Of a DNA stretch of 64,000 nucleotides, positions 1 to 64,000 are shown one piece after another. A program made the translations under genes and the position numbers. The first letter of the stretch is position 1. The number at the start of each line of letters is the position of its first letter. The stretch comes from Longimicrobiales bacterium (lineage in GTDB: Bacteria > Gemmatimonadota > Gemmatimonadetes > Longimicrobiales > Gaopeijiaceae): NCBI GenBank assembly GCA_965238005.1, contig OZ250165.1, positions 3,232,001 to 3,296,000 on the forward strand. The letters are read 5' to 3'. The notes beneath the pieces are model-generated. The model was not told the origin of the DNA and searched no databases. It saw only the letters and a program-made list of their open reading frames with translations.

Positions 1-354
1 GGCTTTCATTCCGTCTCCGTCCCATGCAATGGCAACCCAGGAAAGCGACCTTGAAGGTCGTCGGTTCGCCCCGCCCAGGCGGCTTTGTTCCCAAATTCGT
101 CGTCGAGTGGGAGTCTGGCAATAGTGTCGAGCAGCATCCGGACCGGGTCCGGAGCCTGGTGCCGCATGGCATCTGGATGCTGCGGGACGAGGAGATCCAC
201 CGGGAACTGGTGGCTGCCACCACCAGGATCGCGGAGACCGGATCCCCCGTGCGCTGAACAGGAAAACGGTGCCGCAACACTTCCCACCTCTTCGGCTTCC
301 CCGTGAGGTCCATCATGTTGTACCGTCTCACAAGGACCTGAACCGACCTAGGCC

Positions 355-2634
355 CTACCTCTCTCCCGCCGGCACATGATCCATCAGATACCGGGTCAGG
401 AGAGAGTAGACGTGCAGGGTGGTCCCGGCGCCCTCGTAGATCCCGTGGGTCCGGTTCGGATAGGCCATCATGTCGAAGGGTTTGCCCAGCTCGATGAGAC
501 GGTTGATGAGGGCCTCCGTCCCCTGATAGTGGACGTTGTCGTCTCCGGTCCCATGAACCAAGAGGAGGCTTCCTTCCAGCCCCTGGGCATAGGTGATGGG
601 GGAGCCCCTCCGGTAGCCCTCGCTGTTGTCCTGGGGCAAGCCCATGTAGCGCTCTTGGTAGATGGTGTCGTAGAAGCGCTGGTCCGGGACCGGAGCCACG
701 GACATGCCGGTGCCGAAGATCTCCGGGTAGCGGAACATGCCGTTCAGCGTCATGGACCCCCCACCGCTCCACCCCCAGATGGCCACCCGCTCCGAGTCCA
801 GGTAGGAGCGCTCCTCCAGGAGCGCCTTCACCCCCATGGCCACGTCCCGGGAGGCAAGGGTCCCCACTTCCCCATAAACGACCTTCCGCCAGGCCCGACC
901 CTTGGGGGCCGGGGTCCCCCGGGGGTCCAGGCTAAAGACGATGTATCCCTGTTGGGTGAGATAATGGTGCCAGAGGGTGGTCATTCCGTACCAACTGTTC
1001 GTTACGGTCTGGTTCCAGGGTTCACCGTAGACGTAAACCAGGACAGGGTACTTCCGGGCAGGATCGAAGCCCGCCGGGGTCATAATCCATCCGTCCAACT
1101 CCACCCCGTCTTCTGTCTGGACCTGGAAAAACTCGGCGGAGGCGGAGCGGACCCGTTCCACACGGTCCCGAGGGCCGACATTCGATACCAGGGTCCGAAC
1201 GGCACTGTGCTGCGGCAGGCGCACCAGGGAAATGACGGGGGGAATCTCGAAAGTGGAGGTCGTGTGTATAGCCCAGTCGCCTCCCGGGGCTATCTGGTAC
1301 TTATGGGTCCCCGTGGCCTCGGCCGGGGTCAGGCGCTCGGCGGCCTCAGGATCCCCTTCCAGAGGAACCCGGAAGAGGTAGCGGGCCGTGGCATCGTCCG
1401 GAGAGGCGGTATAATAGAGCCAGCCACTGCTTTCATCGATGAGGGCGATGGAGAGGATGTCCTGCCCTGCCGGAGTCAGGGCCGTAACCTGGGATCCATC
1501 CCGGCTCACCCGGTAGGCCCGCCGCCATCCATCCCCTTCGCTCACCCAGGTAAAACTCCGGCCCCCATCGAGCCACATCAGGTCGTCCACAACGTCGACC
1601 CAAGCCTCGTCGGCATCGGTGTGGACGGTTCTGACGGCCCCGGTAGCAGCCTGCCCCAGCACGACCTGGAGCCGGTTCTGCTGCCGATTCAAATACTGGA
1701 TGACCACTTCGTCGGAAGAAGCAGCCCACTCCACCCGGGCCGGGTAGTTGTTCCGGGGATCCCCCTCCAGATCCATCCAGACCGTCTCACCCCCGATGGT
1801 CGGAACCACTCCCACCCGGGCGGCGGAGTTCGTGGTCCCTGCCTTGGGATACTGGATGGGGATGGTGTAGGAGTAGAGGGAGTCGGTGTTGTTGATGAGG
1901 AGGAAGTCCCGAATCCCCGTGGCGTCGAGCTGCCAATAGGCGATGCGGGTGCCGTCCGGGCTCCACCTGAACCCGTCCTGGAGATGGAACTCCTCCTCGT
2001 ACACCCAGTCGAAAGTGCCGTTGATGGTGGTCCGTGAGCCGTCGTCGGTCAGGGGGCTGATCGCCCCGGTGGCCAGGTTCTGGACGTAGATGTTGTGGCT
2101 CTGGACATAGGCCACCCGGGTCCCGTCCGGAGAGAACTTGGCGAACATGAGGGTGGCTTCAGGGAAGTCGGGACCCATCTGGGTGAGGGTTCCGGCCTCC
2201 CGATCCAGTACCCAGTAATCCCCCCGGGTGTTGTCTCGCCATACCCGGCGAGTGTTGGTGTAGATGAGGACCTTGGATCCGTCTGAAGACCATTCATACC
2301 CCTCCACGGCCACAGGCCGGGTCGACCCAGAGGGTATCAGCTCGGAGGCCGGGATCAGGACCTCCGTCCCCCCCGACTCCGCCTCATAGGCCACGATGTC
2401 CACCCCTCCCCGGAGCTGCCTTGAGGCCTCCAGAGTGGTGTACCGCCCGTCCCGCAACCACCGGGCGGGCCCGAATCCCTCTTCCAAGAACTCCGCCGAG
2501 GTGAACAGGCGCTCCAGGGTCAGTGCCTCCTCCTGGGCCGCGGAGGCCAAGGGGGCGCACACGACCAGGAGCGTGAGGAGCAGGAGAGTCCTGGCCCGGA
2601 CGGGGAATGGCGTGCGAGAGACGGAGACACTCAC
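355..2634 (-). CDS. S9B dipeptidyl-peptidase IV-like serine peptidase (secreted)
   Basis: Signal peptide, DWVYEEE double-Glu motif, GWSGGG nucleophile, HGTGDDNVH Asp, NRTH His. Start moved to GTG 2634 behind an AGGAAAGGA SD-like sequence. Confidence 0.93.
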   Translation of the reverse strand: MSVSVSRTPFPVRARTLLLLTLLVVCAPLASAAQEEALTLERLFTSAEFLEEGFGPARWLRDGRYTTLEASRQLRGGVDIVAYEAESGGTEVLIPASELIPSGSTRPVAVEGYEWSSDGSKVLIYTNTRRVWRDNTRGDYWVLDREAGTLTQMGPDFPEATLMFAKFSPDGTRVAYVQSHNIYVQNLATGAISPLTDDGSRTTINGTFDWVYEEEFHLQDGFRWSPDGTRIAYWQLDATGIRDFLLINNTDSLYSYTIPIQYPKAGTTNSAARVGVVPTIGGETVWMDLEGDPRNNYPARVEWAASSDEVVIQYLNRQQNRLQVVLGQAATGAVRTVHTDADEAWVDVVDDLMWLDGGRSFTWVSEGDGWRRAYRVSRDGSQVTALTPAGQDILSIALIDESSGWLYYTASPDDATARYLFRVPLEGDPEAAERLTPAEATGTHKYQIAPGGDWAIHTTSTFEIPPVISLVRLPQHSAVRTLVSNVGPRDRVERVRSASAEFFQVQTEDGVELDGWIMTPAGFDPARKYPVLVYVYGEPWNQTVTNSWYGMTTLWHHYLTQQGYIVFSLDPRGTPAPKGRAWRKVVYGEVGTLASRDVAMGVKALLEERSYLDSERVAIWGWSGGGSMTLNGMFRYPEIFGTGMSVAPVPDQRFYDTIYQERYMGLPQDNSEGYRRGSPITYAQGLEGSLLLVHGTGDDNVHYQGTEALINRLIELGKPFDMMAYPNRTHGIYEGAGTTLHVYSLLTRYLMDHVPAGER

Positions 2635-2820
2635 GGTTCTTCCTTTCCTGGGGAGTTCACAAAACACGCATCATCGGTCCCGGCCAGATATCCCGCAATG
2701 CTTTCCATGGGGTATAGGGCCGAAATTGGATATGGTGGCCATCCATCCTGAAATAACTGCGACGAAGGCCTGCTATTCGGGCCCGTACGTATACTCACGA
2801 TATAAAGATACGTATACCTC

Positions 2821-2935
2821 TCCGAAGAGGAACTCGGAAGGCCGGACACCCAAAGGAGCTGTGGCTGGCGAAAACCCAGTCCACCCTGAGATCATTGATC
2901 GTACGGTCCGTCTCGGAAGGCGGTTTCGAGGGTGC
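2821..2935. repeat. Copy 1 (most diverged) of a ~120 bp non-coding element, possibly an IS end
   Basis: CCGAAGAGGAACTCGGAAGG...CCTGAGATCATTGATC...CCGTCTCGGAAG also occurs at ~5686 and ~8922. Confidence 0.75.
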
Positions 2936-2951
2936 GCATTACACGACGGAC

Positions 2952-2990
2952 ATGACCCGACCCCCTCCACTGTCTCCCGCTCGGGCGCCG
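2952..2990 (+). pseudogene. IS91-family transposase extreme C-terminal remnant
   Basis: Translates to TRPPPLSPARAP, resembling the Pro-rich tail of IS91/ISCR-type transposases. Very short. Confidence 0.45.
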
Positions 2991-3016
2991 CGGGCACCGC
3001 GCAAAGCGTGGTCGGG

Positions 3017-5326
3017 TCACTGCCCCCCGGGCGGGAGATGCTCGAGCCAATACCGTGACATGAGCCGGAAGAGATGCGGCCGGGTCTCTTCTCCTGCCCT
3101 CATCCCATGATTGCGGTTGGGGTACAGCATGTACTCGAACGGCTTGCCTAGCTCGATGAGCCGATTCACCAGATGCTCGACGATCTGAATATGGGTGTTG
3201 GTCTCGCCCGAGCCGTGCACGATGAGGAGGCGCCCCCTCAACCCTTCGGCATAGTAGAGCGGAGCGGCGACGCGGTACCCCTCGGGATTCTCCTCGGGCG
3301 TCCGCATGAAGATCTCCTGGTACCACGCGTTGTACAGATCTGCTTGTGGCTTCGGCACGACGGCGATGCCGACGTGATACTGATCCGGCTTTCTGAAGAG
3401 CGCGTTCAAGGTGTTCGTGCCGCCGCCGCTCCACCCCCAGATCCCCACGCGTGACAAATCGACGTAAGAGCGCGTGCGGCCCAGCTCGCGAAGTCCGTCC
3501 GCCTGTTCTTCCGTCGACAGCGGACCCAAGCTTCCGAAGACCGCCCGGCGCCATGCCGCACCCTTGGGCACGGGCGTTCCCCGATTGTCCATCGTGACCA
3601 CGAGGTACCCTTCGTCGGCGAGGGCATGGTGGTAGAGGCTGTGGTCCTGGGTGGAGCCTGTGGCCGTGCTGAGCCATTCATCCAGGACTCTCTGCCCCGC
3701 AGGCTCTCCGTAGACGAAGACGACCACGGGGTATTTCTTGCCCGCATCGAAGTCCCGGGGCTTGATCATCAGCGCGTCCATCACGACACCGTTCCCGATG
3801 TCCAGCGTGAAGAACTCGGTCGGGCCGGCGATCCACGCTTTCAACTTCTCACGAAGCGCGGCGTTGTCCTCCAGCACGCGCACGGTGCGGTGCGCCGGCA
3901 GCTCGATCAGCTCGAACACCGGCGGCGTGTCGAAGGTCGAGTATGTATGGACGGCAAAGCGGGCGTCGGGTGAGAAATCGTAGCTGTGCGTTCCGGGCTG
4001 ATCTTCCGGCGTCACCCGCTCAGCGTCTCCAGTCGCATCCAGGCGCACGCGATAGAGATACTTCTGGGTGCCGTCGTCGGGTGACGCATGGTAATAGAGC
4101 CAGCCGCCCTCCTCGTCGATCGTTCCCTTCCCGCGCGTCACGATGTCGTGCGCACCGCGAGTGAGCAGCGTCTCCTTCCTGCCGTCGCGCGAGATGAGAT
4201 ACGCATGCCGCCAGCCATCCTTCTCGCTCACCAGCACGAACGCCTGCCCGTCGTCGCCCAACCAGTCGACGCCGCCGTTCGTCTGGTCACTGCTGTCCAC
4301 CCAAGCCGAGTCGGCTTCTTGGTAGGCGCTACTGACCCTGCCGGTTCGAACGTTGGCGAACAGCACATTGCGCCGATCGCGCGCTCGGGATAGCTGCTCC
4401 ACGACGAGCTCCTCGGAGCTCCCCGCCCAATCGAGGCTTCTCAGGAAGAACGTTCCTGGCTGGCCTGGAAGAGCCATCCAACGGGTCGGGCCGCCGTCGG
4501 CGCTCACCACACCCAGGCGCAGTTTCGCGATCGGAGTTCCCACCTTCGGAAAGCGCAAATACTCTGCAACCGGATACAGGCTCTCCGTATAGTTGATGCG
4601 CGGGAACACCCCGACCTCGCGCGAGTCCACCTGAATGTAGGCGATCTGCTCGCTGTCAGGGCTCCAGCGCACACCGCCTCCAGGCCCCCAGTCGCTGACG
4701 CCATTGCCCAACGATCCGGGCATCCCGTCGTGCGTGAGTCTGGTATTCCGGCCACTCGACACGTCATGGACGTACAGATTGTGCCCATGGATGTAGAGGA
4801 CACGCCGGCCATCGGGAGAAAGCGCATCCCCCACCCGGCAGGACGCGACTCCGGACAGGACCATCCGCAATTCTGTGGACTCCAGATCGAGCAACCAACA
4901 ATCGCTGACCGGGCCGCCGTCCGGCAGCTCGCGCGTGTTCGCTTGGAGAAGTAGGCGCCGCCCATTCGGCGAGAGCCCGAAATCTTCGATGACGAGGGGC
5001 CCGGATGTGCCGGATGGGACTAGCTGCGACGAGGACCGGATCACCTCGCGTGTGCCGCTGGCGGCATCATAGCGCACGAGCTCCTGCGCCCCGTCGGAGG
5101 TGGCCTCGAGCGTGAGAAGGCCGGATCCATCCGGAAGCCAAAGCGCCGATGGACGTTTGGCCTCCATCTCGTTCGTCTCATAGATCGCACGGATCCGTGC
5201 ATCCAGCTCCGCAGGCAGCTCGGGAGAAGGAACGATCGCCGGTGATCCGCCGCCGCACGCGAGGAGAAGAGAGCAGCACGACAGCACGAACGCGGTCAGC
5301 GTGGTCCTGCGGGGACATGGGGACAT
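3017..5326 (-). CDS. S9/DPP-IV-like peptidase lipoprotein, copy A (atypical)
   Basis: Lipobox LLAC, beta-propeller region, GWSGGG, HGSGETNTH, NRNH. Confidence 0.92.
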   Translation of the reverse strand: MSPCPRRTTLTAFVLSCCSLLLACGGGSPAIVPSPELPAELDARIRAIYETNEMEAKRPSALWLPDGSGLLTLEATSDGAQELVRYDAASGTREVIRSSSQLVPSGTSGPLVIEDFGLSPNGRRLLLQANTRELPDGGPVSDCWLLDLESTELRMVLSGVASCRVGDALSPDGRRVLYIHGHNLYVHDVSSGRNTRLTHDGMPGSLGNGVSDWGPGGGVRWSPDSEQIAYIQVDSREVGVFPRINYTESLYPVAEYLRFPKVGTPIAKLRLGVVSADGGPTRWMALPGQPGTFFLRSLDWAGSSEELVVEQLSRARDRRNVLFANVRTGRVSSAYQEADSAWVDSSDQTNGGVDWLGDDGQAFVLVSEKDGWRHAYLISRDGRKETLLTRGAHDIVTRGKGTIDEEGGWLYYHASPDDGTQKYLYRVRLDATGDAERVTPEDQPGTHSYDFSPDARFAVHTYSTFDTPPVFELIELPAHRTVRVLEDNAALREKLKAWIAGPTEFFTLDIGNGVVMDALMIKPRDFDAGKKYPVVVFVYGEPAGQRVLDEWLSTATGSTQDHSLYHHALADEGYLVVTMDNRGTPVPKGAAWRRAVFGSLGPLSTEEQADGLRELGRTRSYVDLSRVGIWGWSGGGTNTLNALFRKPDQYHVGIAVVPKPQADLYNAWYQEIFMRTPEENPEGYRVAAPLYYAEGLRGRLLIVHGSGETNTHIQIVEHLVNRLIELGKPFEYMLYPNRNHGMRAGEETRPHLFRLMSRYWLEHLPPGGQ

Positions 5327-5534
5327 CGCTAGGCACCTCCCTCACGACAGATGGGCAGCAAAGCTTTCGGCGGCCAGCGACCCGGCCGCGCCGTCGCTGT
5401 CAGAATAGCTCGAGGTATGTAACGGCCGCTTTGCGGCCGCATGCTTTCAGATTCGCTGAGGCCGATCTTCTTGTCCCCGAAGCCTCGCCCGAAATGTGGT
5501 GCCTGACAGCCAATAAAATGAAGAAGACCAACAG

Positions 5535-5670
5535 TGTTAGCGGCGGGTGAAAATTTCCCGGAATCGGCGGGCGAAAATGTCGCACCGTCACGGTTCCGGG
5601 TCGCCGGTTGATCGTTCCCGCTTGTCTCACTCGTAGGTAATGGCTGCCGCGCGACCGATGCTTCACCTTC
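5535..5670 (-). mobile_element. IS21-family right end with degenerate istB 3' remnant
   Basis: TGTTAGCGGCGGGTGAAAATTTCCCG...GGCGGGCGAAAATGTCGCACC has the TG terminus and repeated GAAAAT motif of IS21 ends. The adjacent minus frame RGSHYLRVRQAG resembles the IstB C-terminus. Confidence 0.65.
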
Positions 5671-5685
5671 GGCCTCCCTCGCATC

Positions 5686-5815
5686 ATACGCATCCGAAGA
5701 GGAACTCGGAAGGGCGGATACCCGGATACCCGAGGGAGGCTGTGGGTGGCGAAGACCCCGTCCGCCCTGAGATCATTGATCCTACGCTCCGTCTCGGAAG
5801 ACGGCTCCGAGGTGT
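5686..5815. repeat. Copy 2 of the ~120 bp element (start resembles an IS66-type terminus)
   Basis: ATACGCATCCGAAGAGGAACTCGGAAGG...; repeat seen directly, family assignment tentative. Confidence 0.7.
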
Positions 5816-5897
5816 GAGTGGGGAGCAACTCCGAAGGCACGGTGTGTGCGGAGCTCCAGGTGTGGCGTGAGCCACTCCGGGCCGGCGTACTTCCTCG

Positions 5898-6224
5898 CGC
5901 TGGGCCTCCCTCATCGCGCGCATCTACGATGTCCTGCCGCTCGTCTGCCCGGGGCACCGCGCGAAGCGTGGTCGGGCCTGTTCGCGTTCGATCAGTCGCT
6001 GCCTGACTGAGAGCACACCCCAGGCCTTTGTCCCTTTGGTTTGAGAGTCCACCCCACTCACCCACCGCCGCCCATCTACGCATGCGTTCTTCCCATTCGA
6101 GCATCGCGAATGTCTGAGCGCGCGCTCGATCGTCGAGCGCTGGCGTGAGACCTCATGTCGGCCGGGTCTGGTCCTCCCCCCCACGTTATCGCGACCCGTC
6201 AAAGGGCTTTTGTTTTACCTATCC
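5898..6224 (+). mobile_element. IS91/ISCR-like 3' end: transposase remnant plus putative oriIS
   Basis: 5898-5951 encodes RWASLIARIYDVLPLVCP, the conserved C-terminal WA..ARIYEV.PL.CP motif. 6204-6224 GGGCTTTTGTTTTACCTATCC resembles oriIS ends (..TTCCTATACC). Confidence 0.6.
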
Positions 6225-6261
6225 TTTCAAGGGAGCAGATGGAAGGTGCGTATCATCGAGG

Positions 6262-8562
6262 TCACCTCCCGCCGGGCGGGAGATGCTCGAGCCAGTACCG
6301 TGACATGCGCCGGAAGAGATGCGGCCGGGTCTCTTCTCCTTCCCTCATCCCATGATTGCGGTTGGGGTACAACATGTACTCGAACGGCTTGCCTAGCTCG
6401 ATGAGCCGATTCACCAGATGCTCGATGATCTGAATATGGGTGTTGGTCTCGCCCGAGCCGTGCACGATGAGGAGGCGCCCCTTCAACCCTTCGGCATAGT
6501 AGAGCGGAGCGGCGACCCGGTACCCCTCGGGATTCTCCTCGGGCGTCCGCATGAAGATCTCCTGGTAGCGCGCGTTGTACAGATCTGCTTGTGGCTTCGG
6601 CACGACGGCGATGCCGACGTGATACTGATCCGGCTTTCTGAAGAGCGCGTTCAAGGTGTTCGTGCCGCCGCCGCTCCACCCCCAGATCCCCACGCGTGAC
6701 AAATCGACGTAAGAGCGCGTGCGGCCCAGCTCGCGAAGTCCGTCCGCCTGTTCTTCCGTCGACAGCGGACCCAAGCTTCCGAAGACCGCCCGGCGCCATG
6801 CCGCACCCTTGGGCGCGGGCGTTCCCCGATTGTCCATCGAGACCACGAGGTACCCTTGGTCGACGAGGGCACGGTGGTAGAGGCTGTGGCCCTGCTGACC
6901 TCTTCCCCAGTCATCCAGGACTGTCTGCCCCGCAGGCTCTCCGTAGACGAAGACGACCACGGGGTATTTCTTGCCCGCATCGAAGTCCCGGGGCTTGATC
7001 ATCAGCGCGTCCATCACGACACCGTTCCCGATGTCCAGCGTGAAGAACTCGGTCGGGCCGGCGATCCACGCTTTCAACTTCTCACGAAGCGCGGCGTTGT
7101 CCTCCAGCACGCGCACGGTGCGGTGCGCCGGCAGCTCGATCAGCTCGAACACCGGCGGCGTGTCGAAGGTCGAGTATGTATGGACGGCAAAGCGGGCGTC
7201 GGGTGAGAAATCGTAGCTGTGCGTTCCGGGCTGATCTTCCGGCGTCACCCGCTCAGCGTCTCCAGTCGCATCCAGGCGCACGCGATAGAGATACTTCTGG
7301 GCGCCGTCGTCGGGTGACGCATGGTAATAGAGCCAGCCGCCCTCCTCGTCGATCGTTCCCTTCCCGCGCGTCACGATGTCGTGCGCACCGCGAGTGAGCA
7401 GTGTCTCCTTCCTGCCGTCGCGCGAGATGAGATACGCATGCCGCCAGCCATCCTTCTCGCTCACCAGCACGAACGCCTGCCCGTCGCCCAACCAGTCGAT
7501 GCCGCCGTTCGTCCCGTCGCTGCTGTCCACCCAAGCCGAGTCGGCTTCTTGGTAGGCGCTACTGACCCTGCCGGTTCGAACGTTGGCGAACAGCACATTG
7601 CGCCGATCACGCGCTCGGGATAGCTGCTCCACGACGAGCTCCTCCGAGCTCCCCGCCCAATCGAGGCCTCTGAGGTAGAAGTCTCCTGGCTGGCCTGGAA
7701 GAGCCATCCAACGGGTCGGGCCGCCGTCGGCGCTCACCACACCCAGGCGCAGTTTCGGGATCGGAGTTCCCACCTTCGGAAAGCGCAAATACTCTGCAAC
7801 CGGATACAGGCTCTCCGTATAGTTGATGCGCGGGAACATCCCGACCTCGCGCGAGTCCACCTGAATGTAGGCGATCTGCTCGCTGTCAGGGCTCCAGCGC
7901 ACTTCGCCTCCACGACCCCCCCAGTCGCTGACGCCATTGCCCAACGATCCGGGCATCCCGTCGTGCGTGAGTCTGATATTCCGGCCACTCGACACGTCAT
8001 GGACGTACAGATTGTGCCCATGGATGTAGAGGACACGCCGGCCATCGGGAGAAAGCGCATCCCCCACCCGGCAGGACGCGACTCCGGACAGGACCATCCG
8101 CAATTCTGTAGACTCCAGATCGAGCAACCAACAATCGCTGACCGGGCCGCCGTCCGGCAGTTCGCGCGTGTTCGCTTGGAGAAGTAGGCGCCGCCCATTC
8201 GGCGAGAGCCCGAAATCGTCGATGACGAGGGGCCCGGATGTGCCGGATGGGACTAGCTGCGACGAGGACCGGATCACCTCGCGTGTGCCGCTGGCGGCAT
8301 CATAGCGCACGAGCTCCTGCGCCCCGTCGGAGGTGGCCTCGAGCACGAGAAGGCCGGATCCATCCGGAAGCCAAAGCTGCGATAGAGGACTTTCGGCCTG
8401 CATCTCGTTCGTCTCATAGATCGCACGGATCCTTGCATCCAGCTCCGGAGGCAGCTCGGGAGAAGGAACGGTCGCCGGTGATCCGCCGCCGCACGCGAGG
8501 AGAAGAGAGCAGCACGACAGCACGAACGCGGTCAGCGTAGCCCTGCGGGCACAAGAGGACAT
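6262..8562 (-). CDS. S9/DPP-IV-like peptidase lipoprotein, copy B (atypical)
   Basis: Near-identical paralogue of 3017-5326 with the same GWSGGG, HGSGETNTH and NRNH motifs. Confidence 0.92.
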   Translation of the reverse strand: MSSCARRATLTAFVLSCCSLLLACGGGSPATVPSPELPPELDARIRAIYETNEMQAESPLSQLWLPDGSGLLVLEATSDGAQELVRYDAASGTREVIRSSSQLVPSGTSGPLVIDDFGLSPNGRRLLLQANTRELPDGGPVSDCWLLDLESTELRMVLSGVASCRVGDALSPDGRRVLYIHGHNLYVHDVSSGRNIRLTHDGMPGSLGNGVSDWGGRGGEVRWSPDSEQIAYIQVDSREVGMFPRINYTESLYPVAEYLRFPKVGTPIPKLRLGVVSADGGPTRWMALPGQPGDFYLRGLDWAGSSEELVVEQLSRARDRRNVLFANVRTGRVSSAYQEADSAWVDSSDGTNGGIDWLGDGQAFVLVSEKDGWRHAYLISRDGRKETLLTRGAHDIVTRGKGTIDEEGGWLYYHASPDDGAQKYLYRVRLDATGDAERVTPEDQPGTHSYDFSPDARFAVHTYSTFDTPPVFELIELPAHRTVRVLEDNAALREKLKAWIAGPTEFFTLDIGNGVVMDALMIKPRDFDAGKKYPVVVFVYGEPAGQTVLDDWGRGQQGHSLYHRALVDQGYLVVSMDNRGTPAPKGAAWRRAVFGSLGPLSTEEQADGLRELGRTRSYVDLSRVGIWGWSGGGTNTLNALFRKPDQYHVGIAVVPKPQADLYNARYQEIFMRTPEENPEGYRVAAPLYYAEGLKGRLLIVHGSGETNTHIQIIEHLVNRLIELGKPFEYMLYPNRNHGMREGEETRPHLFRRMSRYWLEHLPPGGR

Positions 8563-8770
8563 TGCTAGGCACCTCCCTCACGACAGATGGGCAGCGAACG
8601 TTTCGGCGGCCAGCGACCAGGCCGCGCCGTCGCTGTCAGAATAGCTCGAGGTATGTAACGGCCGCTTTGCGGCCGCATGCTTTCAGATTCGCTCAGGCCG
8701 ATCTTCTTGTCCCCGAAGCCTCGCCCGAAATGTGGTGCCTGACAGCCAATAAAATGAAGAAGACCAACAG

Positions 8771-8905
8771 TGTTAGCGGCGGGTGAAAATTTCCCGGAAT
8801 CGGCGGGCGAAAATGTCGCACCGTCACGGTTCCGGGTCGCCGGTTGATCGTTCCCGCTTGTCTCACTCGTAGGTAGTGGCTGCCGTGCGACCGATGCTTC
8901 ACGTT
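8771..8905 (-). mobile_element. IS21-family end, duplicate of 5535-5670
   Basis: Same TGTTAGCGGCGGGTGAAAATTTCCCG sequence. Confidence 0.65.
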
Positions 8906-8921
8906 CGGCCTCCCTCGCATC

Positions 8922-9050
8922 ATACGCATCCGAAGAGAAACTCGGAAGGGCAGATACCCGGATACCCGAAGGAGGCTGTGGGTGGTGAAGACCCCGTCCG
9001 CCCGAGATCATTGATCCTACGCTCCATCTCGGAAGACGGTTCCGAGGTGT
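8922..9050. repeat. Copy 3 of the ~120 bp element
   Basis: ATACGCATCCGAAGAGAAACTCGGAAGG...GAGATCATTGATCC. Confidence 0.7.
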
Positions 9051-9084
9051 GAGTGGGGAGCAACTCCGAGGGCACGGTGTGTAT

Positions 9085-9195
9085 CTCACCCCATCCGACT
9101 GGGGCAAACTCCAGCACACGGTGCGCCACCGCGTACTCCGGTACTTCCACCGCCACGGTCTGCTCGAACGCCACGTCACCGATGACATGCTCGCC
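9085..9195 (+). pseudogene. IS91-family transposase internal remnant
   Basis: LTPSDWGKLQHTVRHRVLRYFHRHGLLERHVTDDMLA, typical of the Y2-transposase middle region. Confidence 0.65.
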
Positions 9196-9209
9196 TTATA
9201 GCTATGCCG

Positions 9210-9651
9210 AAGTCTTTCCACTGCGAGGAGAGGTCTCTATCCAGCTCCCGCAGCAGGTTGTGGGAAACGCCGCCGAGGGCCAGGATGGGCCGTCAGGATC
9301 TTTGCGCCAGATGGAGTTGAATCGGCCGACCACCTACGCCGAGTTTATCCCGCCTTTCACCGATTCGCTGCCGGCCCCCGGTGGAGCCTTTGGGTACAAC
9401 GTGTGCGAATGCCGAGTGAGATGCCCGAAGAGGCGCGCGGCGCTATTGGAAGACTCTTGCTGAACCCCGAAGTGCTGGTGGCGAATCCCCGCCTGCCAAT
9501 TGGTTCTCCTGACTGGGAAGTGTTAGATGCCGACGGACGATTCCTCGGTGTCGTCACATTGCCAAACCGGTTCGAGGCGATGCAGTTTGTGGGAGACGCT
9601 GTATATGGGGTCTGGCGGGATGGGGGGTGGTGGATGTGGAGTTTGTTGTGA
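9210..9651 (+). pseudogene. C-terminal remnant of a 6-bladed beta-propeller protein
   Basis: WEVLDADGRFLGVVTLP...DAVYGVWRD; frameshifted and lacking an N-terminus. Confidence 0.55.
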
Positions 9652-9725
9652 GGCTGGTGATTAGTTCGACTTGGTTCGATTCTACCGCATAAGTTCGACG
9701 GCCTACAGCCGAAGGGGAATAATGG

Positions 9726-11543
9726 ATGAACCGGACATCGAGCTGTCTCACTGCGTATCTTATCGGCACCCTAGCGACCGCGTGCGCGACTGACGTTCCG
9801 TTGTCCCAAGACTCGGACCTGAACGTCTTTCTCGACGCGGTCTTTGAGCGCGGTGTCGACGAGAGACCTGAGTTCCAATCACGCCTCGGTCGCAAGACCG
9901 ACAGATTGGGCGAGTGGAATGATCGCTCCGACGAGTTCGCTGCAGCTCAGATCGAAAAGGATAAGGCCGATCTCGCAAGGCTGCGCGCCGATTTCGACTA
10001 CGAGTCGTTGAGCGACCGAGACAAGCTCAGCTACGACCTTTTCGTCTTCAATGCCGAGCAACGGATCCGCAACCACGCGTTCATCCGCCATGCCTACGTG
10101 GCCGACCAGTTCAACGGTCAGGTCACCGGCTTGTTGACGGTTCTCCAAAATAACCACCCGATCGCCGACGTCACCGACGCCGAGGATTATCTATCGCGCG
10201 TCGAAGGCCTCGAGGCGGTACTCGATGGCATGGTGGCGCGGATGCAGGACCGCGCCGAGTTCGGCGTCATCCCCCCGGCCTTCGCCTTCCCGGCGATGAT
10301 CACCGACGCGGGCAGGATCAACTCCGGCGCTCCGATTGAAGAATCACTCGAGGGAAACGCTCTGTACGCCGACTTCAAGGGCAAGCTGGCAACGCTTTCT
10401 CTCGATGAAGCGCAAAGGGCCTCTTTGATGACCCGCGCCGACGATGCCTGGCGGGGGCCATTCAAACGGGGCTTCGACGCACTGATTGCCGAACTGCGTC
10501 GCCTCCAGCGAATGCAAACTGAAAACCTCGGCGTATGGTCGCTGCCCAACGGAGAGGCGTTCTATGAGAACCGCATCCAGAACCACACTACACTCGACCT
10601 GACGGCCGACGAGATCCATCAGATCGGCCTCGACGACGTGGCCCGCATTCATGTGGAAATGGAGATCATCAAGGAGGCCGCCGGTTTCGACGGCAGCCTG
10701 CAGGACTTCTTTGCTTTCGTGCGCACCGATCCGAACAACTTCTACGAGGACAGCGACGCTGGCCGCGCCACGTTCCTCGCCGAGGCGGAACTGCAGACCG
10801 CGGCGATCTTCGAGATCGCCGATCAGTACTTCAACCAACTGCCGCGGGCGGGGCTCGAGGTCCGAAGGGTTGAGCCCTGGCGGGAGAATTCCACCAGCAT
10901 CGCCTTCTACGACGCCCCCTCTCAAGATGGCTCTCGTCCGGGCGTCTACTACGCCAACCTGGCGGACATGAGCAACGTTCAGAAGTACGTCTTCACGGCA
11001 ATCACCTACCACGAAGGCGTACCAGGCCATCACTTCCAGATCGCCCTTGCGCAGGAAATGGAGGGACTGCCTATGTTCCGCAAATTCGGCGGCTACGGTG
11101 CCTTCACAGAGGGTTGGGCGCTGTACGCGGAGCGTCTGGCGCGGGAGATGGGATTCTACGACGAACCGATGCGGGATTTCGGCCGGTTGCAGGACGAGAT
11201 TTGGCGATCGGTACGGCTCGTTACCGACACCGGCATCCACGCCAAGCGATGGACCCGGCAGCAGGCGATCGACTACTTCACCCAGAACACGCCGATCTCC
11301 GAGGGCGACATCGTCACGGAGGTCGAGCGCTACTTCGTCAATCCGGGACAGGCGCTCGGCTACAAGATGGGGATGACACAGATCTTGACGCTGCGGGCCA
11401 AGGCTGAGAATGCTCTCGGCGACCGGTTCGACATCCGTGAATTTCACGACGCCGTCATCGGCGCCGGCGCACTGACCCTCCCCATACTCGAGCAGCAGGT
11501 GGATAGATATATCGCACAGGAGCTGCGTCGCGGCGGCGGTTAG
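9726..11543 (+). CDS. DUF885 family lipoprotein (putative metallopeptidase)
   Basis: Lipobox LATAC, YHEGVPGHH, FTEGWALYAE, RLVTDTGIH, PGQALGYKMG. Confidence 0.92.
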   Translation: MNRTSSCLTAYLIGTLATACATDVPLSQDSDLNVFLDAVFERGVDERPEFQSRLGRKTDRLGEWNDRSDEFAAAQIEKDKADLARLRADFDYESLSDRDKLSYDLFVFNAEQRIRNHAFIRHAYVADQFNGQVTGLLTVLQNNHPIADVTDAEDYLSRVEGLEAVLDGMVARMQDRAEFGVIPPAFAFPAMITDAGRINSGAPIEESLEGNALYADFKGKLATLSLDEAQRASLMTRADDAWRGPFKRGFDALIAELRRLQRMQTENLGVWSLPNGEAFYENRIQNHTTLDLTADEIHQIGLDDVARIHVEMEIIKEAAGFDGSLQDFFAFVRTDPNNFYEDSDAGRATFLAEAELQTAAIFEIADQYFNQLPRAGLEVRRVEPWRENSTSIAFYDAPSQDGSRPGVYYANLADMSNVQKYVFTAITYHEGVPGHHFQIALAQEMEGLPMFRKFGGYGAFTEGWALYAERLAREMGFYDEPMRDFGRLQDEIWRSVRLVTDTGIHAKRWTRQQAIDYFTQNTPISEGDIVTEVERYFVNPGQALGYKMGMTQILTLRAKAENALGDRFDIREFHDAVIGAGALTLPILEQQVDRYIAQELRRGGG

Positions 11544-11564
11544 CCAACCTCGACGGACGGTAGA

Positions 11565-11747
11565 AGACTCGAGGCTACCGGGGACGGTGCACCTGGAAGC
11601 GAGCGCATCATCTATCGTCTCCCCCATCCCGCACCAGATGGTACCACCGCTCTCTCGCTCACTCCTCTCGAGTTCCTCGAGCGGCTCGCCCTACTCATTC
11701 ACCCGCCACGCATCCATCGCCACCGCTATCACGGGGTGCTGGCTCCC
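11565..11747 (+). pseudogene. IS91-family transposase remnant
   Basis: IYRLPHPAPDGTTALSLTPLEFLERLALLIHPPRIHRHRYHGVLAP, a strongly conserved Y2_Tnp motif. Confidence 0.8.
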
Positions 11748-12830
11748 GGGGTCAACATCCGAGCCCATCGAGCGCAAGGGCTGCATGGGAGGATCAGGCC
11801 GAGGTCAACATGCTAAGTGGCGAGCGCGTCACTGACTCCATGTCCCTCCTACTGTCAACCACTAACGACCAAAGCTGTTCCCGCGCTATTGGCTCGGCAT
11901 CGGCATCGTAGCCGTCAGGCTGTATGTGGTGGCCCCCGGGCCGGGCAGGCCGGTCGTCTCCACCGTCACGGTGCCGGTGAACCCGGTCACACGCCCGTTT
12001 TCGCCGACGGTTGCCGTTCCGTTGAAGCGGTAGGTGGCGGGACCCATCACGTCGCCGGTGCCGGAAGCAATGATCTCCCAGGCGTTGAGAGCCGCCACGA
12101 AGATGATGGTCCCAGTCAAGTTGACCCACGGGGGCGAGCCCGTAATCTCGACGGCCCCGTTTGGCAGTTGTCTCAGCGTCAGTGTGCCGAGGCCGAGCAA
12201 GCCGATGTAGTGGTCGTGGCCGTCCGGGGCGGACATGAGCGAAATCCCTGTATCCAGCGGCCCCTTGTCGCACGGGTTTCCGTCGGCCCCGTCTTCGAAA
12301 ACGGGGCCGTCGTCACTGCGCATACCCATCGCGACGATAGCATCGGTTCCACCAACACCTTTGGCGCCCGGCATCACGCCGTCACCTCCGTTTCCACCCT
12401 CACCGGTTCCTCCAAATAGGAACACTCCGTTCGACGCGCCCTTGTTGGATCCGTCGAAGCCCTGGCCCGGAGCTCCATCACCCCCATTCCCATCTCCGCC
12501 CTTGCCACCATTGCCACCGGGCTTGATATCACCCACCAGACAGTCGTCGAATCCGTTCCCACCTATACCTTCAAGGAACTGGGCCATACCGCCATCGCCA
12601 GGCGTCCCGGGATAAGTGTCCTCGTTGCCATTCCTCAAGACCATCAATTTGCCGCCAGGACCACCACTGGATGTCATGGTGCCGCCGGCGCCACCCGGCT
12701 TGAACATCATGTTGCCGTTTCCTCCAGTGCCTCCCTGAGCGAGAGCCATGCCCCCGGTACCGCTGGCCCCTCCGAAGAACTCCACGCTCAGGAGGCCGGC
12801 GACAAGTCCCCTCGGCACCAAATCACCTAG

Positions 12831-14432
12831 GAGTCTGCGCCGCAGAAGCACAGCTGACTGAGCCGAATGGTCATCGAGCCGTCCGCGGCGAGGCGGATCC
12901 GGGTGATTGGGAGGTTGAGGACTTGTGTCTGCGACGGATCGGGAGAGCGGAATGGATGCGTTGGGGGGGGCAAGAGAGCTACGAGAGCCCTCGCGCCGGC
13001 AGATGCGGGTGAACCCTCGTGCAGTCATGCCGCCTGAAGGGTGTGCAGCCGCTTCACATTGAGTGCCAGGCACACGAGGGTCCACTCGGCCCGGACCTTC
13101 TCGAGGCCCCGGAAGCTGAATCGTCGAAAGCCCATCACTTCCTTGATCCAGCCGATGGGCGCCTCGGCCTGCGACTTTCGCCGTGCGTAGCGTCTGCGGC
13201 CATCTTCGCTCGCCAGCTTCTCCGCCATGCGGACTTTCGCCGGATATTCCTCCTTGTCAACCGTGGGGGCGGCCTTGCCCTCCCGGGCCAGCGCCACATA
13301 CCCGTCGATGTCTCGCTCTTCCAGTTCCTCGAGATCCCGCTCGTTGCAATAGCCCGTGTCCGCCAGCACCTGCGCCGGCGTCTCGCCGTACGCTTGCGCC
13401 ACCGCGTCGACCATGGGCACCAGCTGGCCCTGGTCGCTCGCGTTGTCCGTCACCTCGGCCCCGACCACCAGCTGGTTCTCCCCCTCCACGACCGTCTGTG
13501 CGTTGTAGCACTGCTGGAACCCCTCCGAACTCGTCTTCATGATCCGGCTCTCAGGGTCCGTGAAGTTGCTCTGCGCCGCCTCGTCCGGCTCTCCGTACTC
13601 CCGCTTGTAGGGCCTGCCGCCCTTCGGGTTGCGCGTCTGCCCCGGCTTGCGGCCCCGTGCGTCGTCCGCCGCTCTCTGCTCGGCTTCCAGGCGCGCCTTC
13701 GCCTCCCGGATCGCCGCCAGCCGGTCCTCGCGCCGCTTGAGCTCCTCCGGCACCTCGTCTCCGCATGCTTCCTCGCCGTAGCGCTCGTCTTCCGCTTCGT
13801 CCACCGCCTCGGCCCTCTCCAACAGCCCCCGGATCTCCGCCTCCAGCCGAGGCTCCCCGGTCACCATCCGGCCGTAGCTCATCGCCTTGCGCTTGTTCGC
13901 GTTCGCCCGAACCTTCGTCCCGTCCACCGACACCCTGCCAAGCCCCGCCAGCCCCAAGGCCCGCGCGAGCATCACCACCTCCACAAACACCGCCCGGAAA
14001 TCCCCGAGATGGCGCTTGCGGAACTCGCACAGCGTCCGGTGCTTCGGGAAGTTCTCCGCCGCCAGCATCCGAAACGCGACATCCTCCTCCAGCTTCCTCG
14101 CCATCTTCCGCGACGAGAAGGTGCCCGTCGCATACGCGTAGATCAGCACCTTGACCATCATCCGAGGGTCGTACGGCGAGTTGCGCCGCCCGTCCCCCCG
14201 GTACCGCCCGTAGAACGCGCTCAGCTCCACCGCGTCCACCAGGTCGCTCACATGGTGCGCCAAATGACCCTCCGACACCCACTCCCGAAGATCCGGAGGC
14301 AGCAACAACATCTGCTCCGGATCGTACGGTCGAAATGTCGTTCCCATTCACCCCCCTCGGTGATCCGCAAGCCTTCCCAATGCCTTCGCTACCACCAAAG
14401 ATAGCCGCCGCAGGGTTCTGCGGCGCAGACTC
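12831..14432 (-). mobile_element. IS1182-family insertion sequence, apparently complete
   Basis: Perfect 17 bp terminal IR GAGTCTGCGCCGCAGAA; CTAG direct repeats at 12827-12830 and 14433-14436. Confidence 0.93.
13025..14347 (-). CDS. IS1182-family DDE transposase
   Basis: LLPPDLREW, YDPRMMVKVLIYAYATG, SVDGTKVRANA, NFTDPESRIM, LADTGY, AEAPIGWIK. Confidence 0.95.
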   Translation of the reverse strand: MGTTFRPYDPEQMLLLPPDLREWVSEGHLAHHVSDLVDAVELSAFYGRYRGDGRRNSPYDPRMMVKVLIYAYATGTFSSRKMARKLEEDVAFRMLAAENFPKHRTLCEFRKRHLGDFRAVFVEVVMLARALGLAGLGRVSVDGTKVRANANKRKAMSYGRMVTGEPRLEAEIRGLLERAEAVDEAEDERYGEEACGDEVPEELKRREDRLAAIREAKARLEAEQRAADDARGRKPGQTRNPKGGRPYKREYGEPDEAAQSNFTDPESRIMKTSSEGFQQCYNAQTVVEGENQLVVGAEVTDNASDQGQLVPMVDAVAQAYGETPAQVLADTGYCNERDLEELEERDIDGYVALAREGKAAPTVDKEEYPAKVRMAEKLASEDGRRRYARRKSQAEAPIGWIKEVMGFRRFSFRGLEKVRAEWTLVCLALNVKRLHTLQAA

Positions 14433-16185
14433 CTAGGACGGCTTTGTTGGCCTCGGGGAAATTATCACCGCCCGTGCCACCCGTCGCTGAGGCATTTCCG
14501 CCATCCTCCGCCGGTTGGGTGTCCGTGGCATCGTCTCCGAGATCTCCAGACGCCGACGCCGTGCCCCCCATTCCGCCGCTTCCGGCGACCAGGGTGATTA
14601 GCCTGATGTCCTCTACGAAGATCTCACCGGCACCAGCCGCGAGATCGACGAGCAGCGTGCCCGCATTGCCGCCGTCTCCGCCGAAAGCCACGGCGTCCTC
14701 ACTCGAGGCTTCTCCCGGGCCACCATTGCCTCCACTACCCGCCTGGAGACGGGTTGAACCACCCGTAAACGAGATGCCGATCTCGCTGCGGATGGTAACC
14801 CCACCGCCGTGTCCACCAAACCCTCCATTCGCGGCCATGGACATGTCGTTGCTGAACCCCTCCCCTCCGTTGCCACCGTCCTGGGCAGTGAGGGAAGAGC
14901 TGGAGAGCACCGCACGATCCCGCCCACAGTTCACCTCGATATCGTTGCCGTCGTATCCGTCCTCACCATCCGGCTGACCGTCGGCTCCATCTTCGGCAGG
15001 AGGGAGATCGATAATGCTGCGATTGATGAAGCATGGAAAAGTAGGGCTGGCACTTGCCGCCGCGGCGGGCGCGGGGTTGGCATCCGCAGAGATGTCGGAG
15101 ACCAACGAGACAGGACCCGACGTAGTGATGACAGCGTCTTCGAGCGTGAAGCCCGAGCCCGACAGGATCGAGATTCCGGGAGGCATTGCCATTCCGGCGC
15201 AGGGTGTATTGATCGTCCCTACCAGGCTGATGAGGCCGACGGCTTGGAGACTCACGCCGACGCAGTTGCCGGTAATCGTTCCGGCGATGCTCATCGTCTC
15301 GGTGGCGTTCAGGACGAGGTCGGCATCCACGGTGACCGTGACGCCGACCGGGACCGTGAAGGTCGTCACGTCGACGGTGCCACTCAGCGTGAGGTCTTCC
15401 GTGGGCTCGAGCGGCCCAATGGCTGGCCTGACCTCCGTGCTGGCGGTCCCCGATGCGGCGCCCACCGTTGCCGAGATGGTCGCCATGCCCTCGGCCACGC
15501 CGGTGGCCAAGCCGTTTGCGTCCACCGACATCACCGCCGGTGCAGACGAGCTCCATGCTATTGTGGCACCCGGGATGGCCGCGCCGACGCCGTCCAGGAC
15601 CTCGGCGGCGAACTGAAGCGTCGCTCCCACCACGATGGAGCCGGTGGCGGGTGTCACGTTCACGGTCGTGGCCATCTGAATGACCGTGATGACCGCCGTA
15701 GCGGACTGGGGCGCGCCGTTGATGTTCGTCGTGGCAGTGATCGTGACCTGACCCGGGGTCAGCCCCGCCACGGCCCCCGTGGCGTCAACGGTGGCCACGG
15801 CCTCGTTGGATGATGACCAGGTGAAGGATTGGCCGGCCACCGTTGCGCCCGAACCATCGGTAACCCGGGCGATCAACGTGGTATTGCTCCCCGTCGCGAG
15901 CTGCGCGGTGCCCGGAGAGATCGCCACCGTGAATGTTTCTGGCCCTGATCCGCTGTCACCACCGCAGGATGCAAGGGCGAGAGGGAGCACGACCGAGACG
16001 AGAGCGACCGACAAGAGTCGACTGAGACGCATGGTACCACCGTGTCTAGGGGTTCTTGGGCAACCGGTGGTGGCAGGAAACCACGACCACGAGAGCCAGT
16101 GCCTCTTCATATGTGTCCCCCTCCCTGAACGCACGCAAGTAGGAGGTCGTGGCATACTTAGAGCATCCGCCAGGACAGTCCTCCT

Positions 16186-16700
16186 GTGCGCTGGATCGCC
16201 ACAGTCACAGTGTGGACTGGAACGGCTTCAATGACTGGATCACAAAATCCCAAACACACCGGGTGCTCGGTCTCAATCCGAATGACTGGTAAAGATCGAG
16301 GCTTCGGTCGGCTACTTGGCGTAGGACCTCCGGTCCCAAAGCGGGAGTGGTTCGGCAAGGCTTGTGACGGGGTCCGGTCCGGCCCAGCCCGCAGAGATGT
16401 GAGTGCCCTTCTGGAGGCCCATCTCGTGAACGTAGGCTTCCCGTTTGCGGCCCTGGGGCTGGGCGGCCTTGCTTGGAGAGTCTCGTTTCCGGCCCTCATC
16501 GTGTCCCTGGTGGTGGTGGGTGCGCGGTGACTCGGCGATGGCTCGCAGCCGCTTCGCATGGGCGAGCACGAAGTGGATCCCCCGCTCCTGGAGTCGATCG
16601 AAGAGCCACGGCCAGGCCGGACTCGTCTCGACGACCACCTCGAGGGGGCGGAATGGGTTGAGGAGCTCATCGAGTCGATCCGTTTCCTTGTTCTTGATAC
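16186..16700 (-). mobile_element. IS110-family remnant: N-terminal recombinase fragment plus long non-coding end
   Basis: 16530-16700 encodes VVVETSPAWPWLFDRL...LAHAKRLRAIAES (DEDD region); ~330 bp of apparently non-coding sequence follows. Confidence 0.55.
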
Positions 16701-16968
16701 GAACGGGTCCGTGTACGAGCTGACCTCTACCGTCCCTTGATATCGGGGGGAAACCGGGCCGCGCCATCGAATCCCGGCCGTGTGGACGGTAAAGATCGAG
16801 GAGGTGTGGATACCCGCGAGCCTTGTTCGAGAACAGAATGTTGTAATCGGCGCGAAGCTCAAGATACCCGCCACCAAACACTCTCACGCCCACGATGCGG
16901 CGAGTCCTCGTGATCGGGCCGGGTGGTGTGGGGAAGACGACGCTTTCGGTAGCGATTTCCATCACGAG

Positions 16969-18420
16969 TCACCACGTAAGGATGACCCGGCCATTGGCCG
17001 TGCCCCAGTTCCAGCCGGCGCGGTGGGGGTCGTAGTCGTACGCTCCACCGACGACGATCCTGGCGTTCTCGAAGCTCGATCCCAACTTCAAGAGAAACCG
17101 GTAGAACTCGTTGTCCAGGATCCCCCTCACGTCCATCCTGCCCAACCCCCGCGGAACCCTCGTGGTGCTGGTCAGGAGGCTCACCTGACTCAGGAATCCG
17201 CCCCTCGCGGTGAACGCGAGGTCGAGCTTGGTCAGCCATGCCTTAAGCAGGTAGTCCACGTCTCTCGATGGGTCATCCGTCACGTCACGGCGCTCGGGCA
17301 GCCACATTCGCACGGCGGTGCCACTGATCGTCCATCGCTCGGACGGACGAAAGGCGAGGAAGGCCTCGGCCTCGGTGCTGCGCTCGACCAACTCGTAACC
17401 CTCGACGGACGCGGCGACGGAGTTGGGTGTCCGTTTGGAACGAGCTCTCACATTGGTGACCGAACCGGCGACGAGAACGCGCGGGTTCGGGGTCCACTCC
17501 AGCAGCGTGCCCGCAAACCAGACCGACTCGTCGAGCGTGAAGCCCAACGCACGATCGTCACTCTGGTGGACCACGACGATCGACGGAAGAACGATGCTCC
17601 CGTAGGCCTCGAGGCGTACCTCGTCGCTCAACGCCACCTCCCCGGAGGTGCGTAACGCGATGGGCTGACGTTCGTAGACGACCGTCGTGTCTCCCCGATG
17701 GTGAACGGCGGCGCGACGCCTCACGAAGAGCAGGTTGTTGAGAAAGTCGAGTACGGTGAACTGGGCGGTGAGCTTCGCGGGGCCGGAGTTCCACTGTCCG
17801 CCCACCCATATGTCCCCCCCGTTCTTGTGCGGATCGAGGTGCAATCCAGCGAATGCCACCGCCCTCTCTTCGAGGTCGCGTGAGAAGCGAATCCGCACGG
17901 CGCTCCCATCGAAGCGGGGTCCGGAGATCTGATCGACTCGGACCCCCATGTTCCAGGGCCCTCCCAGCGGGACCTTGGCCTTGAACTCCGCGAATGCGGC
18001 CAGATCCAGAGAGGTGGCACTCCCACCCCTCCAGCGGAAGCCTTCGTCACGTTGGTACCAGCGGTAGCTCTCCATCGGGCTGAAGCGAAAGCCCAGCAGA
18101 TCGAGAAAGTACTTGCTGTCGATCAGGTCGGTGAATCGCTTCAGCGTTCCTATGTCGCTGAATTGCCCGCCGAAGGAGTCCTTACGGTCGAGCAGGGTGA
18201 GCCAAAGCTCTTCCTCCCACGTCCGGAGCGTGGCGTGGCCCACACTGTCCGCCAGGGCGGGGTCCGGTGTATTGCCGCTCCCTTGCCGACCCTGAGCGTG
18301 GCCGGGACCCGGAAGGAGCAAAAGGCAAACAAGGAGAGCAGGTGACACCGTGAGTCGCGTCGTCCGGCCTTGCCAGGGGGGCCAACGCACCCGCTCTTCG
18401 TGTGATCGCACTTGATCCAT
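16969..18420 (-). CDS. Hypothetical secreted, probable outer-membrane beta-barrel protein
   Basis: Signal-like segment ending AHA/Q-type, amphipathic strands, C-terminal Trp. Start uncertain. Confidence 0.7.
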   Translation of the reverse strand: MDQVRSHEERVRWPPWQGRTTRLTVSPALLVCLLLLPGPGHAQGRQGSGNTPDPALADSVGHATLRTWEEELWLTLLDRKDSFGGQFSDIGTLKRFTDLIDSKYFLDLLGFRFSPMESYRWYQRDEGFRWRGGSATSLDLAAFAEFKAKVPLGGPWNMGVRVDQISGPRFDGSAVRIRFSRDLEERAVAFAGLHLDPHKNGGDIWVGGQWNSGPAKLTAQFTVLDFLNNLLFVRRRAAVHHRGDTTVVYERQPIALRTSGEVALSDEVRLEAYGSIVLPSIVVVHQSDDRALGFTLDESVWFAGTLLEWTPNPRVLVAGSVTNVRARSKRTPNSVAASVEGYELVERSTEAEAFLAFRPSERWTISGTAVRMWLPERRDVTDDPSRDVDYLLKAWLTKLDLAFTARGGFLSQVSLLTSTTRVPRGLGRMDVRGILDNEFYRFLLKLGSSFENARIVVGGAYDYDPHRAGWNWGTANGRVILTW

Positions 18421-18580
18421 ACCCCTGTGGATCGCACCTCGCAGCTCCGGGGATCGTAGCCGAGCGGTATCGCGCCACCGGGAGCTTCCGTAAACGGCGC
18501 TATCGGCGGTCCGCGCCTTCGTAGGCTCCGGCTACACGGAGCTATGGCCTGGAGACAAGCTCCGTCGCCGAAAGGCGGAC

Positions 18581-18994
18581 ATGACAGACGGACCAATTTC
18601 ACTCAGGAGGAGATCCCAGGCAACGGAAAAGCCGGCACAACCCCGTGGTAGACAAGAGCATCCATCCGAGGTACGCGCAGCCGCGATGGCCGCGTTATTG
18701 GCCGGTCAGGGCGTGTCAGCGGTGGCGAGGGAGTACGCGATACCCGAGAGCACCGTGAGCCGCTGGAGGGCTAACGCACGACGAGACGCGGGGCTCTCAG
18801 ACAACATAGGCGAACTCCTGTTGGGATACGTGCGTGAGAACCTCACAACGTTGCAGGTCCAGGCGGTAGCGTTCCGCGATGATGCGTGGCTCAAGGAGCA
18901 GCCCGCCGGCGAGCTCGCGATTTTGCACGGGGTGATGACCGACAAATGCGTCCGATTGCTGGAAGCATTGAATGGAGGAATACCGAATGACTGA
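18581..18994 (+). CDS. HTH protein resembling phage terminase small subunits
   Basis: AAMAALLAGQGVSAVAREYAIPESTVSRW HTH plus helical LHGVMTDK tail. Start may lie further downstream. Confidence 0.6.
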   Translation: MTDGPISLRRRSQATEKPAQPRGRQEHPSEVRAAAMAALLAGQGVSAVAREYAIPESTVSRWRANARRDAGLSDNIGELLLGYVRENLTTLQVQAVAFRDDAWLKEQPAGELAILHGVMTDKCVRLLEALNGGIPND

Positions 18995-19262
18995 TCTACT
19001 ACGTGGACGATGGCATCATGTTGCCTCCCAATAGGCCGATGGCAATAGGCAAGGAAGCAATAGGCGATGCTTCTGAGGCGTTAGGAATTGGCGCGCCCGG
19101 CTCCTCAGTAACGTGGCAACCCATGAAGATCGAGGTCGCTCGGTCTGGGGATATCGGGTACGCGATTGGCACGTTTGAGGGATCTTTCGTCGATGACGCT
19201 GGAAGTCCTGTACCAATCAAGGGCAAGTACGTCGAGATTTGGAAGAAGCAGGCCGATGGGCG
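18990..19262 (+). pseudogene. DUF4440/SnoaL-like (NTF2-fold) fragment
   Basis: MLPPNRPMAIGKEAI...VARSGDIGY...GKYVEIWKKQADG; truncated at both ends. Confidence 0.7.
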
Positions 19263-19504
19263 CAGATTCAACCGTTGCGATCAGCGCCGTAAGACAACTC
19301 AACAGCAACCTGCGCCTTGGATTCGGCGGCACAAAAAGCACACATCAATATGATGGCGATTGGTCTCGTCATAGCCTCCCGCAACCTCAATCCCGTGGGT
19401 CGTGACTCTGCGGGGCGATGCACGAACTGTGCTCACCTACCCCGCAACCTCGGAAGTTCCTCGAATGGGGAGGCAAAGGTATAGAAGCCGACCCCACCTC
19501 GTGG

Positions 19505-20586
19505 GGCGTTGTTGCATGGCTTGGAGCAGAGGACAGATCCCCCATCCCCCGAGCGTAAATCACTCCACGCGGTAGCTGTCCGGCATCCCAAGCAGGGTCA
19601 TCGTGTTGAGAATCTTGCTCGCCAGATGCACCTCAACTCGTTGTCCGTCGATGGATCGACTTCGCATACTTCGACCGATGATCGTCTTGTATCGGAAGAC
19701 GGTATTCTCCACCAGGCTGCGCTGGCTGTAGCCTGAGGACGTGTGCCACTCGCGCCGCCCGAGTTCTCGGATCGAGCGAATGTTGCGATTTCTCTCTTGG
19801 AGTGCGGCCGACGGCTTCGGGCTGAGCTGGGCGTTGCGTCCAGGTGGAATGAGCACACGCACCGCCGGTCCGTCACCCCGCCCATGGGCGGCTTCGTAGA
19901 CCGCCTTGCTGTCGTACGCGCCGTCCGCCAAGACCGATGCGATGGGATCAGCAATCTGCTCCAGCACGGCCGGGACCTGGGTACAGTCATGCGTCCGGCG
20001 AGCGGTCAGATCCGATGCGACGATCTCACCTGATGCAGCGTCGACCGCGAGGTGCAGCTTCCTCCAAGCCCTGTTCCGAGGCGGTTTTTGCATATGACCG
20101 ACGTGAATCCTGAGTCCTGTACTATCGATCAGCAGGTGGAGCGGCCGATCTGTGGGGAGCCTCCGGAGCTGGATCGCGCCGAGTTTGCGAAGCCGCCGGG
20201 ACAGGGTCGTGTGATCAGGGATCGGAAGATCCAACTCGAGCAGCTGGGCCAGCGACCGGAGGAAGCCCTCGGTCTGGCGAAGCGGAAGATGAAAGACCAT
20301 GCCGATCGTCAGCGCAGCCTCGATCGCGAGGTCGGCATAGGTGCGTTGGCCGCCAGGTTTCCCGCTCGCCGGAGCACGCCAAGCATCGAGCGCGGCATCG
20401 GAGAGCCAGACAGTCAGGGCGCCACGCTTCTGGAGGCCCGCCTCGTACTCAGCCCAATTCCCCACCCGATATCGAGGCTTCGCGTACTTGTACTGGCTGC
20501 GCTTCGGATACTTCACGGGTGCTCACTCCAGGGTCAGGGGTTTCGCATCACCATGAACCTACAATCAGGAGCCATGCACCAAGGCC
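19505..20586 (-). mobile_element. IS5-family (IS903-like) insertion sequence
   Basis: Imperfect IRs GGCGTTGTTGCATGGCT / AGCCATGCACCAAGGCC (15/17); no target duplication visible. Confidence 0.88.
19560..20516 (-). CDS. IS5/IS903-group transposase
   Basis: NWAEYEAGLQKRG, PDHTTLSRR, IDSTGL, WRKLHLAVD, ADGAYD, SGYSQRSLVEN. Confidence 0.93.
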   Translation of the reverse strand: MKYPKRSQYKYAKPRYRVGNWAEYEAGLQKRGALTVWLSDAALDAWRAPASGKPGGQRTYADLAIEAALTIGMVFHLPLRQTEGFLRSLAQLLELDLPIPDHTTLSRRLRKLGAIQLRRLPTDRPLHLLIDSTGLRIHVGHMQKPPRNRAWRKLHLAVDAASGEIVASDLTARRTHDCTQVPAVLEQIADPIASVLADGAYDSKAVYEAAHGRGDGPAVRVLIPPGRNAQLSPKPSAALQERNRNIRSIRELGRREWHTSSGYSQRSLVENTVFRYKTIIGRSMRSRSIDGQRVEVHLASKILNTMTLLGMPDSYRVE

Positions 20587-21979
20587 CCTCCTCGTAGAAC
20601 TGGTGGAAGCTGCCGCCATGCAGGTGGGTCACGACCCGAGCACCGAATGCCTTGGCCAGCAGTATTAAGAGGCCATCTCGAAGATACGCCAAGGCCGTCT
20701 GCGAAACCTGCACGTAGACGGCGGTCGGTCGTTTTCGCCTGAGCATCCCCGTGTATCTCGCCAGGTGCAGAACCGCCAACCTCACGTTTTGGAGATCGAA
20801 TCTACCGATGTTCTTCAGCGAGCGTCGATCCGCGGTATCGAGATGAGCGACTCGGCAGCACCGATGCAGTGCAGGCGTCTCCAGGAGCATTCGCGTGTGG
20901 ACGGAGACGCCGTGGACCGGAGGGGGTGTCGGTCCGACCAGAAGCACGGTGGGCCGGTCGTCCGGCGGAGTCGCTGGGATCCTTGACCGCACCAGCCATG
21001 GGACGATAACCCACTTCAGGTTGAGAAGATGCCGTCTCGCCTGGAATACCCTCGGATACCGCTCCTTCGCCTCGCGCAATCCGGGCGTCAGGACTCCCAC
21101 CACCGCAATGGCCAACCGCGTGAGCGAGCGGAGCGCGAATAGTCCTCGGGCGATCCAACCGGATACTCTCCCCCACTTTTCCCGAATCAGAGCTACTCTA
21201 ACCGGCCCCTCGAGCAGGCTCAGCTCAAGTGGACTTGTAGCCGAAGAAACTCCTTGCGCATGGACAGTCTCCACGTCTCCAAGATACCTGATCCGGAAGC
21301 CGGCTCGGGAGATCCGGAGGCAGAACGCAAGGTCTTCGTGGTACATGAAGAGCTCATCGGGCAGACCCCCGACTCGAAGGGCCAGGGGTCGCCGGACCAT
21401 CATGAAGGCACCCGTGAGGGCCTCCACGTCCCGCCGGCCCTCATGATCCCAACTTCCCATCAACTGATCGGCAAAGATGGGATGATCCGGAAAGCCGACC
21501 TGGAGGTAGAACGCTTCCCATATGAGATGCCGAAGGCGGTAATGCCGGCGGGCGCACTCTTTCTGGACGTTGCCGTCCGGGTAGATCAGACGGCATCCCA
21601 CCATCCCGATTTCGGGATCGCTGTCCAACTCGCTGACACAGGCTTCCAGAGTCCCCTCACCCACAACCGTGTCCGGATTCAGGAAGAGGACGTATCGGCC
21701 CCGGGCTTCAAGCAGCGCTTGGTTATTGGCGCGAGGGAATCCGACGTTCTGTGAGTTCTGGATGATCCTCACCCAGGGGAACGCCTCGGCTACGGTCTCG
21801 ACGGTGCCATCGGAGGACGCGTTGTCCACGAGGATCGCCTCCAGGGTCAGCACACCGGCGCAGTGTGTGAGAGCCTCGAGGCATTCGAGCACCGGTTCCT
21901 TGACGTTCCACGTCACGATAACGACGGAGAGGTCGGGCCTTCGTGTCGACCCTGGAGAAATCGATGCGTCGGTGCTCAT
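20587..21979 (-). pseudogene. GT2 glycosyltransferase fused to a GT4 N-terminal domain, truncated by the IS5 element
   Basis: VDNASSDGT, LNPD, FMYHED, then GPTPPPVHG...HLHGG running into the IS at 20586. The GT2 domain is intact and may still work. Confidence 0.8.
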
Positions 21980-22067
21980 GCCGGTGCTAGGGAGAGCCCA
22001 GGCCTACGACGTCCAACGAGCTCGTTCCCGGCGAGGAGCGCACCGGTCCGCACGGCATCCTGCCCGC

Positions 22068-22907
22068 TCAGTACGCCCCGTGGCCCCGAATGACGGCTGG
22101 GATCGTCTTGAGGAGGATCTTGAAGTCGAGCCAGAGGCTCCACTCCTCGATGTACTTCAAGTCCAGGTTGGCCCATTCATCGAAGTCGTGGATGTCCGAT
22201 CGGCCCAGGATCTGCCACAGACAAGTGATGCCGGGCTTTACCGCAAGCTTGGCTTTGTGCCAGTCGGCGAAAGTCTCGAACTCCTCGGGGAATGGTGGTC
22301 GAGGGCCAACCAGACTCATGTCTCCCTTGAGCACGCTCCAGAACTGGGGAAGCTCATCGATGCTGTAGGTGCGCAGCCATTGGCCGAGCCGTGTTACGCG
22401 AGGATCGTTCCGAACCTTGAAGGCAGGACCTCGCATGTGGTTCAGGTGCGCCACGGTCTCCTTGAGGTGCTCCGCATTCACGACCATGGAGCGGAGTTTA
22501 TACCCCCGGAAAGGGCGGCCCCGGTACCCTAGCACGCACCACCGGTAGAACGCGGGTCCGCGGCAGGTCATACGGATAAGCAGTCCAATAACCAAGAAGA
22601 CCGGTAGCAAGAGGACCAGGGCGACAAGAGCAACCCAGATATCGATGACTCGTTTGACCCACTGGCCGGCCTTCCAACGGAAACTGCTGGCACGCTCCGG
22701 CAGACACGAGTCCCAGTCGATGGGCCGCGACCCCACGTCGATCACCGCGAGGACAGCCTCCGGTCGACCATTCGCCGCGGCGCTCTCTGAGCCAACTGGA
22801 GTACGCCCGTCCGAGGGTGCAGCCTTCGTTCTCGACTCCAACTCGGGAGCTGGCGGTGCCACCGTGATCTCGGTCTCCAAGCGAGACACGTGCTGCTCCG
22901 ACTTCAC
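22068..22907 (-). CDS. Bacterial sugar transferase (monotopic priming phosphoglycosyl transferase)
   Basis: KRVIDI, KLRSM, DPRVT, SIDELPQ, GDMSLVGPRP, KPGIT. Confidence 0.92.
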   Translation of the reverse strand: MKSEQHVSRLETEITVAPPAPELESRTKAAPSDGRTPVGSESAAANGRPEAVLAVIDVGSRPIDWDSCLPERASSFRWKAGQWVKRVIDIWVALVALVLLLPVFLVIGLLIRMTCRGPAFYRWCVLGYRGRPFRGYKLRSMVVNAEHLKETVAHLNHMRGPAFKVRNDPRVTRLGQWLRTYSIDELPQFWSVLKGDMSLVGPRPPFPEEFETFADWHKAKLAVKPGITCLWQILGRSDIHDFDEWANLDLKYIEEWSLWLDFKILLKTIPAVIRGHGAY

Positions 22908-23108
22908 GGGCGCGCTCGCGATAATTCAGCCTCGATCGTCATGACACTCTCCCGATTCGGATGACCGGGGCGATGTTGGGGGCTCAAGTTGCGCATGCGA
23001 TGCGTGATGCTCAGAACAGAAAAAAACGGGCTACGGATCAAGCTCGGGCGTAATCTCAAGGTAGCTCACCGACTACGGAGCCGACAGCCAAACAACGCAC
23101 AGTTGAGT

Positions 23109-25085
23109 TCACGCCTGCTCGGAGAGCAGCTCGGGTACGTCATCCGAGTGAGTCGAGCCAGACTCAGAGACCCCTGGTCTGGCAGCATCAGTCGGATGGG
23201 CTTCAGTCCCGGGAACGAGCTCTCTGAGGGCCCGTCGAATATACTCGACCCCATGGTCGTCAGCGCCGCCATCCACCGCCTCGAGAAGAGCCTTCAGCAT
23301 CGCCAGCGTACGGTCACTTACCTCAGTCTGAACCAGCCGGATCTGGTCGATCGAGGTAGGCACGGTCACCTCATCGGGTCCCGTCAACTCCTCCGACAAC
23401 TTCTCACCGGGGCGCAATCCGATGAACTCGACCTCCGCATCGAGCCCCTCCTCCCGGCCTGCAAGACGGATCAGTTTGCGGGCGATATCCAGTATCTGGA
23501 CGGGTTCACCCATCTCCAACATGACGACGGTCCCTTTGGCCTCAGGCAGAAGCGAAGACTGTAGTACCAGTTGCGTGGCCTCGGGGATGGTCATGAAGAA
23601 GCGCTGGACCTCGGGATGCGTCACAGTGATCGGCTTGCCCTCTGCAAGCTGCTGCTGAAAGAGCGGAATGACACTGCCCTTGCTCCCGAGCACGTTACCG
23701 AAGCGCACGGCCACGAACCACGTGGAGGGGAAACGGTGTTGGCTCTGCAAAGTGACGTACTCGGCCAAACGCTTCGTCGCTCCCATCACGCTCGTCGGCT
23801 CAACGGCCTTGTCCGTCGAAATCAAGACGAACTTCTCCGCGCCAAACCGGCCAGCTGCCTCCGCTACCCTGAGCGTTCCAACCACGTTGTTCCTCACGGC
23901 CTCACGTGGGTTGGATTCCATCAACGGAACGTGTTTGTAGGCTGCCGCGTGGAACACGCGGCTTGGGTGGTACTCCTCAAAGATCCGATCCAGCGTGTAC
24001 GAATCCAGAATGTCGGCAACTGCCGGGACAATTCGCAGATGTGGATGCTTCTCGCGGAGCTCGAGCTCGAGATGATAGAGATCGGTCTCCGCTTGATCAA
24101 AGAGAACCAGGCACTGCGGCTCGTGTGCGGCCACCTGACGTACCAGCTCTGATCCGATCGACCCTGCTGCTCCTGTCAAGAGGACCGATTGTCCCTCTAG
24201 GTCCTCGGCGAGCTCGGGCAACTCGAGTGTGATGGGTGCCCTTCCGAGCAAGTCCTCGAGCTGGGCCTCTCGGAGGTGATCGATCTTGGCCTCTCCCGTC
24301 AGCACCTCGGCGATCCCCGGAAGAACCTTGGTGGGGACGTCTGCCGCTTCGCAGTACTCCATGATTCGGCGGAGATCGTCGGGCTGCGCAGACGGGATTG
24401 CCACAACGATCTCCTGCGCCCCCATCCTTGACGTTATCGCAACAAGATCCTCGGTCGATCCCATCACCTCCACACCGTGGATCGTCGTGCCCCAGGTGAA
24501 AGGATTGTCGTCCAAGAATGCGATAGGGCGATACCCGGTAGATTGCCGAAGCATTTCCCTCGCAAGCCCACTCCCGGCCTCTCCCGCACCAACAATCAGA
24601 ACGGCAGTATGCAAGCTGTTCGAGTCCTCTCTCTGGCGGAAGAGCTCATAGCCAACCCGATAGGCGAACCACACTCCCGCCGTGAGATAGGTGGTGAACA
24701 CCCACTCCATGAGGATGATGGATCGCGGCACCGCAGGGCTCAGCGGCATCATCGTCACAGCCATAAAGAACAAGGCCGTGCCGAGAGCGGTAGCTCCCAT
24801 GAGCCGAACCACGTCTCCGAGGCCGACATCACGCCAACTGCCAACGGCGATCTTGAAGATCGAGTCGCTCACGGCTCGTACCACCAGCAGCACCGGAAGA
24901 GTCACCAAGAACGTGGTGGTCAACGACTCTGGCCACTCGAACTCGAAGCGAAGGAGGTAGGCGATCGCATACGCCGATGCGGCAGTGCCCGCATAGATAA
25001 CAAGCGCGAGGAGCTTCCTATTCCGCATGACCAAGAGGATCAGGGAGCCCGGAGAGCGTGCCGAGTCAGTCATCTGGTCGTTCAC
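23109..25085 (-). CDS. PglF/WbpM/CapD-like UDP-GlcNAc 4,6-dehydratase
   Basis: N-terminal TMs, TGAAGSIGSEL, HAAAYKHVP, STDKAV, MGATK, RFGNVLGS. Confidence 0.93.
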   Translation of the reverse strand: MNDQMTDSARSPGSLILLVMRNRKLLALVIYAGTAASAYAIAYLLRFEFEWPESLTTTFLVTLPVLLVVRAVSDSIFKIAVGSWRDVGLGDVVRLMGATALGTALFFMAVTMMPLSPAVPRSIILMEWVFTTYLTAGVWFAYRVGYELFRQREDSNSLHTAVLIVGAGEAGSGLAREMLRQSTGYRPIAFLDDNPFTWGTTIHGVEVMGSTEDLVAITSRMGAQEIVVAIPSAQPDDLRRIMEYCEAADVPTKVLPGIAEVLTGEAKIDHLREAQLEDLLGRAPITLELPELAEDLEGQSVLLTGAAGSIGSELVRQVAAHEPQCLVLFDQAETDLYHLELELREKHPHLRIVPAVADILDSYTLDRIFEEYHPSRVFHAAAYKHVPLMESNPREAVRNNVVGTLRVAEAAGRFGAEKFVLISTDKAVEPTSVMGATKRLAEYVTLQSQHRFPSTWFVAVRFGNVLGSKGSVIPLFQQQLAEGKPITVTHPEVQRFFMTIPEATQLVLQSSLLPEAKGTVVMLEMGEPVQILDIARKLIRLAGREEGLDAEVEFIGLRPGEKLSEELTGPDEVTVPTSIDQIRLVQTEVSDRTLAMLKALLEAVDGGADDHGVEYIRRALRELVPGTEAHPTDAARPGVSESGSTHSDDVPELLSEQA

Positions 25086-25238
25086 ATCTCCCTGCGGTGG
25101 GGCTTATCGATCTTGGGGGATTCTGACTTGTTCATCACGTCGGGCGGGTATCGAGGAAGTCCACAATACCCGTTCCAAAGATGCCACTCTCCGCAGTCCT
25201 ACGGCTAGAGCGCTCTTCCAGGTCGTTTGTGCGGATAG

Positions 25239-26213
25239 TTACGATGTGACCTTCACCCGGTAGTACTCAACCACGTCATCGATGATCTCGTCCATGGACC
25301 TCTCAGGCTCCCACCCGAGCAGGCCCCTGATCTTCGCCGTATCCGGCTGCCGCCGCTCCATGTCCTCGAAGCCCTCGCCATAGGCCTCGTCGTAGGGGAC
25401 GGTTACGATTTCGGAATCCGAACCGACCCGTTCCCTGACACGTTCCGCCAGAGCCCGGATCGTGAGCTCCCGCTCGTTCCCAATGTTGTACACCTCGCCG
25501 AGCGCCTCCGGCGCCTCCAGGAGTCCCAGCACCGCCCGGACCGAGTCCTCCACGTGGCAGAACGATCGCTGCTGTTCACCGGTCCCGTAGACGGTGATCG
25601 GCTCACCGGCCAGGGCCTGGCTTACGAACGTGGGCACCACCATCCCCCATTCGCCCGTCTGTCTCGGGCCCACGGTGTTGAAGAACCGCCCAAGAATGAC
25701 CGGTAATCCCTTCTCCTGGGCGTAGGCAAGCGCCAGGAACTCGTCCAACGCCTTCGTACACGCGTAGGACCATCGCCGGTGCGTCGTGCTCCCCATTATC
25801 CGGTCGTGCTCCTCGTGGAGCTTGTCACCGCCCTTGCCGTAGATCTCCGAGGTCGAGGCGACATAGAGCGGCGTACCGTGCTCATGGCAGCAGTCCAGGA
25901 CGATCTCCGTACCCCGGACGTTGGTCGTGATCGTCTCGACCGGAGATTCGATGATCTTCCGCACGCCCACCGCCGCCGCCAGATGTACCACCTGTTCCAC
26001 CTGGCCGACGGTATCGTTCATCATAGGGTGGTTGAGAATCGAGTCGACGATGAGGTGTAGGGACTCGTGGTGTCGGACTTCGGCCAGATTGTCGAGGCTG
26101 CCCGTCGACAGATCGTCGACCACGAACACGGTCTTCCCCCGCTCCAGAAGGCGCTCCACGAGGTGTGAGCCGATGAAGCCGGCACCTCCCGTGACTAGGA
26201 TAGAATCCGCCAT
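25239..26213 (-). CDS. NAD-dependent nucleotide-sugar epimerase/decarboxylase
   Basis: TGGAGFIGSH, STSEIYG, RWSYACTK, RFFNTVGPRQ. Confidence 0.92.
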   Translation of the reverse strand: MADSILVTGGAGFIGSHLVERLLERGKTVFVVDDLSTGSLDNLAEVRHHESLHLIVDSILNHPMMNDTVGQVEQVVHLAAAVGVRKIIESPVETITTNVRGTEIVLDCCHEHGTPLYVASTSEIYGKGGDKLHEEHDRIMGSTTHRRWSYACTKALDEFLALAYAQEKGLPVILGRFFNTVGPRQTGEWGMVVPTFVSQALAGEPITVYGTGEQQRSFCHVEDSVRAVLGLLEAPEALGEVYNIGNERELTIRALAERVRERVGSDSEIVTVPYDEAYGEGFEDMERRQPDTAKIRGLLGWEPERSMDEIIDDVVEYYRVKVTS

Positions 26214-26231
26214 TACGTCTCGCTCCTAAGA

Positions 26232-27959
26232 TCAGGGCGCTGCGGCGCCAATGTACCCCTCCTTCTCCAGGTGGAGAAAGATCTGGTGAGCCGCCTCCGA
26301 GGGAGAGACGTCGGTCGTGTCGATGACGACATCGGCGCTATCGGGCTCCTCGTACGGATCCGAGATCCCAGTGAACTCCTTGATGATGCCGGCCCGGGCC
26401 TTTGCGTAGAGTCCTTTCCGGTCGCGGGCTTCGCACGTCTCGAGAGGTGTGGAGAGATAGACGAGAACGTAGCCACCCACCGAGGAGATCATCTCCCGGT
26501 TCTGCCTCCGAACCTCGCCGTAGGGGGCGATGGGAGCGCAGATCGCGATGCCTCCACCCTTGGTGATCTCCGAAGCCACGAAGCCGATGCGCCGAATGTT
26601 GAGGTCCCGGTGCTCTCTGCTGAAGCCCAGCTCGGACGACAGGTTCTTTCGGACGATGTCCCCGTCGAGCAGCGTCACGGACCGCCCCCCCATCTCCAGC
26701 AGCTTGACCCGAAGGACGTTGGCCACCGTGGACTTGCCCGAGCCCGACAGGCCCGTGAAGAAGACTGTGAACCCCTGCCTTCGTCGGGGTGGGTAGCTCC
26801 TTCGCAGTTCCTTCTCCACGGCGGGAAACGTGAACCACTCCGGAATCTCCCTGCCATCCGCAAGGCGATCTCTGAGCTCCGTCCCCGAGATGGACTTGGC
26901 TTCGACGCCCTCCGGCACCTCGTCCACGGGCACGAAGGTGTCTTGATCCTCCACGTATACCATGAGGCGGAACGGGACCATCTCGACCCCCAGCTCCTCC
27001 TCGTGCTCCCGCATCATCTCTTGCGCGTCGTAGGGTCCGTAGAAGGGCGTTCCCGACGATTCACTACCGGGACCCGCATGGTCCCTACCGACGATCAAGT
27101 GCGTGCACCCGTGGTTCTTTCGGATGATGGCGTGCAGCAGCGCCTCACGAGGCCCGCCCATGCGCATGGCCAGGTTCAGGAGCGACAGCTTGGCCGTGAA
27201 CCGGGGATAGGTATCCATGAGCGCCTGATAGCAGCGGACCCGGGTGAAGTGATCGACGTCCCCGGGCTTCGTCATGCCCACCACCGGGTGAACCAGTAGG
27301 TTGGCCTCGACCCCCTTGGCCGCCCTCAGGGTCAGCTCCTGATGGGCGCGGTGCATGGGGTTTCGGGTCTGAAACGCCACGATTCTCCGCCAACCCAGAC
27401 GCGCGAAGTCCCCCCGAAGCTGGCGGGGAGTGCTCCTGAGCTCGCGGAAGTCGTAGTGGACGGGCAACTGGAGGCCCTCGACCCCGCCGCCCACGTACAC
27501 CGGATTCGACCACTCCAGGAGGTGGGCGACCCCCGGGTGCTCTCGATGGCCGTTCCCGAAGACCCGCTCGGCCTCTTGTGCTCGATCCGGTCGCCAGATG
27601 TCCTCCACATGTAGCACCGCGAGCATGACGCCCTCGGGATCGCGCAGCGCGAGGTGCGATCCGGCCTCCAATCCCTCCGCAGCATCTTCAGTGATGTCCA
27701 GAGTGATGGGAATGGGCCACAGCGTCCCGTCCGCAAGCCGCATCTGCTCGCATACAGGTTCATAGTCCCGGGGCGTCATGAACCCGGCCAGAGGCGAGAA
27801 CGCACCGTTCAGGAGCAGCTCGAGATCGCTGATCTGACGCGGGGTGAGCTCCCACGAGGGCCAGTCCAACGATGTGGCCCTGAGCTCGTCTCCTCGCTCG
27901 CGATCGACGACGAGGTCCAAGAGCTCGCCGCCGTGGGGCGTGATCAGGTGATCCGTCAT
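26232..27959 (-). CDS. sat/cysC: Bifunctional sulfate adenylyltransferase / adenylylsulfate kinase (PAPS synthase)
   Basis: FQTRNPMHRAH, GRDHAG, TGLSGSGKST P-loop, LDGD, KGLYAKAR, FTGISDPYE. Confidence 0.95.
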   Translation of the reverse strand: MTDHLITPHGGELLDLVVDRERGDELRATSLDWPSWELTPRQISDLELLLNGAFSPLAGFMTPRDYEPVCEQMRLADGTLWPIPITLDITEDAAEGLEAGSHLALRDPEGVMLAVLHVEDIWRPDRAQEAERVFGNGHREHPGVAHLLEWSNPVYVGGGVEGLQLPVHYDFRELRSTPRQLRGDFARLGWRRIVAFQTRNPMHRAHQELTLRAAKGVEANLLVHPVVGMTKPGDVDHFTRVRCYQALMDTYPRFTAKLSLLNLAMRMGGPREALLHAIIRKNHGCTHLIVGRDHAGPGSESSGTPFYGPYDAQEMMREHEEELGVEMVPFRLMVYVEDQDTFVPVDEVPEGVEAKSISGTELRDRLADGREIPEWFTFPAVEKELRRSYPPRRRQGFTVFFTGLSGSGKSTVANVLRVKLLEMGGRSVTLLDGDIVRKNLSSELGFSREHRDLNIRRIGFVASEITKGGGIAICAPIAPYGEVRRQNREMISSVGGYVLVYLSTPLETCEARDRKGLYAKARAGIIKEFTGISDPYEEPDSADVVIDTTDVSPSEAAHQIFLHLEKEGYIGAAAP

Positions 27960-28189
27960 CAGGAAGTCAGGGTGTTGTCGGTCATCTCAGGGAGTCAGGG
28001 TAAGGAGCTCTTCGAGCCAGGCAGGGGTCTAGCGGCTCTCTCCGCCAGCCAAGCTACCACCCACACCCGCCCCGTCAACGACTACGCGCCAGCCCTATCG
28101 TCACTCTGAGCTCCAGCATGGCCCCGTTCTCTGCCACTCCGGCCTCGAAGTCGAGCTCCGATATGCGCTCATAACCTCCTGGTGGAGAG

Positions 28190-28376
28190 CAGCACCGCCG
28201 AGCTGGAAGCCGAGGCCGTCGAGAGCTGGCTTGTCCGTTTCGCGGATCAGACCTTCTCGCTCACCGACGCGGTGAGCTTCACGGTCATGACGATGCGAGG
28301 AATCGAGGAGGCGCTGACGCTGGACCACCACTTCACTGTGGCAGGCTTCGTGGGGCGCCCCGAAGGGAGCACTTAG
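28190..28376 (+). pseudogene. PIN-domain (VapC) toxin C-terminal fragment
   Basis: FSLTDAVSF...ALTLDHHFTVAGF; N-terminal half missing. Confidence 0.75.
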
Positions 28377-28532
28377 TCCGACACGAGGCGGCGCGGATCG
28401 ACGAGCCCTCGGCCCCGTCACGCCGCCCTCCGGCCAGTCACGAGCCGCAGGGTCGCGCCGACGAGGATACCACCCCGCAACAGGGCGGGCTCCAGGAACC
28501 GAGGCGCGTGCCACGCATAAAGACGCCCGGCG

Positions 28533-29768
28533 TCAGGCTCGCCGCAGTACCAGCGTGGCGTTCGACCCCCCGAAGGCGAACGAGTTCGATAGGGCGACCT
28601 CGAGATCCGGGGCGTCGCGGCCCACACCAGCTACGCAGTCGAGATCGCACTCCGGATCTGGAACGGTCAGGTGGGCCGTCGGCGGAATTCGGCGCTCGTG
28701 GAGCGCCAGCGCGGTAATCGCGCACTCGAGCGCCCCGGAGGCCCCCACCAGATGCCCGTGCATGGACTTGGTCGAACTGATGGCGACGTTCTGAGCCGCC
28801 GCTCCGAACACTCGTTTGACCGCCTCGATCTCGACCGGGTCGCCCGTCGGCGTTCCCGTCGCGTGCGCATTGATATAACCAACATCATCGGCCGGGACCC
28901 CTGCGTCTTCCAGGGCATTGCGAATGGCCCGCTCCTGACCATCCACCGACGGCTCCGTCAGCTTGTGCGCGTCGCTCGAAGCGCCGAATCCGACGACCTC
29001 TGCCAGGGGCTCGGCCCCCCGTGCCGCGGCTCGCTCCTCGCTCTCGAGAATGAGCGTGGCCGCGCCCTCTCCCAGAACGAGGCCGGTACGCTCCAAGTCG
29101 AACGGACGGCTGGACATCCTCGCACCGTCCGCGTGCTCCTTGGCAACTACACCGACGGCCTGCCACGCCGCCACGGACCCGTCGTTGAGCATGGCCTCCG
29201 CCCCCCCGGCGATGACCACATGGGAGTAGCCGTCTCGGATCGACCGGAAGGCTTCGCCGATCGCGACGGACGAAGAGGCGCAGGCGATCGAGTACGTATG
29301 CGCCGGCCCGCGAATGCCGAACTGAATGCAAACCTGAGAGGCCGGACCACTGGCCATGATCAGAGGGACGGTCGTCGGCCTACTACGCCTGCTGTGACGC
29401 TCGAAGTAGATACTGTAGGATTGTTGGAGGATCTCGGCTCCTCCGAGCCCACACCCCATGTATACTCCCGCTTCCTCGGGCCCACCTCCTTCCACAAGGA
29501 GATCGGAGTCCTCCAGGGCGTTTCGGGTCGATACTACGGCCATCTGCGCCGCGCGCGCCATGAAGAGCCGGTCGACCTTGTCGATTCGGTCGCCCGGTTC
29601 GAAGTCGATGGAGGCGAGCAGCACGTCCGCGCCCAGCTCGGGAGTGCCCGATCGGACCAAACGAATAGCGGACTCTCCGCGACAGAGGCTGTCGAAGATA
29701 TCCGCTGGGTTCTCCCCGTGCGGGGACACGAATCCGAGCCCCGTTACGAAGACGCGGCGGCCACGCAC
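28533..29768 (-). CDS. FabF-family beta-ketoacyl-ACP synthase
   Basis: IACASS, NAHATGT, GHLVGASG (Cys-His-His), SNSFAFGG; GTG start 7 nt after the ACP stop. Confidence 0.93.
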   Translation of the reverse strand: MRGRRVFVTGLGFVSPHGENPADIFDSLCRGESAIRLVRSGTPELGADVLLASIDFEPGDRIDKVDRLFMARAAQMAVVSTRNALEDSDLLVEGGGPEEAGVYMGCGLGGAEILQQSYSIYFERHSRRSRPTTVPLIMASGPASQVCIQFGIRGPAHTYSIACASSSVAIGEAFRSIRDGYSHVVIAGGAEAMLNDGSVAAWQAVGVVAKEHADGARMSSRPFDLERTGLVLGEGAATLILESEERAAARGAEPLAEVVGFGASSDAHKLTEPSVDGQERAIRNALEDAGVPADDVGYINAHATGTPTGDPVEIEAVKRVFGAAAQNVAISSTKSMHGHLVGASGALECAITALALHERRIPPTAHLTVPDPECDLDCVAGVGRDAPDLEVALSNSFAFGGSNATLVLRRA

Positions 29769-29775
29769 GGGAGGC

Positions 29776-30015
29776 TCAGGCCCCCTTGGCTTGGACGAGC
29801 TCGTCCACCAGGGCGGCGGCTTCCGCGAGTGTCTGGAAGGTGGCGCGCTCTTCGGGGACCTCGATGCCGAATTCGTCTTCAATGTCGAACAGCAGCTCGA
29901 CGACCGTGAGGGAGTCGAGCCCGAGCTCGGTCAGCGCCGCCTCCGGGCTGATCTTCTCTGCATCGACGTCGTACTTCTCGCTCAATACTTCAGCCAAGAA
30001 CGCATAGGCGTTCAC
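29776..30015 (-). CDS. Acyl carrier protein
   Basis: LGLDSL phosphopantetheine site; AGGAGG upstream of GTG 30015. Confidence 0.92.
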   Translation of the reverse strand: MNAYAFLAEVLSEKYDVDAEKISPEAALTELGLDSLTVVELLFDIEDEFGIEVPEERATFQTLAEAAALVDELVQAKGA

Positions 30016-30189
30016 GCGTTCATACCTCCTGGTGGACATGATCCGGGAAAGCTCGAGATCCGGCCGCCCAAGGTAGGGCCTCCGGTCTCCCCTGTGAAAC
30101 AACCGCGCACGTGACCGCACGGACCCGTCCTCATGGCACTGTCCCTCGTTGCACGATCACCTTTCGCAGCCCGAGCGTCGCATTGACCG

Positions 30190-31176
30190 CTACAGCCAAC
30201 CCTCCCGCCGGTACCACGCTCCGGTGATGCGCGCCCCCTCCTCGAAGGTGACGCGGGGCTTCCACGCCAGCGCGGCCTGCGCCTCTCCTGAATCGCACAC
30301 CCAATGCGGAGCCAATAGCTCGTTCAGTTTGTCGCGCGTCAACATGACCGCCCGTCCCATGAGGCTTCCATAGACCTCGCTACCCAAGGCCGCGCCGTAC
30401 ATCAGAAAGCGGGGCACCGGGATTCGCAACCACGCCCGCCTGCCGAGCGCGTTCTCGATGTGAGCGATCAGTTCGCTCAGTGTTTCCGTGCGTCCATCCT
30501 CGACGCAATAGGTGGAGCCGCTGGGTACGTCTGCCTCGAGCGCCTTGATACAAGCGGCCGCGCAGTCGGCAACGTAGATGGCGCTCAGTGCGGAGCTCGG
30601 TGAGCCCGTAAGAGGAAGGACGCCCAGTTGCACCGACTTGAAGAAGAGGAGAACCTCCCGATCTCGGGGCCCGTAGATCATGGGGGGCCTGATGATCGTG
30701 ATGGGAAGCGCGTGTGCCGCTGCCCGTGCGGCCTGCTCTGCGGCTAGTTTACTCCTTCCATAGTGTGTCACGGGATTCGGAGACGCGCCGGCCGGAAGGG
30801 GGCGTCCGTCCTCGCTGGGCCCCATCGCGGCCAGAGACGATACCAACACGAAGCGCTCGAGATGCGGCGCGTTTTGCTTCACCGCATCGAGCAGATTGGC
30901 CGTCCCAAGCGCATTCGTACGGTGAAAGTCGGCCGGCGCCCTGGCCTTGACCAAGCCGGCAGCATGGATGATCCCATCCACACCTTTCGTCGCCGCGAGT
31001 AAACTACTCTTGTCGCCCACAGCCCCGGGCACGAGCGTCACATGCTCGAGACCTTCCAGGAATCGCGTATCACTCGTCGGCCGGACCAAGGCACGTACAT
31101 CGGCACCTTGCTGATCGAGTCGCTCGGCAACGTGAGAGCCGAGGAATCCCGAGGCTCCCGTCAGCAGAATTCGCAC
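30190..31176 (-). CDS. Extended SDR NAD(P)-dependent reductase (candidate CerR-like 3-keto reductase)
   Basis: TGASGFLG, VSSLAA, YGRSK, IRPPMIYGPRD. Family is certain; function is inferred from context. Confidence 0.85.
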   Translation of the reverse strand: MRILLTGASGFLGSHVAERLDQQGADVRALVRPTSDTRFLEGLEHVTLVPGAVGDKSSLLAATKGVDGIIHAAGLVKARAPADFHRTNALGTANLLDAVKQNAPHLERFVLVSSLAAMGPSEDGRPLPAGASPNPVTHYGRSKLAAEQAARAAAHALPITIIRPPMIYGPRDREVLLFFKSVQLGVLPLTGSPSSALSAIYVADCAAACIKALEADVPSGSTYCVEDGRTETLSELIAHIENALGRRAWLRIPVPRFLMYGAALGSEVYGSLMGRAVMLTRDKLNELLAPHWVCDSGEAQAALAWKPRVTFEEGARITGAWYRREGWL

Positions 31177-31221
31177 AGACTGTGGTCCCCTTTTCGCCGA
31201 TCGCCGGCTCTCCAGCCGGCC

Positions 31222-32547
31222 TCAGGGCCCGGCAGCGGCCTGGGCCAGGGCCTCCACGGTGGTGTCGATCTGCTCCGCCGTATGCTCCGAGGTGACGAAG
31301 AAGCGCAGCCTGGACTCCCTTTCCGCTACGGCCGGGTGCAGCACCGGCTGGACGTTGATGCCCTGGCGGAAGAGCTGGTTGGACATTCGCAGCGCCTTCT
31401 GAGACGATCGGGTGATGACGGGGATCACCGCGAAGCCCTCGCAGTGGCCGGTGTCCAGCCCCGCCTCGATGCAAAGCCCATGAAAACGCCGCGCGTTGGC
31501 CTGGAGCCGCGTAACCCGCTCCGGCTCTTCCTCCAGAATCGTGGCCGCCTCCAGGGCGGCGGCGGCGTTGGCGGGAGACATGCCGACGCTGTAGAGGAAC
31601 CCCGGCGTGGTGTAGCGCAGGTAGTCGATGATCTCCGTGCTGGCGGCCACGACCCCCCCGCAGCTGGCGAAGGTCTTGCTAAGCGTGGTCATCCAGAAGT
31701 CCACATCGCCGGGGGCGACGCCGTAGTGCTCGGCCAAGCCGCGGCCTGTGGCTCCCACCACGCCCACCGAGTGCGCTTCGTCCACGAAGAGCATCGCGTT
31801 GAAGCCCTTCTTCAGCTCCACCAGACGGGGAAGGTCGGCAGTGTCTCCGTCCATGCTGTAGAGGCCCTCGACCACCACGAGGCACTGCCGGAAAGCACCC
31901 CGCTGCTCTTCCAGGATGCGTTCCAGGGCGTCCAGGTCGTTGTGGGGGAAGGCCATCCGCCTGGCGCCCGACAGGAGGGCACCGTCGATGCCGCTCCGGT
32001 GCAGGAGGACGTCGTGGACGACGAGGTCGTGCGTGCCCACGATGTGTCCGATGGCCGTCTCGTTGGCACCGTAACCCCCCACGAAGATCAGAGCGTCCCC
32101 CACCCCGAAGAGGGATGCCATCCTGGCCTCCAGCCGCCGGTGCAGCTCCCGATCCCCGGAGGCGATGCGGCTGGCCCCCACAGAGGTGCCCAGGTACTCG
32201 ATGGCTTCCTGGGCCGCGCGGTTCACCCTGGGATGTCCGGAGAGCCCCAGATAGTTGTAGGATCCGTAGTTGATGACCTCCCGGCCCTCAATCCGACTCG
32301 TGGGCAGCGGGGAGCCGTCAATCGAGCGGAAGAACGGGTTGTCCTCCCCCATCTCCGCCAACCACTCCTTCTGGCGCCTCAGCTCGGCCATCCCCTCCTG
32401 CAGGGATGGGTTCGCCGTGGGGCCGGGATGGGGATGATCGCCCGTGGATCCCGCGGCCGATCCTCTCTTCTTCTTCAGAAGCTCCGCGAGGATCTGTCGT
32501 TTCTGGGCCGCCGAGTGGGCGTCGGGTTCGATATCGTCGGTCGGCAC
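31222..32547 (-). CDS. PLP-dependent alpha-oxoamine synthase (SPT/AONS family, WcbT/RkpG-like)
   Basis: GSYNYLGL, EGLYSMDGD, DEAHS, TLSKT (PLP Lys); N-terminal extension with AAQKRQILAELLKKK. Confidence 0.92.
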   Translation of the reverse strand: MPTDDIEPDAHSAAQKRQILAELLKKKRGSAAGSTGDHPHPGPTANPSLQEGMAELRRQKEWLAEMGEDNPFFRSIDGSPLPTSRIEGREVINYGSYNYLGLSGHPRVNRAAQEAIEYLGTSVGASRIASGDRELHRRLEARMASLFGVGDALIFVGGYGANETAIGHIVGTHDLVVHDVLLHRSGIDGALLSGARRMAFPHNDLDALERILEEQRGAFRQCLVVVEGLYSMDGDTADLPRLVELKKGFNAMLFVDEAHSVGVVGATGRGLAEHYGVAPGDVDFWMTTLSKTFASCGGVVAASTEIIDYLRYTTPGFLYSVGMSPANAAAALEAATILEEEPERVTRLQANARRFHGLCIEAGLDTGHCEGFAVIPVITRSSQKALRMSNQLFRQGINVQPVLHPAVAERESRLRFFVTSEHTAEQIDTTVEALAQAAAGP

Positions 32548-32555
32548 GCGTGGTC

Positions 32556-35500
32556 CTACTCCCGCGCCGGCGCCGGCGGATCGTCCAGGAGCTCCTTCAA
32601 CAGGGTGTCCACCTCACTGTCACTGAGGGCGTCCAAGTCCACGTCCGTGCCCGCCGCCTCCGAGGCGGTGGCGGGCGCTTCGCTCATCTGCTGGACCACG
32701 CGGGTGGAGAGCCCGCCCAGGCTCTCCTGGATGTTGAGCTGAACGAGCGGGCTCCCGGCACCCAGGCCGGCCTCCAGGGCCAGCTCGAGGTCCACGCTCA
32801 TGAGGGAGTCCACCCCCATCTCCAGGAGTGTGGTCTCGAGGGAGACCTTCTCGAGGTCCAGGTTCAGAAGCCGACCCAGCGTCTCCTTGAGGAAGTCCTG
32901 GGTGACGAGGATGCGGTCCCCGGGGTCGGCCTCGGTGAAGCGCTCCACGAAGCTGCCCGGGCCAGAGGCGGAGTCCTGTCGGTCCACCATGGATGCGGAG
33001 GGGTCGTGATCGTCTAGGACCACCGTCTCTGCCCAGCGGTCCCATCGCACGTCGAAGGCGCCCACGGCCGGCGGCGCGCCGGCAAGGATCTCGCCGAAGC
33101 ACCGGAAGGCCCGGGCCAGAGGCAGTGCCTGGATGCCCCTTGCGGCCAAGTAGTGCCCTACGGCCTCGTCCCGGGCCACCATGCCCGCCTCCGCTATGGC
33201 ACCCCAAGCGATGCTCGTGGCGGGCAGCCCCTGCGCCCGCCGGTACTCCGCGAGGGAGTCCAGGTACACGTTGGCCGCGGCGTAGTTGGCCTGGCCGGCA
33301 TTGCCCAGCATGCCACTCACGGACGAGAAGAGCACGAAGTGATCCAGGGGCAGGCCCAGGCGCATGCTCGACCGGTGGAGGTTCAGGGCACCCAGGGCCT
33401 TGGCGTGGAACGCTGTGGCGAAGGTTTCCTCGGTCTGAAGGTCGACGGGGGCATCTGCCAGGACGGCCGCCGAGTGGAAGATGCCCCGGATGGGCGGCGC
33501 CAGCGCCCTCATCTCCTCCAGGAGAGCGTCGAGGGCCTCGGCATCGCCCACATCACAGGCGCGGCTCCACACGTCGCCGCCGCGCATGCGCGCCTCCTTC
33601 GACAGCGTGTCCAGCGCCGGGCTCTCCGGCGCGCTTCGGGACACGACGACGAGGTGGGTGGCGCCATGGACCGCCAGCCACTTGGCGGTCTCGAGGCCCA
33701 GCCCTCCGTGTCCACCGGTGACGACGTAGGTGGCATTCGCCCGCACCGCGGGTTCATGCACCCGGCGGGGGAGCGCCCACCGGGGTCCTGGGGACAGCTC
33801 CAGGGAGCGCTTGCCGATGTGGGTTCCCTCGGCGAGCCCCCGGAAAACCTCCACCACGTCGTCCGCCGGCCGGCTCTCCACCGGAATCGCGTGGTAATCG
33901 CCCCTCCCGAAGGCCTCCTTGACCTCCTGGGCGACGGCGTAGAAGAGGTCCCGCCGGATGGCCAACATCTGGTCGATGTCCACGGCACCGAAGGTGAGGT
34001 TCCGCTCGAAGTCGGCGAGGGGCAGGCCCTTGTTGGCGCCGATGTCCGCCTTGCCGATCTCCACCAGGCGCCCGAAAGGCGCCAGGACGCGGAGGCTGGC
34101 GTGGAGCAGGGCGTCGGGGAGAAAGTTCAGGACCACGTCCACGCCCCGGCCGTCGGTGGCCTCCAGGACCAGATCCTCGAAGTCGAGGGACCGGGAGTCG
34201 AAGACCGCCTCCACACCCATGTTCTCCAGATAGGCACGCTTTTTCTCCGTGCCAGCGGTGGCGAGGATGCGGGCAGCCGTCGCGCGAGCCACCTGCATGG
34301 CGGCGTGGCCCACACCCTCCGTGGCGGAGTGGAGGAGTACCCACTCGCTCTCCTTCAGACGCCCCACGTGCTTGAGTCCGTAATGGGCCGTGATGAAGGA
34401 GATGGGCAGGACCGCCGACTGCGCCGCGGACAGGGGAAGATCGCCCCAGCTGAGAATGAAGGCGTCTTCGGGCGAGAATGTGGCGTGGCTGCGGACGCCG
34501 CCGCTGCGCAGGCCAACGATGACTCGCTCTCCAACCTCGAAGTCGCTGTCGGGTCCCACGCGCACCACGGTCCCGGCACTTTCCATCCCCAGGGCGCAAT
34601 GGAAGAAGGTGCCGCGCAGGGACTGCTCGGCGATGCGCCCCATGGCCTTGAGCACGTCCTTGAAGTTCAGGGACGCTGCCTCGAAGCGGATCTCTAGTTC
34701 GTCGCCCACGGGCTCGCGCCGGAGGTGTACCCGGTACCGGAGCCCGTCGAGGCTGGGCCGGCGAGGAAGCTCCAGCGCAGCCGAGGCGTCGGCGGGCACG
34801 CTGATGGGGACCTCGTCCAGGGACGCGGCTCCGGTGGATGTCGCCGTGAGCTCGCGGGCAAAGATCTGCCCGTCGCGGACGGCCAGCTCGCCACCGCGGG
34901 GGAGGAGGAGGAGTCCGGCTCCCAGGCGGGCGAGACTCTCCGGGCATCCGTCCACGTCGACGCACGTCACACCCAGCTTCGGCTTCTCCCGCCGGAGGGT
35001 CCGGGCGACGCCCCACAAGGCGGCCTGACCCGGCACGCCGGTGTCCGTCGGCGTGACGCGCCACGCTCCTTGGGTCACGAGCACCAGCCGGGACGCCTTG
35101 CCCCGCCTCTCCAGCTCGCGGGCCGCCCGGATGAACTCCATGGCCGCCCGCGGATCGGGCTGGACGCTCGCGGTGCTCATGAATATGCCGAGAACGGGGC
35201 CGGACGGATCTTCGCCCGCCCCCACGACCGCCTCGGCGAGCGCCTTCAGGCCGGGTGCATCGTCGCCGAAGGCGAGGAACTCGCCAGCCGCTGCGGGGCG
35301 GACTTCCCCGAGGACGTCCCCGCGGAAGTCCCTCCACTCGAAGGCGTGATAGGGAATCCCCACCCGGGCGTCGTCATGAGGTGCCCGCGGAATCCGCTGC
35401 ATCCGGACGCCCTGGAGCTCGAGGAGGGGCGAGCCCTGCTCGTCGAGGAAGACGATGCGTCCGGTCTCCGATCCATCGAACTCGCCTTCCACCCGAATGG

Positions 35501-38500
35501 TGCCGGCCAGAGCGGCCTTGAACCAGGTCACGCGGCCCACGGAGACCGGGACGGGGGGCGCTTCGGTATCCGCGCACGCCAGAGCGAGCAGCTGCAGCCC
35601 GCCGTCCACCAGGGGCGGAGGACAGCGCAGCCCGGGGCCCAGTGTGTGCCCCTCCGGAAGGCACAACACGCCTTGCACCCGGGTCCCGGAGACGCGGGCG
35701 GACTCGATGGTCCGGAAAGACCCCCGATAGTCCAGGCCCATTCCCGCCAGGAGGGAGTACACCTCCTCGCCGGTGTACGAAGTGTGGTCGGTGCCGTCCA
35801 CGGGGGTCAGCCTCCCCACCGAAGACCGGCTCTGACGCACCATCCGGGCCCGGGCGTACAGACGCCATTCCTCGTCATTGGCCAGGTTCCGGGCGTGCAA
35901 CGTCAGTTCGTCACCCGTGGAGGTCGTCCGCAAGGCGAACGTCCCTGTCTCCCCCAAGGGCAGGAGACTCTCGAAATGCACGTCGGAGACGCCGAATCCG
36001 GCCTGGGGATGGAGACTCTCCACAGCGGCGAGGAAGGTCTCCACGTACGCGGCCGCCGGGAAGATGGGTCGCCCGTCCACGACGTGATCCCGGAGGGTGG
36101 ATAGCTCCGCGCTCCCCAGACTCGTCTCCCAGGAGGGCAGCGGGTCGGGGGTCCGGAGCCCCAGGTAGGGATGCTCTCTCTTTCCCCGACGGGCCATCAT
36201 GGACGCGCGGCTTTCCCGCCACAGGTGCTGACGCTGCCAGGGATACGCTGGAAGGTCCGTGCGCCGTCCGGGGAGAAGGTCGTCCCAGCGGCCGGACCGC
36301 CCCCCGCACCAGAGGGCCCCGGCCGTGCGCAGGAGCGAGTCCCTTTCGCCGGAGGGACGGACGAGCGAGGCGTGCACGGCAACTGGATGTCCGGCCCTCC
36401 CGAAGGTTTGCTCGATGGCACCGGAGAGGACCGGATGCGGTCCTATCTCCACGAAGGTCCGGTGTCCCGCGGCGGCCAGGGCGTGCAGAGTATCGTGGAA
36501 GAGCACCGGCTGCCGGACGTTCCGCCACCAATAGCCGGGGTCGTGTACGGCGCCTTCCACTCGGCCTCCCAGGACCGAGGAAAAGAGGTCCACCTCGGGT
36601 GCTGACGGCACTAGTCCGCCCAGGCACTCCAGGAGCTCGGCCTCCAGCCCGTCCATCTGGTGGCTGTGGTACGCCACCTCCCCGAGAACGAGCGTGCTGA
36701 AGATGCCCTGTCCCTCGAGCTCTCGTGCCACCTCGGTCAGCGTCGCCTCATCGCCCGCCAGGACCGTGGAGACGTGGCTGTTGACCGCGCCTACGGAGAT
36801 CTGGCCTGCATAGAGGTCCGCGAGTTCCCGGGCGGTGTCCAGGTCCAGCCCCGTGGCCAGCATCCGTCCCTGTCCGGCCCGGGTCTGCTGGAGGCGGCTC
36901 CTGTGGAAGGCCACGAGGGCCGCGTCCTCCAGGCTGAGGGCGCCGGCGGCCAGGGCCGCACCCACTTCACCCACGCTGTGTCCAACCACGGCGGACGGGA
37001 CGATGCCCCAGTGGCGCAGCAGTGTGGTGAGCCCGTGCTGCAGGACGAAGTTCGCCGGCTGGGCCACTGCGTTGGTCGCCATCCGGGAGGATGCCTCGTC
37101 CTCGAGCATCTCCTCGAGGACCGACCAGCCCGAATGGGATCCAAAGGCGACGTCGGCGGCTTCCAGTGCCTCCCGGAAGACCGGCTCGGAGTCGTGGAGC
37201 TCGCGGCCCATCCCCCACCACTGGGGTCCTATTCCCGTGAAGACGAATACGGGATCCTCCTCCGAGGCGGACCCATCGGCGACGAGCAATGCGGGGTGGG
37301 GGTGCTCGAGAGCCAGAGCCTCCAGGGCGGCGCACGCCGTGTCGCGGTCGGGCGCGACGACGGCGGCCCGGTGGCTCAGGAAGTCCCGGTGACACGCCAG
37401 GGTGTGAGCGATGTCGGCCAGACTCTCGGGACCGCCCAGGGCGGACACCGCCTCCTGGAGATCCAGGGCCCGCTGCCCCAGCGCGCTTCCGCCCTTGGCC
37501 GACAGAAGGAGGAGTGTGGGGCTCGCGACCGCTTCCGCGGGTTCGCATCGGTGTCCCGCGGGGGCCGCCAACGAGTCCGGTGACGGTCCCTGGTGTCGTC
37601 CCAACACCGCGTGGGCGTTGGAACCGCCGAAGCCGAAGGAGTTTACGCAGGCCAATGGGTCGCCGCGGGCCGACGGCAGCGGCGCGGGCGCTCGGGGCAC
37701 CTCCATGTCCCCTGCGCCCAAGGGGAGTCCGGGGTCGATATCGCCGAGGCTCGCCTGGGGCACCGCTTCACCGTGGTAGAGGCACAGCGCCGCCTTGATG
37801 AGGCCCGCCACGCCAGCGCCGGCTTCCTGATGGCCAGTGTTGCCCTTCACCGATCCGACGTACCGGATACCCCCGTCCTGCCTCCCCCCCAGCGTCTGAG
37901 CCAGAGCGGAGACCTCGGTGGGGTCGCCGATGGCCGTGCCCGTCCCGTGGGCCTCGATGAGAACTACGTCGTCCGCCGACTTCCCGCTCTCCGCGAGCAC
38001 AGTCTGGATGAGCTCGGCCTGGGCGTGGCCATCGGGGGACGCGATCCCCGCCGTGCGTCCGTCCTGATTCACCCCCGCCCCGTGCACCAGGGCATAGATG
38101 CGGTCGCGATCCCGGAGCGCCTGAGCGAACGGCCTGAGGATGACCATCCCCGCGCCCTCCCCCCGGGAGTAGCCGTCGGCAGTGACGTCGAAGGCCTTTG
38201 AGCGGGAGTCGGGGGAGAGGAAACCACCCTTGGACATGGCCACGGGCACGGTGGGGTAGAGAAGCACGTTGACGCCGCCCACCAGGGCCGCGTCGGTCCT
38301 ACCACTCCAGAGGTCCTGACAGGCGTAGTGGAAGGCTACCAGGGACGAGGAGCAAGCCGTGTCGATGGTCAGCGACGGGCCCTTGAGGTCGAACACGTGG
38401 GAGAGGCGGTTGGAGAGCATGCCCAGCGTGCTGCTCGTCCCCGTGAACTGGTTCACCTGGTACTGGTTGAGGATGCCGGTCTGGATGATGTAGTTGTCCA

Positions 38501-38975
38501 GGGTGAAGCCCCCGACGTACACGCCCACCCGGCCCTTCTCCCAGGCCGTCACCGGGATGCCCGCGTCCTCGAACGCTTCCCACCCGACCTCGAGGAGGAG
38601 CCGCTGCTGGGGGTCTAGGCTCTCCGCCTCGCGAGGGGAGAAGCCGAAGAACTGCGCGTCGAAGTCCTCCAGTCGGACGCCGGTGAGGAAAGCCGCCTGC
38701 CTGGGTCTCGCCCGACCCTGGACCGAGCCGTCGTCGTCGGTGAAGCGTTCGGCGTCCCAGCGGTCGGCGGGCACATCCGTGAATCCGTCGTCTCCCCGCG
38801 CCAGGAAGTGCCAGAACTTCGAGGGTGACCGAACACCACCAGGGTACCGGCACCCTATGCCGACGATGGCTAGGGCTTCGCGGGGTCCGTGTGTGTTCAG
38901 TCTATCCATGGAGCGCGCGGCAACGACCTGATGGAGGGTCGACGGTGACGGTACGGGTTGCTCTGTGGCACTCAC
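32556..38975 (-). CDS. Single-module type I PKS KS-AT-DH-ER-KR-ACP, no TE
   Basis: KS DTACSS/EAHGTGT/GHQE; AT GHSVG, VAYHS; DH HVVDGRPIFP; ER LNFKD, HSATEGVG; KR GGHGGLG, QANYAAAN; ACP GVDSL. GTG 38975 overlaps the upstream stop (GTGA). Confidence 0.95.
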   Translation of the reverse strand: MSATEQPVPSPSTLHQVVAARSMDRLNTHGPREALAIVGIGCRYPGGVRSPSKFWHFLARGDDGFTDVPADRWDAERFTDDDGSVQGRARPRQAAFLTGVRLEDFDAQFFGFSPREAESLDPQQRLLLEVGWEAFEDAGIPVTAWEKGRVGVYVGGFTLDNYIIQTGILNQYQVNQFTGTSSTLGMLSNRLSHVFDLKGPSLTIDTACSSSLVAFHYACQDLWSGRTDAALVGGVNVLLYPTVPVAMSKGGFLSPDSRSKAFDVTADGYSRGEGAGMVILRPFAQALRDRDRIYALVHGAGVNQDGRTAGIASPDGHAQAELIQTVLAESGKSADDVVLIEAHGTGTAIGDPTEVSALAQTLGGRQDGGIRYVGSVKGNTGHQEAGAGVAGLIKAALCLYHGEAVPQASLGDIDPGLPLGAGDMEVPRAPAPLPSARGDPLACVNSFGFGGSNAHAVLGRHQGPSPDSLAAPAGHRCEPAEAVASPTLLLLSAKGGSALGQRALDLQEAVSALGGPESLADIAHTLACHRDFLSHRAAVVAPDRDTACAALEALALEHPHPALLVADGSASEEDPVFVFTGIGPQWWGMGRELHDSEPVFREALEAADVAFGSHSGWSVLEEMLEDEASSRMATNAVAQPANFVLQHGLTTLLRHWGIVPSAVVGHSVGEVGAALAAGALSLEDAALVAFHRSRLQQTRAGQGRMLATGLDLDTARELADLYAGQISVGAVNSHVSTVLAGDEATLTEVARELEGQGIFSTLVLGEVAYHSHQMDGLEAELLECLGGLVPSAPEVDLFSSVLGGRVEGAVHDPGYWWRNVRQPVLFHDTLHALAAAGHRTFVEIGPHPVLSGAIEQTFGRAGHPVAVHASLVRPSGERDSLLRTAGALWCGGRSGRWDDLLPGRRTDLPAYPWQRQHLWRESRASMMARRGKREHPYLGLRTPDPLPSWETSLGSAELSTLRDHVVDGRPIFPAAAYVETFLAAVESLHPQAGFGVSDVHFESLLPLGETGTFALRTTSTGDELTLHARNLANDEEWRLYARARMVRQSRSSVGRLTPVDGTDHTSYTGEEVYSLLAGMGLDYRGSFRTIESARVSGTRVQGVLCLPEGHTLGPGLRCPPPLVDGGLQLLALACADTEAPPVPVSVGRVTWFKAALAGTIRVEGEFDGSETGRIVFLDEQGSPLLELQGVRMQRIPRAPHDDARVGIPYHAFEWRDFRGDVLGEVRPAAAGEFLAFGDDAPGLKALAEAVVGAGEDPSGPVLGIFMSTASVQPDPRAAMEFIRAARELERRGKASRLVLVTQGAWRVTPTDTGVPGQAALWGVARTLRREKPKLGVTCVDVDGCPESLARLGAGLLLLPRGGELAVRDGQIFARELTATSTGAASLDEVPISVPADASAALELPRRPSLDGLRYRVHLRREPVGDELEIRFEAASLNFKDVLKAMGRIAEQSLRGTFFHCALGMESAGTVVRVGPDSDFEVGERVIVGLRSGGVRSHATFSPEDAFILSWGDLPLSAAQSAVLPISFITAHYGLKHVGRLKESEWVLLHSATEGVGHAAMQVARATAARILATAGTEKKRAYLENMGVEAVFDSRSLDFEDLVLEATDGRGVDVVLNFLPDALLHASLRVLAPFGRLVEIGKADIGANKGLPLADFERNLTFGAVDIDQMLAIRRDLFYAVAQEVKEAFGRGDYHAIPVESRPADDVVEVFRGLAEGTHIGKRSLELSPGPRWALPRRVHEPAVRANATYVVTGGHGGLGLETAKWLAVHGATHLVVVSRSAPESPALDTLSKEARMRGGDVWSRACDVGDAEALDALLEEMRALAPPIRGIFHSAAVLADAPVDLQTEETFATAFHAKALGALNLHRSSMRLGLPLDHFVLFSSVSGMLGNAGQANYAAANVYLDSLAEYRRAQGLPATSIAWGAIAEAGMVARDEAVGHYLAARGIQALPLARAFRCFGEILAGAPPAVGAFDVRWDRWAETVVLDDHDPSASMVDRQDSASGPGSFVERFTEADPGDRILVTQDFLKETLGRLLNLDLEKVSLETTLLEMGVDSLMSVDLELALEAGLGAGSPLVQLNIQESLGGLSTRVVQQMSEAPATASEAAGTDVDLDALSDSEVDTLLKELLDDPPAPARE

Positions 38976-40153
38976 AGCGCTCGCTCGTAGATCCGCCAGG
39001 ATCTGTACAGGCTGGCGCCGAAGTTGTCCAGTGCCAGGTTCGTTGCCTCGTTGTCCTCGAGGATCCACGAGAACTCAACGTCCTCCACCCCGAAGGTCGA
39101 GGCCCGGCGAACGGCCTCGTACAGGATCAAGGGAAGGACGCCCCCCCGTTGATACCGGGGGAGGATCCCGGTCAACATCGTCCGGACCCAAGGCGTGTGT
39201 CGGCGCGCCCTGAGAATCCTCAGCCAGTTCAGCGGTAGCAGGCGTCCGCTACGCGCCTTCAACATGGCCCGATTGTAGTCCGGAAGAAACAGCCCGAAGC
39301 CCACGAGCTCCCCGTTGGCCGTCGCCGCCACCATCCCGTCCTGCACCATGACGTCCTTCATCTCGTGCGCGATGAAGAGCCACTCGTCCACCTCGAGGGG
39401 CGTGAATCCCCAGTTCCCACTCCACGACTCGCAGTACACTTTCCAGCACTGGCGCATGGCCACTTCGAACTCCGACAGGTCCAGCGGTCCGAGCTCCAGG
39501 CCGAACTTTCCCATCACCCGACGGCTCAGCGTCTCGAACCGGCGGTGTAGATCGGGCACGGTCTCCCCGAGGTGGAGGTGCCACGCGAGGAGATCCTTGG
39601 CCTTCCGATACCCAGCTTCCTCCAGAATCTCCGGGTAGTACGGGGGATTCCACGAGGTCAAGAAGGTCTGGTTGTGCTCGAACCCACTCACCAGGATGCC
39701 GCCTTCGTAGTTGGTGGACGGGTTCCAGGGGCCCACCACAGAGTCGCACCCGTCTTCGCGGAGCCAGGCTTCGGTGACTTCCAGCAAGGCCCGCGCGGCG
39801 TCGGGCCGGTCGGCGCATTCGAAGAAGCCGAAGAAGCCCGGGCGATCGTCTCGGACCTCGTTGCTCCATCCGTTGCGGATGGCCGCCACGCGCCCCAGGG
39901 GGCGCCCTTCCTCCACCGCCAGGAAGAGCGCCCGCTCGGCGTTCCTGAAGAACGGGTTCTTCTTCGGGCTCAGGAGGGCCTTCACGCTCATGCGGAGCGG
40001 CGGGATCCACTGGGGATAAGCGTCGGCGTCGAGAATCTTCCAAGGCGCGTCCACGAAGCGCCGGAGACCGGAAGGCCCGGAGAGGCGGAGGACTTCCATC
40101 AGGTGGATGCGTTCAAGTGGAGGACTCTGGTCCGACGGGGGTTGAGCAGGCAT
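38972..40153 (-). CDS. GNAT-fold N-acyltransferase, bCerS/YghO-like (candidate ceramide synthase)
   Basis: WIPPL, KNPFF, GRVAA, GFFGFFE, GPWNPSTNYEGGILV, NPPYY, NWGFTP, PDYN, SWILEDN, WRIYE. Confidence 0.85.
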   Translation of the reverse strand: MPAQPPSDQSPPLERIHLMEVLRLSGPSGLRRFVDAPWKILDADAYPQWIPPLRMSVKALLSPKKNPFFRNAERALFLAVEEGRPLGRVAAIRNGWSNEVRDDRPGFFGFFECADRPDAARALLEVTEAWLREDGCDSVVGPWNPSTNYEGGILVSGFEHNQTFLTSWNPPYYPEILEEAGYRKAKDLLAWHLHLGETVPDLHRRFETLSRRVMGKFGLELGPLDLSEFEVAMRQCWKVYCESWSGNWGFTPLEVDEWLFIAHEMKDVMVQDGMVAATANGELVGFGLFLPDYNRAMLKARSGRLLPLNWLRILRARRHTPWVRTMLTGILPRYQRGGVLPLILYEAVRRASTFGVEDVEFSWILEDNEATNLALDNFGASLYRSWRIYERAL

Positions 40154-40331
40154 GAAACGGCGGTTGCAAGGTGTCTGCAAAGCTCGATTATTGCCTCTGC
40201 GCGCGGTCCGCGTGGCGGCTGCGCCCAAGTGACCCGCAGGACGGCCCGGCCCCTTCTCGGTCGGGTGCAGGCGGGGACACTTCCCCGCGACTCAGGCCCG
40301 AGGAACGACTCTGACGCGCCACCTACGCTCC

Positions 40332-41681
40332 ATGGCCGGCGGCTACCTGGCCCTTGCGCTCATCTCTGTCCTGCGCATCCCGATGACGGGGACGCTGCGT
40401 ATGGCCGGCGAGCCGGTCATGCTGGCGTGGGAGTTGGTGTGGCGGTTGTCGTTTGCGGCGGGCATGGGTTGGATCGCGTGGCATTGGTGGTCGGCTCTGC
40501 ACCGAGAGGGACGGCCGGAGGGGGGAGACCCGCGGTCTCTGATCGCCGGCACTCTCGGTGTGCATCTGGCAGCCGCGCTCGCCCTCCCGCTCACGTCCTC
40601 CGACCTCTATTCCAATCTCGCGTACGGACATCTGGGGTGGTTAGGCTTCGATGCGTATGCCGTGGGACCCGGCGCGCTCCCGGTGGGCGACCCGTTCCGG
40701 GCCCTGGTGCCGTCTCCGTGGCAGGGGGTGCCCAGCGCGTACGGCCCACTGTTGGACGGTTTCAACCGGTTGGTGACCCTCACCGGCTCCGTGCCCGTGT
40801 CGATGGCCGTGCACAAGCTGATATCCTTCTCCATCGTCGTCGTCTCGGTGATGGTGGCGGCTCGGATCACATCCCGCTTCCTCACCGGGGCTTCCCGCGA
40901 ACGGGCCTTCGTTCTCCTTGCGCTCAACCCCGTGTTCGTGTGGGAGATCAGCGGGCAGTCGCACAACGACGGCCTCATGGTGTTGGCGATCCTCCTCGGC
41001 GTGTACTTCTTGTTGCTGGATCGGACATGGGCGGCTCTCGGGGCTCTGGTGATAGGAGCGCTGGTGAAGGTCGCGACGATCCCCATCCTTGGGCTCTTGC
41101 TCTGCTTGGAGCTTCGTAGGAGGCCCTCTCACGGGATCAGAATGTTGGTCACGTTGATCGGCGCCGGAGCCGCGCTCTGGGGGCTGTGGCCCACGGTCCC
41201 GGCAACGCTGGCGGCTCTGGCGACCAACACCGAGGTGGATCCGTACCGGATAACGAATTCGATCGCTTGGCTGATCCACACCGCGGCCGGCTACGCCGGA
41301 TCCGAGATGCAGGCGGTGGCGTTCCGCACCTGGAGTGCAATCACTGGCCTCGTCCTGCTTCTCGTCGGGGTGCGCGCCGCGCTCCGTACGAGAACGCCGG
41401 AGGACCTGCTGAGAGAAGCGCTCGGCTTCCTGCTCGTTCTTCTTTTCCTAGCGCCTCAGTTCCAGCCCTGGTACATCGCCTGGATCCTCCCTCTCGCGAT
41501 GGTGTCGCGGGAGAGGGCCGTTCCCGGGTTCGTGGCTCTCGTATCGATCCTCTTCGTAGCGCAGTATCCGATCACGCACCGACTGGTGGGATCGGTCACC
41601 ATGGTGTTCGTCCTTTGGACCTACGTGCGGACACCGGGCGTCCCGGGCATACCACGGTGGGGCCAGCAGAAATCGGTGTGA
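40332..41681 (+). CDS. GT-C polyprenol-phosphate-sugar glycosyltransferase (MptA/B / GT87-like)
   Basis: Polytopic; SSDLYSN, AYGPL, LNP, HNDGLM, FQPWY. Confidence 0.82.
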   Translation: MAGGYLALALISVLRIPMTGTLRMAGEPVMLAWELVWRLSFAAGMGWIAWHWWSALHREGRPEGGDPRSLIAGTLGVHLAAALALPLTSSDLYSNLAYGHLGWLGFDAYAVGPGALPVGDPFRALVPSPWQGVPSAYGPLLDGFNRLVTLTGSVPVSMAVHKLISFSIVVVSVMVAARITSRFLTGASRERAFVLLALNPVFVWEISGQSHNDGLMVLAILLGVYFLLLDRTWAALGALVIGALVKVATIPILGLLLCLELRRRPSHGIRMLVTLIGAGAALWGLWPTVPATLAALATNTEVDPYRITNSIAWLIHTAAGYAGSEMQAVAFRTWSAITGLVLLLVGVRAALRTRTPEDLLREALGFLLVLLFLAPQFQPWYIAWILPLAMVSRERAVPGFVALVSILFVAQYPITHRLVGSVTMVFVLWTYVRTPGVPGIPRWGQQKSV

Positions 41682-41866
41682 GGCCACGCGGTCCATCATT
41701 GGATCCCCGCCTCCTTGGCACGTGCCGTTGGACCAGCCCCCTATCCCTTTCCCTATCCCTGAGGTGCCCGTTAGAGTGTGGGGATGCGGGTGCAGGGGCA
41801 CCCCCTTTCGGCGCAAAGCTAGCTTCGGGTCCGGTTTCCAACCAACCGAATGTGGAGTCCCCCAGC

Positions 41867-43447
41867 ATGCCGTCCAAGCTCCCTCGCCTGGCTCATCTCG
41901 TCCTGGCGATCCTTGTACCCACGGGGCTCTCCGCACAACAAGATCCCGCCCGGACCGGCTCACGAACGCTGCCGACCGACTCCTGGACCTACGAGGCGAT
42001 CGAGCGGCTACGGCACAGAGGCTTCTTGCCGGAGATCAGCCCGATCGCGCAGCCCTACCGTCGAATCGACGTCGCAGCCGGATTGGCAGGAGTAGATCCG
42101 CAAGCTCACCAGGAGCCTATCGCCGCATGGATCCGTATCCTCCGCGAGGAGCTCGCTCCCGAGTTGGCACGACTCGAGGGCACAGATGACGCTACCACGC
42201 GGATAGGTGCGGAGATCCGACTTGGTGGGACGGCGGCGGACAGCCGGCGGCGCGATCCCCTCGTGCCGTTCCGAAGCACGGAAGAGGAGACGATCGAGGA
42301 TCGGGTATGGCCGTTCAACGCGGAAAGCGTGTGGCTCGAAACACACGGCGCCGCCATCGTGCTCGACCTCTACGCCGACCATTGGCACTACGCGGACAGC
42401 GGAGACCCCGACGGCGTGTCACCCTCTGGGTTCCTGTTCCTGCTACGCCGGAGCGACAACGCCTATGTGACGGCCGCCTTCCCCTGGGGAAACGTGTGGC
42501 TGGGAAGGATGCGACGGAACTGGGGCCCCATCGGCCGAACCGGCCTGATGTTGTCCGGCAACCCAGTGGCCTACCCGCAGTTCGGCTTGGATATCGGTCG
42601 CGGAAGGGTCGCAGTCCGATTCATGACGGGCGAGCTCGAGGCGGTCGACGGTCGCACCCGGTACTTCATGGCGAACAGGGTCGACTACGGCACGCCCAAC
42701 TTCTGGATCTCCCTCGGCGAGGCGAAGATCTTCTCGGCGGAGCGCCACTCCGCGCTCCGGTTCCTGAACCCGGCGGAGCTGCTGATCTTCGATCACGACA
42801 GCGAGCCCACCGACGTCACCGGCAACCTGATGTTCAACGGGCTCCTTTGGATGCGCCTCGGCGAAAGCACGGTCTACGGTGAGCTGGTGATCGACGACTT
42901 CGACCTCGATCCGTTCCTGGGCGGAACCGACCGTGATTCCGAGCCGATCAACTTCCAGTTGAGCATGGGCGCCCGATACCACGGGGTGTCGCCAAGGGTC
43001 GAGCTGGGACTCGACTACCGTCGCGTGTCGGCGTGGTCGTACCGGTCCCCTCCGGTCGCCGAGCGGTGGAGCTATCTGGATCAAGGTCTCGCAGATCCCT
43101 GGGCCGACTACGATCGGCTGGAACTCAGAGGGGATCTTTATCTCAATGTGGTGGGGCTGCGCCTCACGCCGATCATCCAGTTCCAGCGCATGGGCGAGGG
43201 TGACTACCGGGAGCCTTTCCCTGCCGATTACCTGGGCCAGCCATCCAACTTCCTCGGCGTGATGGAGACGACGCGTCGAATCGCAATACAAGGGCGCTAC
43301 CAGCCGCGGCGACAGATCTTCATCGAGTGGGACGTCGGGAGGAGCTTCATCTCCAACGCCGACCATATGGACAGAGTGGACGAGAACCGGTTCTCGTATC
43401 TGGTCCGCCTGGGCATGACCTTCGACTTCCATGGAAGCCTTCGATGA
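41867..43447 (+). CDS. Wzi-like capsule-assembly outer-membrane protein
   Basis: Signal peptide, WTYEAIERL..RG..PYRR, GRMRRNWGP, LMLSGN, GELVIDD. The ORF-track upstream extension is probably spurious. Confidence 0.7.
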   Translation: MPSKLPRLAHLVLAILVPTGLSAQQDPARTGSRTLPTDSWTYEAIERLRHRGFLPEISPIAQPYRRIDVAAGLAGVDPQAHQEPIAAWIRILREELAPELARLEGTDDATTRIGAEIRLGGTAADSRRRDPLVPFRSTEEETIEDRVWPFNAESVWLETHGAAIVLDLYADHWHYADSGDPDGVSPSGFLFLLRRSDNAYVTAAFPWGNVWLGRMRRNWGPIGRTGLMLSGNPVAYPQFGLDIGRGRVAVRFMTGELEAVDGRTRYFMANRVDYGTPNFWISLGEAKIFSAERHSALRFLNPAELLIFDHDSEPTDVTGNLMFNGLLWMRLGESTVYGELVIDDFDLDPFLGGTDRDSEPINFQLSMGARYHGVSPRVELGLDYRRVSAWSYRSPPVAERWSYLDQGLADPWADYDRLELRGDLYLNVVGLRLTPIIQFQRMGEGDYREPFPADYLGQPSNFLGVMETTRRIAIQGRYQPRRQIFIEWDVGRSFISNADHMDRVDENRFSYLVRLGMTFDFHGSLR

Positions 43448-43453
43448 CGGCGC

Positions 43454-44092
43454 GTGACTGACTCCGACCACCGTCCGGCGGTTGTGACTCTCGCCGCCGG
43501 GAGCATCGCAACTTGCCTGCGCGCCGCTCTTGCAAGCACCGGGCTCATCCGCCCGGTCGATTTCTTCCGGCACGAGAAGTACTACGCTCTGGCCGAGCAC
43601 TACCGTGGGAGGATTCTCGATCTCGGCACCGGAACGGGCCACTACTCGGCGTTCCTCGGCTCACTGGGCCATTCCGTCGTGGCCATGGATGTTTCGGACA
43701 CCAGCGAGCACGAGCAGATTCGGCCTATCATCTTCGACGGCCACACGATTCCCTTCGAGGACGATACGTTCGACTTGGTGCTGTGCATGTTCGTCTTGCA
43801 TCACTTGGGGCATCAGGATGAGCTGCTCACCGAGATGCGACGCGTCACGCGTCGCTCCGTTATCGTCGCCGAGGATCTCCGCGAGAATGCCTGGGACGGA
43901 TTCTGGTCGGGCGCGCACACTCGGTTCACAGACTGGGGGCGAGCCCAGGGGAGCTTCCACTCGGACTCGGAGTGGAGGGAGCGGTTCCGCCGCCAAGGGC
44001 TCCCCGTACGGGAACGCCTGACGATTCCACGCTGGCGGCTCCCCTATTACCCGGTCCTCCGCGCGGTGTACGTGCTCGGCGTGGAGCAGTGA
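43454..44092 (+). CDS. Class I SAM-dependent methyltransferase
   Basis: ILDLGTGTG, IPFEDDTFD, FVLHH. Confidence 0.9.
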   Translation: MTDSDHRPAVVTLAAGSIATCLRAALASTGLIRPVDFFRHEKYYALAEHYRGRILDLGTGTGHYSAFLGSLGHSVVAMDVSDTSEHEQIRPIIFDGHTIPFEDDTFDLVLCMFVLHHLGHQDELLTEMRRVTRRSVIVAEDLRENAWDGFWSGAHTRFTDWGRAQGSFHSDSEWRERFRRQGLPVRERLTIPRWRLPYYPVLRAVYVLGVEQ

Positions 44093-44096
44093 CCGT

Positions 44097-45932
44097 ATGA
44101 GCGTCGGCATGTTGGTGATCGCGGGCCTGTGGGGGCTCATCTTTCTCGTTTTCACTGGAGTGGGAGTCGGCCTCCTCAGGGGGATCGGCTCACGCCGATT
44201 CGACGCGCAGGAGGTCTTCCTCGGGTTCTGGCTCGGGTACGCGGCGGCGATTTCGTTTCTACAACTCTGGCACCTCGTAGCCCCGATCTCACCGGTCTGC
44301 TTCCAGGTATTGGGGGCCGGTGCCTTGATAGGATGGGCGTCCCGCGGCGTCCACGTCGGGGAGTGGTGGCGCGTGAACCGCCACCGGTCGCTGGACCGCC
44401 TGCCTCGACTGGCCCTATTGGCCTTGGCGTGGTCCCTTTTCGCGGTCTGGCTGTCTAACCGGGCGCTCGCTCCGATCACACCTCAAGACGCCGGGATCTA
44501 CCATCTGGGCTCGATCCGTTGGGCTCAGCAGTTCGCGATCGTCCCCGGCCTCGCCAACCTCCATGGCCGCTTCGGTTTCAATAGCTCGCATCTCTTGGTG
44601 CTGGCGATGCTCGACCTGGGGTCCTGGGCACCGAGCTTCCATCACCTGACGAGCGGGCTGCTGCTCCTCGTGTCCTCGACCCACGCCTGGTGGCTCCTCG
44701 GTCAGCTGATCCAAAGACAAGCCCTCGCCGGAGCCGAAACGCTAATAGGCGCCCTCCCTCTCGCCGGGCTTGCGCCGTATTACTTCCTGGAGGCGAGCGC
44801 GACCTCGACAGACCTGCCGGCCCTACTGCTCGGCCTCACGTTGGGTGTCTCGTTCTTTCGAGTTCTCTTCCCCCGCGAACCGGATCGGGTCCCCATCGAC
44901 GTCTTCGCCGTCGTGGTGCTCGCTGCCGCGGGCGTCTCGGTCAAGCTGTCCTTCGTCTTGCTTGGTCTCCCGGTGGCGACCGTGGCTGCGGTGGTCGCCG
45001 CGCACCGTCCGGGGGCGAAGATGTCGGGCGCGCGGAGCGTCCTGATGGTAGCGGCGGTCATGGCCGCCGTGACCCTGGGCACCTGGGCGACACGCGGGGT
45101 GATTCTCACGGGATACGTGGCCTACCCAGCGTCGTCCGCCCTGAGAACGGACGTGGCGTGGCGCGTCCCTGCCGATCAGGCGAGGTGGGAACGTGCATAC
45201 ATCGACGCATGGTCACGGACGCCGATGGATCCTCCAGCCGAGCAGTATCCGTACGACACCGCCGAGCGCCTGCAAGCGAGGGTGACTGGGGGGGGCTGGC
45301 TCGCGCCCTGGCTCGCCCGCACGCTCCTTCGGTTCGACCTGGTGACGGTGCCGCTGATCTTGTTCGGAGCGGGCCTTGCGGTGCGTGGACGCACCTGGGA
45401 CCGAGACCGAGAAGGCTGCGGGCGTGGCGCACTCTTCCTCGCCCCAGTTGGGATCGCCGTCGTCCTCTGGTTCTTGACCGCACCCGCGCCACGCTTCGCC
45501 GGCGCGACGTTCTGGCTTCTCGGAGCCGGAGCGTGTGCCCTCGCTTTCGAGGGAACACTCAACTCCACCCGCACAAGCCTGTCCCGGTGGGTGGCCGGAC
45601 TCGTCGTTCTTCTCTTCACGATCTCGATGACTGCGTCGTGGATCGTAGCCGCCCGTCGCTATCCCTGGAGCCTGTGGGTCACACCCGCCCCGGGCGGGGG
45701 TTTACATCCGATCCCGCAAGCGGAGGTGCGAACTGTTGTCTATCCGTCTGGCCTGGTCGCGCGCTGGGCGCCCGATACGCGGTGCTGGGACGCACCAATC
45801 CCTTGCGCGGGGAGTCGGCCGAATCCGAGCCTCCGATTGCGAACACCAGGAGAGCTGCAGAGCGGATTCGCACTCGAGCCCTACGAGGGCCGGGCCGAGG
45901 ACGCCATGCTACTATTCCGTCTCGATCCCTGA
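44097..45932 (+). CDS. Polytopic membrane protein (LIC_10190-like, GT-C-like)
   Basis: DAGIYHL, VPGLANLHGRFGFNSS, TDLP, APRF, CWDAPIPC. Confidence 0.75.
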   Translation: MSVGMLVIAGLWGLIFLVFTGVGVGLLRGIGSRRFDAQEVFLGFWLGYAAAISFLQLWHLVAPISPVCFQVLGAGALIGWASRGVHVGEWWRVNRHRSLDRLPRLALLALAWSLFAVWLSNRALAPITPQDAGIYHLGSIRWAQQFAIVPGLANLHGRFGFNSSHLLVLAMLDLGSWAPSFHHLTSGLLLLVSSTHAWWLLGQLIQRQALAGAETLIGALPLAGLAPYYFLEASATSTDLPALLLGLTLGVSFFRVLFPREPDRVPIDVFAVVVLAAAGVSVKLSFVLLGLPVATVAAVVAAHRPGAKMSGARSVLMVAAVMAAVTLGTWATRGVILTGYVAYPASSALRTDVAWRVPADQARWERAYIDAWSRTPMDPPAEQYPYDTAERLQARVTGGGWLAPWLARTLLRFDLVTVPLILFGAGLAVRGRTWDRDREGCGRGALFLAPVGIAVVLWFLTAPAPRFAGATFWLLGAGACALAFEGTLNSTRTSLSRWVAGLVVLLFTISMTASWIVAARRYPWSLWVTPAPGGGLHPIPQAEVRTVVYPSGLVARWAPDTRCWDAPIPCAGSRPNPSLRLRTPGELQSGFALEPYEGRAEDAMLLFRLDP

Positions 45933-46095
45933 GCCCGAACAGACCAGGCAGGCCAGCAGCCAGTGAACGCTCTGAACAACCTCGTGAAGACCGTCGTGGA
46001 AAGCCATTTCGCAACCGGCTCCGCTATCGGCCCGGGCGCAATCCCGAACGCCGGTGGAGTCCAGGGCATGGACGCGATGCAGGGCACAGGACGGA

Positions 46096-46473
46096 ATGTC
46101 TATGCATCTCCCCGGCAGCTTCGCCGACCACATGGTGCCGGGATCGCTCTTCCTCCCCCATCGGAGCCACGGTGTGATGCCGACCGCAATGCATCTCTTG
46201 ATCGTGTTCGAATTCTGGGCGCTGGGAGTAGCTGTAGCCCTCGAGGGACTGGGCGTGCCCCAGGCGGTCATGCTGTGGTTCCGGACCGGGCTCTTGCTCC
46301 TGCTTGCTACCTGGTTCGTTCAGGTCTCGTTCTCGTTGTACGTCGTCGGACTTCCGACGGACAGGACCGGGGCCGAGCGGTCGTTCGTCTTTTTCGCATG
46401 GCACGTACTCACGATCAGTGCTGCCCTCTTCGGGCTCCGTGCCCTGAAACCCCGGGGCACGGGCAACCAGTGA
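46096..46473 (+). CDS. Small membrane protein resembling TMEM45/DUF716, probably internally deleted
   Basis: GSFADHMVPGSLFL, TWFVQVSFSLY and FFAWH motifs. Confidence 0.5.
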   Translation: MSMHLPGSFADHMVPGSLFLPHRSHGVMPTAMHLLIVFEFWALGVAVALEGLGVPQAVMLWFRTGLLLLLATWFVQVSFSLYVVGLPTDRTGAERSFVFFAWHVLTISAALFGLRALKPRGTGNQ

Positions 46474-46552
46474 CCGGGTGGGCTTCCACAGCGGTCCGCA
46501 TGCATATTCCTGCGTGGGAAGTCGCTCCTCCGCAGACCGTCGCCCTTCATCT

Positions 46553-47257
46553 ATGATCCCCCGCATCATCCATCAAACCTGGAAGGACCGTGACGTGCCC
46601 GCGCGGTTCCAGGAGGCACAAGCGAGTTGGTAAGAAGCACACCCGGATTGGGAGTATCGCTTGTGGACCGACCGGGACCTCGAGGGCCTGATTAATGAAC
46701 GGGCCCCGGAGCTGGCGCCGCTGTATGCCGCATACCCAGAGAACATCCAACGCGTAGACGCCGCCCGATATGTCATTCTCCGGGAGTTCGGTGGACTGTA
46801 TGCCGACCTGGACATACAGTGTCTCAAGCCCGTCGACGGTCTCCTCGATGCTCAGGTCGTTCTGCCGCGCACCACGCCGTTCGGCGTGTCGAACCAGCTC
46901 ATGCTATCCGTACCCGACCACGCACTCTTCCATCACGCGGTGGCGTCTTTGCCGGCGGCCTTCGCGAAGCACCGGCGCCTGTGGCCACGCCACGTCCGGA
47001 TCCTCTCGACGGCCGGCCCGTTGTTCCTGACGGATTGCCTTCGGACGTTCGGCGACGTCCAAGGGCTCCGGACCCTCACACTCGATGAGCACGGTCATGG
47101 GAAGCCACACCTCGCCTACGTACGCCACCTCCGGGGCAACACCTGGGCGGAATGGGATACGCATGTGATCAACTTCTTCCACGACCATTGGAAGGTCCTG
47201 GCGGCTGGAGCCGCCGGATCGGCCGCGGCTGCAATCCTCATCCGGGCCCTGCTTTGA
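46553..47257 (+). pseudogene. GT32 (SUR1/Och1-like) glycosyltransferase with a premature stop
   Basis: MIPRIIHQTWK...SW*EAHPDWEYRLWTD (TAA at 46631-46633), DAARY, GGLYADLD, GVSN, TAGPLFLT. Confidence 0.85.
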
Positions 47258-48243
47258 GCAGCGCCGGTTCGCGCAAGCGGTGGTGGTGGCTGCTCGGGTG
47301 TCTTCTGCTCACCGTCTTCGTCGTGGTCACATTCCGGAATGTCGCCTGGCGGGAAGCCCTGAATCTCGCGCTCGGGGCGTCGTGGGAATGGCTCGCAATC
47401 GCGGTCTTCGCGAACGGCGGGATCCTGCTGTTCACGGCATGGCAGTGGATGGTATTCCTCCCCAGCTCGGGCTCGGTGGGCCTCGGAACGATGCTGTGGA
47501 TCACGGCGGTCACCTCCACCATCTCCAACGGGGGTCCGTTTCTCGCGGGGCACGCGACCGGAATCCATTTGCTCGCCACGCGGGGAGGGGTCGGATATGC
47601 GACGGCTGTCTCCGTGAAGGCGCTCGATCAGCTCGCCGAAGGAATCGCCAAGCTCATGCTGTTCGGCCTGACGATCGCCCTTTTCCCCCTTCCGGGCGCC
47701 GTTCGTGGCGGCGCAGTGAGCCTGCTCGGCCTGGTGGCGGCCTTCGGTGCTGCACTCCTACTTGCCGCCCACCGCGGGCACCACCTGGAACGGCTGGCCG
47801 ACCGTTGGCACGGGTGGCGTGGTCGCACCGTCGGGTTCCTGGGTACAGCCGCGTCGCAACTCGAGGCCCTGCGACAGCCGCGAGTGTTCTTCATGGCGAT
47901 CGGGCTCGGCGCTGCGCAGAAGGTCGTCGAAGGCCTCGCCATCGTCGCGGTGCTTATGGCACTCGGAGTCTCCTTGCCGTTCTGGGGTGTGCTCCTTGTT
48001 CTCTCGGCCGTGAGCCTCTCGACCATGGCGTCGTTCACTCCGGCGAATGTGGGGATCTACGAAGGGAGCGCGGTCGTCGCCTACGTGTTCTTGGGGATCG
48101 ACACCGAGGCCGCGATCGGGATCGCAGTGCTACAGCATGTGGCGTATCTGGTCCCCATGGCTGGAGCCGGGTGGGTGGTGCTGCTCGCCACCGGGAGCAG
48201 CCTCAGGACCGCAGCTGGCACGTCACGCGTGCAGAGTAAATAG
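47254..48243 (+). CDS. Lysylphosphatidylglycerol-synthase TM domain / UPF0104 flippase-like protein
   Basis: Polytopic, TPANVGIYE motif; TTG start overlaps the upstream stop. Confidence 0.8.
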   Translation: MSSAGSRKRWWWLLGCLLLTVFVVVTFRNVAWREALNLALGASWEWLAIAVFANGGILLFTAWQWMVFLPSSGSVGLGTMLWITAVTSTISNGGPFLAGHATGIHLLATRGGVGYATAVSVKALDQLAEGIAKLMLFGLTIALFPLPGAVRGGAVSLLGLVAAFGAALLLAAHRGHHLERLADRWHGWRGRTVGFLGTAASQLEALRQPRVFFMAIGLGAAQKVVEGLAIVAVLMALGVSLPFWGVLLVLSAVSLSTMASFTPANVGIYEGSAVVAYVFLGIDTEAAIGIAVLQHVAYLVPMAGAGWVVLLATGSSLRTAAGTSRVQSK

Positions 48244-48359
48244 TGAGCTCGGAATCGCGGCTGCCGGTGAAGGAGGGGAGATTATTGCGTTCAAGTTCGG
48301 GGGCAGCGAGGTTGCTGAACCGATCGACTGAACGAACAGGGATGCCGCAAGGGTCGACC

Positions 48360-49232
48360 ATGTCCATCAAACGACTCTCACTCTTGACGCTCTGGGCCGG
48401 ACTCGCGTCAGCAGGTGCTACATCCCTGGCGGCCGTTCCGATGCCCGTGGCGGCGCAGGCAGCCACCGTCAAGAACATGGATTCGGCATCGGCTCCTCAC
48501 GACCCGGCCATGACAAACGCTGCTTTTTCGGAAGCCGATCCGAGGGTCACCGAGGCGGACAGACTCTTTCGAGAGCACCGCGTCACCGAATCGCTGCAGA
48601 TGCTCGAGGACATCCTCGACGTGCAGCCCGAGAGCTACCAAGCGCTGCTGGCCGCGGCCCGCTCAGCCATCGCTCAGGGGCTCCTCGCCGAGGGGAGCGA
48701 CATACAGAACCAGTGGTACAGGATCGGGGAGTCCACCGCTCTTCGGGCCACCGAGGTCGTGCCAAAGGGTCTCGACGGGCTGTATTGGCTCATGACCGCG
48801 AAGGGTCTCCGAGCCGTCCAGTCGGGGGCCGCAGACGCCTCGGCGCTCGGTAGGGAGGTGTACGACCTGGCCCACCAGATCCTGGCGGTGGATTCCCTGC
48901 ATGCCGGCGCACACCACGCCCTCGGCGTTCTCAACTACGAGGTGCGGAAACTCTCGCGCATCAAGCGCTTTATCGCGAGATATTTCCTCGGAGGTGGCGT
49001 CATGGGTTTGACCAGTTGGGAGGACGCCGAGCGGTACCTCACGCGCGCCGTGGAGCTGAGGCCCAACTACATCCTCTTCCATCTGGACCTCGGGAGCATG
49101 TACCTGAACCGCGGCCGGAAGGAAGAGGCCCGAAGTCACTTTGAGCGAGCGTTGGAGCTCCCCGTCTTCGAACCGCCGGACGGCCGGTTTCAGGTGATGG
49201 CGGAGCGCCATCTTGCGGAGACGCTCGACTAG
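48360..49232 (+). CDS. Secreted TPR protein (RMDN/TatT-like)
   Basis: Signal peptide; TPR helices AHHALG..YEVRKLSRIKRFIA, WEDAERYLTRAVELRP. Confidence 0.75.
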   Translation: MSIKRLSLLTLWAGLASAGATSLAAVPMPVAAQAATVKNMDSASAPHDPAMTNAAFSEADPRVTEADRLFREHRVTESLQMLEDILDVQPESYQALLAAARSAIAQGLLAEGSDIQNQWYRIGESTALRATEVVPKGLDGLYWLMTAKGLRAVQSGAADASALGREVYDLAHQILAVDSLHAGAHHALGVLNYEVRKLSRIKRFIARYFLGGGVMGLTSWEDAERYLTRAVELRPNYILFHLDLGSMYLNRGRKEEARSHFERALELPVFEPPDGRFQVMAERHLAETLD

Positions 49233-49317
49233 CTAGGTACTAGCCACCTCTTCCAGAGCAAGCCGCACCGCACGTGATCGTTTCCCACCGGCACCGGTTC
49301 GTTTTCCTGAGACTGTC

Positions 49318-50523
49318 GTGAATACCGTCAAGGAAATGAGTTTCCGTCTCCGAACGAAGGTCTCGTACTGGACTGCCATCCCGCCCCTGACGCTCATCCT
49401 TCTCTCCGGCTGCAGCCGTCCGGTGTTGATCGGCGCGACGAGTCTAGCGGTCGCGGCAATGGCCGTCGACGGGGGGGATGATCGCGAGTCGAGCGTCCCT
49501 GACGAAGGCCCTTTCTTCTATCGAGGTCGCGACTTCGGCACGGATGCCTATGCGGGTCCGTTCGACGTGATTCTCAACAAAGGGTTCGCCACGGCGCAGT
49601 GGGTGGAGTTCTGGGGGGACTTCGATCGGCGCCTGATCTTCTCAAACCCGTATGAGTGGAAGGGCGTGTGGCATTCCGTCCGACATCCAGGCGAAGCGGC
49701 GGACGGCGACGGGGGTTGGGGATGGCTTCTGAGGAACCAGGCGATCCCGTTCTCGACCAGTGACTGGAAGAGCTGGTCGTGGGCATCGAACTACACCGGT
49801 CACGTCCTCGAGGGAGGCATCGCGAATCGGCGGCTGACCAAGTGGTACGAAGCTCACGGAGTGCCAGCCGCGGCACTCCTCGCGGGCATTACCACGATGG
49901 GCGCTTCGGTGATCAACGAGGCATACGAGGGCGGGGGGAGCGGTCCGTCGGGGTCGACCATGCTCGACCTACTGGCGTTCGATCTCGGGGGCGTGCTCCT
50001 CTTTCAGAGCGACTGGGTGTCGCGCTTCTTCGCCCAGCGCGCGGGGGCGGCGATCTGGCCGACACAGGCCTCGATCACCGCACCGGATGCCCGGCTCATC
50101 AACAACGGGCACCATCTCGTTTTCAAGGTGCCCCTTCGTTTCTCCGAGTCCGCATCACTGTTCGTGAAGACTGGCTTGGGGCTCCAAGTCGGCCTCTCGT
50201 TCAAGCGCACGGACGGCACCAGCGTGAGCTTCGGCGTTGGGGGCGAGTCCAAATCCTATTTCATCGACCCGGACACGCACCAGGAAAGGGCTGAGTTCGG
50301 GCTCGCGGCGGGCCTTTGGTGGGATCGGGACAATACGCTCCTTGCCAGCCTACTCCTGGACGAGTCGTCGCACCGATTCCTCGCGCTCAACGTGTATCCC
50401 GGAGTCCGGAACATTGCGGACGGACAGCTGGGGCTGTGGTTCAGCTTGGACCAGGAGCGCAATCCGTATTTCGGCATCACTGGCCGAAAGAGCCTCGGTA
50501 TGGGATTGGGGTTCGGATTCTGA
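49318..50523 (+). CDS. Hypothetical exported / outer-membrane protein
   Basis: LSGC lipobox-like segment, C-terminal beta-rich region ending in Phe. Confidence 0.7.
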   Translation: MNTVKEMSFRLRTKVSYWTAIPPLTLILLSGCSRPVLIGATSLAVAAMAVDGGDDRESSVPDEGPFFYRGRDFGTDAYAGPFDVILNKGFATAQWVEFWGDFDRRLIFSNPYEWKGVWHSVRHPGEAADGDGGWGWLLRNQAIPFSTSDWKSWSWASNYTGHVLEGGIANRRLTKWYEAHGVPAAALLAGITTMGASVINEAYEGGGSGPSGSTMLDLLAFDLGGVLLFQSDWVSRFFAQRAGAAIWPTQASITAPDARLINNGHHLVFKVPLRFSESASLFVKTGLGLQVGLSFKRTDGTSVSFGVGGESKSYFIDPDTHQERAEFGLAAGLWWDRDNTLLASLLLDESSHRFLALNVYPGVRNIADGQLGLWFSLDQERNPYFGITGRKSLGMGLGFGF

Positions 50524-50551
50524 TGGAGCGCCGCACTCAGTAAGCCTGGGC

Positions 50552-50835
50552 TCAGTCTGTCACGGGTTCCATTCGCTGTCGACGCAGCCGCATTGAGTCG
50601 GTCCGGAACGCCGGGATAAAAAGACCCAGCACATGCGCTCGCAGCAGATACCAGAGGAGTGACGGCTCGTTCAGGGATGGATCGATGCTGCGCTCGACCT
50701 CCCGGTGTGCGGCCGGCGCCAGGCTCCAATGCATGCCGGGCTTGAAGTGGTGCACGGTGTGAATCCCATTGTTGAACATCAGGAAATTCAGCAGCCACCC
50801 CGCAATAGACCGTGTGTGATTCCACTTCTGCTGGT
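50552..50835 (-). pseudogene. Fatty acid desaturase C-terminal fragment
   Basis: WNHTRS...FNNGIHTVHHFKPGMHWS third His box; first two His boxes absent. Confidence 0.8.
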
Positions 50836-50924
50836 AACATCCACTGACGGCTGGGTGGCGATTAAAGTCAGCAAGCGGAGGCGGAGATGGGGGCGGCTAG
50901 CCAAGTGGCGAACCAGATCCGGGA

Positions 50925-50955
50925 CAGAAAGGGGCCGAGGCCGGATAGGCCCTTC
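50925..50955 (-). terminator. Possible intrinsic terminator after rfbB
   Basis: Minus strand GAAGGGCC-N11-GGCCCCTTTCT hairpin directly after the stop; weak U-tract. Confidence 0.3.
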
Positions 50956-50956
50956 G

Positions 50957-52012
50957 TCATCCGCGGTACGCGCCGCTGGCGATGCGCTCGAGCCAGGTCT
51001 CGTTCCGGCCGTACCACGAGATCGTGTCGGCGAGACCCTCCTCGAAGTCCACCGTCGGCTCCCACTCCAGCTCCTCCTTGGCCTTGGACGAATCGACGGC
51101 GTAGCGCCGGTCGTGGCCCAGGCGATCCTCCACGAAGGTGATCAGCTCCGGGTGGGCCCCGGTCTGCTCTATAATGGACTCGACCACCTGGAGGTTGGTC
51201 CGCTCCGCGTCTCCCCCGAAGTTGTAGACCTCGCCGGAACGTCCCTTGCGGAGCGCTAGGTCCAGGCCCCGGCAGTGATCCCCCACCTGGATCCAGTCCC
51301 GGACGTTCAGCCCGTCGCCGTACACCGGAAGAGGCTCGCCTTTCATGGCGTTGGAGACCATGAGGGGAATCAGCTTCTCGGGAAACTGATACGGTCCGTA
51401 GTTGTTCGAGCAACGGGTGACCACCACGTCCAAGCCGTGGGTGCGGTGGTACGCCAACGCCAGCATGTCGCCGGCGGCCTTGGTGGCGGAGTACGGGGAG
51501 CGGGGAGCCAGTGGCGTGGTCTCCGTGAACCGGAGCGCATCGGGGTCGGCATCCGTATCGGAGTCCGTAGCGGGGTCGGGATCGGGGTCAGTATCGGGAT
51601 TGGCCGGGTCTCGCCAGGGAAGCTCTCCATAGACCTCGTCCGTAGAGACCTGGACGAAGCGGGGCGGGCTCGAGGCGGCCACGGCCGCGCTGAGCAGCGT
51701 GTGCGTTCCCGTAACGTTGGTTCGGACGAAGGGAGCGTCGTGCTCGATGGAGCGGTCCACGTGAGATTCGGCGGCCAGGTTCAGGACGGCGTCTACGTCA
51801 CCGACCAGCTCGCCCACGAGCTCGTCGTCGCAGATGTCGCCGTGCACGAACCGGTAGCGCGGATCCTCGTCCACGCCCCTCAGGTTGTCCGGATTCCCGG
51901 CGTACGTGAGGAGATCGAGGTTGATCACCTCCACGTTCGAGCGCTCCTCGAGGAAATACCGGATGAGGTTGGAGCCGATGAAGCCCGCTCCACCGGTGAC
52001 GAGCAGTCTCAC
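50957..52012 (-). CDS. rfbB: dTDP-glucose 4,6-dehydratase
   Basis: TGGAGFIGSN, LTYAGN, AAESHVDRSI, STDEVYG, YSATK, NNYGPYQFPEKLIP. Confidence 0.95.
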   Translation of the reverse strand: MRLLVTGGAGFIGSNLIRYFLEERSNVEVINLDLLTYAGNPDNLRGVDEDPRYRFVHGDICDDELVGELVGDVDAVLNLAAESHVDRSIEHDAPFVRTNVTGTHTLLSAAVAASSPPRFVQVSTDEVYGELPWRDPANPDTDPDPDPATDSDTDADPDALRFTETTPLAPRSPYSATKAAGDMLALAYHRTHGLDVVVTRCSNNYGPYQFPEKLIPLMVSNAMKGEPLPVYGDGLNVRDWIQVGDHCRGLDLALRKGRSGEVYNFGGDAERTNLQVVESIIEQTGAHPELITFVEDRLGHDRRYAVDSSKAKEELEWEPTVDFEEGLADTISWYGRNETWLERIASGAYRG

Positions 52013-52785
52013 GGATCCGTCGACCGTCGGAGGGGAGAGGTGACCTCGGGAAGGTGTAGGACGGGTTCGTCCGCGGTGTCCGCGACGAGCCGTGTGGCGC
52101 GATACAAAGATCGGACGGTTCCGGCGTCCGTCCACCATCCGTCCACGACGTGGTGGCGCAGGGCTCCCCACTCCACGTAGCGGTTGTTCACGTCGGTGAT
52201 CTCCAGCTCTCCGCGGTCCGAGGGCGAGAGTCCCTGTACGATCTCGAAGACGCGCCGGTCGTAGAAGTAGCAGCCGGTGACCGCGAAGTTGCTCCGTGGC
52301 TCCGCGGGCTTCTCTTCGATCCCCACGACCCGGTCCCCGTCGAGCTCCGCCACGCCGAATCGGACCGGATCGTCCACCTCCTTGAGGAGCACCATGGCTC
52401 CCTCAGGTTCGGCTCGGTACGCATCGACGGCCGGCCGTATCGGCGAGCCGAAGATGTTGTCCCCCAGGATCACGCAAACGGGCCCGTCTTCCGCGAAATG
52501 CTCCGCCAGGCCCAGGGCCTCCGCGATCCCCCCTTCCCCTGCTTGGTAGGTATAGTCCAGGTGCCTGAGGCCGAAGTCCCTGCCGTTGCCGAGCAGTTGC
52601 AGGAAGTCCCCCGCACTGTTTCCGCCCGTCACGATCAGGATCTCGTCGATCCCCGCGTGCACGAGCTGCTGGATGGGGAAGTAGATCATGGGCCGGTCGA
52701 AGACCGGGAGGAGGTGCTTGTTGGTGACGCGCGTCATGGGCTGGAGCCGGCTCCCCAGGCCGCCGGCGAGGACGACGCCCTTCAT
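52009..52785 (-). CDS. rfbA: Glucose-1-phosphate thymidylyltransferase (short form)
   Basis: LAGGLGSRL, NKHLLPV, LGDN, EKP, RGELEITD, WTDAGT. Confidence 0.9.
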   Translation of the reverse strand: MKGVVLAGGLGSRLQPMTRVTNKHLLPVFDRPMIYFPIQQLVHAGIDEILIVTGGNSAGDFLQLLGNGRDFGLRHLDYTYQAGEGGIAEALGLAEHFAEDGPVCVILGDNIFGSPIRPAVDAYRAEPEGAMVLLKEVDDPVRFGVAELDGDRVVGIEEKPAEPRSNFAVTGCYFYDRRVFEIVQGLSPSDRGELEITDVNNRYVEWGALRHHVVDGWWTDAGTVRSLYRATRLVADTADEPVLHLPEVTSPLRRSTDP

Positions 52786-52852
52786 CGGACCTCCCCTGTC
52801 ATCTGGTTCTCGCGGCGATCCATCCCAGGCGCGTCGTATGGGCGGTTCCCTG

Positions 52853-52960
52853 TCATCGCGACTCTTCCAGGTAGCTCGTCAGGGACTCGCGCCAGGGCGG
52901 CATGGATCGCCCTAGGAGACGCTCGTCCTCCGTGCAGTCGAGCACGGAATAGCGGGGACG
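52853..52960 (-). pseudogene. Second, diverged copy of the rfbD 3' end
   Basis: RPRYSVLDCTEDERLLGRSMPPWRESLTSYLEESR* versus RPRYSVLDSSKAEALLGRSMPIWGESLRAHLEAIE* of the intact gene. Confidence 0.8.
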
Positions 52961-52964
52961 AGGT

Positions 52965-53003
52965 AATGTACCCTTCCTTCTCCAGGTGGAGAAAGACCTG
53001 GTG
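52965..53003 (-). repeat. 39 bp copy of the sat/cysC 3' end
   Basis: Matches 26250-26288 at 37/39 nt (HQ[V/I]FLHLEKEGYI). Confidence 0.85.
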
Positions 53004-53106
53004 GCCACCTCCGATCCCGGTCTTGGCTCCCATGCCGCTATTCAAGCGCCCGCGCCATGCTCGCACCGTTCGTGAGCGTCGACCCGACCCTGGCTCGACC
53101 ACATCT

Positions 53107-53400
53107 ATGCCTGAAGTATCACGGTTCCTCGGCATCGTCGTCGGAATGTTCTACAATGAGCACGGGGACCCCACACTTCCACGCCGTGTACGGGGAACAC
53201 GAGATTTCCGTGAGGTAGAATTTACAGTTGTCCATGGATATTTCCCGCCACGAGCGAGGCGACACGTTCTCGAGTGGGCCGAACTCCACAAGGAGGAGCT
53301 CCTGGAGGACCGGGACCTGGCCCGGAAGGGCGAGCCGCTCAAGCGAATCGCGCCTCTCGAGTGACCACATGGATTATCACGTACTGGATCTCCCAACTGC
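53107..53400 (+). pseudogene. DUF4160 (DhiT-like) toxin gene with frameshifts, plus stub of a downstream partner
   Basis: MPEVSRFLGIVVGMFYNEH, shifted-frame PHFHAVYGE, VLEWAELHKEEL...KRIAPLE. Confidence 0.75.
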
Positions 53401-53409
53401 GTAAATCTG

Positions 53410-53670
53410 GGTGTCTCTTTACATCAGGGACCGGCGGCATGAATCGCCAGGCGGAGTCGTGAGCCCAATCGATCTGCGTTGCCAAGTCGTCGCGGCGGAC
53501 GATGGCCCGAATGAAGCCCGGCTGACTGAGCTGAAGGTCCAGGCTGTAGCCGGCCGCTTCGAGGAGGACGCTGTCCTCGGCAGACGCTGTGGCGACCCGC
53601 TCGGCTGAATCGTGGAAGAAGTCGAGATCCTGACTGTGCCGGACGGAGTTGGGAGCGAAGTACAGGGCCG
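53410..53670 (-). pseudogene. AbiEii-like nucleotidyltransferase fragment
   Basis: AALYFAPNSVRHSQDLDFFHD...IDWAHDSAWRFMP. Confidence 0.6.
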
Positions 53671-53673
53671 CAT

Positions 53674-54516
53674 TCATTCGATCGCCTCCAGATGCGCCCG
53701 GAGAGACTCGCCCCATATGGGCATGGATCGGCCCAGAAGGGCCTCGGCCTTGGACGAGTCGAGCACGGAGTAGCGGGGCCGGTCGGCGGGCGCGCCCCAG
53801 GCCTCTGTGGTGGTGGCCTCCAGCTCTACGTCGAGGTGCGCGAGGATGGCGGCCCCCCTCGCGAGGTCCAGCCAGGTGGCTTTGCCCCGGTCGCAGAGGT
53901 GGTACGTTCCGATCGCGCCCCTCTCGGCCAGCTCCACCAACGCGGGGGCCAGACTGTCCGTCCACGTCGGGCACCCGATCTGGTCGTTCACGATCTTGAG
54001 GGGGCTGGAACGGTATCGAGCTCCGAGGATCACGTCGATGAAGTCCTGTCCGTCGGGTCCGTACAGCCAACTTGTGCGCACGACGGCCCAGCGGGCATCG
54101 GTCGTCTCGAGCACCTTCTCGCTGGCCAGCTTGCTCCGGCCGTAAGCGTTGACGGGGTGCGTCTCGTCCTCGGGCCGGTAGGGCCGATCCGACCGGCCGT
54201 CGAAGACGTAGTCCGTGCTGGGATAGACGAGACTCGCTCCGATCGCGGCGGCGGCGAGCGCCACGTTGCGGGTTCCGTCACGGTTGACCGCCGTGGCTCG
54301 ATCGGGCTCCTCCTCCGCGTCGTCCACCGCGGTGTAGCCGGCACAGTGCATCACGGCCTCGGGCGCCTCGTCCCGCAACCGGCTCTCCACCAACTCGAAG
54401 TCGGTGACGTCGAGCGCCGCCCGGTCCAGGGCGCTTACGTCGTGTCCCCTTCCCCGGGCGGCCCGGACGACGGCTCCCCCCAGGAGACCTCCGGACCCGG
54501 TGACGAGGATCTTCAA
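53674..54516 (-). CDS. rfbD: dTDP-4-dehydrorhamnose reductase
   Basis: TGSGGLLG, AGYTAVD, STDYVFDG, YGRSK, DQIGCPT, RPRYS. Confidence 0.93.
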   Translation of the reverse strand: MKILVTGSGGLLGGAVVRAARGRGHDVSALDRAALDVTDFELVESRLRDEAPEAVMHCAGYTAVDDAEEEPDRATAVNRDGTRNVALAAAAIGASLVYPSTDYVFDGRSDRPYRPEDETHPVNAYGRSKLASEKVLETTDARWAVVRTSWLYGPDGQDFIDVILGARYRSSPLKIVNDQIGCPTWTDSLAPALVELAERGAIGTYHLCDRGKATWLDLARGAAILAHLDVELEATTTEAWGAPADRPRYSVLDSSKAEALLGRSMPIWGESLRAHLEAIE

Positions 54517-55646
54517 GTGTAGAACTCCCGGATGGCCTCCGCCACGGCCGTCACCCGATCCCCGCCGAGCTCTGGGAAGATCGGCAGGCTCAGCACCTCC
54601 TGACACAGCTTCTCGGAGACCGGCAGGTCCCCCTCCCGGTAGCCCAACTCCGAGAAGCAAGGCTGCAGGTGGAGGGCGAGCGGGTAGTAGACGGCGCTTC
54701 CGATGCCCTGCTCAATCAGGTAGTCTCGGAGCTCGTCGCGTCGGCGTGCCCGGATCGTGTACTGGTTGTAGACGTGCGTATTGCCGGGTGCGACGGCGGG
54801 GTTGATGACCTCTGCGATGTCTGTCAACAGCTCGTCGTAGAGCGCCGCGTTCCGCCGGCGTGCCTCGGACCATGACTCAAGGTGGGGCAGCTTGGCCGAG
54901 ACCACCGCGGCCTGGAGCGCGTCCAGGCGGCTGTTCGTGCCCACCATCTCGTGGTGGTACATCTTGAGGCCGCCGTGGACCCGGAGCTTCTTGAGCTTGT
55001 CGGCAAGCTCCGGGTCGTTCGTCGAGATGAGCCCGCCATCTCCGAATCCTCCGAGGTTCTTGGTCGGAAAGAAGCTGAACGCTCCGGCGTCGCCGGCGGC
55101 TCCGGCCTTGACACTTCCCACAGACCCGGCGCCGCCCGTACTGAGACACTGGGAGGCCCCAATAGCGTGCGCGGCGTCCTCCAAGACGAATCCGCCTCGC
55201 TCACGGGCCACCGCCCCGATCTCCTCCATGGGGGCCATCTGGCCGAAGAGATGTACGGGGATCACGCCCCGAGTCCGATCCGTCCACGCCGCCGCCACCG
55301 TCTCCGCGGTCACATTGAAGGTGACAGGATCGACGTCGCAGAAGACCGGCCGGTAGTCGGCGTTCCACACCGCGCCAGCGGTGGCGAAGAACGTGAAGGC
55401 CGGAATGACGACCGCATCTTCGGATTGCCTCCAGAATGCCCGTAGGGGCAGCAGAAGGGCATCCGTGCCGCTCGCGCATCCGGCCGTGTACCCCACCCCG
55501 ATCATGTCGGCGAGGCTCGTCTCGAGCCGTTCTACGGGCTCGCCCAGAATGAAGCGCTGAGACCGGATCACGGCCCGGACGGCTTCGTCCAACTCTCCGC
55601 TTATCGACTCGTACTGAGCCGTCAGATCGAGCAGTGGAATCTCCAT
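54513..55646 (-). CDS. DegT/DnrJ/EryC1/StrS sugar aminotransferase (WbpE-like)
   Basis: ASGTDAL, PVHLFGQ, EDAAH, SFFPTKNLG, NSRLDALQAA. Confidence 0.93.
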   Translation of the reverse strand: MEIPLLDLTAQYESISGELDEAVRAVIRSQRFILGEPVERLETSLADMIGVGYTAGCASGTDALLLPLRAFWRQSEDAVVIPAFTFFATAGAVWNADYRPVFCDVDPVTFNVTAETVAAAWTDRTRGVIPVHLFGQMAPMEEIGAVARERGGFVLEDAAHAIGASQCLSTGGAGSVGSVKAGAAGDAGAFSFFPTKNLGGFGDGGLISTNDPELADKLKKLRVHGGLKMYHHEMVGTNSRLDALQAAVVSAKLPHLESWSEARRRNAALYDELLTDIAEVINPAVAPGNTHVYNQYTIRARRRDELRDYLIEQGIGSAVYYPLALHLQPCFSELGYREGDLPVSEKLCQEVLSLPIFPELGGDRVTAVAEAIREFYT

Positions 55647-55764
55647 GATGTCCTCTAGCAATACACCTCAATCCCGGTTCCGGAGTAGCAGGTCGAGCAA
55701 TGGCCCAGATCGATACGAATGGACTATTGTATTAGGTCGCCATTCATGTTGAGAAGCGGGACTC

Positions 55765-56961
55765 TCATCGGCCCTCCCCAACGGTGACTCCGACCCGTCC
55801 AAGCGCTTCTGTGTACAGCCTCTCCATGTCTCCTGCCAGCCGCTCGGTCGAATACCGCTCCAGTACCGTCTCTCTGGCCCGGGTCCTCGTTGCTGCATCC
55901 GGCGGCGAGCGCAGGGTCTCCTCCAGGGCGTCGGCGAAGGCCTCGGGAGAAGCATGCCACACCAGGCGCCCGAGAGCCCTGTCCTCCAGGATCTCCGGCA
56001 CGCCCCCCACGGCCCGTGACACCACGGGCGTTCCGGCGGCCAGCGACTCCATGAGCGAAACCGGCGTTCCCTCGTCCAACGACGTGAGGGCCGTCACGCC
56101 GAACGCCGGATAGATCTCGGGCAGGTCCTGTCGCCACCCCAGCCAGTGGACGAGCCGATCCAGGCCCTTCTCGGCGCCATATCTCCTCAGGACCCCTTCC
56201 CTCTCCCCCGACCCCACCACCACGACATGCGGCTCCGGGTCCATCCGCTCCCGCAGTACCGCCACCGCGTCGAAGAGCAGCTCGTGGTTCTTGACCGGCA
56301 CCATCCTCCCCACGATCCCGATCACCGGGCGGTCCTCCTCGATCCCCAGGCTCTCTCTCAGGCGAGTTCGCGCCTCGGACCGATCCACCTCTGCGAAGGC
56401 CTGAAGGTCCAGCCCCAGCGGAATCACGGCGAAGCGCTCGGCGGGCGCCACGCCGAGATCCTCTGCCATCTCCCGGGCCTGTCGATGGGTCAGCACCACG
56501 AGCCGGTCCGTAGCCCGGGCGAGCTGTCGCTCGATCTCCAGGAAGAAGCGCGTCCTAAGCCGTGAAAAGTAGAGGCCGCCAAGCACGTGCCCGTGGAACG
56601 TGTGCACGATGACCGGCACACCGGCTGCCAGAGCGGCCAGACGGCCCACCGTGCCGGCCTTCGCCGTGTGCGTGTGCACGATGGCCGGCCGCTCGCGGCG
56701 GAAGATGCGGAAGAGCGTGAGTAGAGTCCGAACGTCTTTCCACGGCGATAGGGGGTGGGACATGCCGGCGATCTCGATCACGTCCACACCCCGATCGAGA
56801 GCGTAGTAGGTCATGTCGCCCTCATCCTCGGTGATCCGGCCGGTGATCAGCCGTGTCTCGAAAACGCGCGGGTCGAGGCCCTCGGCCAGATGGACCACGT
56901 GCATGGCGGGCCCACCCGTGTTCAGGCGGGCGATGACGCGGTGGACTAGGATGGGGGTCAT
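55765..56961 (-). CDS. GT4 glycosyltransferase
   Basis: IARLNTGGPA, HTHTAKAG, HTFHG, EGTPVSLMES. Confidence 0.92.
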   Translation of the reverse strand: MTPILVHRVIARLNTGGPAMHVVHLAEGLDPRVFETRLITGRITEDEGDMTYYALDRGVDVIEIAGMSHPLSPWKDVRTLLTLFRIFRRERPAIVHTHTAKAGTVGRLAALAAGVPVIVHTFHGHVLGGLYFSRLRTRFFLEIERQLARATDRLVVLTHRQAREMAEDLGVAPAERFAVIPLGLDLQAFAEVDRSEARTRLRESLGIEEDRPVIGIVGRMVPVKNHELLFDAVAVLRERMDPEPHVVVVGSGEREGVLRRYGAEKGLDRLVHWLGWRQDLPEIYPAFGVTALTSLDEGTPVSLMESLAAGTPVVSRAVGGVPEILEDRALGRLVWHASPEAFADALEETLRSPPDAATRTRARETVLERYSTERLAGDMERLYTEALGRVGVTVGEGR

Positions 56962-56986
56962 GGGACGGGCGGGCGTGCCCCGGCCC

Positions 56987-58318
56987 TCAGCCAGCCCCAC
57001 CCTTCACGATCCAAGCCCCTGCCCGTGTGCCATGCTCGTTCAGGAGAGGCGCCGTGACGTTGCGGGCGTCCACCACGACACCGGCCAGCTCAAGCACACG
57101 CCCGTAGTCCACCTCCGAGTGGTCCGTGACGATGACGACCGCGTCGGTCCGGGAAAGAGCTTCGTCCGTCAGCGGAACCGAGGACAGCAGGGTCCCGTCT
57201 TCGGCAACCTCAGGCACCAGCGGGTCGTGATACTCCACCTGTGCCCCGTCGGCGGCGAGGAGTCTGATGATATCCAGGGCCGGTGACTCCCGGACGTCAT
57301 TGACGTCCCGCTTGTACGCCACACCCAGAACGAGGATGCGGGCGCCGTTTACGGCCTTCCTGCCCGCATTGAGGGCATCTCGTATCTTGTTCACCACGAA
57401 ACGGGGCATCGCGGCGTTGATCTCCGACGCCAGATCGATGAACCGGGTCCGGTAGTCCAGCGTGCGCATCTTCCACGCGAGGTAGTGGGGATCCACCGGA
57501 ATGCAGTGCCCTCCCAGACCCGGCCCCGGGGTGAACTTCATGAAGCCGAAGGGCTTGGTGGCGGCCGCTTCTATGACCTCCCAGACGTCCACCTTCAGGC
57601 GGTCGGCGATGAGGGCGACCTCGTTCACCATAGCGATGTTCACGGCCCGGAAGGTGTTCTCCAGGATCTTGACCATCTCGGCCGCCTCGGTGGAGGAAAC
57701 CTGGACCATCGTGTCGATGAAGCGCTCGTAGACGGCCAGGCCGGCTTCCGTGCAAGCGGGCGTGATCCCCCCGATGATCTTGGGCGTGTTCTTCGTCTTC
57801 CAGACCGCGTTCCCGGGGTCGACGCGCTCGGGAGAGAAGCACAGAAAGAAGTCCTTCCCGGCGTCTAGGCCCGTGCGCTCCAGGGTCGGCAGGAGAACCT
57901 CCCGGGTGGTCCCGGGATAGGTGGTCGATTCCAACACTACGAGCTGCCCGGGGCGCAACGCCGCAGCCACGGCCTCGGACGCGGCGATCACGAACGACAC
58001 GTCCGGGTCCTGTGTCTTCGAGAGCGGCGTTGGAACGGAGATCGAGATGGCGTCGCACTCGGCGAGCCTAGACATGTCGGTGGTGGCTTCGAGGCGCCCC
58101 GTCGCCAACACCTCCTGCAGCTCCTCGTCGGTGACGTCGTCGATGTGGCTCCGGCCGGCGTTCATGCCCTCCACCACCTCTGGGTCGACGTCAAAGCCTA
58201 CAGCCTGGAGTCCCGAGCGGGCGATCTCTACTGAGAGGGGGAGACCGACGTAGCCGAGACCGATAACGCCAACCGTGAGGTCGCCGTTGCCCAAGTGCTC
58301 GATAGAGGAGGCGGTCAT
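56987..58318 (-). CDS. UDP-N-acetylhexosamine 6-dehydrogenase (WbpA/WecC family)
   Basis: GLGYVGLP, ESTTYPG, SPERVDPG, ENTFRAVN, GGHCIPVDP, DVRESP. Confidence 0.93.
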   Translation of the reverse strand: MTASSIEHLGNGDLTVGVIGLGYVGLPLSVEIARSGLQAVGFDVDPEVVEGMNAGRSHIDDVTDEELQEVLATGRLEATTDMSRLAECDAISISVPTPLSKTQDPDVSFVIAASEAVAAALRPGQLVVLESTTYPGTTREVLLPTLERTGLDAGKDFFLCFSPERVDPGNAVWKTKNTPKIIGGITPACTEAGLAVYERFIDTMVQVSSTEAAEMVKILENTFRAVNIAMVNEVALIADRLKVDVWEVIEAAATKPFGFMKFTPGPGLGGHCIPVDPHYLAWKMRTLDYRTRFIDLASEINAAMPRFVVNKIRDALNAGRKAVNGARILVLGVAYKRDVNDVRESPALDIIRLLAADGAQVEYHDPLVPEVAEDGTLLSSVPLTDEALSRTDAVVIVTDHSEVDYGRVLELAGVVVDARNVTAPLLNEHGTRAGAWIVKGGAG

Positions 58319-58405
58319 GGAGTCGGTGAGAGCATGTATGATCGGTGGATCGGCGGATCGCTAGCCGGAGTGGCCGCACCGGAATATGACGGCTGGAAAC
58401 AGGCG

Positions 58406-60286
58406 CTACAAGGCAGCGTCTCCGGCGGTTCTAGCTCCAGACCTCACCGACTCCAACGAGATTCTGAGCACATAGACGTCCAAAGAACCCGTCGTGGCGA
58501 GATACTCCTCCAAGAGCTTGTCGTGTGAGTCTGCCGCCCCTTCGCCCTTATCCACCACCACCACCGTATTGATCTCACAGTCGCGAACCGCCCGCGCGAT
58601 TGCGTCCGCACCCCCGAACAGCGGATAGCCCTGGAACCGCCCCTTCGCGCCCACCTGTGAGTGATCCACGACGGCAACGGGCCGGAACGTGGGCGCGCTG
58701 AGGGCCCGCGCGGCCCGGAAAGCCAGGTCGGCGTCTTCGATGGGTCCGACGAACGCCATGGGCACGCCCTCCACCGACCAACGCCCCGTGGCGTCTTCCA
58801 GCATGCGGAACGAGAAGCGTCCCACCACCGTGAGGATAGTACAGACGAGGAAATCCACCACCAGCACCCCACGGGACAATCCGCTGCGGGCGACCAGGAG
58901 CAGAACCGACGCGGTAAGTAGCGTGCCGAGCAGGTTCGCTCGAACCATGACCATAGCGTCGGCGATGCTGTAGTGGCGCCAACGAGGCGCGTACGCCGCC
59001 GTACCGGCAAAGGCCATCAGCTTCAGAGCGACCACGAAGACCAGCGTCCGCTGGAAATAGTCCAACTCCGCAGGGAGCTGACTCGAGTCCCAGCGGATGA
59101 GGTAGGCGGCATAATAGGCCAGCCCCACCACGAAGATGTCCATGCCGAACACAAGGAACGGAACTCGCCGGTGCAATGCTCCCAAGCGCTCGAGCAGAGT
59201 GGGGTCACTTTCTGCGGTCTTGTCGGCCTCCAATCGGTCGAGGCGACCCGTCAGCAGATACGACCCGAGAAGCGCCAACGCTGCGAGAAGAATTCCACCC
59301 AGCATGTACGCAAAGGTCCGGCCTGCCGTCCGCACCAAGAGCCCCACACCACCACCGAGGATAGCCAAGCCCCATAGGATCCACAGGGCACGCTCCTCGG
59401 AGACACCGAGAGAGACCAATGCATGGGATGTGTGGTCCCGTCCTCCCTTCGAGACCGCCCTGCCCTCCAGGAGCCTGGTCACCGTCACGAACGTCGTGTC
59501 GAGAATCGGTATCGCGAGCACCACGAGTGGAACAGCCACTACCGCCGCCAAGCTGCGGGAGAGGCCGGGGCCCGGCGAGAGCGCAAGGCCGGCGAGGAAG
59601 AGACCGATAAACAAGGAGCCCGAGTCCCCCATGAAGATCCGTGCAGGCGGGTAGTTGTGTACCAGAAAGCCACCCAGGGCCGCAGCAAATGCAAAGGCGA
59701 GGATTGCCAGCTCTGACTGTCCACCCAGCAAGAAGTTGATGCCGAGAAAAGTCGCTGCGATGGCACCGATGCCTCCTGCCAACCCATCCATGTTGTCCAG
59801 GAGGTTCAGGGCGTTCGTGATGCCCACGAACCAGAAGAGCGATATGAGAACGTCCAGCACATAGGTCCCGGTCAGCCAGACGCCGATCCCCGTCATGATG
59901 AGTATCGAAGCCGCAGCGAGCTGACCCACCAGCTTCGTCGAGGGACGGAGCTGTCGAACGTCGTCCCATAGACCGAGGGCAGCTGCCAAGAGGGCCGCGA
60001 CGACCAGCCCAACGGGGGGAGTCAGGGGAACCACCGCCCGGGGCGCCACCTCGCCCACGGCCAAACCCGTCCCGAACAAGCCGACCTCGAGGGCCACCGC
60101 CAGGGCAAAGCCCCCCACAATTGCCAGCCCGCCGACGTTGGGGGTCGGACGCGTGTGCCACCGGTCCTCGGTAGCACCCGCCATCTGGCCGGCCCGCAGA
60201 GCAAGGGCGCGGACCATGGGAATCAGGGCTGCCGTCGCAGTAGCTGCCACGGCAGGCACGAGAAGGGCGAGCAGCACATAAGTCAT
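58406..60286 (-). CDS. WecA/MraY-family polyprenyl-P HexNAc-1-P transferase with extra C-terminal TM and Rossmann-like domain
   Basis: GLWDD, NALNLLDNMDG, IFMGDSGS, DHTSH. Confidence 0.9.
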   Translation of the reverse strand: MTYVLLALLVPAVAATATAALIPMVRALALRAGQMAGATEDRWHTRPTPNVGGLAIVGGFALAVALEVGLFGTGLAVGEVAPRAVVPLTPPVGLVVAALLAAALGLWDDVRQLRPSTKLVGQLAAASILIMTGIGVWLTGTYVLDVLISLFWFVGITNALNLLDNMDGLAGGIGAIAATFLGINFLLGGQSELAILAFAFAAALGGFLVHNYPPARIFMGDSGSLFIGLFLAGLALSPGPGLSRSLAAVVAVPLVVLAIPILDTTFVTVTRLLEGRAVSKGGRDHTSHALVSLGVSEERALWILWGLAILGGGVGLLVRTAGRTFAYMLGGILLAALALLGSYLLTGRLDRLEADKTAESDPTLLERLGALHRRVPFLVFGMDIFVVGLAYYAAYLIRWDSSQLPAELDYFQRTLVFVVALKLMAFAGTAAYAPRWRHYSIADAMVMVRANLLGTLLTASVLLLVARSGLSRGVLVVDFLVCTILTVVGRFSFRMLEDATGRWSVEGVPMAFVGPIEDADLAFRAARALSAPTFRPVAVVDHSQVGAKGRFQGYPLFGGADAIARAVRDCEINTVVVVDKGEGAADSHDKLLEEYLATTGSLDVYVLRISLESVRSGARTAGDAAL

Positions 60287-60484
60287 GAAGCGAACCGCCC
60301 GCACCGAAGCCAGTCATGGGTCATGGTGCCGGGACACTAGACGTCGGGGTTCGAGGCTGTCAAACCATTCCGAGCCCGACTGCTCATGCGGGGTCGATTC
60401 GCCCGGATGCGCTCGAACCGGAATCTGTTCGGAAGGCCGGGGTGAATCCGTTACTATAGGGACGCCGGTGGTGGTCGCTGATCC

Positions 60485-61408
60485 GTGATAGTCGCGTGCG
60501 AGGAGGGTCTATTGAGCGGAGGGGATCTGCCCTCGATATCCGTTGTGATTCCAGCCTACAACGCCGCGAGGTTTCTCCGCTCCACGCTGGAATCGGTGCT
60601 TGCTCAGTCGTATCCGGTCAGCGAATGCATCGTGATCGACGACGGATCGGTCGACTCCACCGCCGACATCGTGGCCGAGTTCGGCCACCCGGTGGTCTTG
60701 ATTTCTCAGACGAATCAGGGGGTGGCGGCGGCGAGGAACAGAGGCGTGTCGGAGGCCACGTCCGAGCTGATCGCCTTTTGTGATGCCGATGACGTATGGC
60801 GTCCCGACAAGCTGGCGCTCCAGGTTCAGGCGCTCGCCGAGAATAAGGATGCGTCTGCGGTGTTCTGTGGCGTGGTTATCGTCGATGCCGAGCTCGAGCC
60901 ACTCGACGAACCTCCGACCCCTGACTTCCCGTCGTTGGACCTCGCGTCACTGGTTCATCATCGGGCCGGCGATGTTCCCCCCGCGGTGGCTTCTACCCTC
61001 CTGGCGCGACGAGACACGCTGATGGCCGTAGGATTGTACGACGGCGCGTTCTCCGATGCCGCAGACCGGGACCTGGTGGTCCGCCTGAGAAAGGTGGGGC
61101 CCTTTGTCGGAACGACGGAGCGCGTGACGCTCTATCGGGACCATGGAGCCGCCATGAGCCGGCAGGTGCGGCTCCGCGCCGCCGACAACCGCCGACTCTT
61201 CGAGAAGTTCGCTCAGGACCCCGAGATCATCGGGAGCTTGGGCGAGGCTTTTCACCGAGCCCGCGCTTGGAATGCCATCGTGTCGGCGGCGGGTCTGATC
61301 AAGGGCGGAGTCGTTTTGGGGGGCGTCGCCTATCTCGCCCGCGAAATGTTTCGTAATCCCCTGGTCGTGACGCGCGTCCTCTACTCCTGGTTGAGGAGGC
61401 GCCGGTGA
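60485..61408 (+). CDS. GT2 glycosyltransferase
   Basis: VVIPAYN, DDGSVD, AARNRG, CDADD. Confidence 0.9.
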   Translation: MIVACEEGLLSGGDLPSISVVIPAYNAARFLRSTLESVLAQSYPVSECIVIDDGSVDSTADIVAEFGHPVVLISQTNQGVAAARNRGVSEATSELIAFCDADDVWRPDKLALQVQALAENKDASAVFCGVVIVDAELEPLDEPPTPDFPSLDLASLVHHRAGDVPPAVASTLLARRDTLMAVGLYDGAFSDAADRDLVVRLRKVGPFVGTTERVTLYRDHGAAMSRQVRLRAADNRRLFEKFAQDPEIIGSLGEAFHRARAWNAIVSAAGLIKGGVVLGGVAYLAREMFRNPLVVTRVLYSWLRRRR

Positions 61409-62910
61409 CTGGAGGCCGAGTGGCCGTGGCCCTGGCTCTCACCTGGCTGGCGGTCGCACTCCTGCTGGCTCCGCGGCACGGCACTCTCCTCACCTGGGAC
61501 GAGGTGGACTACGCGCAGGCGGCCCGCCAGGGGTTCGTCGCCAATTGGCTGGAGGAGGGGGGCTTGTCTCTTCCCGCCTTTCTCGGCTTCGTACAGGCTC
61601 GTCTCGACGACGCCCCGGTGGTGTTTCCAGAGGGATACGACGAGGCCACGGACCCGCTGAACCTGCGGCATCTACATCCACCTCTCCTCGCGTACATGTT
61701 GGCGCCTTTCTCGGGAGCCCAGTCCGAGCGGGTGCTCCGGCTCGTCCTATTGGTGGGTGCCGCCCTGCTGCTCGTCGCCCTGTACACGGCCTGTCGGCCC
61801 GACGGAGGGCCCGACACCTGGAGCTTCGCTCTGATGCTCCTCATGGGGGCATGGGCCTGCCTGCACGGCTTCGCCGGCCTGCACATGCACGGCCTCATGG
61901 CCGTCACCACCTTGTTCGCAACGGTGGTGTTTCTGCGCTGGCTCGAGGAGCCCCGGCGAGGGTGGCCCGTTCTTCCGGCCCTCGGGCTGGCGCTGACCGG
62001 CCTGACCCTGGAGACAGCCGTCCTGATCTGGGGTGGGCTCTTGGCCTTGGCCCTCTTCCGGCCCCCACCGTCGGTAGGGGGGGCCGATCGCACGATAGGG
62101 ACCAGGCTTCGCTCAGTGCTTCCTCTTTTCGGGTTGGCGCTGGGCCTGGTCGCGGCCCTTTGGCTGGGTGGCTTCGTGAAGGCATCGCCACTGCGCACGG
62201 CGGTCAACTACGCGTATCGCATCTACCTGGGGGCCGAGTACGCGCCGGTTACCGCTCGTATACCGGGCATCGCACGGGCGGCCCTACCGTTCCTGCTGCT
62301 CGCCGGATTGGCGGTGGGCGCCCGCATCATCACGGGGATTCGTCTGTCGTGGAGGTCTCGGGCGTTTCTCGTCATCGGAGCGGTCTATGGGGTCGTGATG
62401 GTCCCTGTGGCGCTCTCGGAGACGTACCTGATCCCTGCAGCCGTGTTGCTCACGGTGCCATCGCTGGCGGCCCTCGCACACGTGAGGGGTAAGGCAGCTC
62501 GCGCTTCGATCCTCCTCGCCCTCGTCATCGCAGTGGCCGGCTCCTCACCGCCCGTCGGCGCTGGGGAGGCCGATGCCCTCCTCCGCGAGGACTATCAGTG
62601 GCTGTCGATGGGGGGCCGTCTCGAGGACAGGGTCATCTGGGCCGACGGGGGACACATCCTCGCCTGGTACTTTCCGGACGCCCAAGTACGGCCCATAACG
62701 GTCTCGTACGACGGAGCCTCGCTCACGGAGAGACGTCAGGGTCGCTACCGACCTCTCTCCCAAGTCGACATCGGGGGTGATCTGGTTCTCGTAGAAGGCA
62801 GCCGGGGCGGGCAATCCCTGGAACAGACCCAGGGACCGCTGATGGGGTGTGTACGCACGCCTCGACCGAGCTTCGTGCTCTACGACTGCGGCCGGCGGTC
62901 GGTCCGTTGA
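61405..62910 (+). CDS. Polytopic GT-C/ArnT-like membrane protein
   Basis: TWDEVDY, RHLHPPL and many TM segments. Confidence 0.65.
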   Translation: MTGGRVAVALALTWLAVALLLAPRHGTLLTWDEVDYAQAARQGFVANWLEEGGLSLPAFLGFVQARLDDAPVVFPEGYDEATDPLNLRHLHPPLLAYMLAPFSGAQSERVLRLVLLVGAALLLVALYTACRPDGGPDTWSFALMLLMGAWACLHGFAGLHMHGLMAVTTLFATVVFLRWLEEPRRGWPVLPALGLALTGLTLETAVLIWGGLLALALFRPPPSVGGADRTIGTRLRSVLPLFGLALGLVAALWLGGFVKASPLRTAVNYAYRIYLGAEYAPVTARIPGIARAALPFLLLAGLAVGARIITGIRLSWRSRAFLVIGAVYGVVMVPVALSETYLIPAAVLLTVPSLAALAHVRGKAARASILLALVIAVAGSSPPVGAGEADALLREDYQWLSMGGRLEDRVIWADGGHILAWYFPDAQVRPITVSYDGASLTERRQGRYRPLSQVDIGGDLVLVEGSRGGQSLEQTQGPLMGCVRTPRPSFVLYDCGRRSVR

Positions 62911-64000
62911 ACGTCCTCTACGTCTCGTATGACGGCGCTCTGGATCCGCTAGGGCGCTCCCAGGTCGTGCCCTACCTGGAGGGGCTCAGCTCAGAGGGCT
63001 TCCGATACGACCTCATCACCTTCGAGAAGACCGCTCGGTGGAACGACTTGGATGATAGGAGGTCCATGGAAGAGCGCCTGTCACGGGCCGACATCCGATG
63101 GCATCCGCTCCGCTACCGGCGACGTCCACCCGTCTTGGGCACCCTCCTGAACCTCGTGGAGGGGTACCGCCTCGCCCTTCGTCTCGACGGTGAACGGGCC
63201 TTCGATCTGGTCCATGCGCGCTCCTATCCGTCGTCCGTCGTCGCCCGCCGTCTGAAGACACGTCGAAGGATTCCCTTCATCTTCGACATGCGCGGCTTCT
63301 ACCCGGAGGAGCGCGTGGACGGCGGCCTCTGGAAGAAGGGCGGTGTCCTCTTCAAGGCCGCCAAGAGGGTCGAGCGGGACCTTTTCGGTATGGCGGACGG
63401 GATCGTGACTCTCACGCAGGCAAGCCTGCCCATCCTCTCGACGAGGATCGCCGCGGCCGGCGGAAGAGCCGTGCCCAGGGTCATCCCCACGTGCGTCGAT
63501 CTGGACCGGTTCAAGCCGGTGCCCACCGGCACACGGCCCGAGGAGTTCACGCTCGCCTACTTCGGCTCGTTGGGAACGTGGTATCGATTGGGGGACATGC
63601 TGCGCTTCGGACGATACGTCCTTGAAGCCGCCGGCGGAGGGCGCCTCCTCTTCCTCACCAACGACGACCCTTCGCCGGTGCAACGTCTCGCGGCGGAGGC
63701 GGGGATGCCCCCCGAAGTCCTCTCCGTGGGGAGTGTTCCCCACGAGGACGTGCCCGCAGCTCTCGCTGGGGCTCATGCGACCTTCTTCTTGATTCGAAGC
63801 GGTCCATCTCGGTTCGGATTCCATCAGACGAAGCTCGGGGAGTCTCTTGCATTGGGGCTTCCCGTGGCGGCCAACGCCGGCATTGGCGATACAGCGGAGA
63901 TCCTGGAGGGTAATCGAGTGGGGATCGTAATCGACGAGAGTGACGAGGACGGACTGAGACGAAGCGCCGCCGAGTTGGTTGCCCTCGCGGCAGACCCAAG
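62907..64000 (+). CDS. GT4 glycosyltransferase, partial (runs off the window)
   Basis: Not in the ORF track. TTG start gives MNVLYVSYDGALDPLGRSQVVPYL, HARSY, FDMRGF, TKLGESLALGLPV. Confidence 0.88.
   Translation, partial: MNVLYVSYDGALDPLGRSQVVPYLEGLSSEGFRYDLITFEKTARWNDLDDRRSMEERLSRADIRWHPLRYRRRPPVLGTLLNLVEGYRLALRLDGERAFDLVHARSYPSSVVARRLKTRRRIPFIFDMRGFYPEERVDGGLWKKGGVLFKAAKRVERDLFGMADGIVTLTQASLPILSTRIAAAGGRAVPRVIPTCVDLDRFKPVPTGTRPEEFTLAYFGSLGTWYRLGDMLRFGRYVLEAAGGGRLLFLTNDDPSPVQRLAAEAGMPPEVLSVGSVPHEDVPAALAGAHATFFLIRSGPSRFGFHQTKLGESLALGLPVAANAGIGDTAEILEGNRVGIVIDESDEDGLRRSAAELVALAADP

Follow-up and report, generated by a model that had tools for sequence, protein, structure and literature searches.

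A candidate hybrid operon for ceramide-type lipids in a Gemmatimonadota bacterium combines a type I polyketide synthase with homologues of bacterial ceramide enzymes

Long-chain bases are made from polyketide chains in Pseudomonas fluorescens MYb115, where SgaA, SgaB and SgaC yield C24–C28 sphinganines (Peters et al. 2025; PMC12134224). PfSgaB showed serine palmitoyltransferase (SPT) activity in vitro with a preference for L-serine strong enough to be called serine-specific, release of the chain by the alpha-oxoamine synthase (AOS) was proposed for the SgaAB pair, and the products described in that paper were non-acylated sphinganines and their phosphoglycerol derivatives. Sinorhizobium and Burkholderia top the published list of SgaAB homologues (PMC12134224), which makes apt the analogy to RkpA/RkpG and WcbR/WcbT drawn in the preliminary description of the DNA analysed here. 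The fungal routes to fumonisin (Fum1/Fum8) and sphingofungin follow a comparable order of reducing polyketide synthase (PKS), release by an AOS and keto reduction (PMC12134224), but they are eukaryotic secondary metabolism with no bCerS-type N-acylation and are likened by logic alone. A second bacterial system, known from Caulobacter crescentus and E. coli B, uses Spt, the N-acyltransferase bCerS (CC_1154/CCNA_01212, YghO) and the reductase CerR (CC_1164) together with AcpR/AasR; the corresponding genes are aca (CC_1154, yghO ECD_02850) and epi (CC_1164, ECD_02852) (PMC9386255). The preliminary description knew of no cluster combining both logics. This held for the union of PKS-fed long-chain-base synthesis with enzymes of the bCerS and CerR types, of which we found no description in the literature, but not for the PKS-fed logic itself, which is already published (PMC12134224).

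The window (a 64,000-nt stretch of the genome of a Longimicrobiales bacterium) contains, at 28533–40153 on the minus strand, six intact and closely spaced genes encoding a tandem-GNAT protein, a type I PKS, an AOS, an extended SDR, an acyl carrier protein (ACP) and lastly a FabF-like beta-ketoacyl synthase (KS), in this order. Pfam and NCBIfam searches confirmed each domain and thus the six co-directional genes reported earlier, and direct reading of the sequence likewise bore out the two junctions noted before, a GTGA at 38975–38972 shared by the GNAT stop and the PKS start, and 8 nt between the PKS stop and the AOS start. The AOS stop and SDR start are 45 nt apart and the ACP stop and KS start 7 nt apart, also by direct reading. 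The SDR–ACP gap of ~170 nt carries a weak terminator-like hairpin, so that ACP and KS may form a separate transcription unit. Third-position GC was 0.73–0.87 across all six frames, with codon-position GC typical for host genes, and the catalytic motifs of the PKS domains, KS, AOS and SDR were intact. Two genes for ACPS-family phosphopantetheinyl transferases are present in the genome.

The PKS (32556–38975, minus strand, 2139 aa from a GTG start) is a single-module, SgaA-like short form with KS-AT-DH-ER-KR-ACP domains, every active-site motif present and no thioesterase in the Pfam domain scan. It resembles SgaA in its thioesterase-less single-module architecture and in having a same-clade AOS directly after it, and it was 33–46% identical to PKS genes located directly upstream of related AOS genes. 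The distance between the DH and KR motifs was 790 residues versus ~1040–1300 in nine of ten SgaA-like PKSs compared, making the window enzyme ~350 aa shorter in this region; the tenth (locus L162) had 823 residues there. Because of this short form and of a non-canonical AT motif, VAYH, the chain length and branching of the product are guesses.

The AOS (31222–32547, minus strand, 441 aa; PF00155) was 47% identical over 452 aa (E 7e-137) to an AOS adjoining a PKS on a Pseudomonas plasmid. The alignment runs from residue 8, and the window AOS has an extended N-terminus of the kind typical among PKS partners, with the Lys291 and His259 motifs present. Phylogenetic analysis placed it in the PKS-partner (SgaB/RkpG-like) clade I of AOS genes following a type I PKS (support 100/100), separate from the canonical Spt clade II (100/97), and its placement as a canonical Spt was rejected by the AU test (p 1.3e-7). 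A type I PKS was directly upstream in 38/65 species-genome loci encoding AOS relatives. Assignment of the AOS to the type found after thioesterase-less type I PKSs is supported by these three results. The enzyme passed no NCBIfam SPT or BioF cut-off (best, bioF, 343 bits against 426), unlike the AOS of the reference ceramide loci, which passed the NCBI SPT equivalogs with 599.9 bits in E. coli and 639.2 bits in Roseomonas (cut-off 500), and with 833.4 bits in Sphingomonas (cut-off 670).

Full-length homology links the GNAT to the published ceramide gene yghO/CC_1154 (bCerS) and the SDR to epi/CC_1164 (CerR). The tandem-GNAT protein (38972–40153, minus strand, 393 aa from ATG) scored only 23 bits with PF00583, but it was 28% identical over 385 aa (E 7e-47) to E. 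coli YghO (the yghO gene of locus L199) and 33% identical over 382 aa (E 4e-68) to the homologue in the sphingolipid locus of Roseomonas marmotae. It fell within a 100-supported clade of 25 Gemmatimonadota-type sequences, and its AlphaFold2 model (pLDDT 85.9) matched tandem-GNAT structures. Its assignment to the bCerS family was upheld by both homologies and by the tree, with a long terminal branch (0.99) suggesting that the substrate may have shifted. The extended SDR (30190–31176, minus strand, 328 aa; PF01370), a putative 3-keto reductase, was 29% identical over 319 aa (E 4e-37) to E. coli epi and 32% identical to the Roseomonas homologue, with GxxGxxG and YxxxK motifs present, confirming its CerR/epi membership. 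SgaC, by comparison, is a KDSR-like classical SDR, and the SgaAB system differs further from the window operon, which adds a bCerS-family GNAT, an ACP and a KS. The discrete ACP (29776–30015, maximal ORF to 30120, minus strand, ~79 aa; PF00550) probably starts at GTG 30015, 8 nt after AGGAGG. The KS (28533–29768, maximal ORF to 29882, minus strand, 411 aa), with a likely GTG start at 29768, passed NCBIfam NF005589 at 403.5 bits (cut-off 387) and contains Cys163, His303 and His340. A dedicated ACP is shared with the AcpR/AasR-containing pathway of Caulobacter and E. coli B, whereas the KS takes the place of the acyl-ACP synthetase.

Spt-type AOS genes adjoin bCerS/CerR homologues across phyla. 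The GNAT–AOS–SDR triad is the usual arrangement in this phylum, where 24/29 loci had an AOS no more than 1.5 kb from the GNAT homologue and 21/29 had the SDR; the corresponding counts for metagenome GNAT loci were 49/80 and 38/80, and records from Streptomyces, Rubrobacter, Sphingomonas and Roseomonas showed the same association. None of the 29 phylum or 80 metagenome GNAT loci contained a true PKS, and a GNAT homologue occurred in only one of the 38 PKS–AOS loci. G224, a genome of the same family, has the order GNAT, PF04488 glycosyltransferase, Spt, SDR, ACP, KS, ACP, KS, with no PKS in the operon. Identity to the window was 81% for the SDR, 83% for the second ACP and 86% for the second KS, but 41% for the GNAT, which belongs to the same clade, and 35% for Spt, a canonical clade II enzyme. 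The close relationship of SDR, ACP and KS indicates that the PKS and AOS of the window, which has a single ACP–KS pair, occupy the canonical Spt position of G224.

The exact six-gene set was absent from the other species-representative genomes searched; the PKS–AOS–GNAT union did recur, at two loci besides the window. G005, from another Gemmatimonadota class, encodes PKS, AOS, classical SDR, GNAT, TolC-like, HlyD, GT21 glycosyltransferase and FtsX proteins, and Muricoccus radiodurans combines PKS, AOS and GNAT with a Kps-type capsule gene. Among close uncultured relatives, homologues were 88, 83 and 82% identical for GNAT, 97 and 81% for PKS, and 92, 85, 82 and 81% for AOS, with contigs of matching size linking GNAT with AOS (374,849 bp) and PKS with AOS (55,855 bp). 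The overall idea of a PKS-fed ceramide operon was therefore supported as to the types of GNAT, SDR and AOS, but not as to any uniqueness of the PKS–AOS–GNAT union.

Taken together, the gene content, the intact motifs, the family assignments from homology and synteny, and the place of the AOS in the tree suggest, with a probability of roughly 0.7, that this is a hybrid operon for sphingolipids of the ceramide type. The joining of PKS and AOS to bacterial ceramide enzymes implies that the soil-type Gemmatimonadota host, a phylum not represented in the published genus list of 6101 SgaAB clusters (PMC12134224), probably makes ceramide-like lipids by an undescribed mixed route. The carrier domains would be activated by a phosphopantetheinyl transferase whose gene lies elsewhere in the genome, and the fully reducing PKS would, by analogy with SgaA, iterate with malonyl units and assemble on its own ACP domain a long, saturated acyl chain, a source of acyl thioester different from the acyl-ACP synthetase with AcpR in Caulobacter. 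By analogy with SgaB, the AOS would free the chain in a PLP-dependent reaction, condensing it decarboxylatively with an amino acid, of which L-serine is the likeliest, to give a 3-keto long-chain base. The GNAT would then N-acylate this base, a step lacking from the published SgaAB products (PMC12134224), and the SDR would reduce the 3-keto group to a dihydroceramide-like lipid, the order of the two steps being taken from the Caulobacter model. For the discrete ACP and KS, the likeliest roles would be to provide or modify the second acyl chain, or else to prime the PKS.

The genome encodes a further AOS (AOS2), which adjoins a DAGK-family kinase gene, so that the PKS route may be a second rather than the sole route to long-chain bases. 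AOS2 is conserved in the family, was the only Spt candidate found in the GNAT-bearing genomes G285, G288 and G291, and could supply the GNAT in place of the PKS-partner AOS. The product of PKS, AOS and SDR would then be either a very-long-chain amino-alcohol in free form or the lipid anchor of a surface polysaccharide, and the GNAT, acting on AOS2 bases or another substrate, would lie beside the PKS only by rearrangement. Such a role has long been suspected for RkpA/RkpG and WcbR/WcbT, the Pseudomonas and Muricoccus PKS–AOS pairs are found among Kps-type capsule genes, the published SgaAB products are non-acylated (PMC12134224), and the operon itself is set in a large glycan locus with genes for glycosyltransferases, sugar dehydratases, Bac_transf and PAPS synthesis. 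We consider this unlikely, given that stop and start overlap at the GNAT/PKS junction, that PKS–AOS–GNAT unions arose in at least three lineages whose GNATs are not mutual nearest relatives, and that the G005 union is followed by a gene of the GT21 (ceramide glucosyltransferase) family and an export pump.

Use of glycine, alanine or cysteate by the AOS, leading to an N-acyl lipid of a 1-deoxy or a sulfonated, capnine-like kind instead of a true ceramide, would fit the failure of the enzyme to pass any SPT model and its match to a solved cysteate-C-fatty acyltransferase (E 1.5e-50). Also on the operon's strand, 573 nt downstream, is a bifunctional ATP sulfurylase/APS kinase gene for PAPS supply (26232–27959, minus strand; NF004040, 916.8 bits against 669), although its link to the operon is uncertain and no homologue was found beside the related operons examined. 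The best solved match, however, was the Sphingobacterium SPT (E 1.6e-69), the one characterised PKS-partner member, PfSgaB, strongly prefers L-serine (PMC12134224), and the scanned window ORFs yielded neither a cysteate synthase nor a sulfotransferase family, which makes a substrate other than serine quite improbable.

Alternatively, the two acyl supplies could be swapped, with the discrete ACP and KS feeding the AOS and the PKS-bound chain serving as N-acyl donor for the GNAT. The overlap of GNAT and PKS genes would agree with this, as would the PKS-less relatives that keep ACP and KS with GNAT and, in G224, with an Spt presumably fed by them. Yet the conserved unit is a PKS followed by an AOS, the nearest PKS (43–48%) and AOS (51–58%) relatives are paired by contigs of matching size, and the N-terminal extension of the AOS points to a PKS partner, all making the exchange highly improbable. 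A mosaic left by horizontal transfer, now silent or decaying, might be suggested by the long GNAT branch and by two transposase genes 8–15 kb downstream of the operon, but it is scarcely credible against open frames, intact catalytic motifs, host-like codon-position GC and homologues 81–97% identical kept in related uncultured lineages.

In the hybrid ceramide-type reading, a head group would probably be added and moved by the products of two genes 6.5–9 kb upstream of the operon. A DXD glycosyltransferase fragment or domain (46661..47257, plus strand; PF04488, E 1.5e-11) is 75% identical to the glycosyltransferase encoded between GNAT and Spt in G224, there on the same strand as the operon and here on the opposite one, and is probably a head-group transferase of the pathway. 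The flippase-like membrane protein (LPG_synthase_TM; 47152..48243, plus strand; PF03706, with TIGR00374 below cut-off) also appears to be associated with the pathway, since G224, G291 and metagenome locus L096 have homologues of 37–44% identity next to their GNAT/ACP/KS genes. The window and G224 have TPR homologues in common as well.

All six co-directional genes claimed in the preliminary description were found on the minus strand at 28533-40153 of the window, which covers bases 3,232,001-3,296,000 of a complete genome (4.84 Mb) that the names of its homologues assign to Gemmatimonadota, and their domains were assigned by Pfam and NCBIfam. Read in the direction of transcription, they encode a GNAT protein with a weak Pfam/NCBIfam score (38972-40153), a type I PKS with a KS-AT-DH-ER-KR-ACP architecture (32556-38975), an alpha-oxoamine synthase (AOS, 31222-32547), an extended SDR of the epimerase/dehydratase family (30190-31176), a discrete carrier protein (ACP, 29776-30015), and a FabF-like KS that clears NCBIfam NF005589 (28533-29768). 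The GTGA overlap between GNAT and PKS and the 8-nt gap between PKS and AOS were present in the sequence as described, and the AOS-SDR gap was 45 nt. The ACP most likely starts at the GTG at 30015, preceded by AGGAGG, and the KS most likely at the GTG at 29768, 7 nt past the ACP stop; these two genes may be transcribed separately from the rest of the operon. A motif check showed intact catalytic motifs in the PKS domains, the KS, the AOS, and the SDR, and third-position GC of the frames was at the level of real genes. The promoter scan returned no promoter-like sites and the terminator scan gave 11 weak terminator-like sites vs 4.4 expected by chance, and both scans were set aside when defining transcription units; one weak terminator-like hairpin lies between SDR and ACP at 30103-30122. 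The SDR-AOS-PKS and PKS-GNAT segments were each bridged by near-identical contigs from sequencing runs of three further studies; these come from the window's own strain or one almost identical to it and do not deepen the evolutionary comparison.

The accessible text of Peters et al. 2025 (PMC12134224) describes C24-C28 sphinganines and their phosphoglycerol derivatives as products of the PKS SgaA and the AOS SgaB of Pseudomonas fluorescens MYb115, SgaB as an SPT preferring serine in vitro, and a KDSR-like SDR, SgaC, encoded near sgaA and sgaB. The window AOS shared 35-40% identity with the AOS proteins of the usual triad and 45-55% with those following a PKS or fused to carrier domains, and a type I PKS lay directly upstream in 38 of the 65 species-genome loci holding its relatives. 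A quick tree of 140 rows resolved two well-supported clades. Clade I contained the window AOS together with PKS partners, a Bacillota group, and Gemmatimonadota FAAL-ACAD-ACP-AOS fusions, and clade II contained GNAT-adjacent genes only, including the enzymes of Sphingomonas, Roseomonas, E. coli, and G224, a genome of the window's own family. A more careful tree of 63 rows placed the window AOS in clade I at 100/100 support, and forcing it into clade II was rejected by an AU test (p 1.3e-7) for which the group had been named after the first tree had been seen. A canonical Spt identity was dismissed, with the enzyme outside clade II and below every NCBIfam SPT cut-off (CFB, 330 bits against 640; BetaP, 295.7 against 500; AlphaP, 213.4 against 670). 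The original proposal that three ceramide enzyme types are wired to a PKS is largely supported: it held by homology for the GNAT and SDR, and the AOS is of the PKS-partner kind in clade I and no canonical Spt. Judged from its sequence, the AOS is of the SgaB type, the kind that partners a PKS, with predicted SPT activity; serine-specific condensation has been shown for PfSgaB alone, to which the window enzyme is likened through its PKS-partner homologues and the published description.

The PKS shared 33-46% identity with PKSs upstream of SgaB-like AOS genes and retained every active-site motif, and its lack of a thioesterase in Pfam agreed with the TE-less synthase first proposed. The synthase is of a short type, its DH and KR motifs lying 790 residues apart against 1040-1296 in nine of the ten homologues compared; a betaproteobacterial homologue (L162) is likewise short, at 823 residues. 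Classic SgaA-type forms of about 2500 aa contain a long inter-domain region between DH and ER, whereas the window PKS does not. Its AT motif reads VAYH, and the homologues compared carry YAFH, YPFH, or VPYH; we take the aromatic third residue of the window motif to be malonyl-specific.

Assignment of the GNAT relied on E. coli yghO and on context-defined homologues from Roseomonas and Sphingomonas as references. The accessible text of PMC9386255 equates yghO (ECD_02850) with CC_1154 and ECD_02852 with CC_1164, the Caulobacter genes later named bCerS and CerR. The window protein aligned over its full length with YghO from the sphingolipid cluster of E. coli (28% identity over 385 aa, E 7e-47) and matched the Roseomonas marmotae homologue at 33% over 382 aa (E 4e-68), within a family whose pairwise identities span 26-43%. 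Its AlphaFold2 model (pLDDT 85.9, pTM 0.84) is a tandem GNAT with two lobes, the fold expected of this family of acyltransferases of about 375 aa, and the top Foldseek matches were tandem-GNAT N-acyltransferases (TMq 0.54-0.59), with resemblance to glucosamine N-acetyltransferase, MshD, and FemX; a sequence search detected no solved structure for the family itself. In the GNAT tree, the protein fell on a long branch within a fully supported 25-row clade with genomes of its own family, and a metagenome scan with it as query returned no relative above 44% identity. Full-length homology and the habitual proximity of the family to AOS and SDR genes bear out the proposed bCerS type, and on this comparison the GNAT is a bCerS-family member and a putative N-acyltransferase of a long-chain base.

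A bCerS-type GNAT match was present in 191 of 301 sampled Gemmatimonadota genomes, the window's own counted. An AOS gene lay within 1.5 kb of the GNAT at 24 of the 29 phylum loci and an SDR gene at 21; at metagenome GNAT loci the respective counts were 49/80 and 38/80. The 301-genome tally and the 29-locus counts take in three unpublished genomes (G097, G182, and G057), which also contributed single rows to the AOS and GNAT trees, to the tree of AOS2 (a further AOS outside the window), and to the AU test; none of our claims rests solely on them. Similar neighborhoods were seen in other phyla: AOS-GNAT-SDR in Streptomyces and Rubrobacter records, a GNAT likewise associated with AOS and SDR in Sphingomonas parapaucimobilis, a Caulobacter-like locus with an epimerase-family gene, fatty acyl-AMP ligase, DAG-kinase-family gene, Spt, and ACP in Roseomonas marmotae, and a fatty acyl-AMP ligase, epimerase-family gene, ACP, and AOS adjoining yghO in E. 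coli. The AOS genes of the E. coli, Roseomonas, and Sphingomonas reference loci clear the NCBI SPT equivalogs.

The SDR matched E. coli epi at 29% identity over 319 aa (E 4e-37) and the Roseomonas reductase at 32% (E 1e-28), and kept the NAD(P)-binding GxxGxxG motif at residue 7 and the catalytic YxxxK motif at residue 139, in keeping with the CerR type suggested for it. Caulobacter CerR has been reported to be periplasmic (PMC11087976); the Rossmann motif of the window SDR begins at residue 7 and leaves no space for a classical signal peptide, and the E. coli homologue is built alike. Pfam found no SgaC-type, KDSR-like classical SDR (about 260 aa) in the operon, unlike in G005, a genome of another Gemmatimonadota class, and on the Pseudomonas plasmid, where a classical SDR is present.

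In the same-family relative G224, the gene order is GNAT (41% identity), PF04488 glycosyltransferase (75%), clade II Spt (35%), SDR (81%), ACP, KS (60%), ACP (83%), and KS (86%). The window counterpart of the glycosyltransferase lies at 46661-47257; homologues of a flippase-like gene that follows the G224 operon, and of a TPR gene found about 7 kb past its GNAT in the opposite direction, lie at 47152-49232. The two genomes thus share the SDR, the ACP, the KS, and, at lower identity, the GNAT, with the PKS and clade I AOS at the position of the G224 Spt. The two operons offer a natural exchange to study, in which a relative differs mainly at the backbone-forming step, canonical Spt vs PKS plus AOS. 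Protein homologues from close uncultured relatives reached 88, 83, 82, 65, and 63% identity for the GNAT, 97, 81, and 59% for the PKS, and 92, 85, 82, 81, 72, 69, and 64% for the AOS; GNAT and AOS homologues on contigs of equal size (374,849 bp), and PKS and AOS homologues likewise (55,855 bp), are only suggestive of linkage.

The synteny check for PKS, AOS, and bCerS together gave a divided answer: the union recurred in G005 and in the alphaproteobacterium Muricoccus radiodurans, but no PKS stood beside the GNAT at any of the 29 phylum loci and no true PKS at any of the 80 metagenome loci, where two "PKS" matches were FabF-like KS. Among the 300 other genomes of the phylum, only 5 carried a clade I AOS gene, in three cases as a FAAL-ACAD-ACP-AOS fusion beside GNAT and SDR and in two, G005 and G002, as a PKS partner. 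The G005 locus (L211:3529-19614) encodes a 2549-aa PKS, AOS, classical SDR, a bCerS-family GNAT with 28% identity to that of the window, a TolC-like protein, HlyD, a GT21 enzyme (ceramide glucosyltransferase family), and an FtsX permease, and resembles a glycosphingolipid cluster that is fed by a PKS and has an export pump of its own. The Muricoccus union (L157:1130-14183) comprises GT4, PKS, AOS, a bCerS-family GNAT, and a Capsule_synth (Kps-type) gene inside a capsule-type locus. The GNATs of the window, G005, and Muricoccus were not mutual nearest relatives; the union therefore arose independently. A separate arrangement was seen in G077 (L045:569-12619), where a 1647-aa fusion of fatty acyl-AMP ligase, acyl-CoA dehydrogenase, ACP, and AOS adjoins a CerR-like SDR, PAP2, UDP-GlcNAc 2-epimerase, a bCerS-family GNAT, and MBOAT; this fusion is an alternative means of supplying a clade I AOS with an acyl chain bound to a carrier.

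Two bacterial sphingolipid routes are known, Spt-bCerS-CerR and, since 2025, SgaAB, a PKS-AOS pair with no N-acylated compound among its known products. The operon joins both through an overlapping stop/start codon and so predicts an unreported lipid class, ceramides with a base made by a polyketide synthase. In the most likely working of the pathway, every chemical step of which is inferred, the iterative PKS would build a saturated chain, the AOS would release it onto serine, the bCerS-type GNAT would N-acylate the product, and the CerR-type SDR would reduce the 3-keto group; the discrete ACP and KS would supply or tailor the second chain, and a DXD glycosyltransferase would act at a later stage, as would a flippase-like protein. 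We put at roughly one in four the probability of the broader reading that the long-chain bases made by such PKSs serve as genuine ceramide precursors and not only as free secondary metabolites, that in this phylum, which is abundant in soil, an iterative PKS makes the backbone of envelope sphingolipids that are both N-acylated and glycosylated, and that the union has arisen on three or more occasions (in the window genome; in G005, together with GT21 and an export pump; and in Muricoccus, next to Kps capsule genes). If this were true, the long-unexplained lipids of the RkpA/RkpG and WcbR/WcbT capsule loci may also be ceramide-type anchors.

The earlier view that no described cluster combines both logics needs narrowing: PKS-fed base synthesis is already published, as are the bCerS and CerR types, but no paper in the searchable literature was found to describe a union of an SgaAB-type PKS-AOS pair with bCerS or CerR, in this phylum or in this form. 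The accessible text of PMC12134224 counts 6101 SgaAB-homologous clusters by genus, Burkholderia first and Sinorhizobium included, with no Gemmatimonadota genus among those given there, and the portion of PMC13635244 available to us cites Peters et al. 2025 as a bare reference-list entry. The searchable literature contained only incidental co-mentions of Gemmatimonadota with sphingolipids or ceramides and no report of sphingolipids from the phylum. It likewise contained no paper linking dATP pyrophosphohydrolase with ceramide. The finding is a testable lead and introduces no new principle.

A sulfated product was dropped as the main reading because no sulfotransferase or cysteate-synthase family was present among the scanned window ORFs; a bifunctional ATP sulfurylase/APS kinase is encoded just downstream of the operon (26232-27959). 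Two further AOS genes lie elsewhere in the genome. One is BioF, which clears its model and adjoins BioA. The other, AOS2 (G000:C1:409163-410719, within locus L213:7164-10353, equal to G000:C1:409163-412352), passed no NCBIfam cut-off, is kept in the family at 67-89% identity, and formed its own clade with an unresolved placement against clades I and II; a conserved ORF of unknown function lies 3' of it, as does a DAGK_cat/YegS_C lipid-kinase-family gene. Three genomes (G285, G288, and G291) have the GNAT and no clade I or II AOS found with the AOS query used, so AOS2 may be the family's unlinked Spt, its neighboring kinase then possibly acting on the base or the ceramide. Since AOS2 is possibly an Spt, the window organism may hold two routes to long-chain bases.

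A divergent gene set on the plus strand at 40332-45932 encodes two membrane proteins, one an MptB-like GT-C protein and one of the LIC_10190 family, together with a SAM methyltransferase (43454-44092); it also contains an ORF of up to 753 aa that matched no family. Two DDE transposase genes (13025-14347 and 19560-20516) lie at the edge of the glycan locus, and the minus strand at 355-8562 carries genes for three DPP-IV/S9 peptidase paralogues of 770, 769, and 766 aa. Outside the window, G000:C1:3610519-3629210 holds a second large PKS or PUFA-synthase-like locus whose frames span 2093 and 2390 aa, with KS matched twice in one of them, and an ACPS-family phosphopantetheinyl transferase gene lies about 10 kb beyond it.
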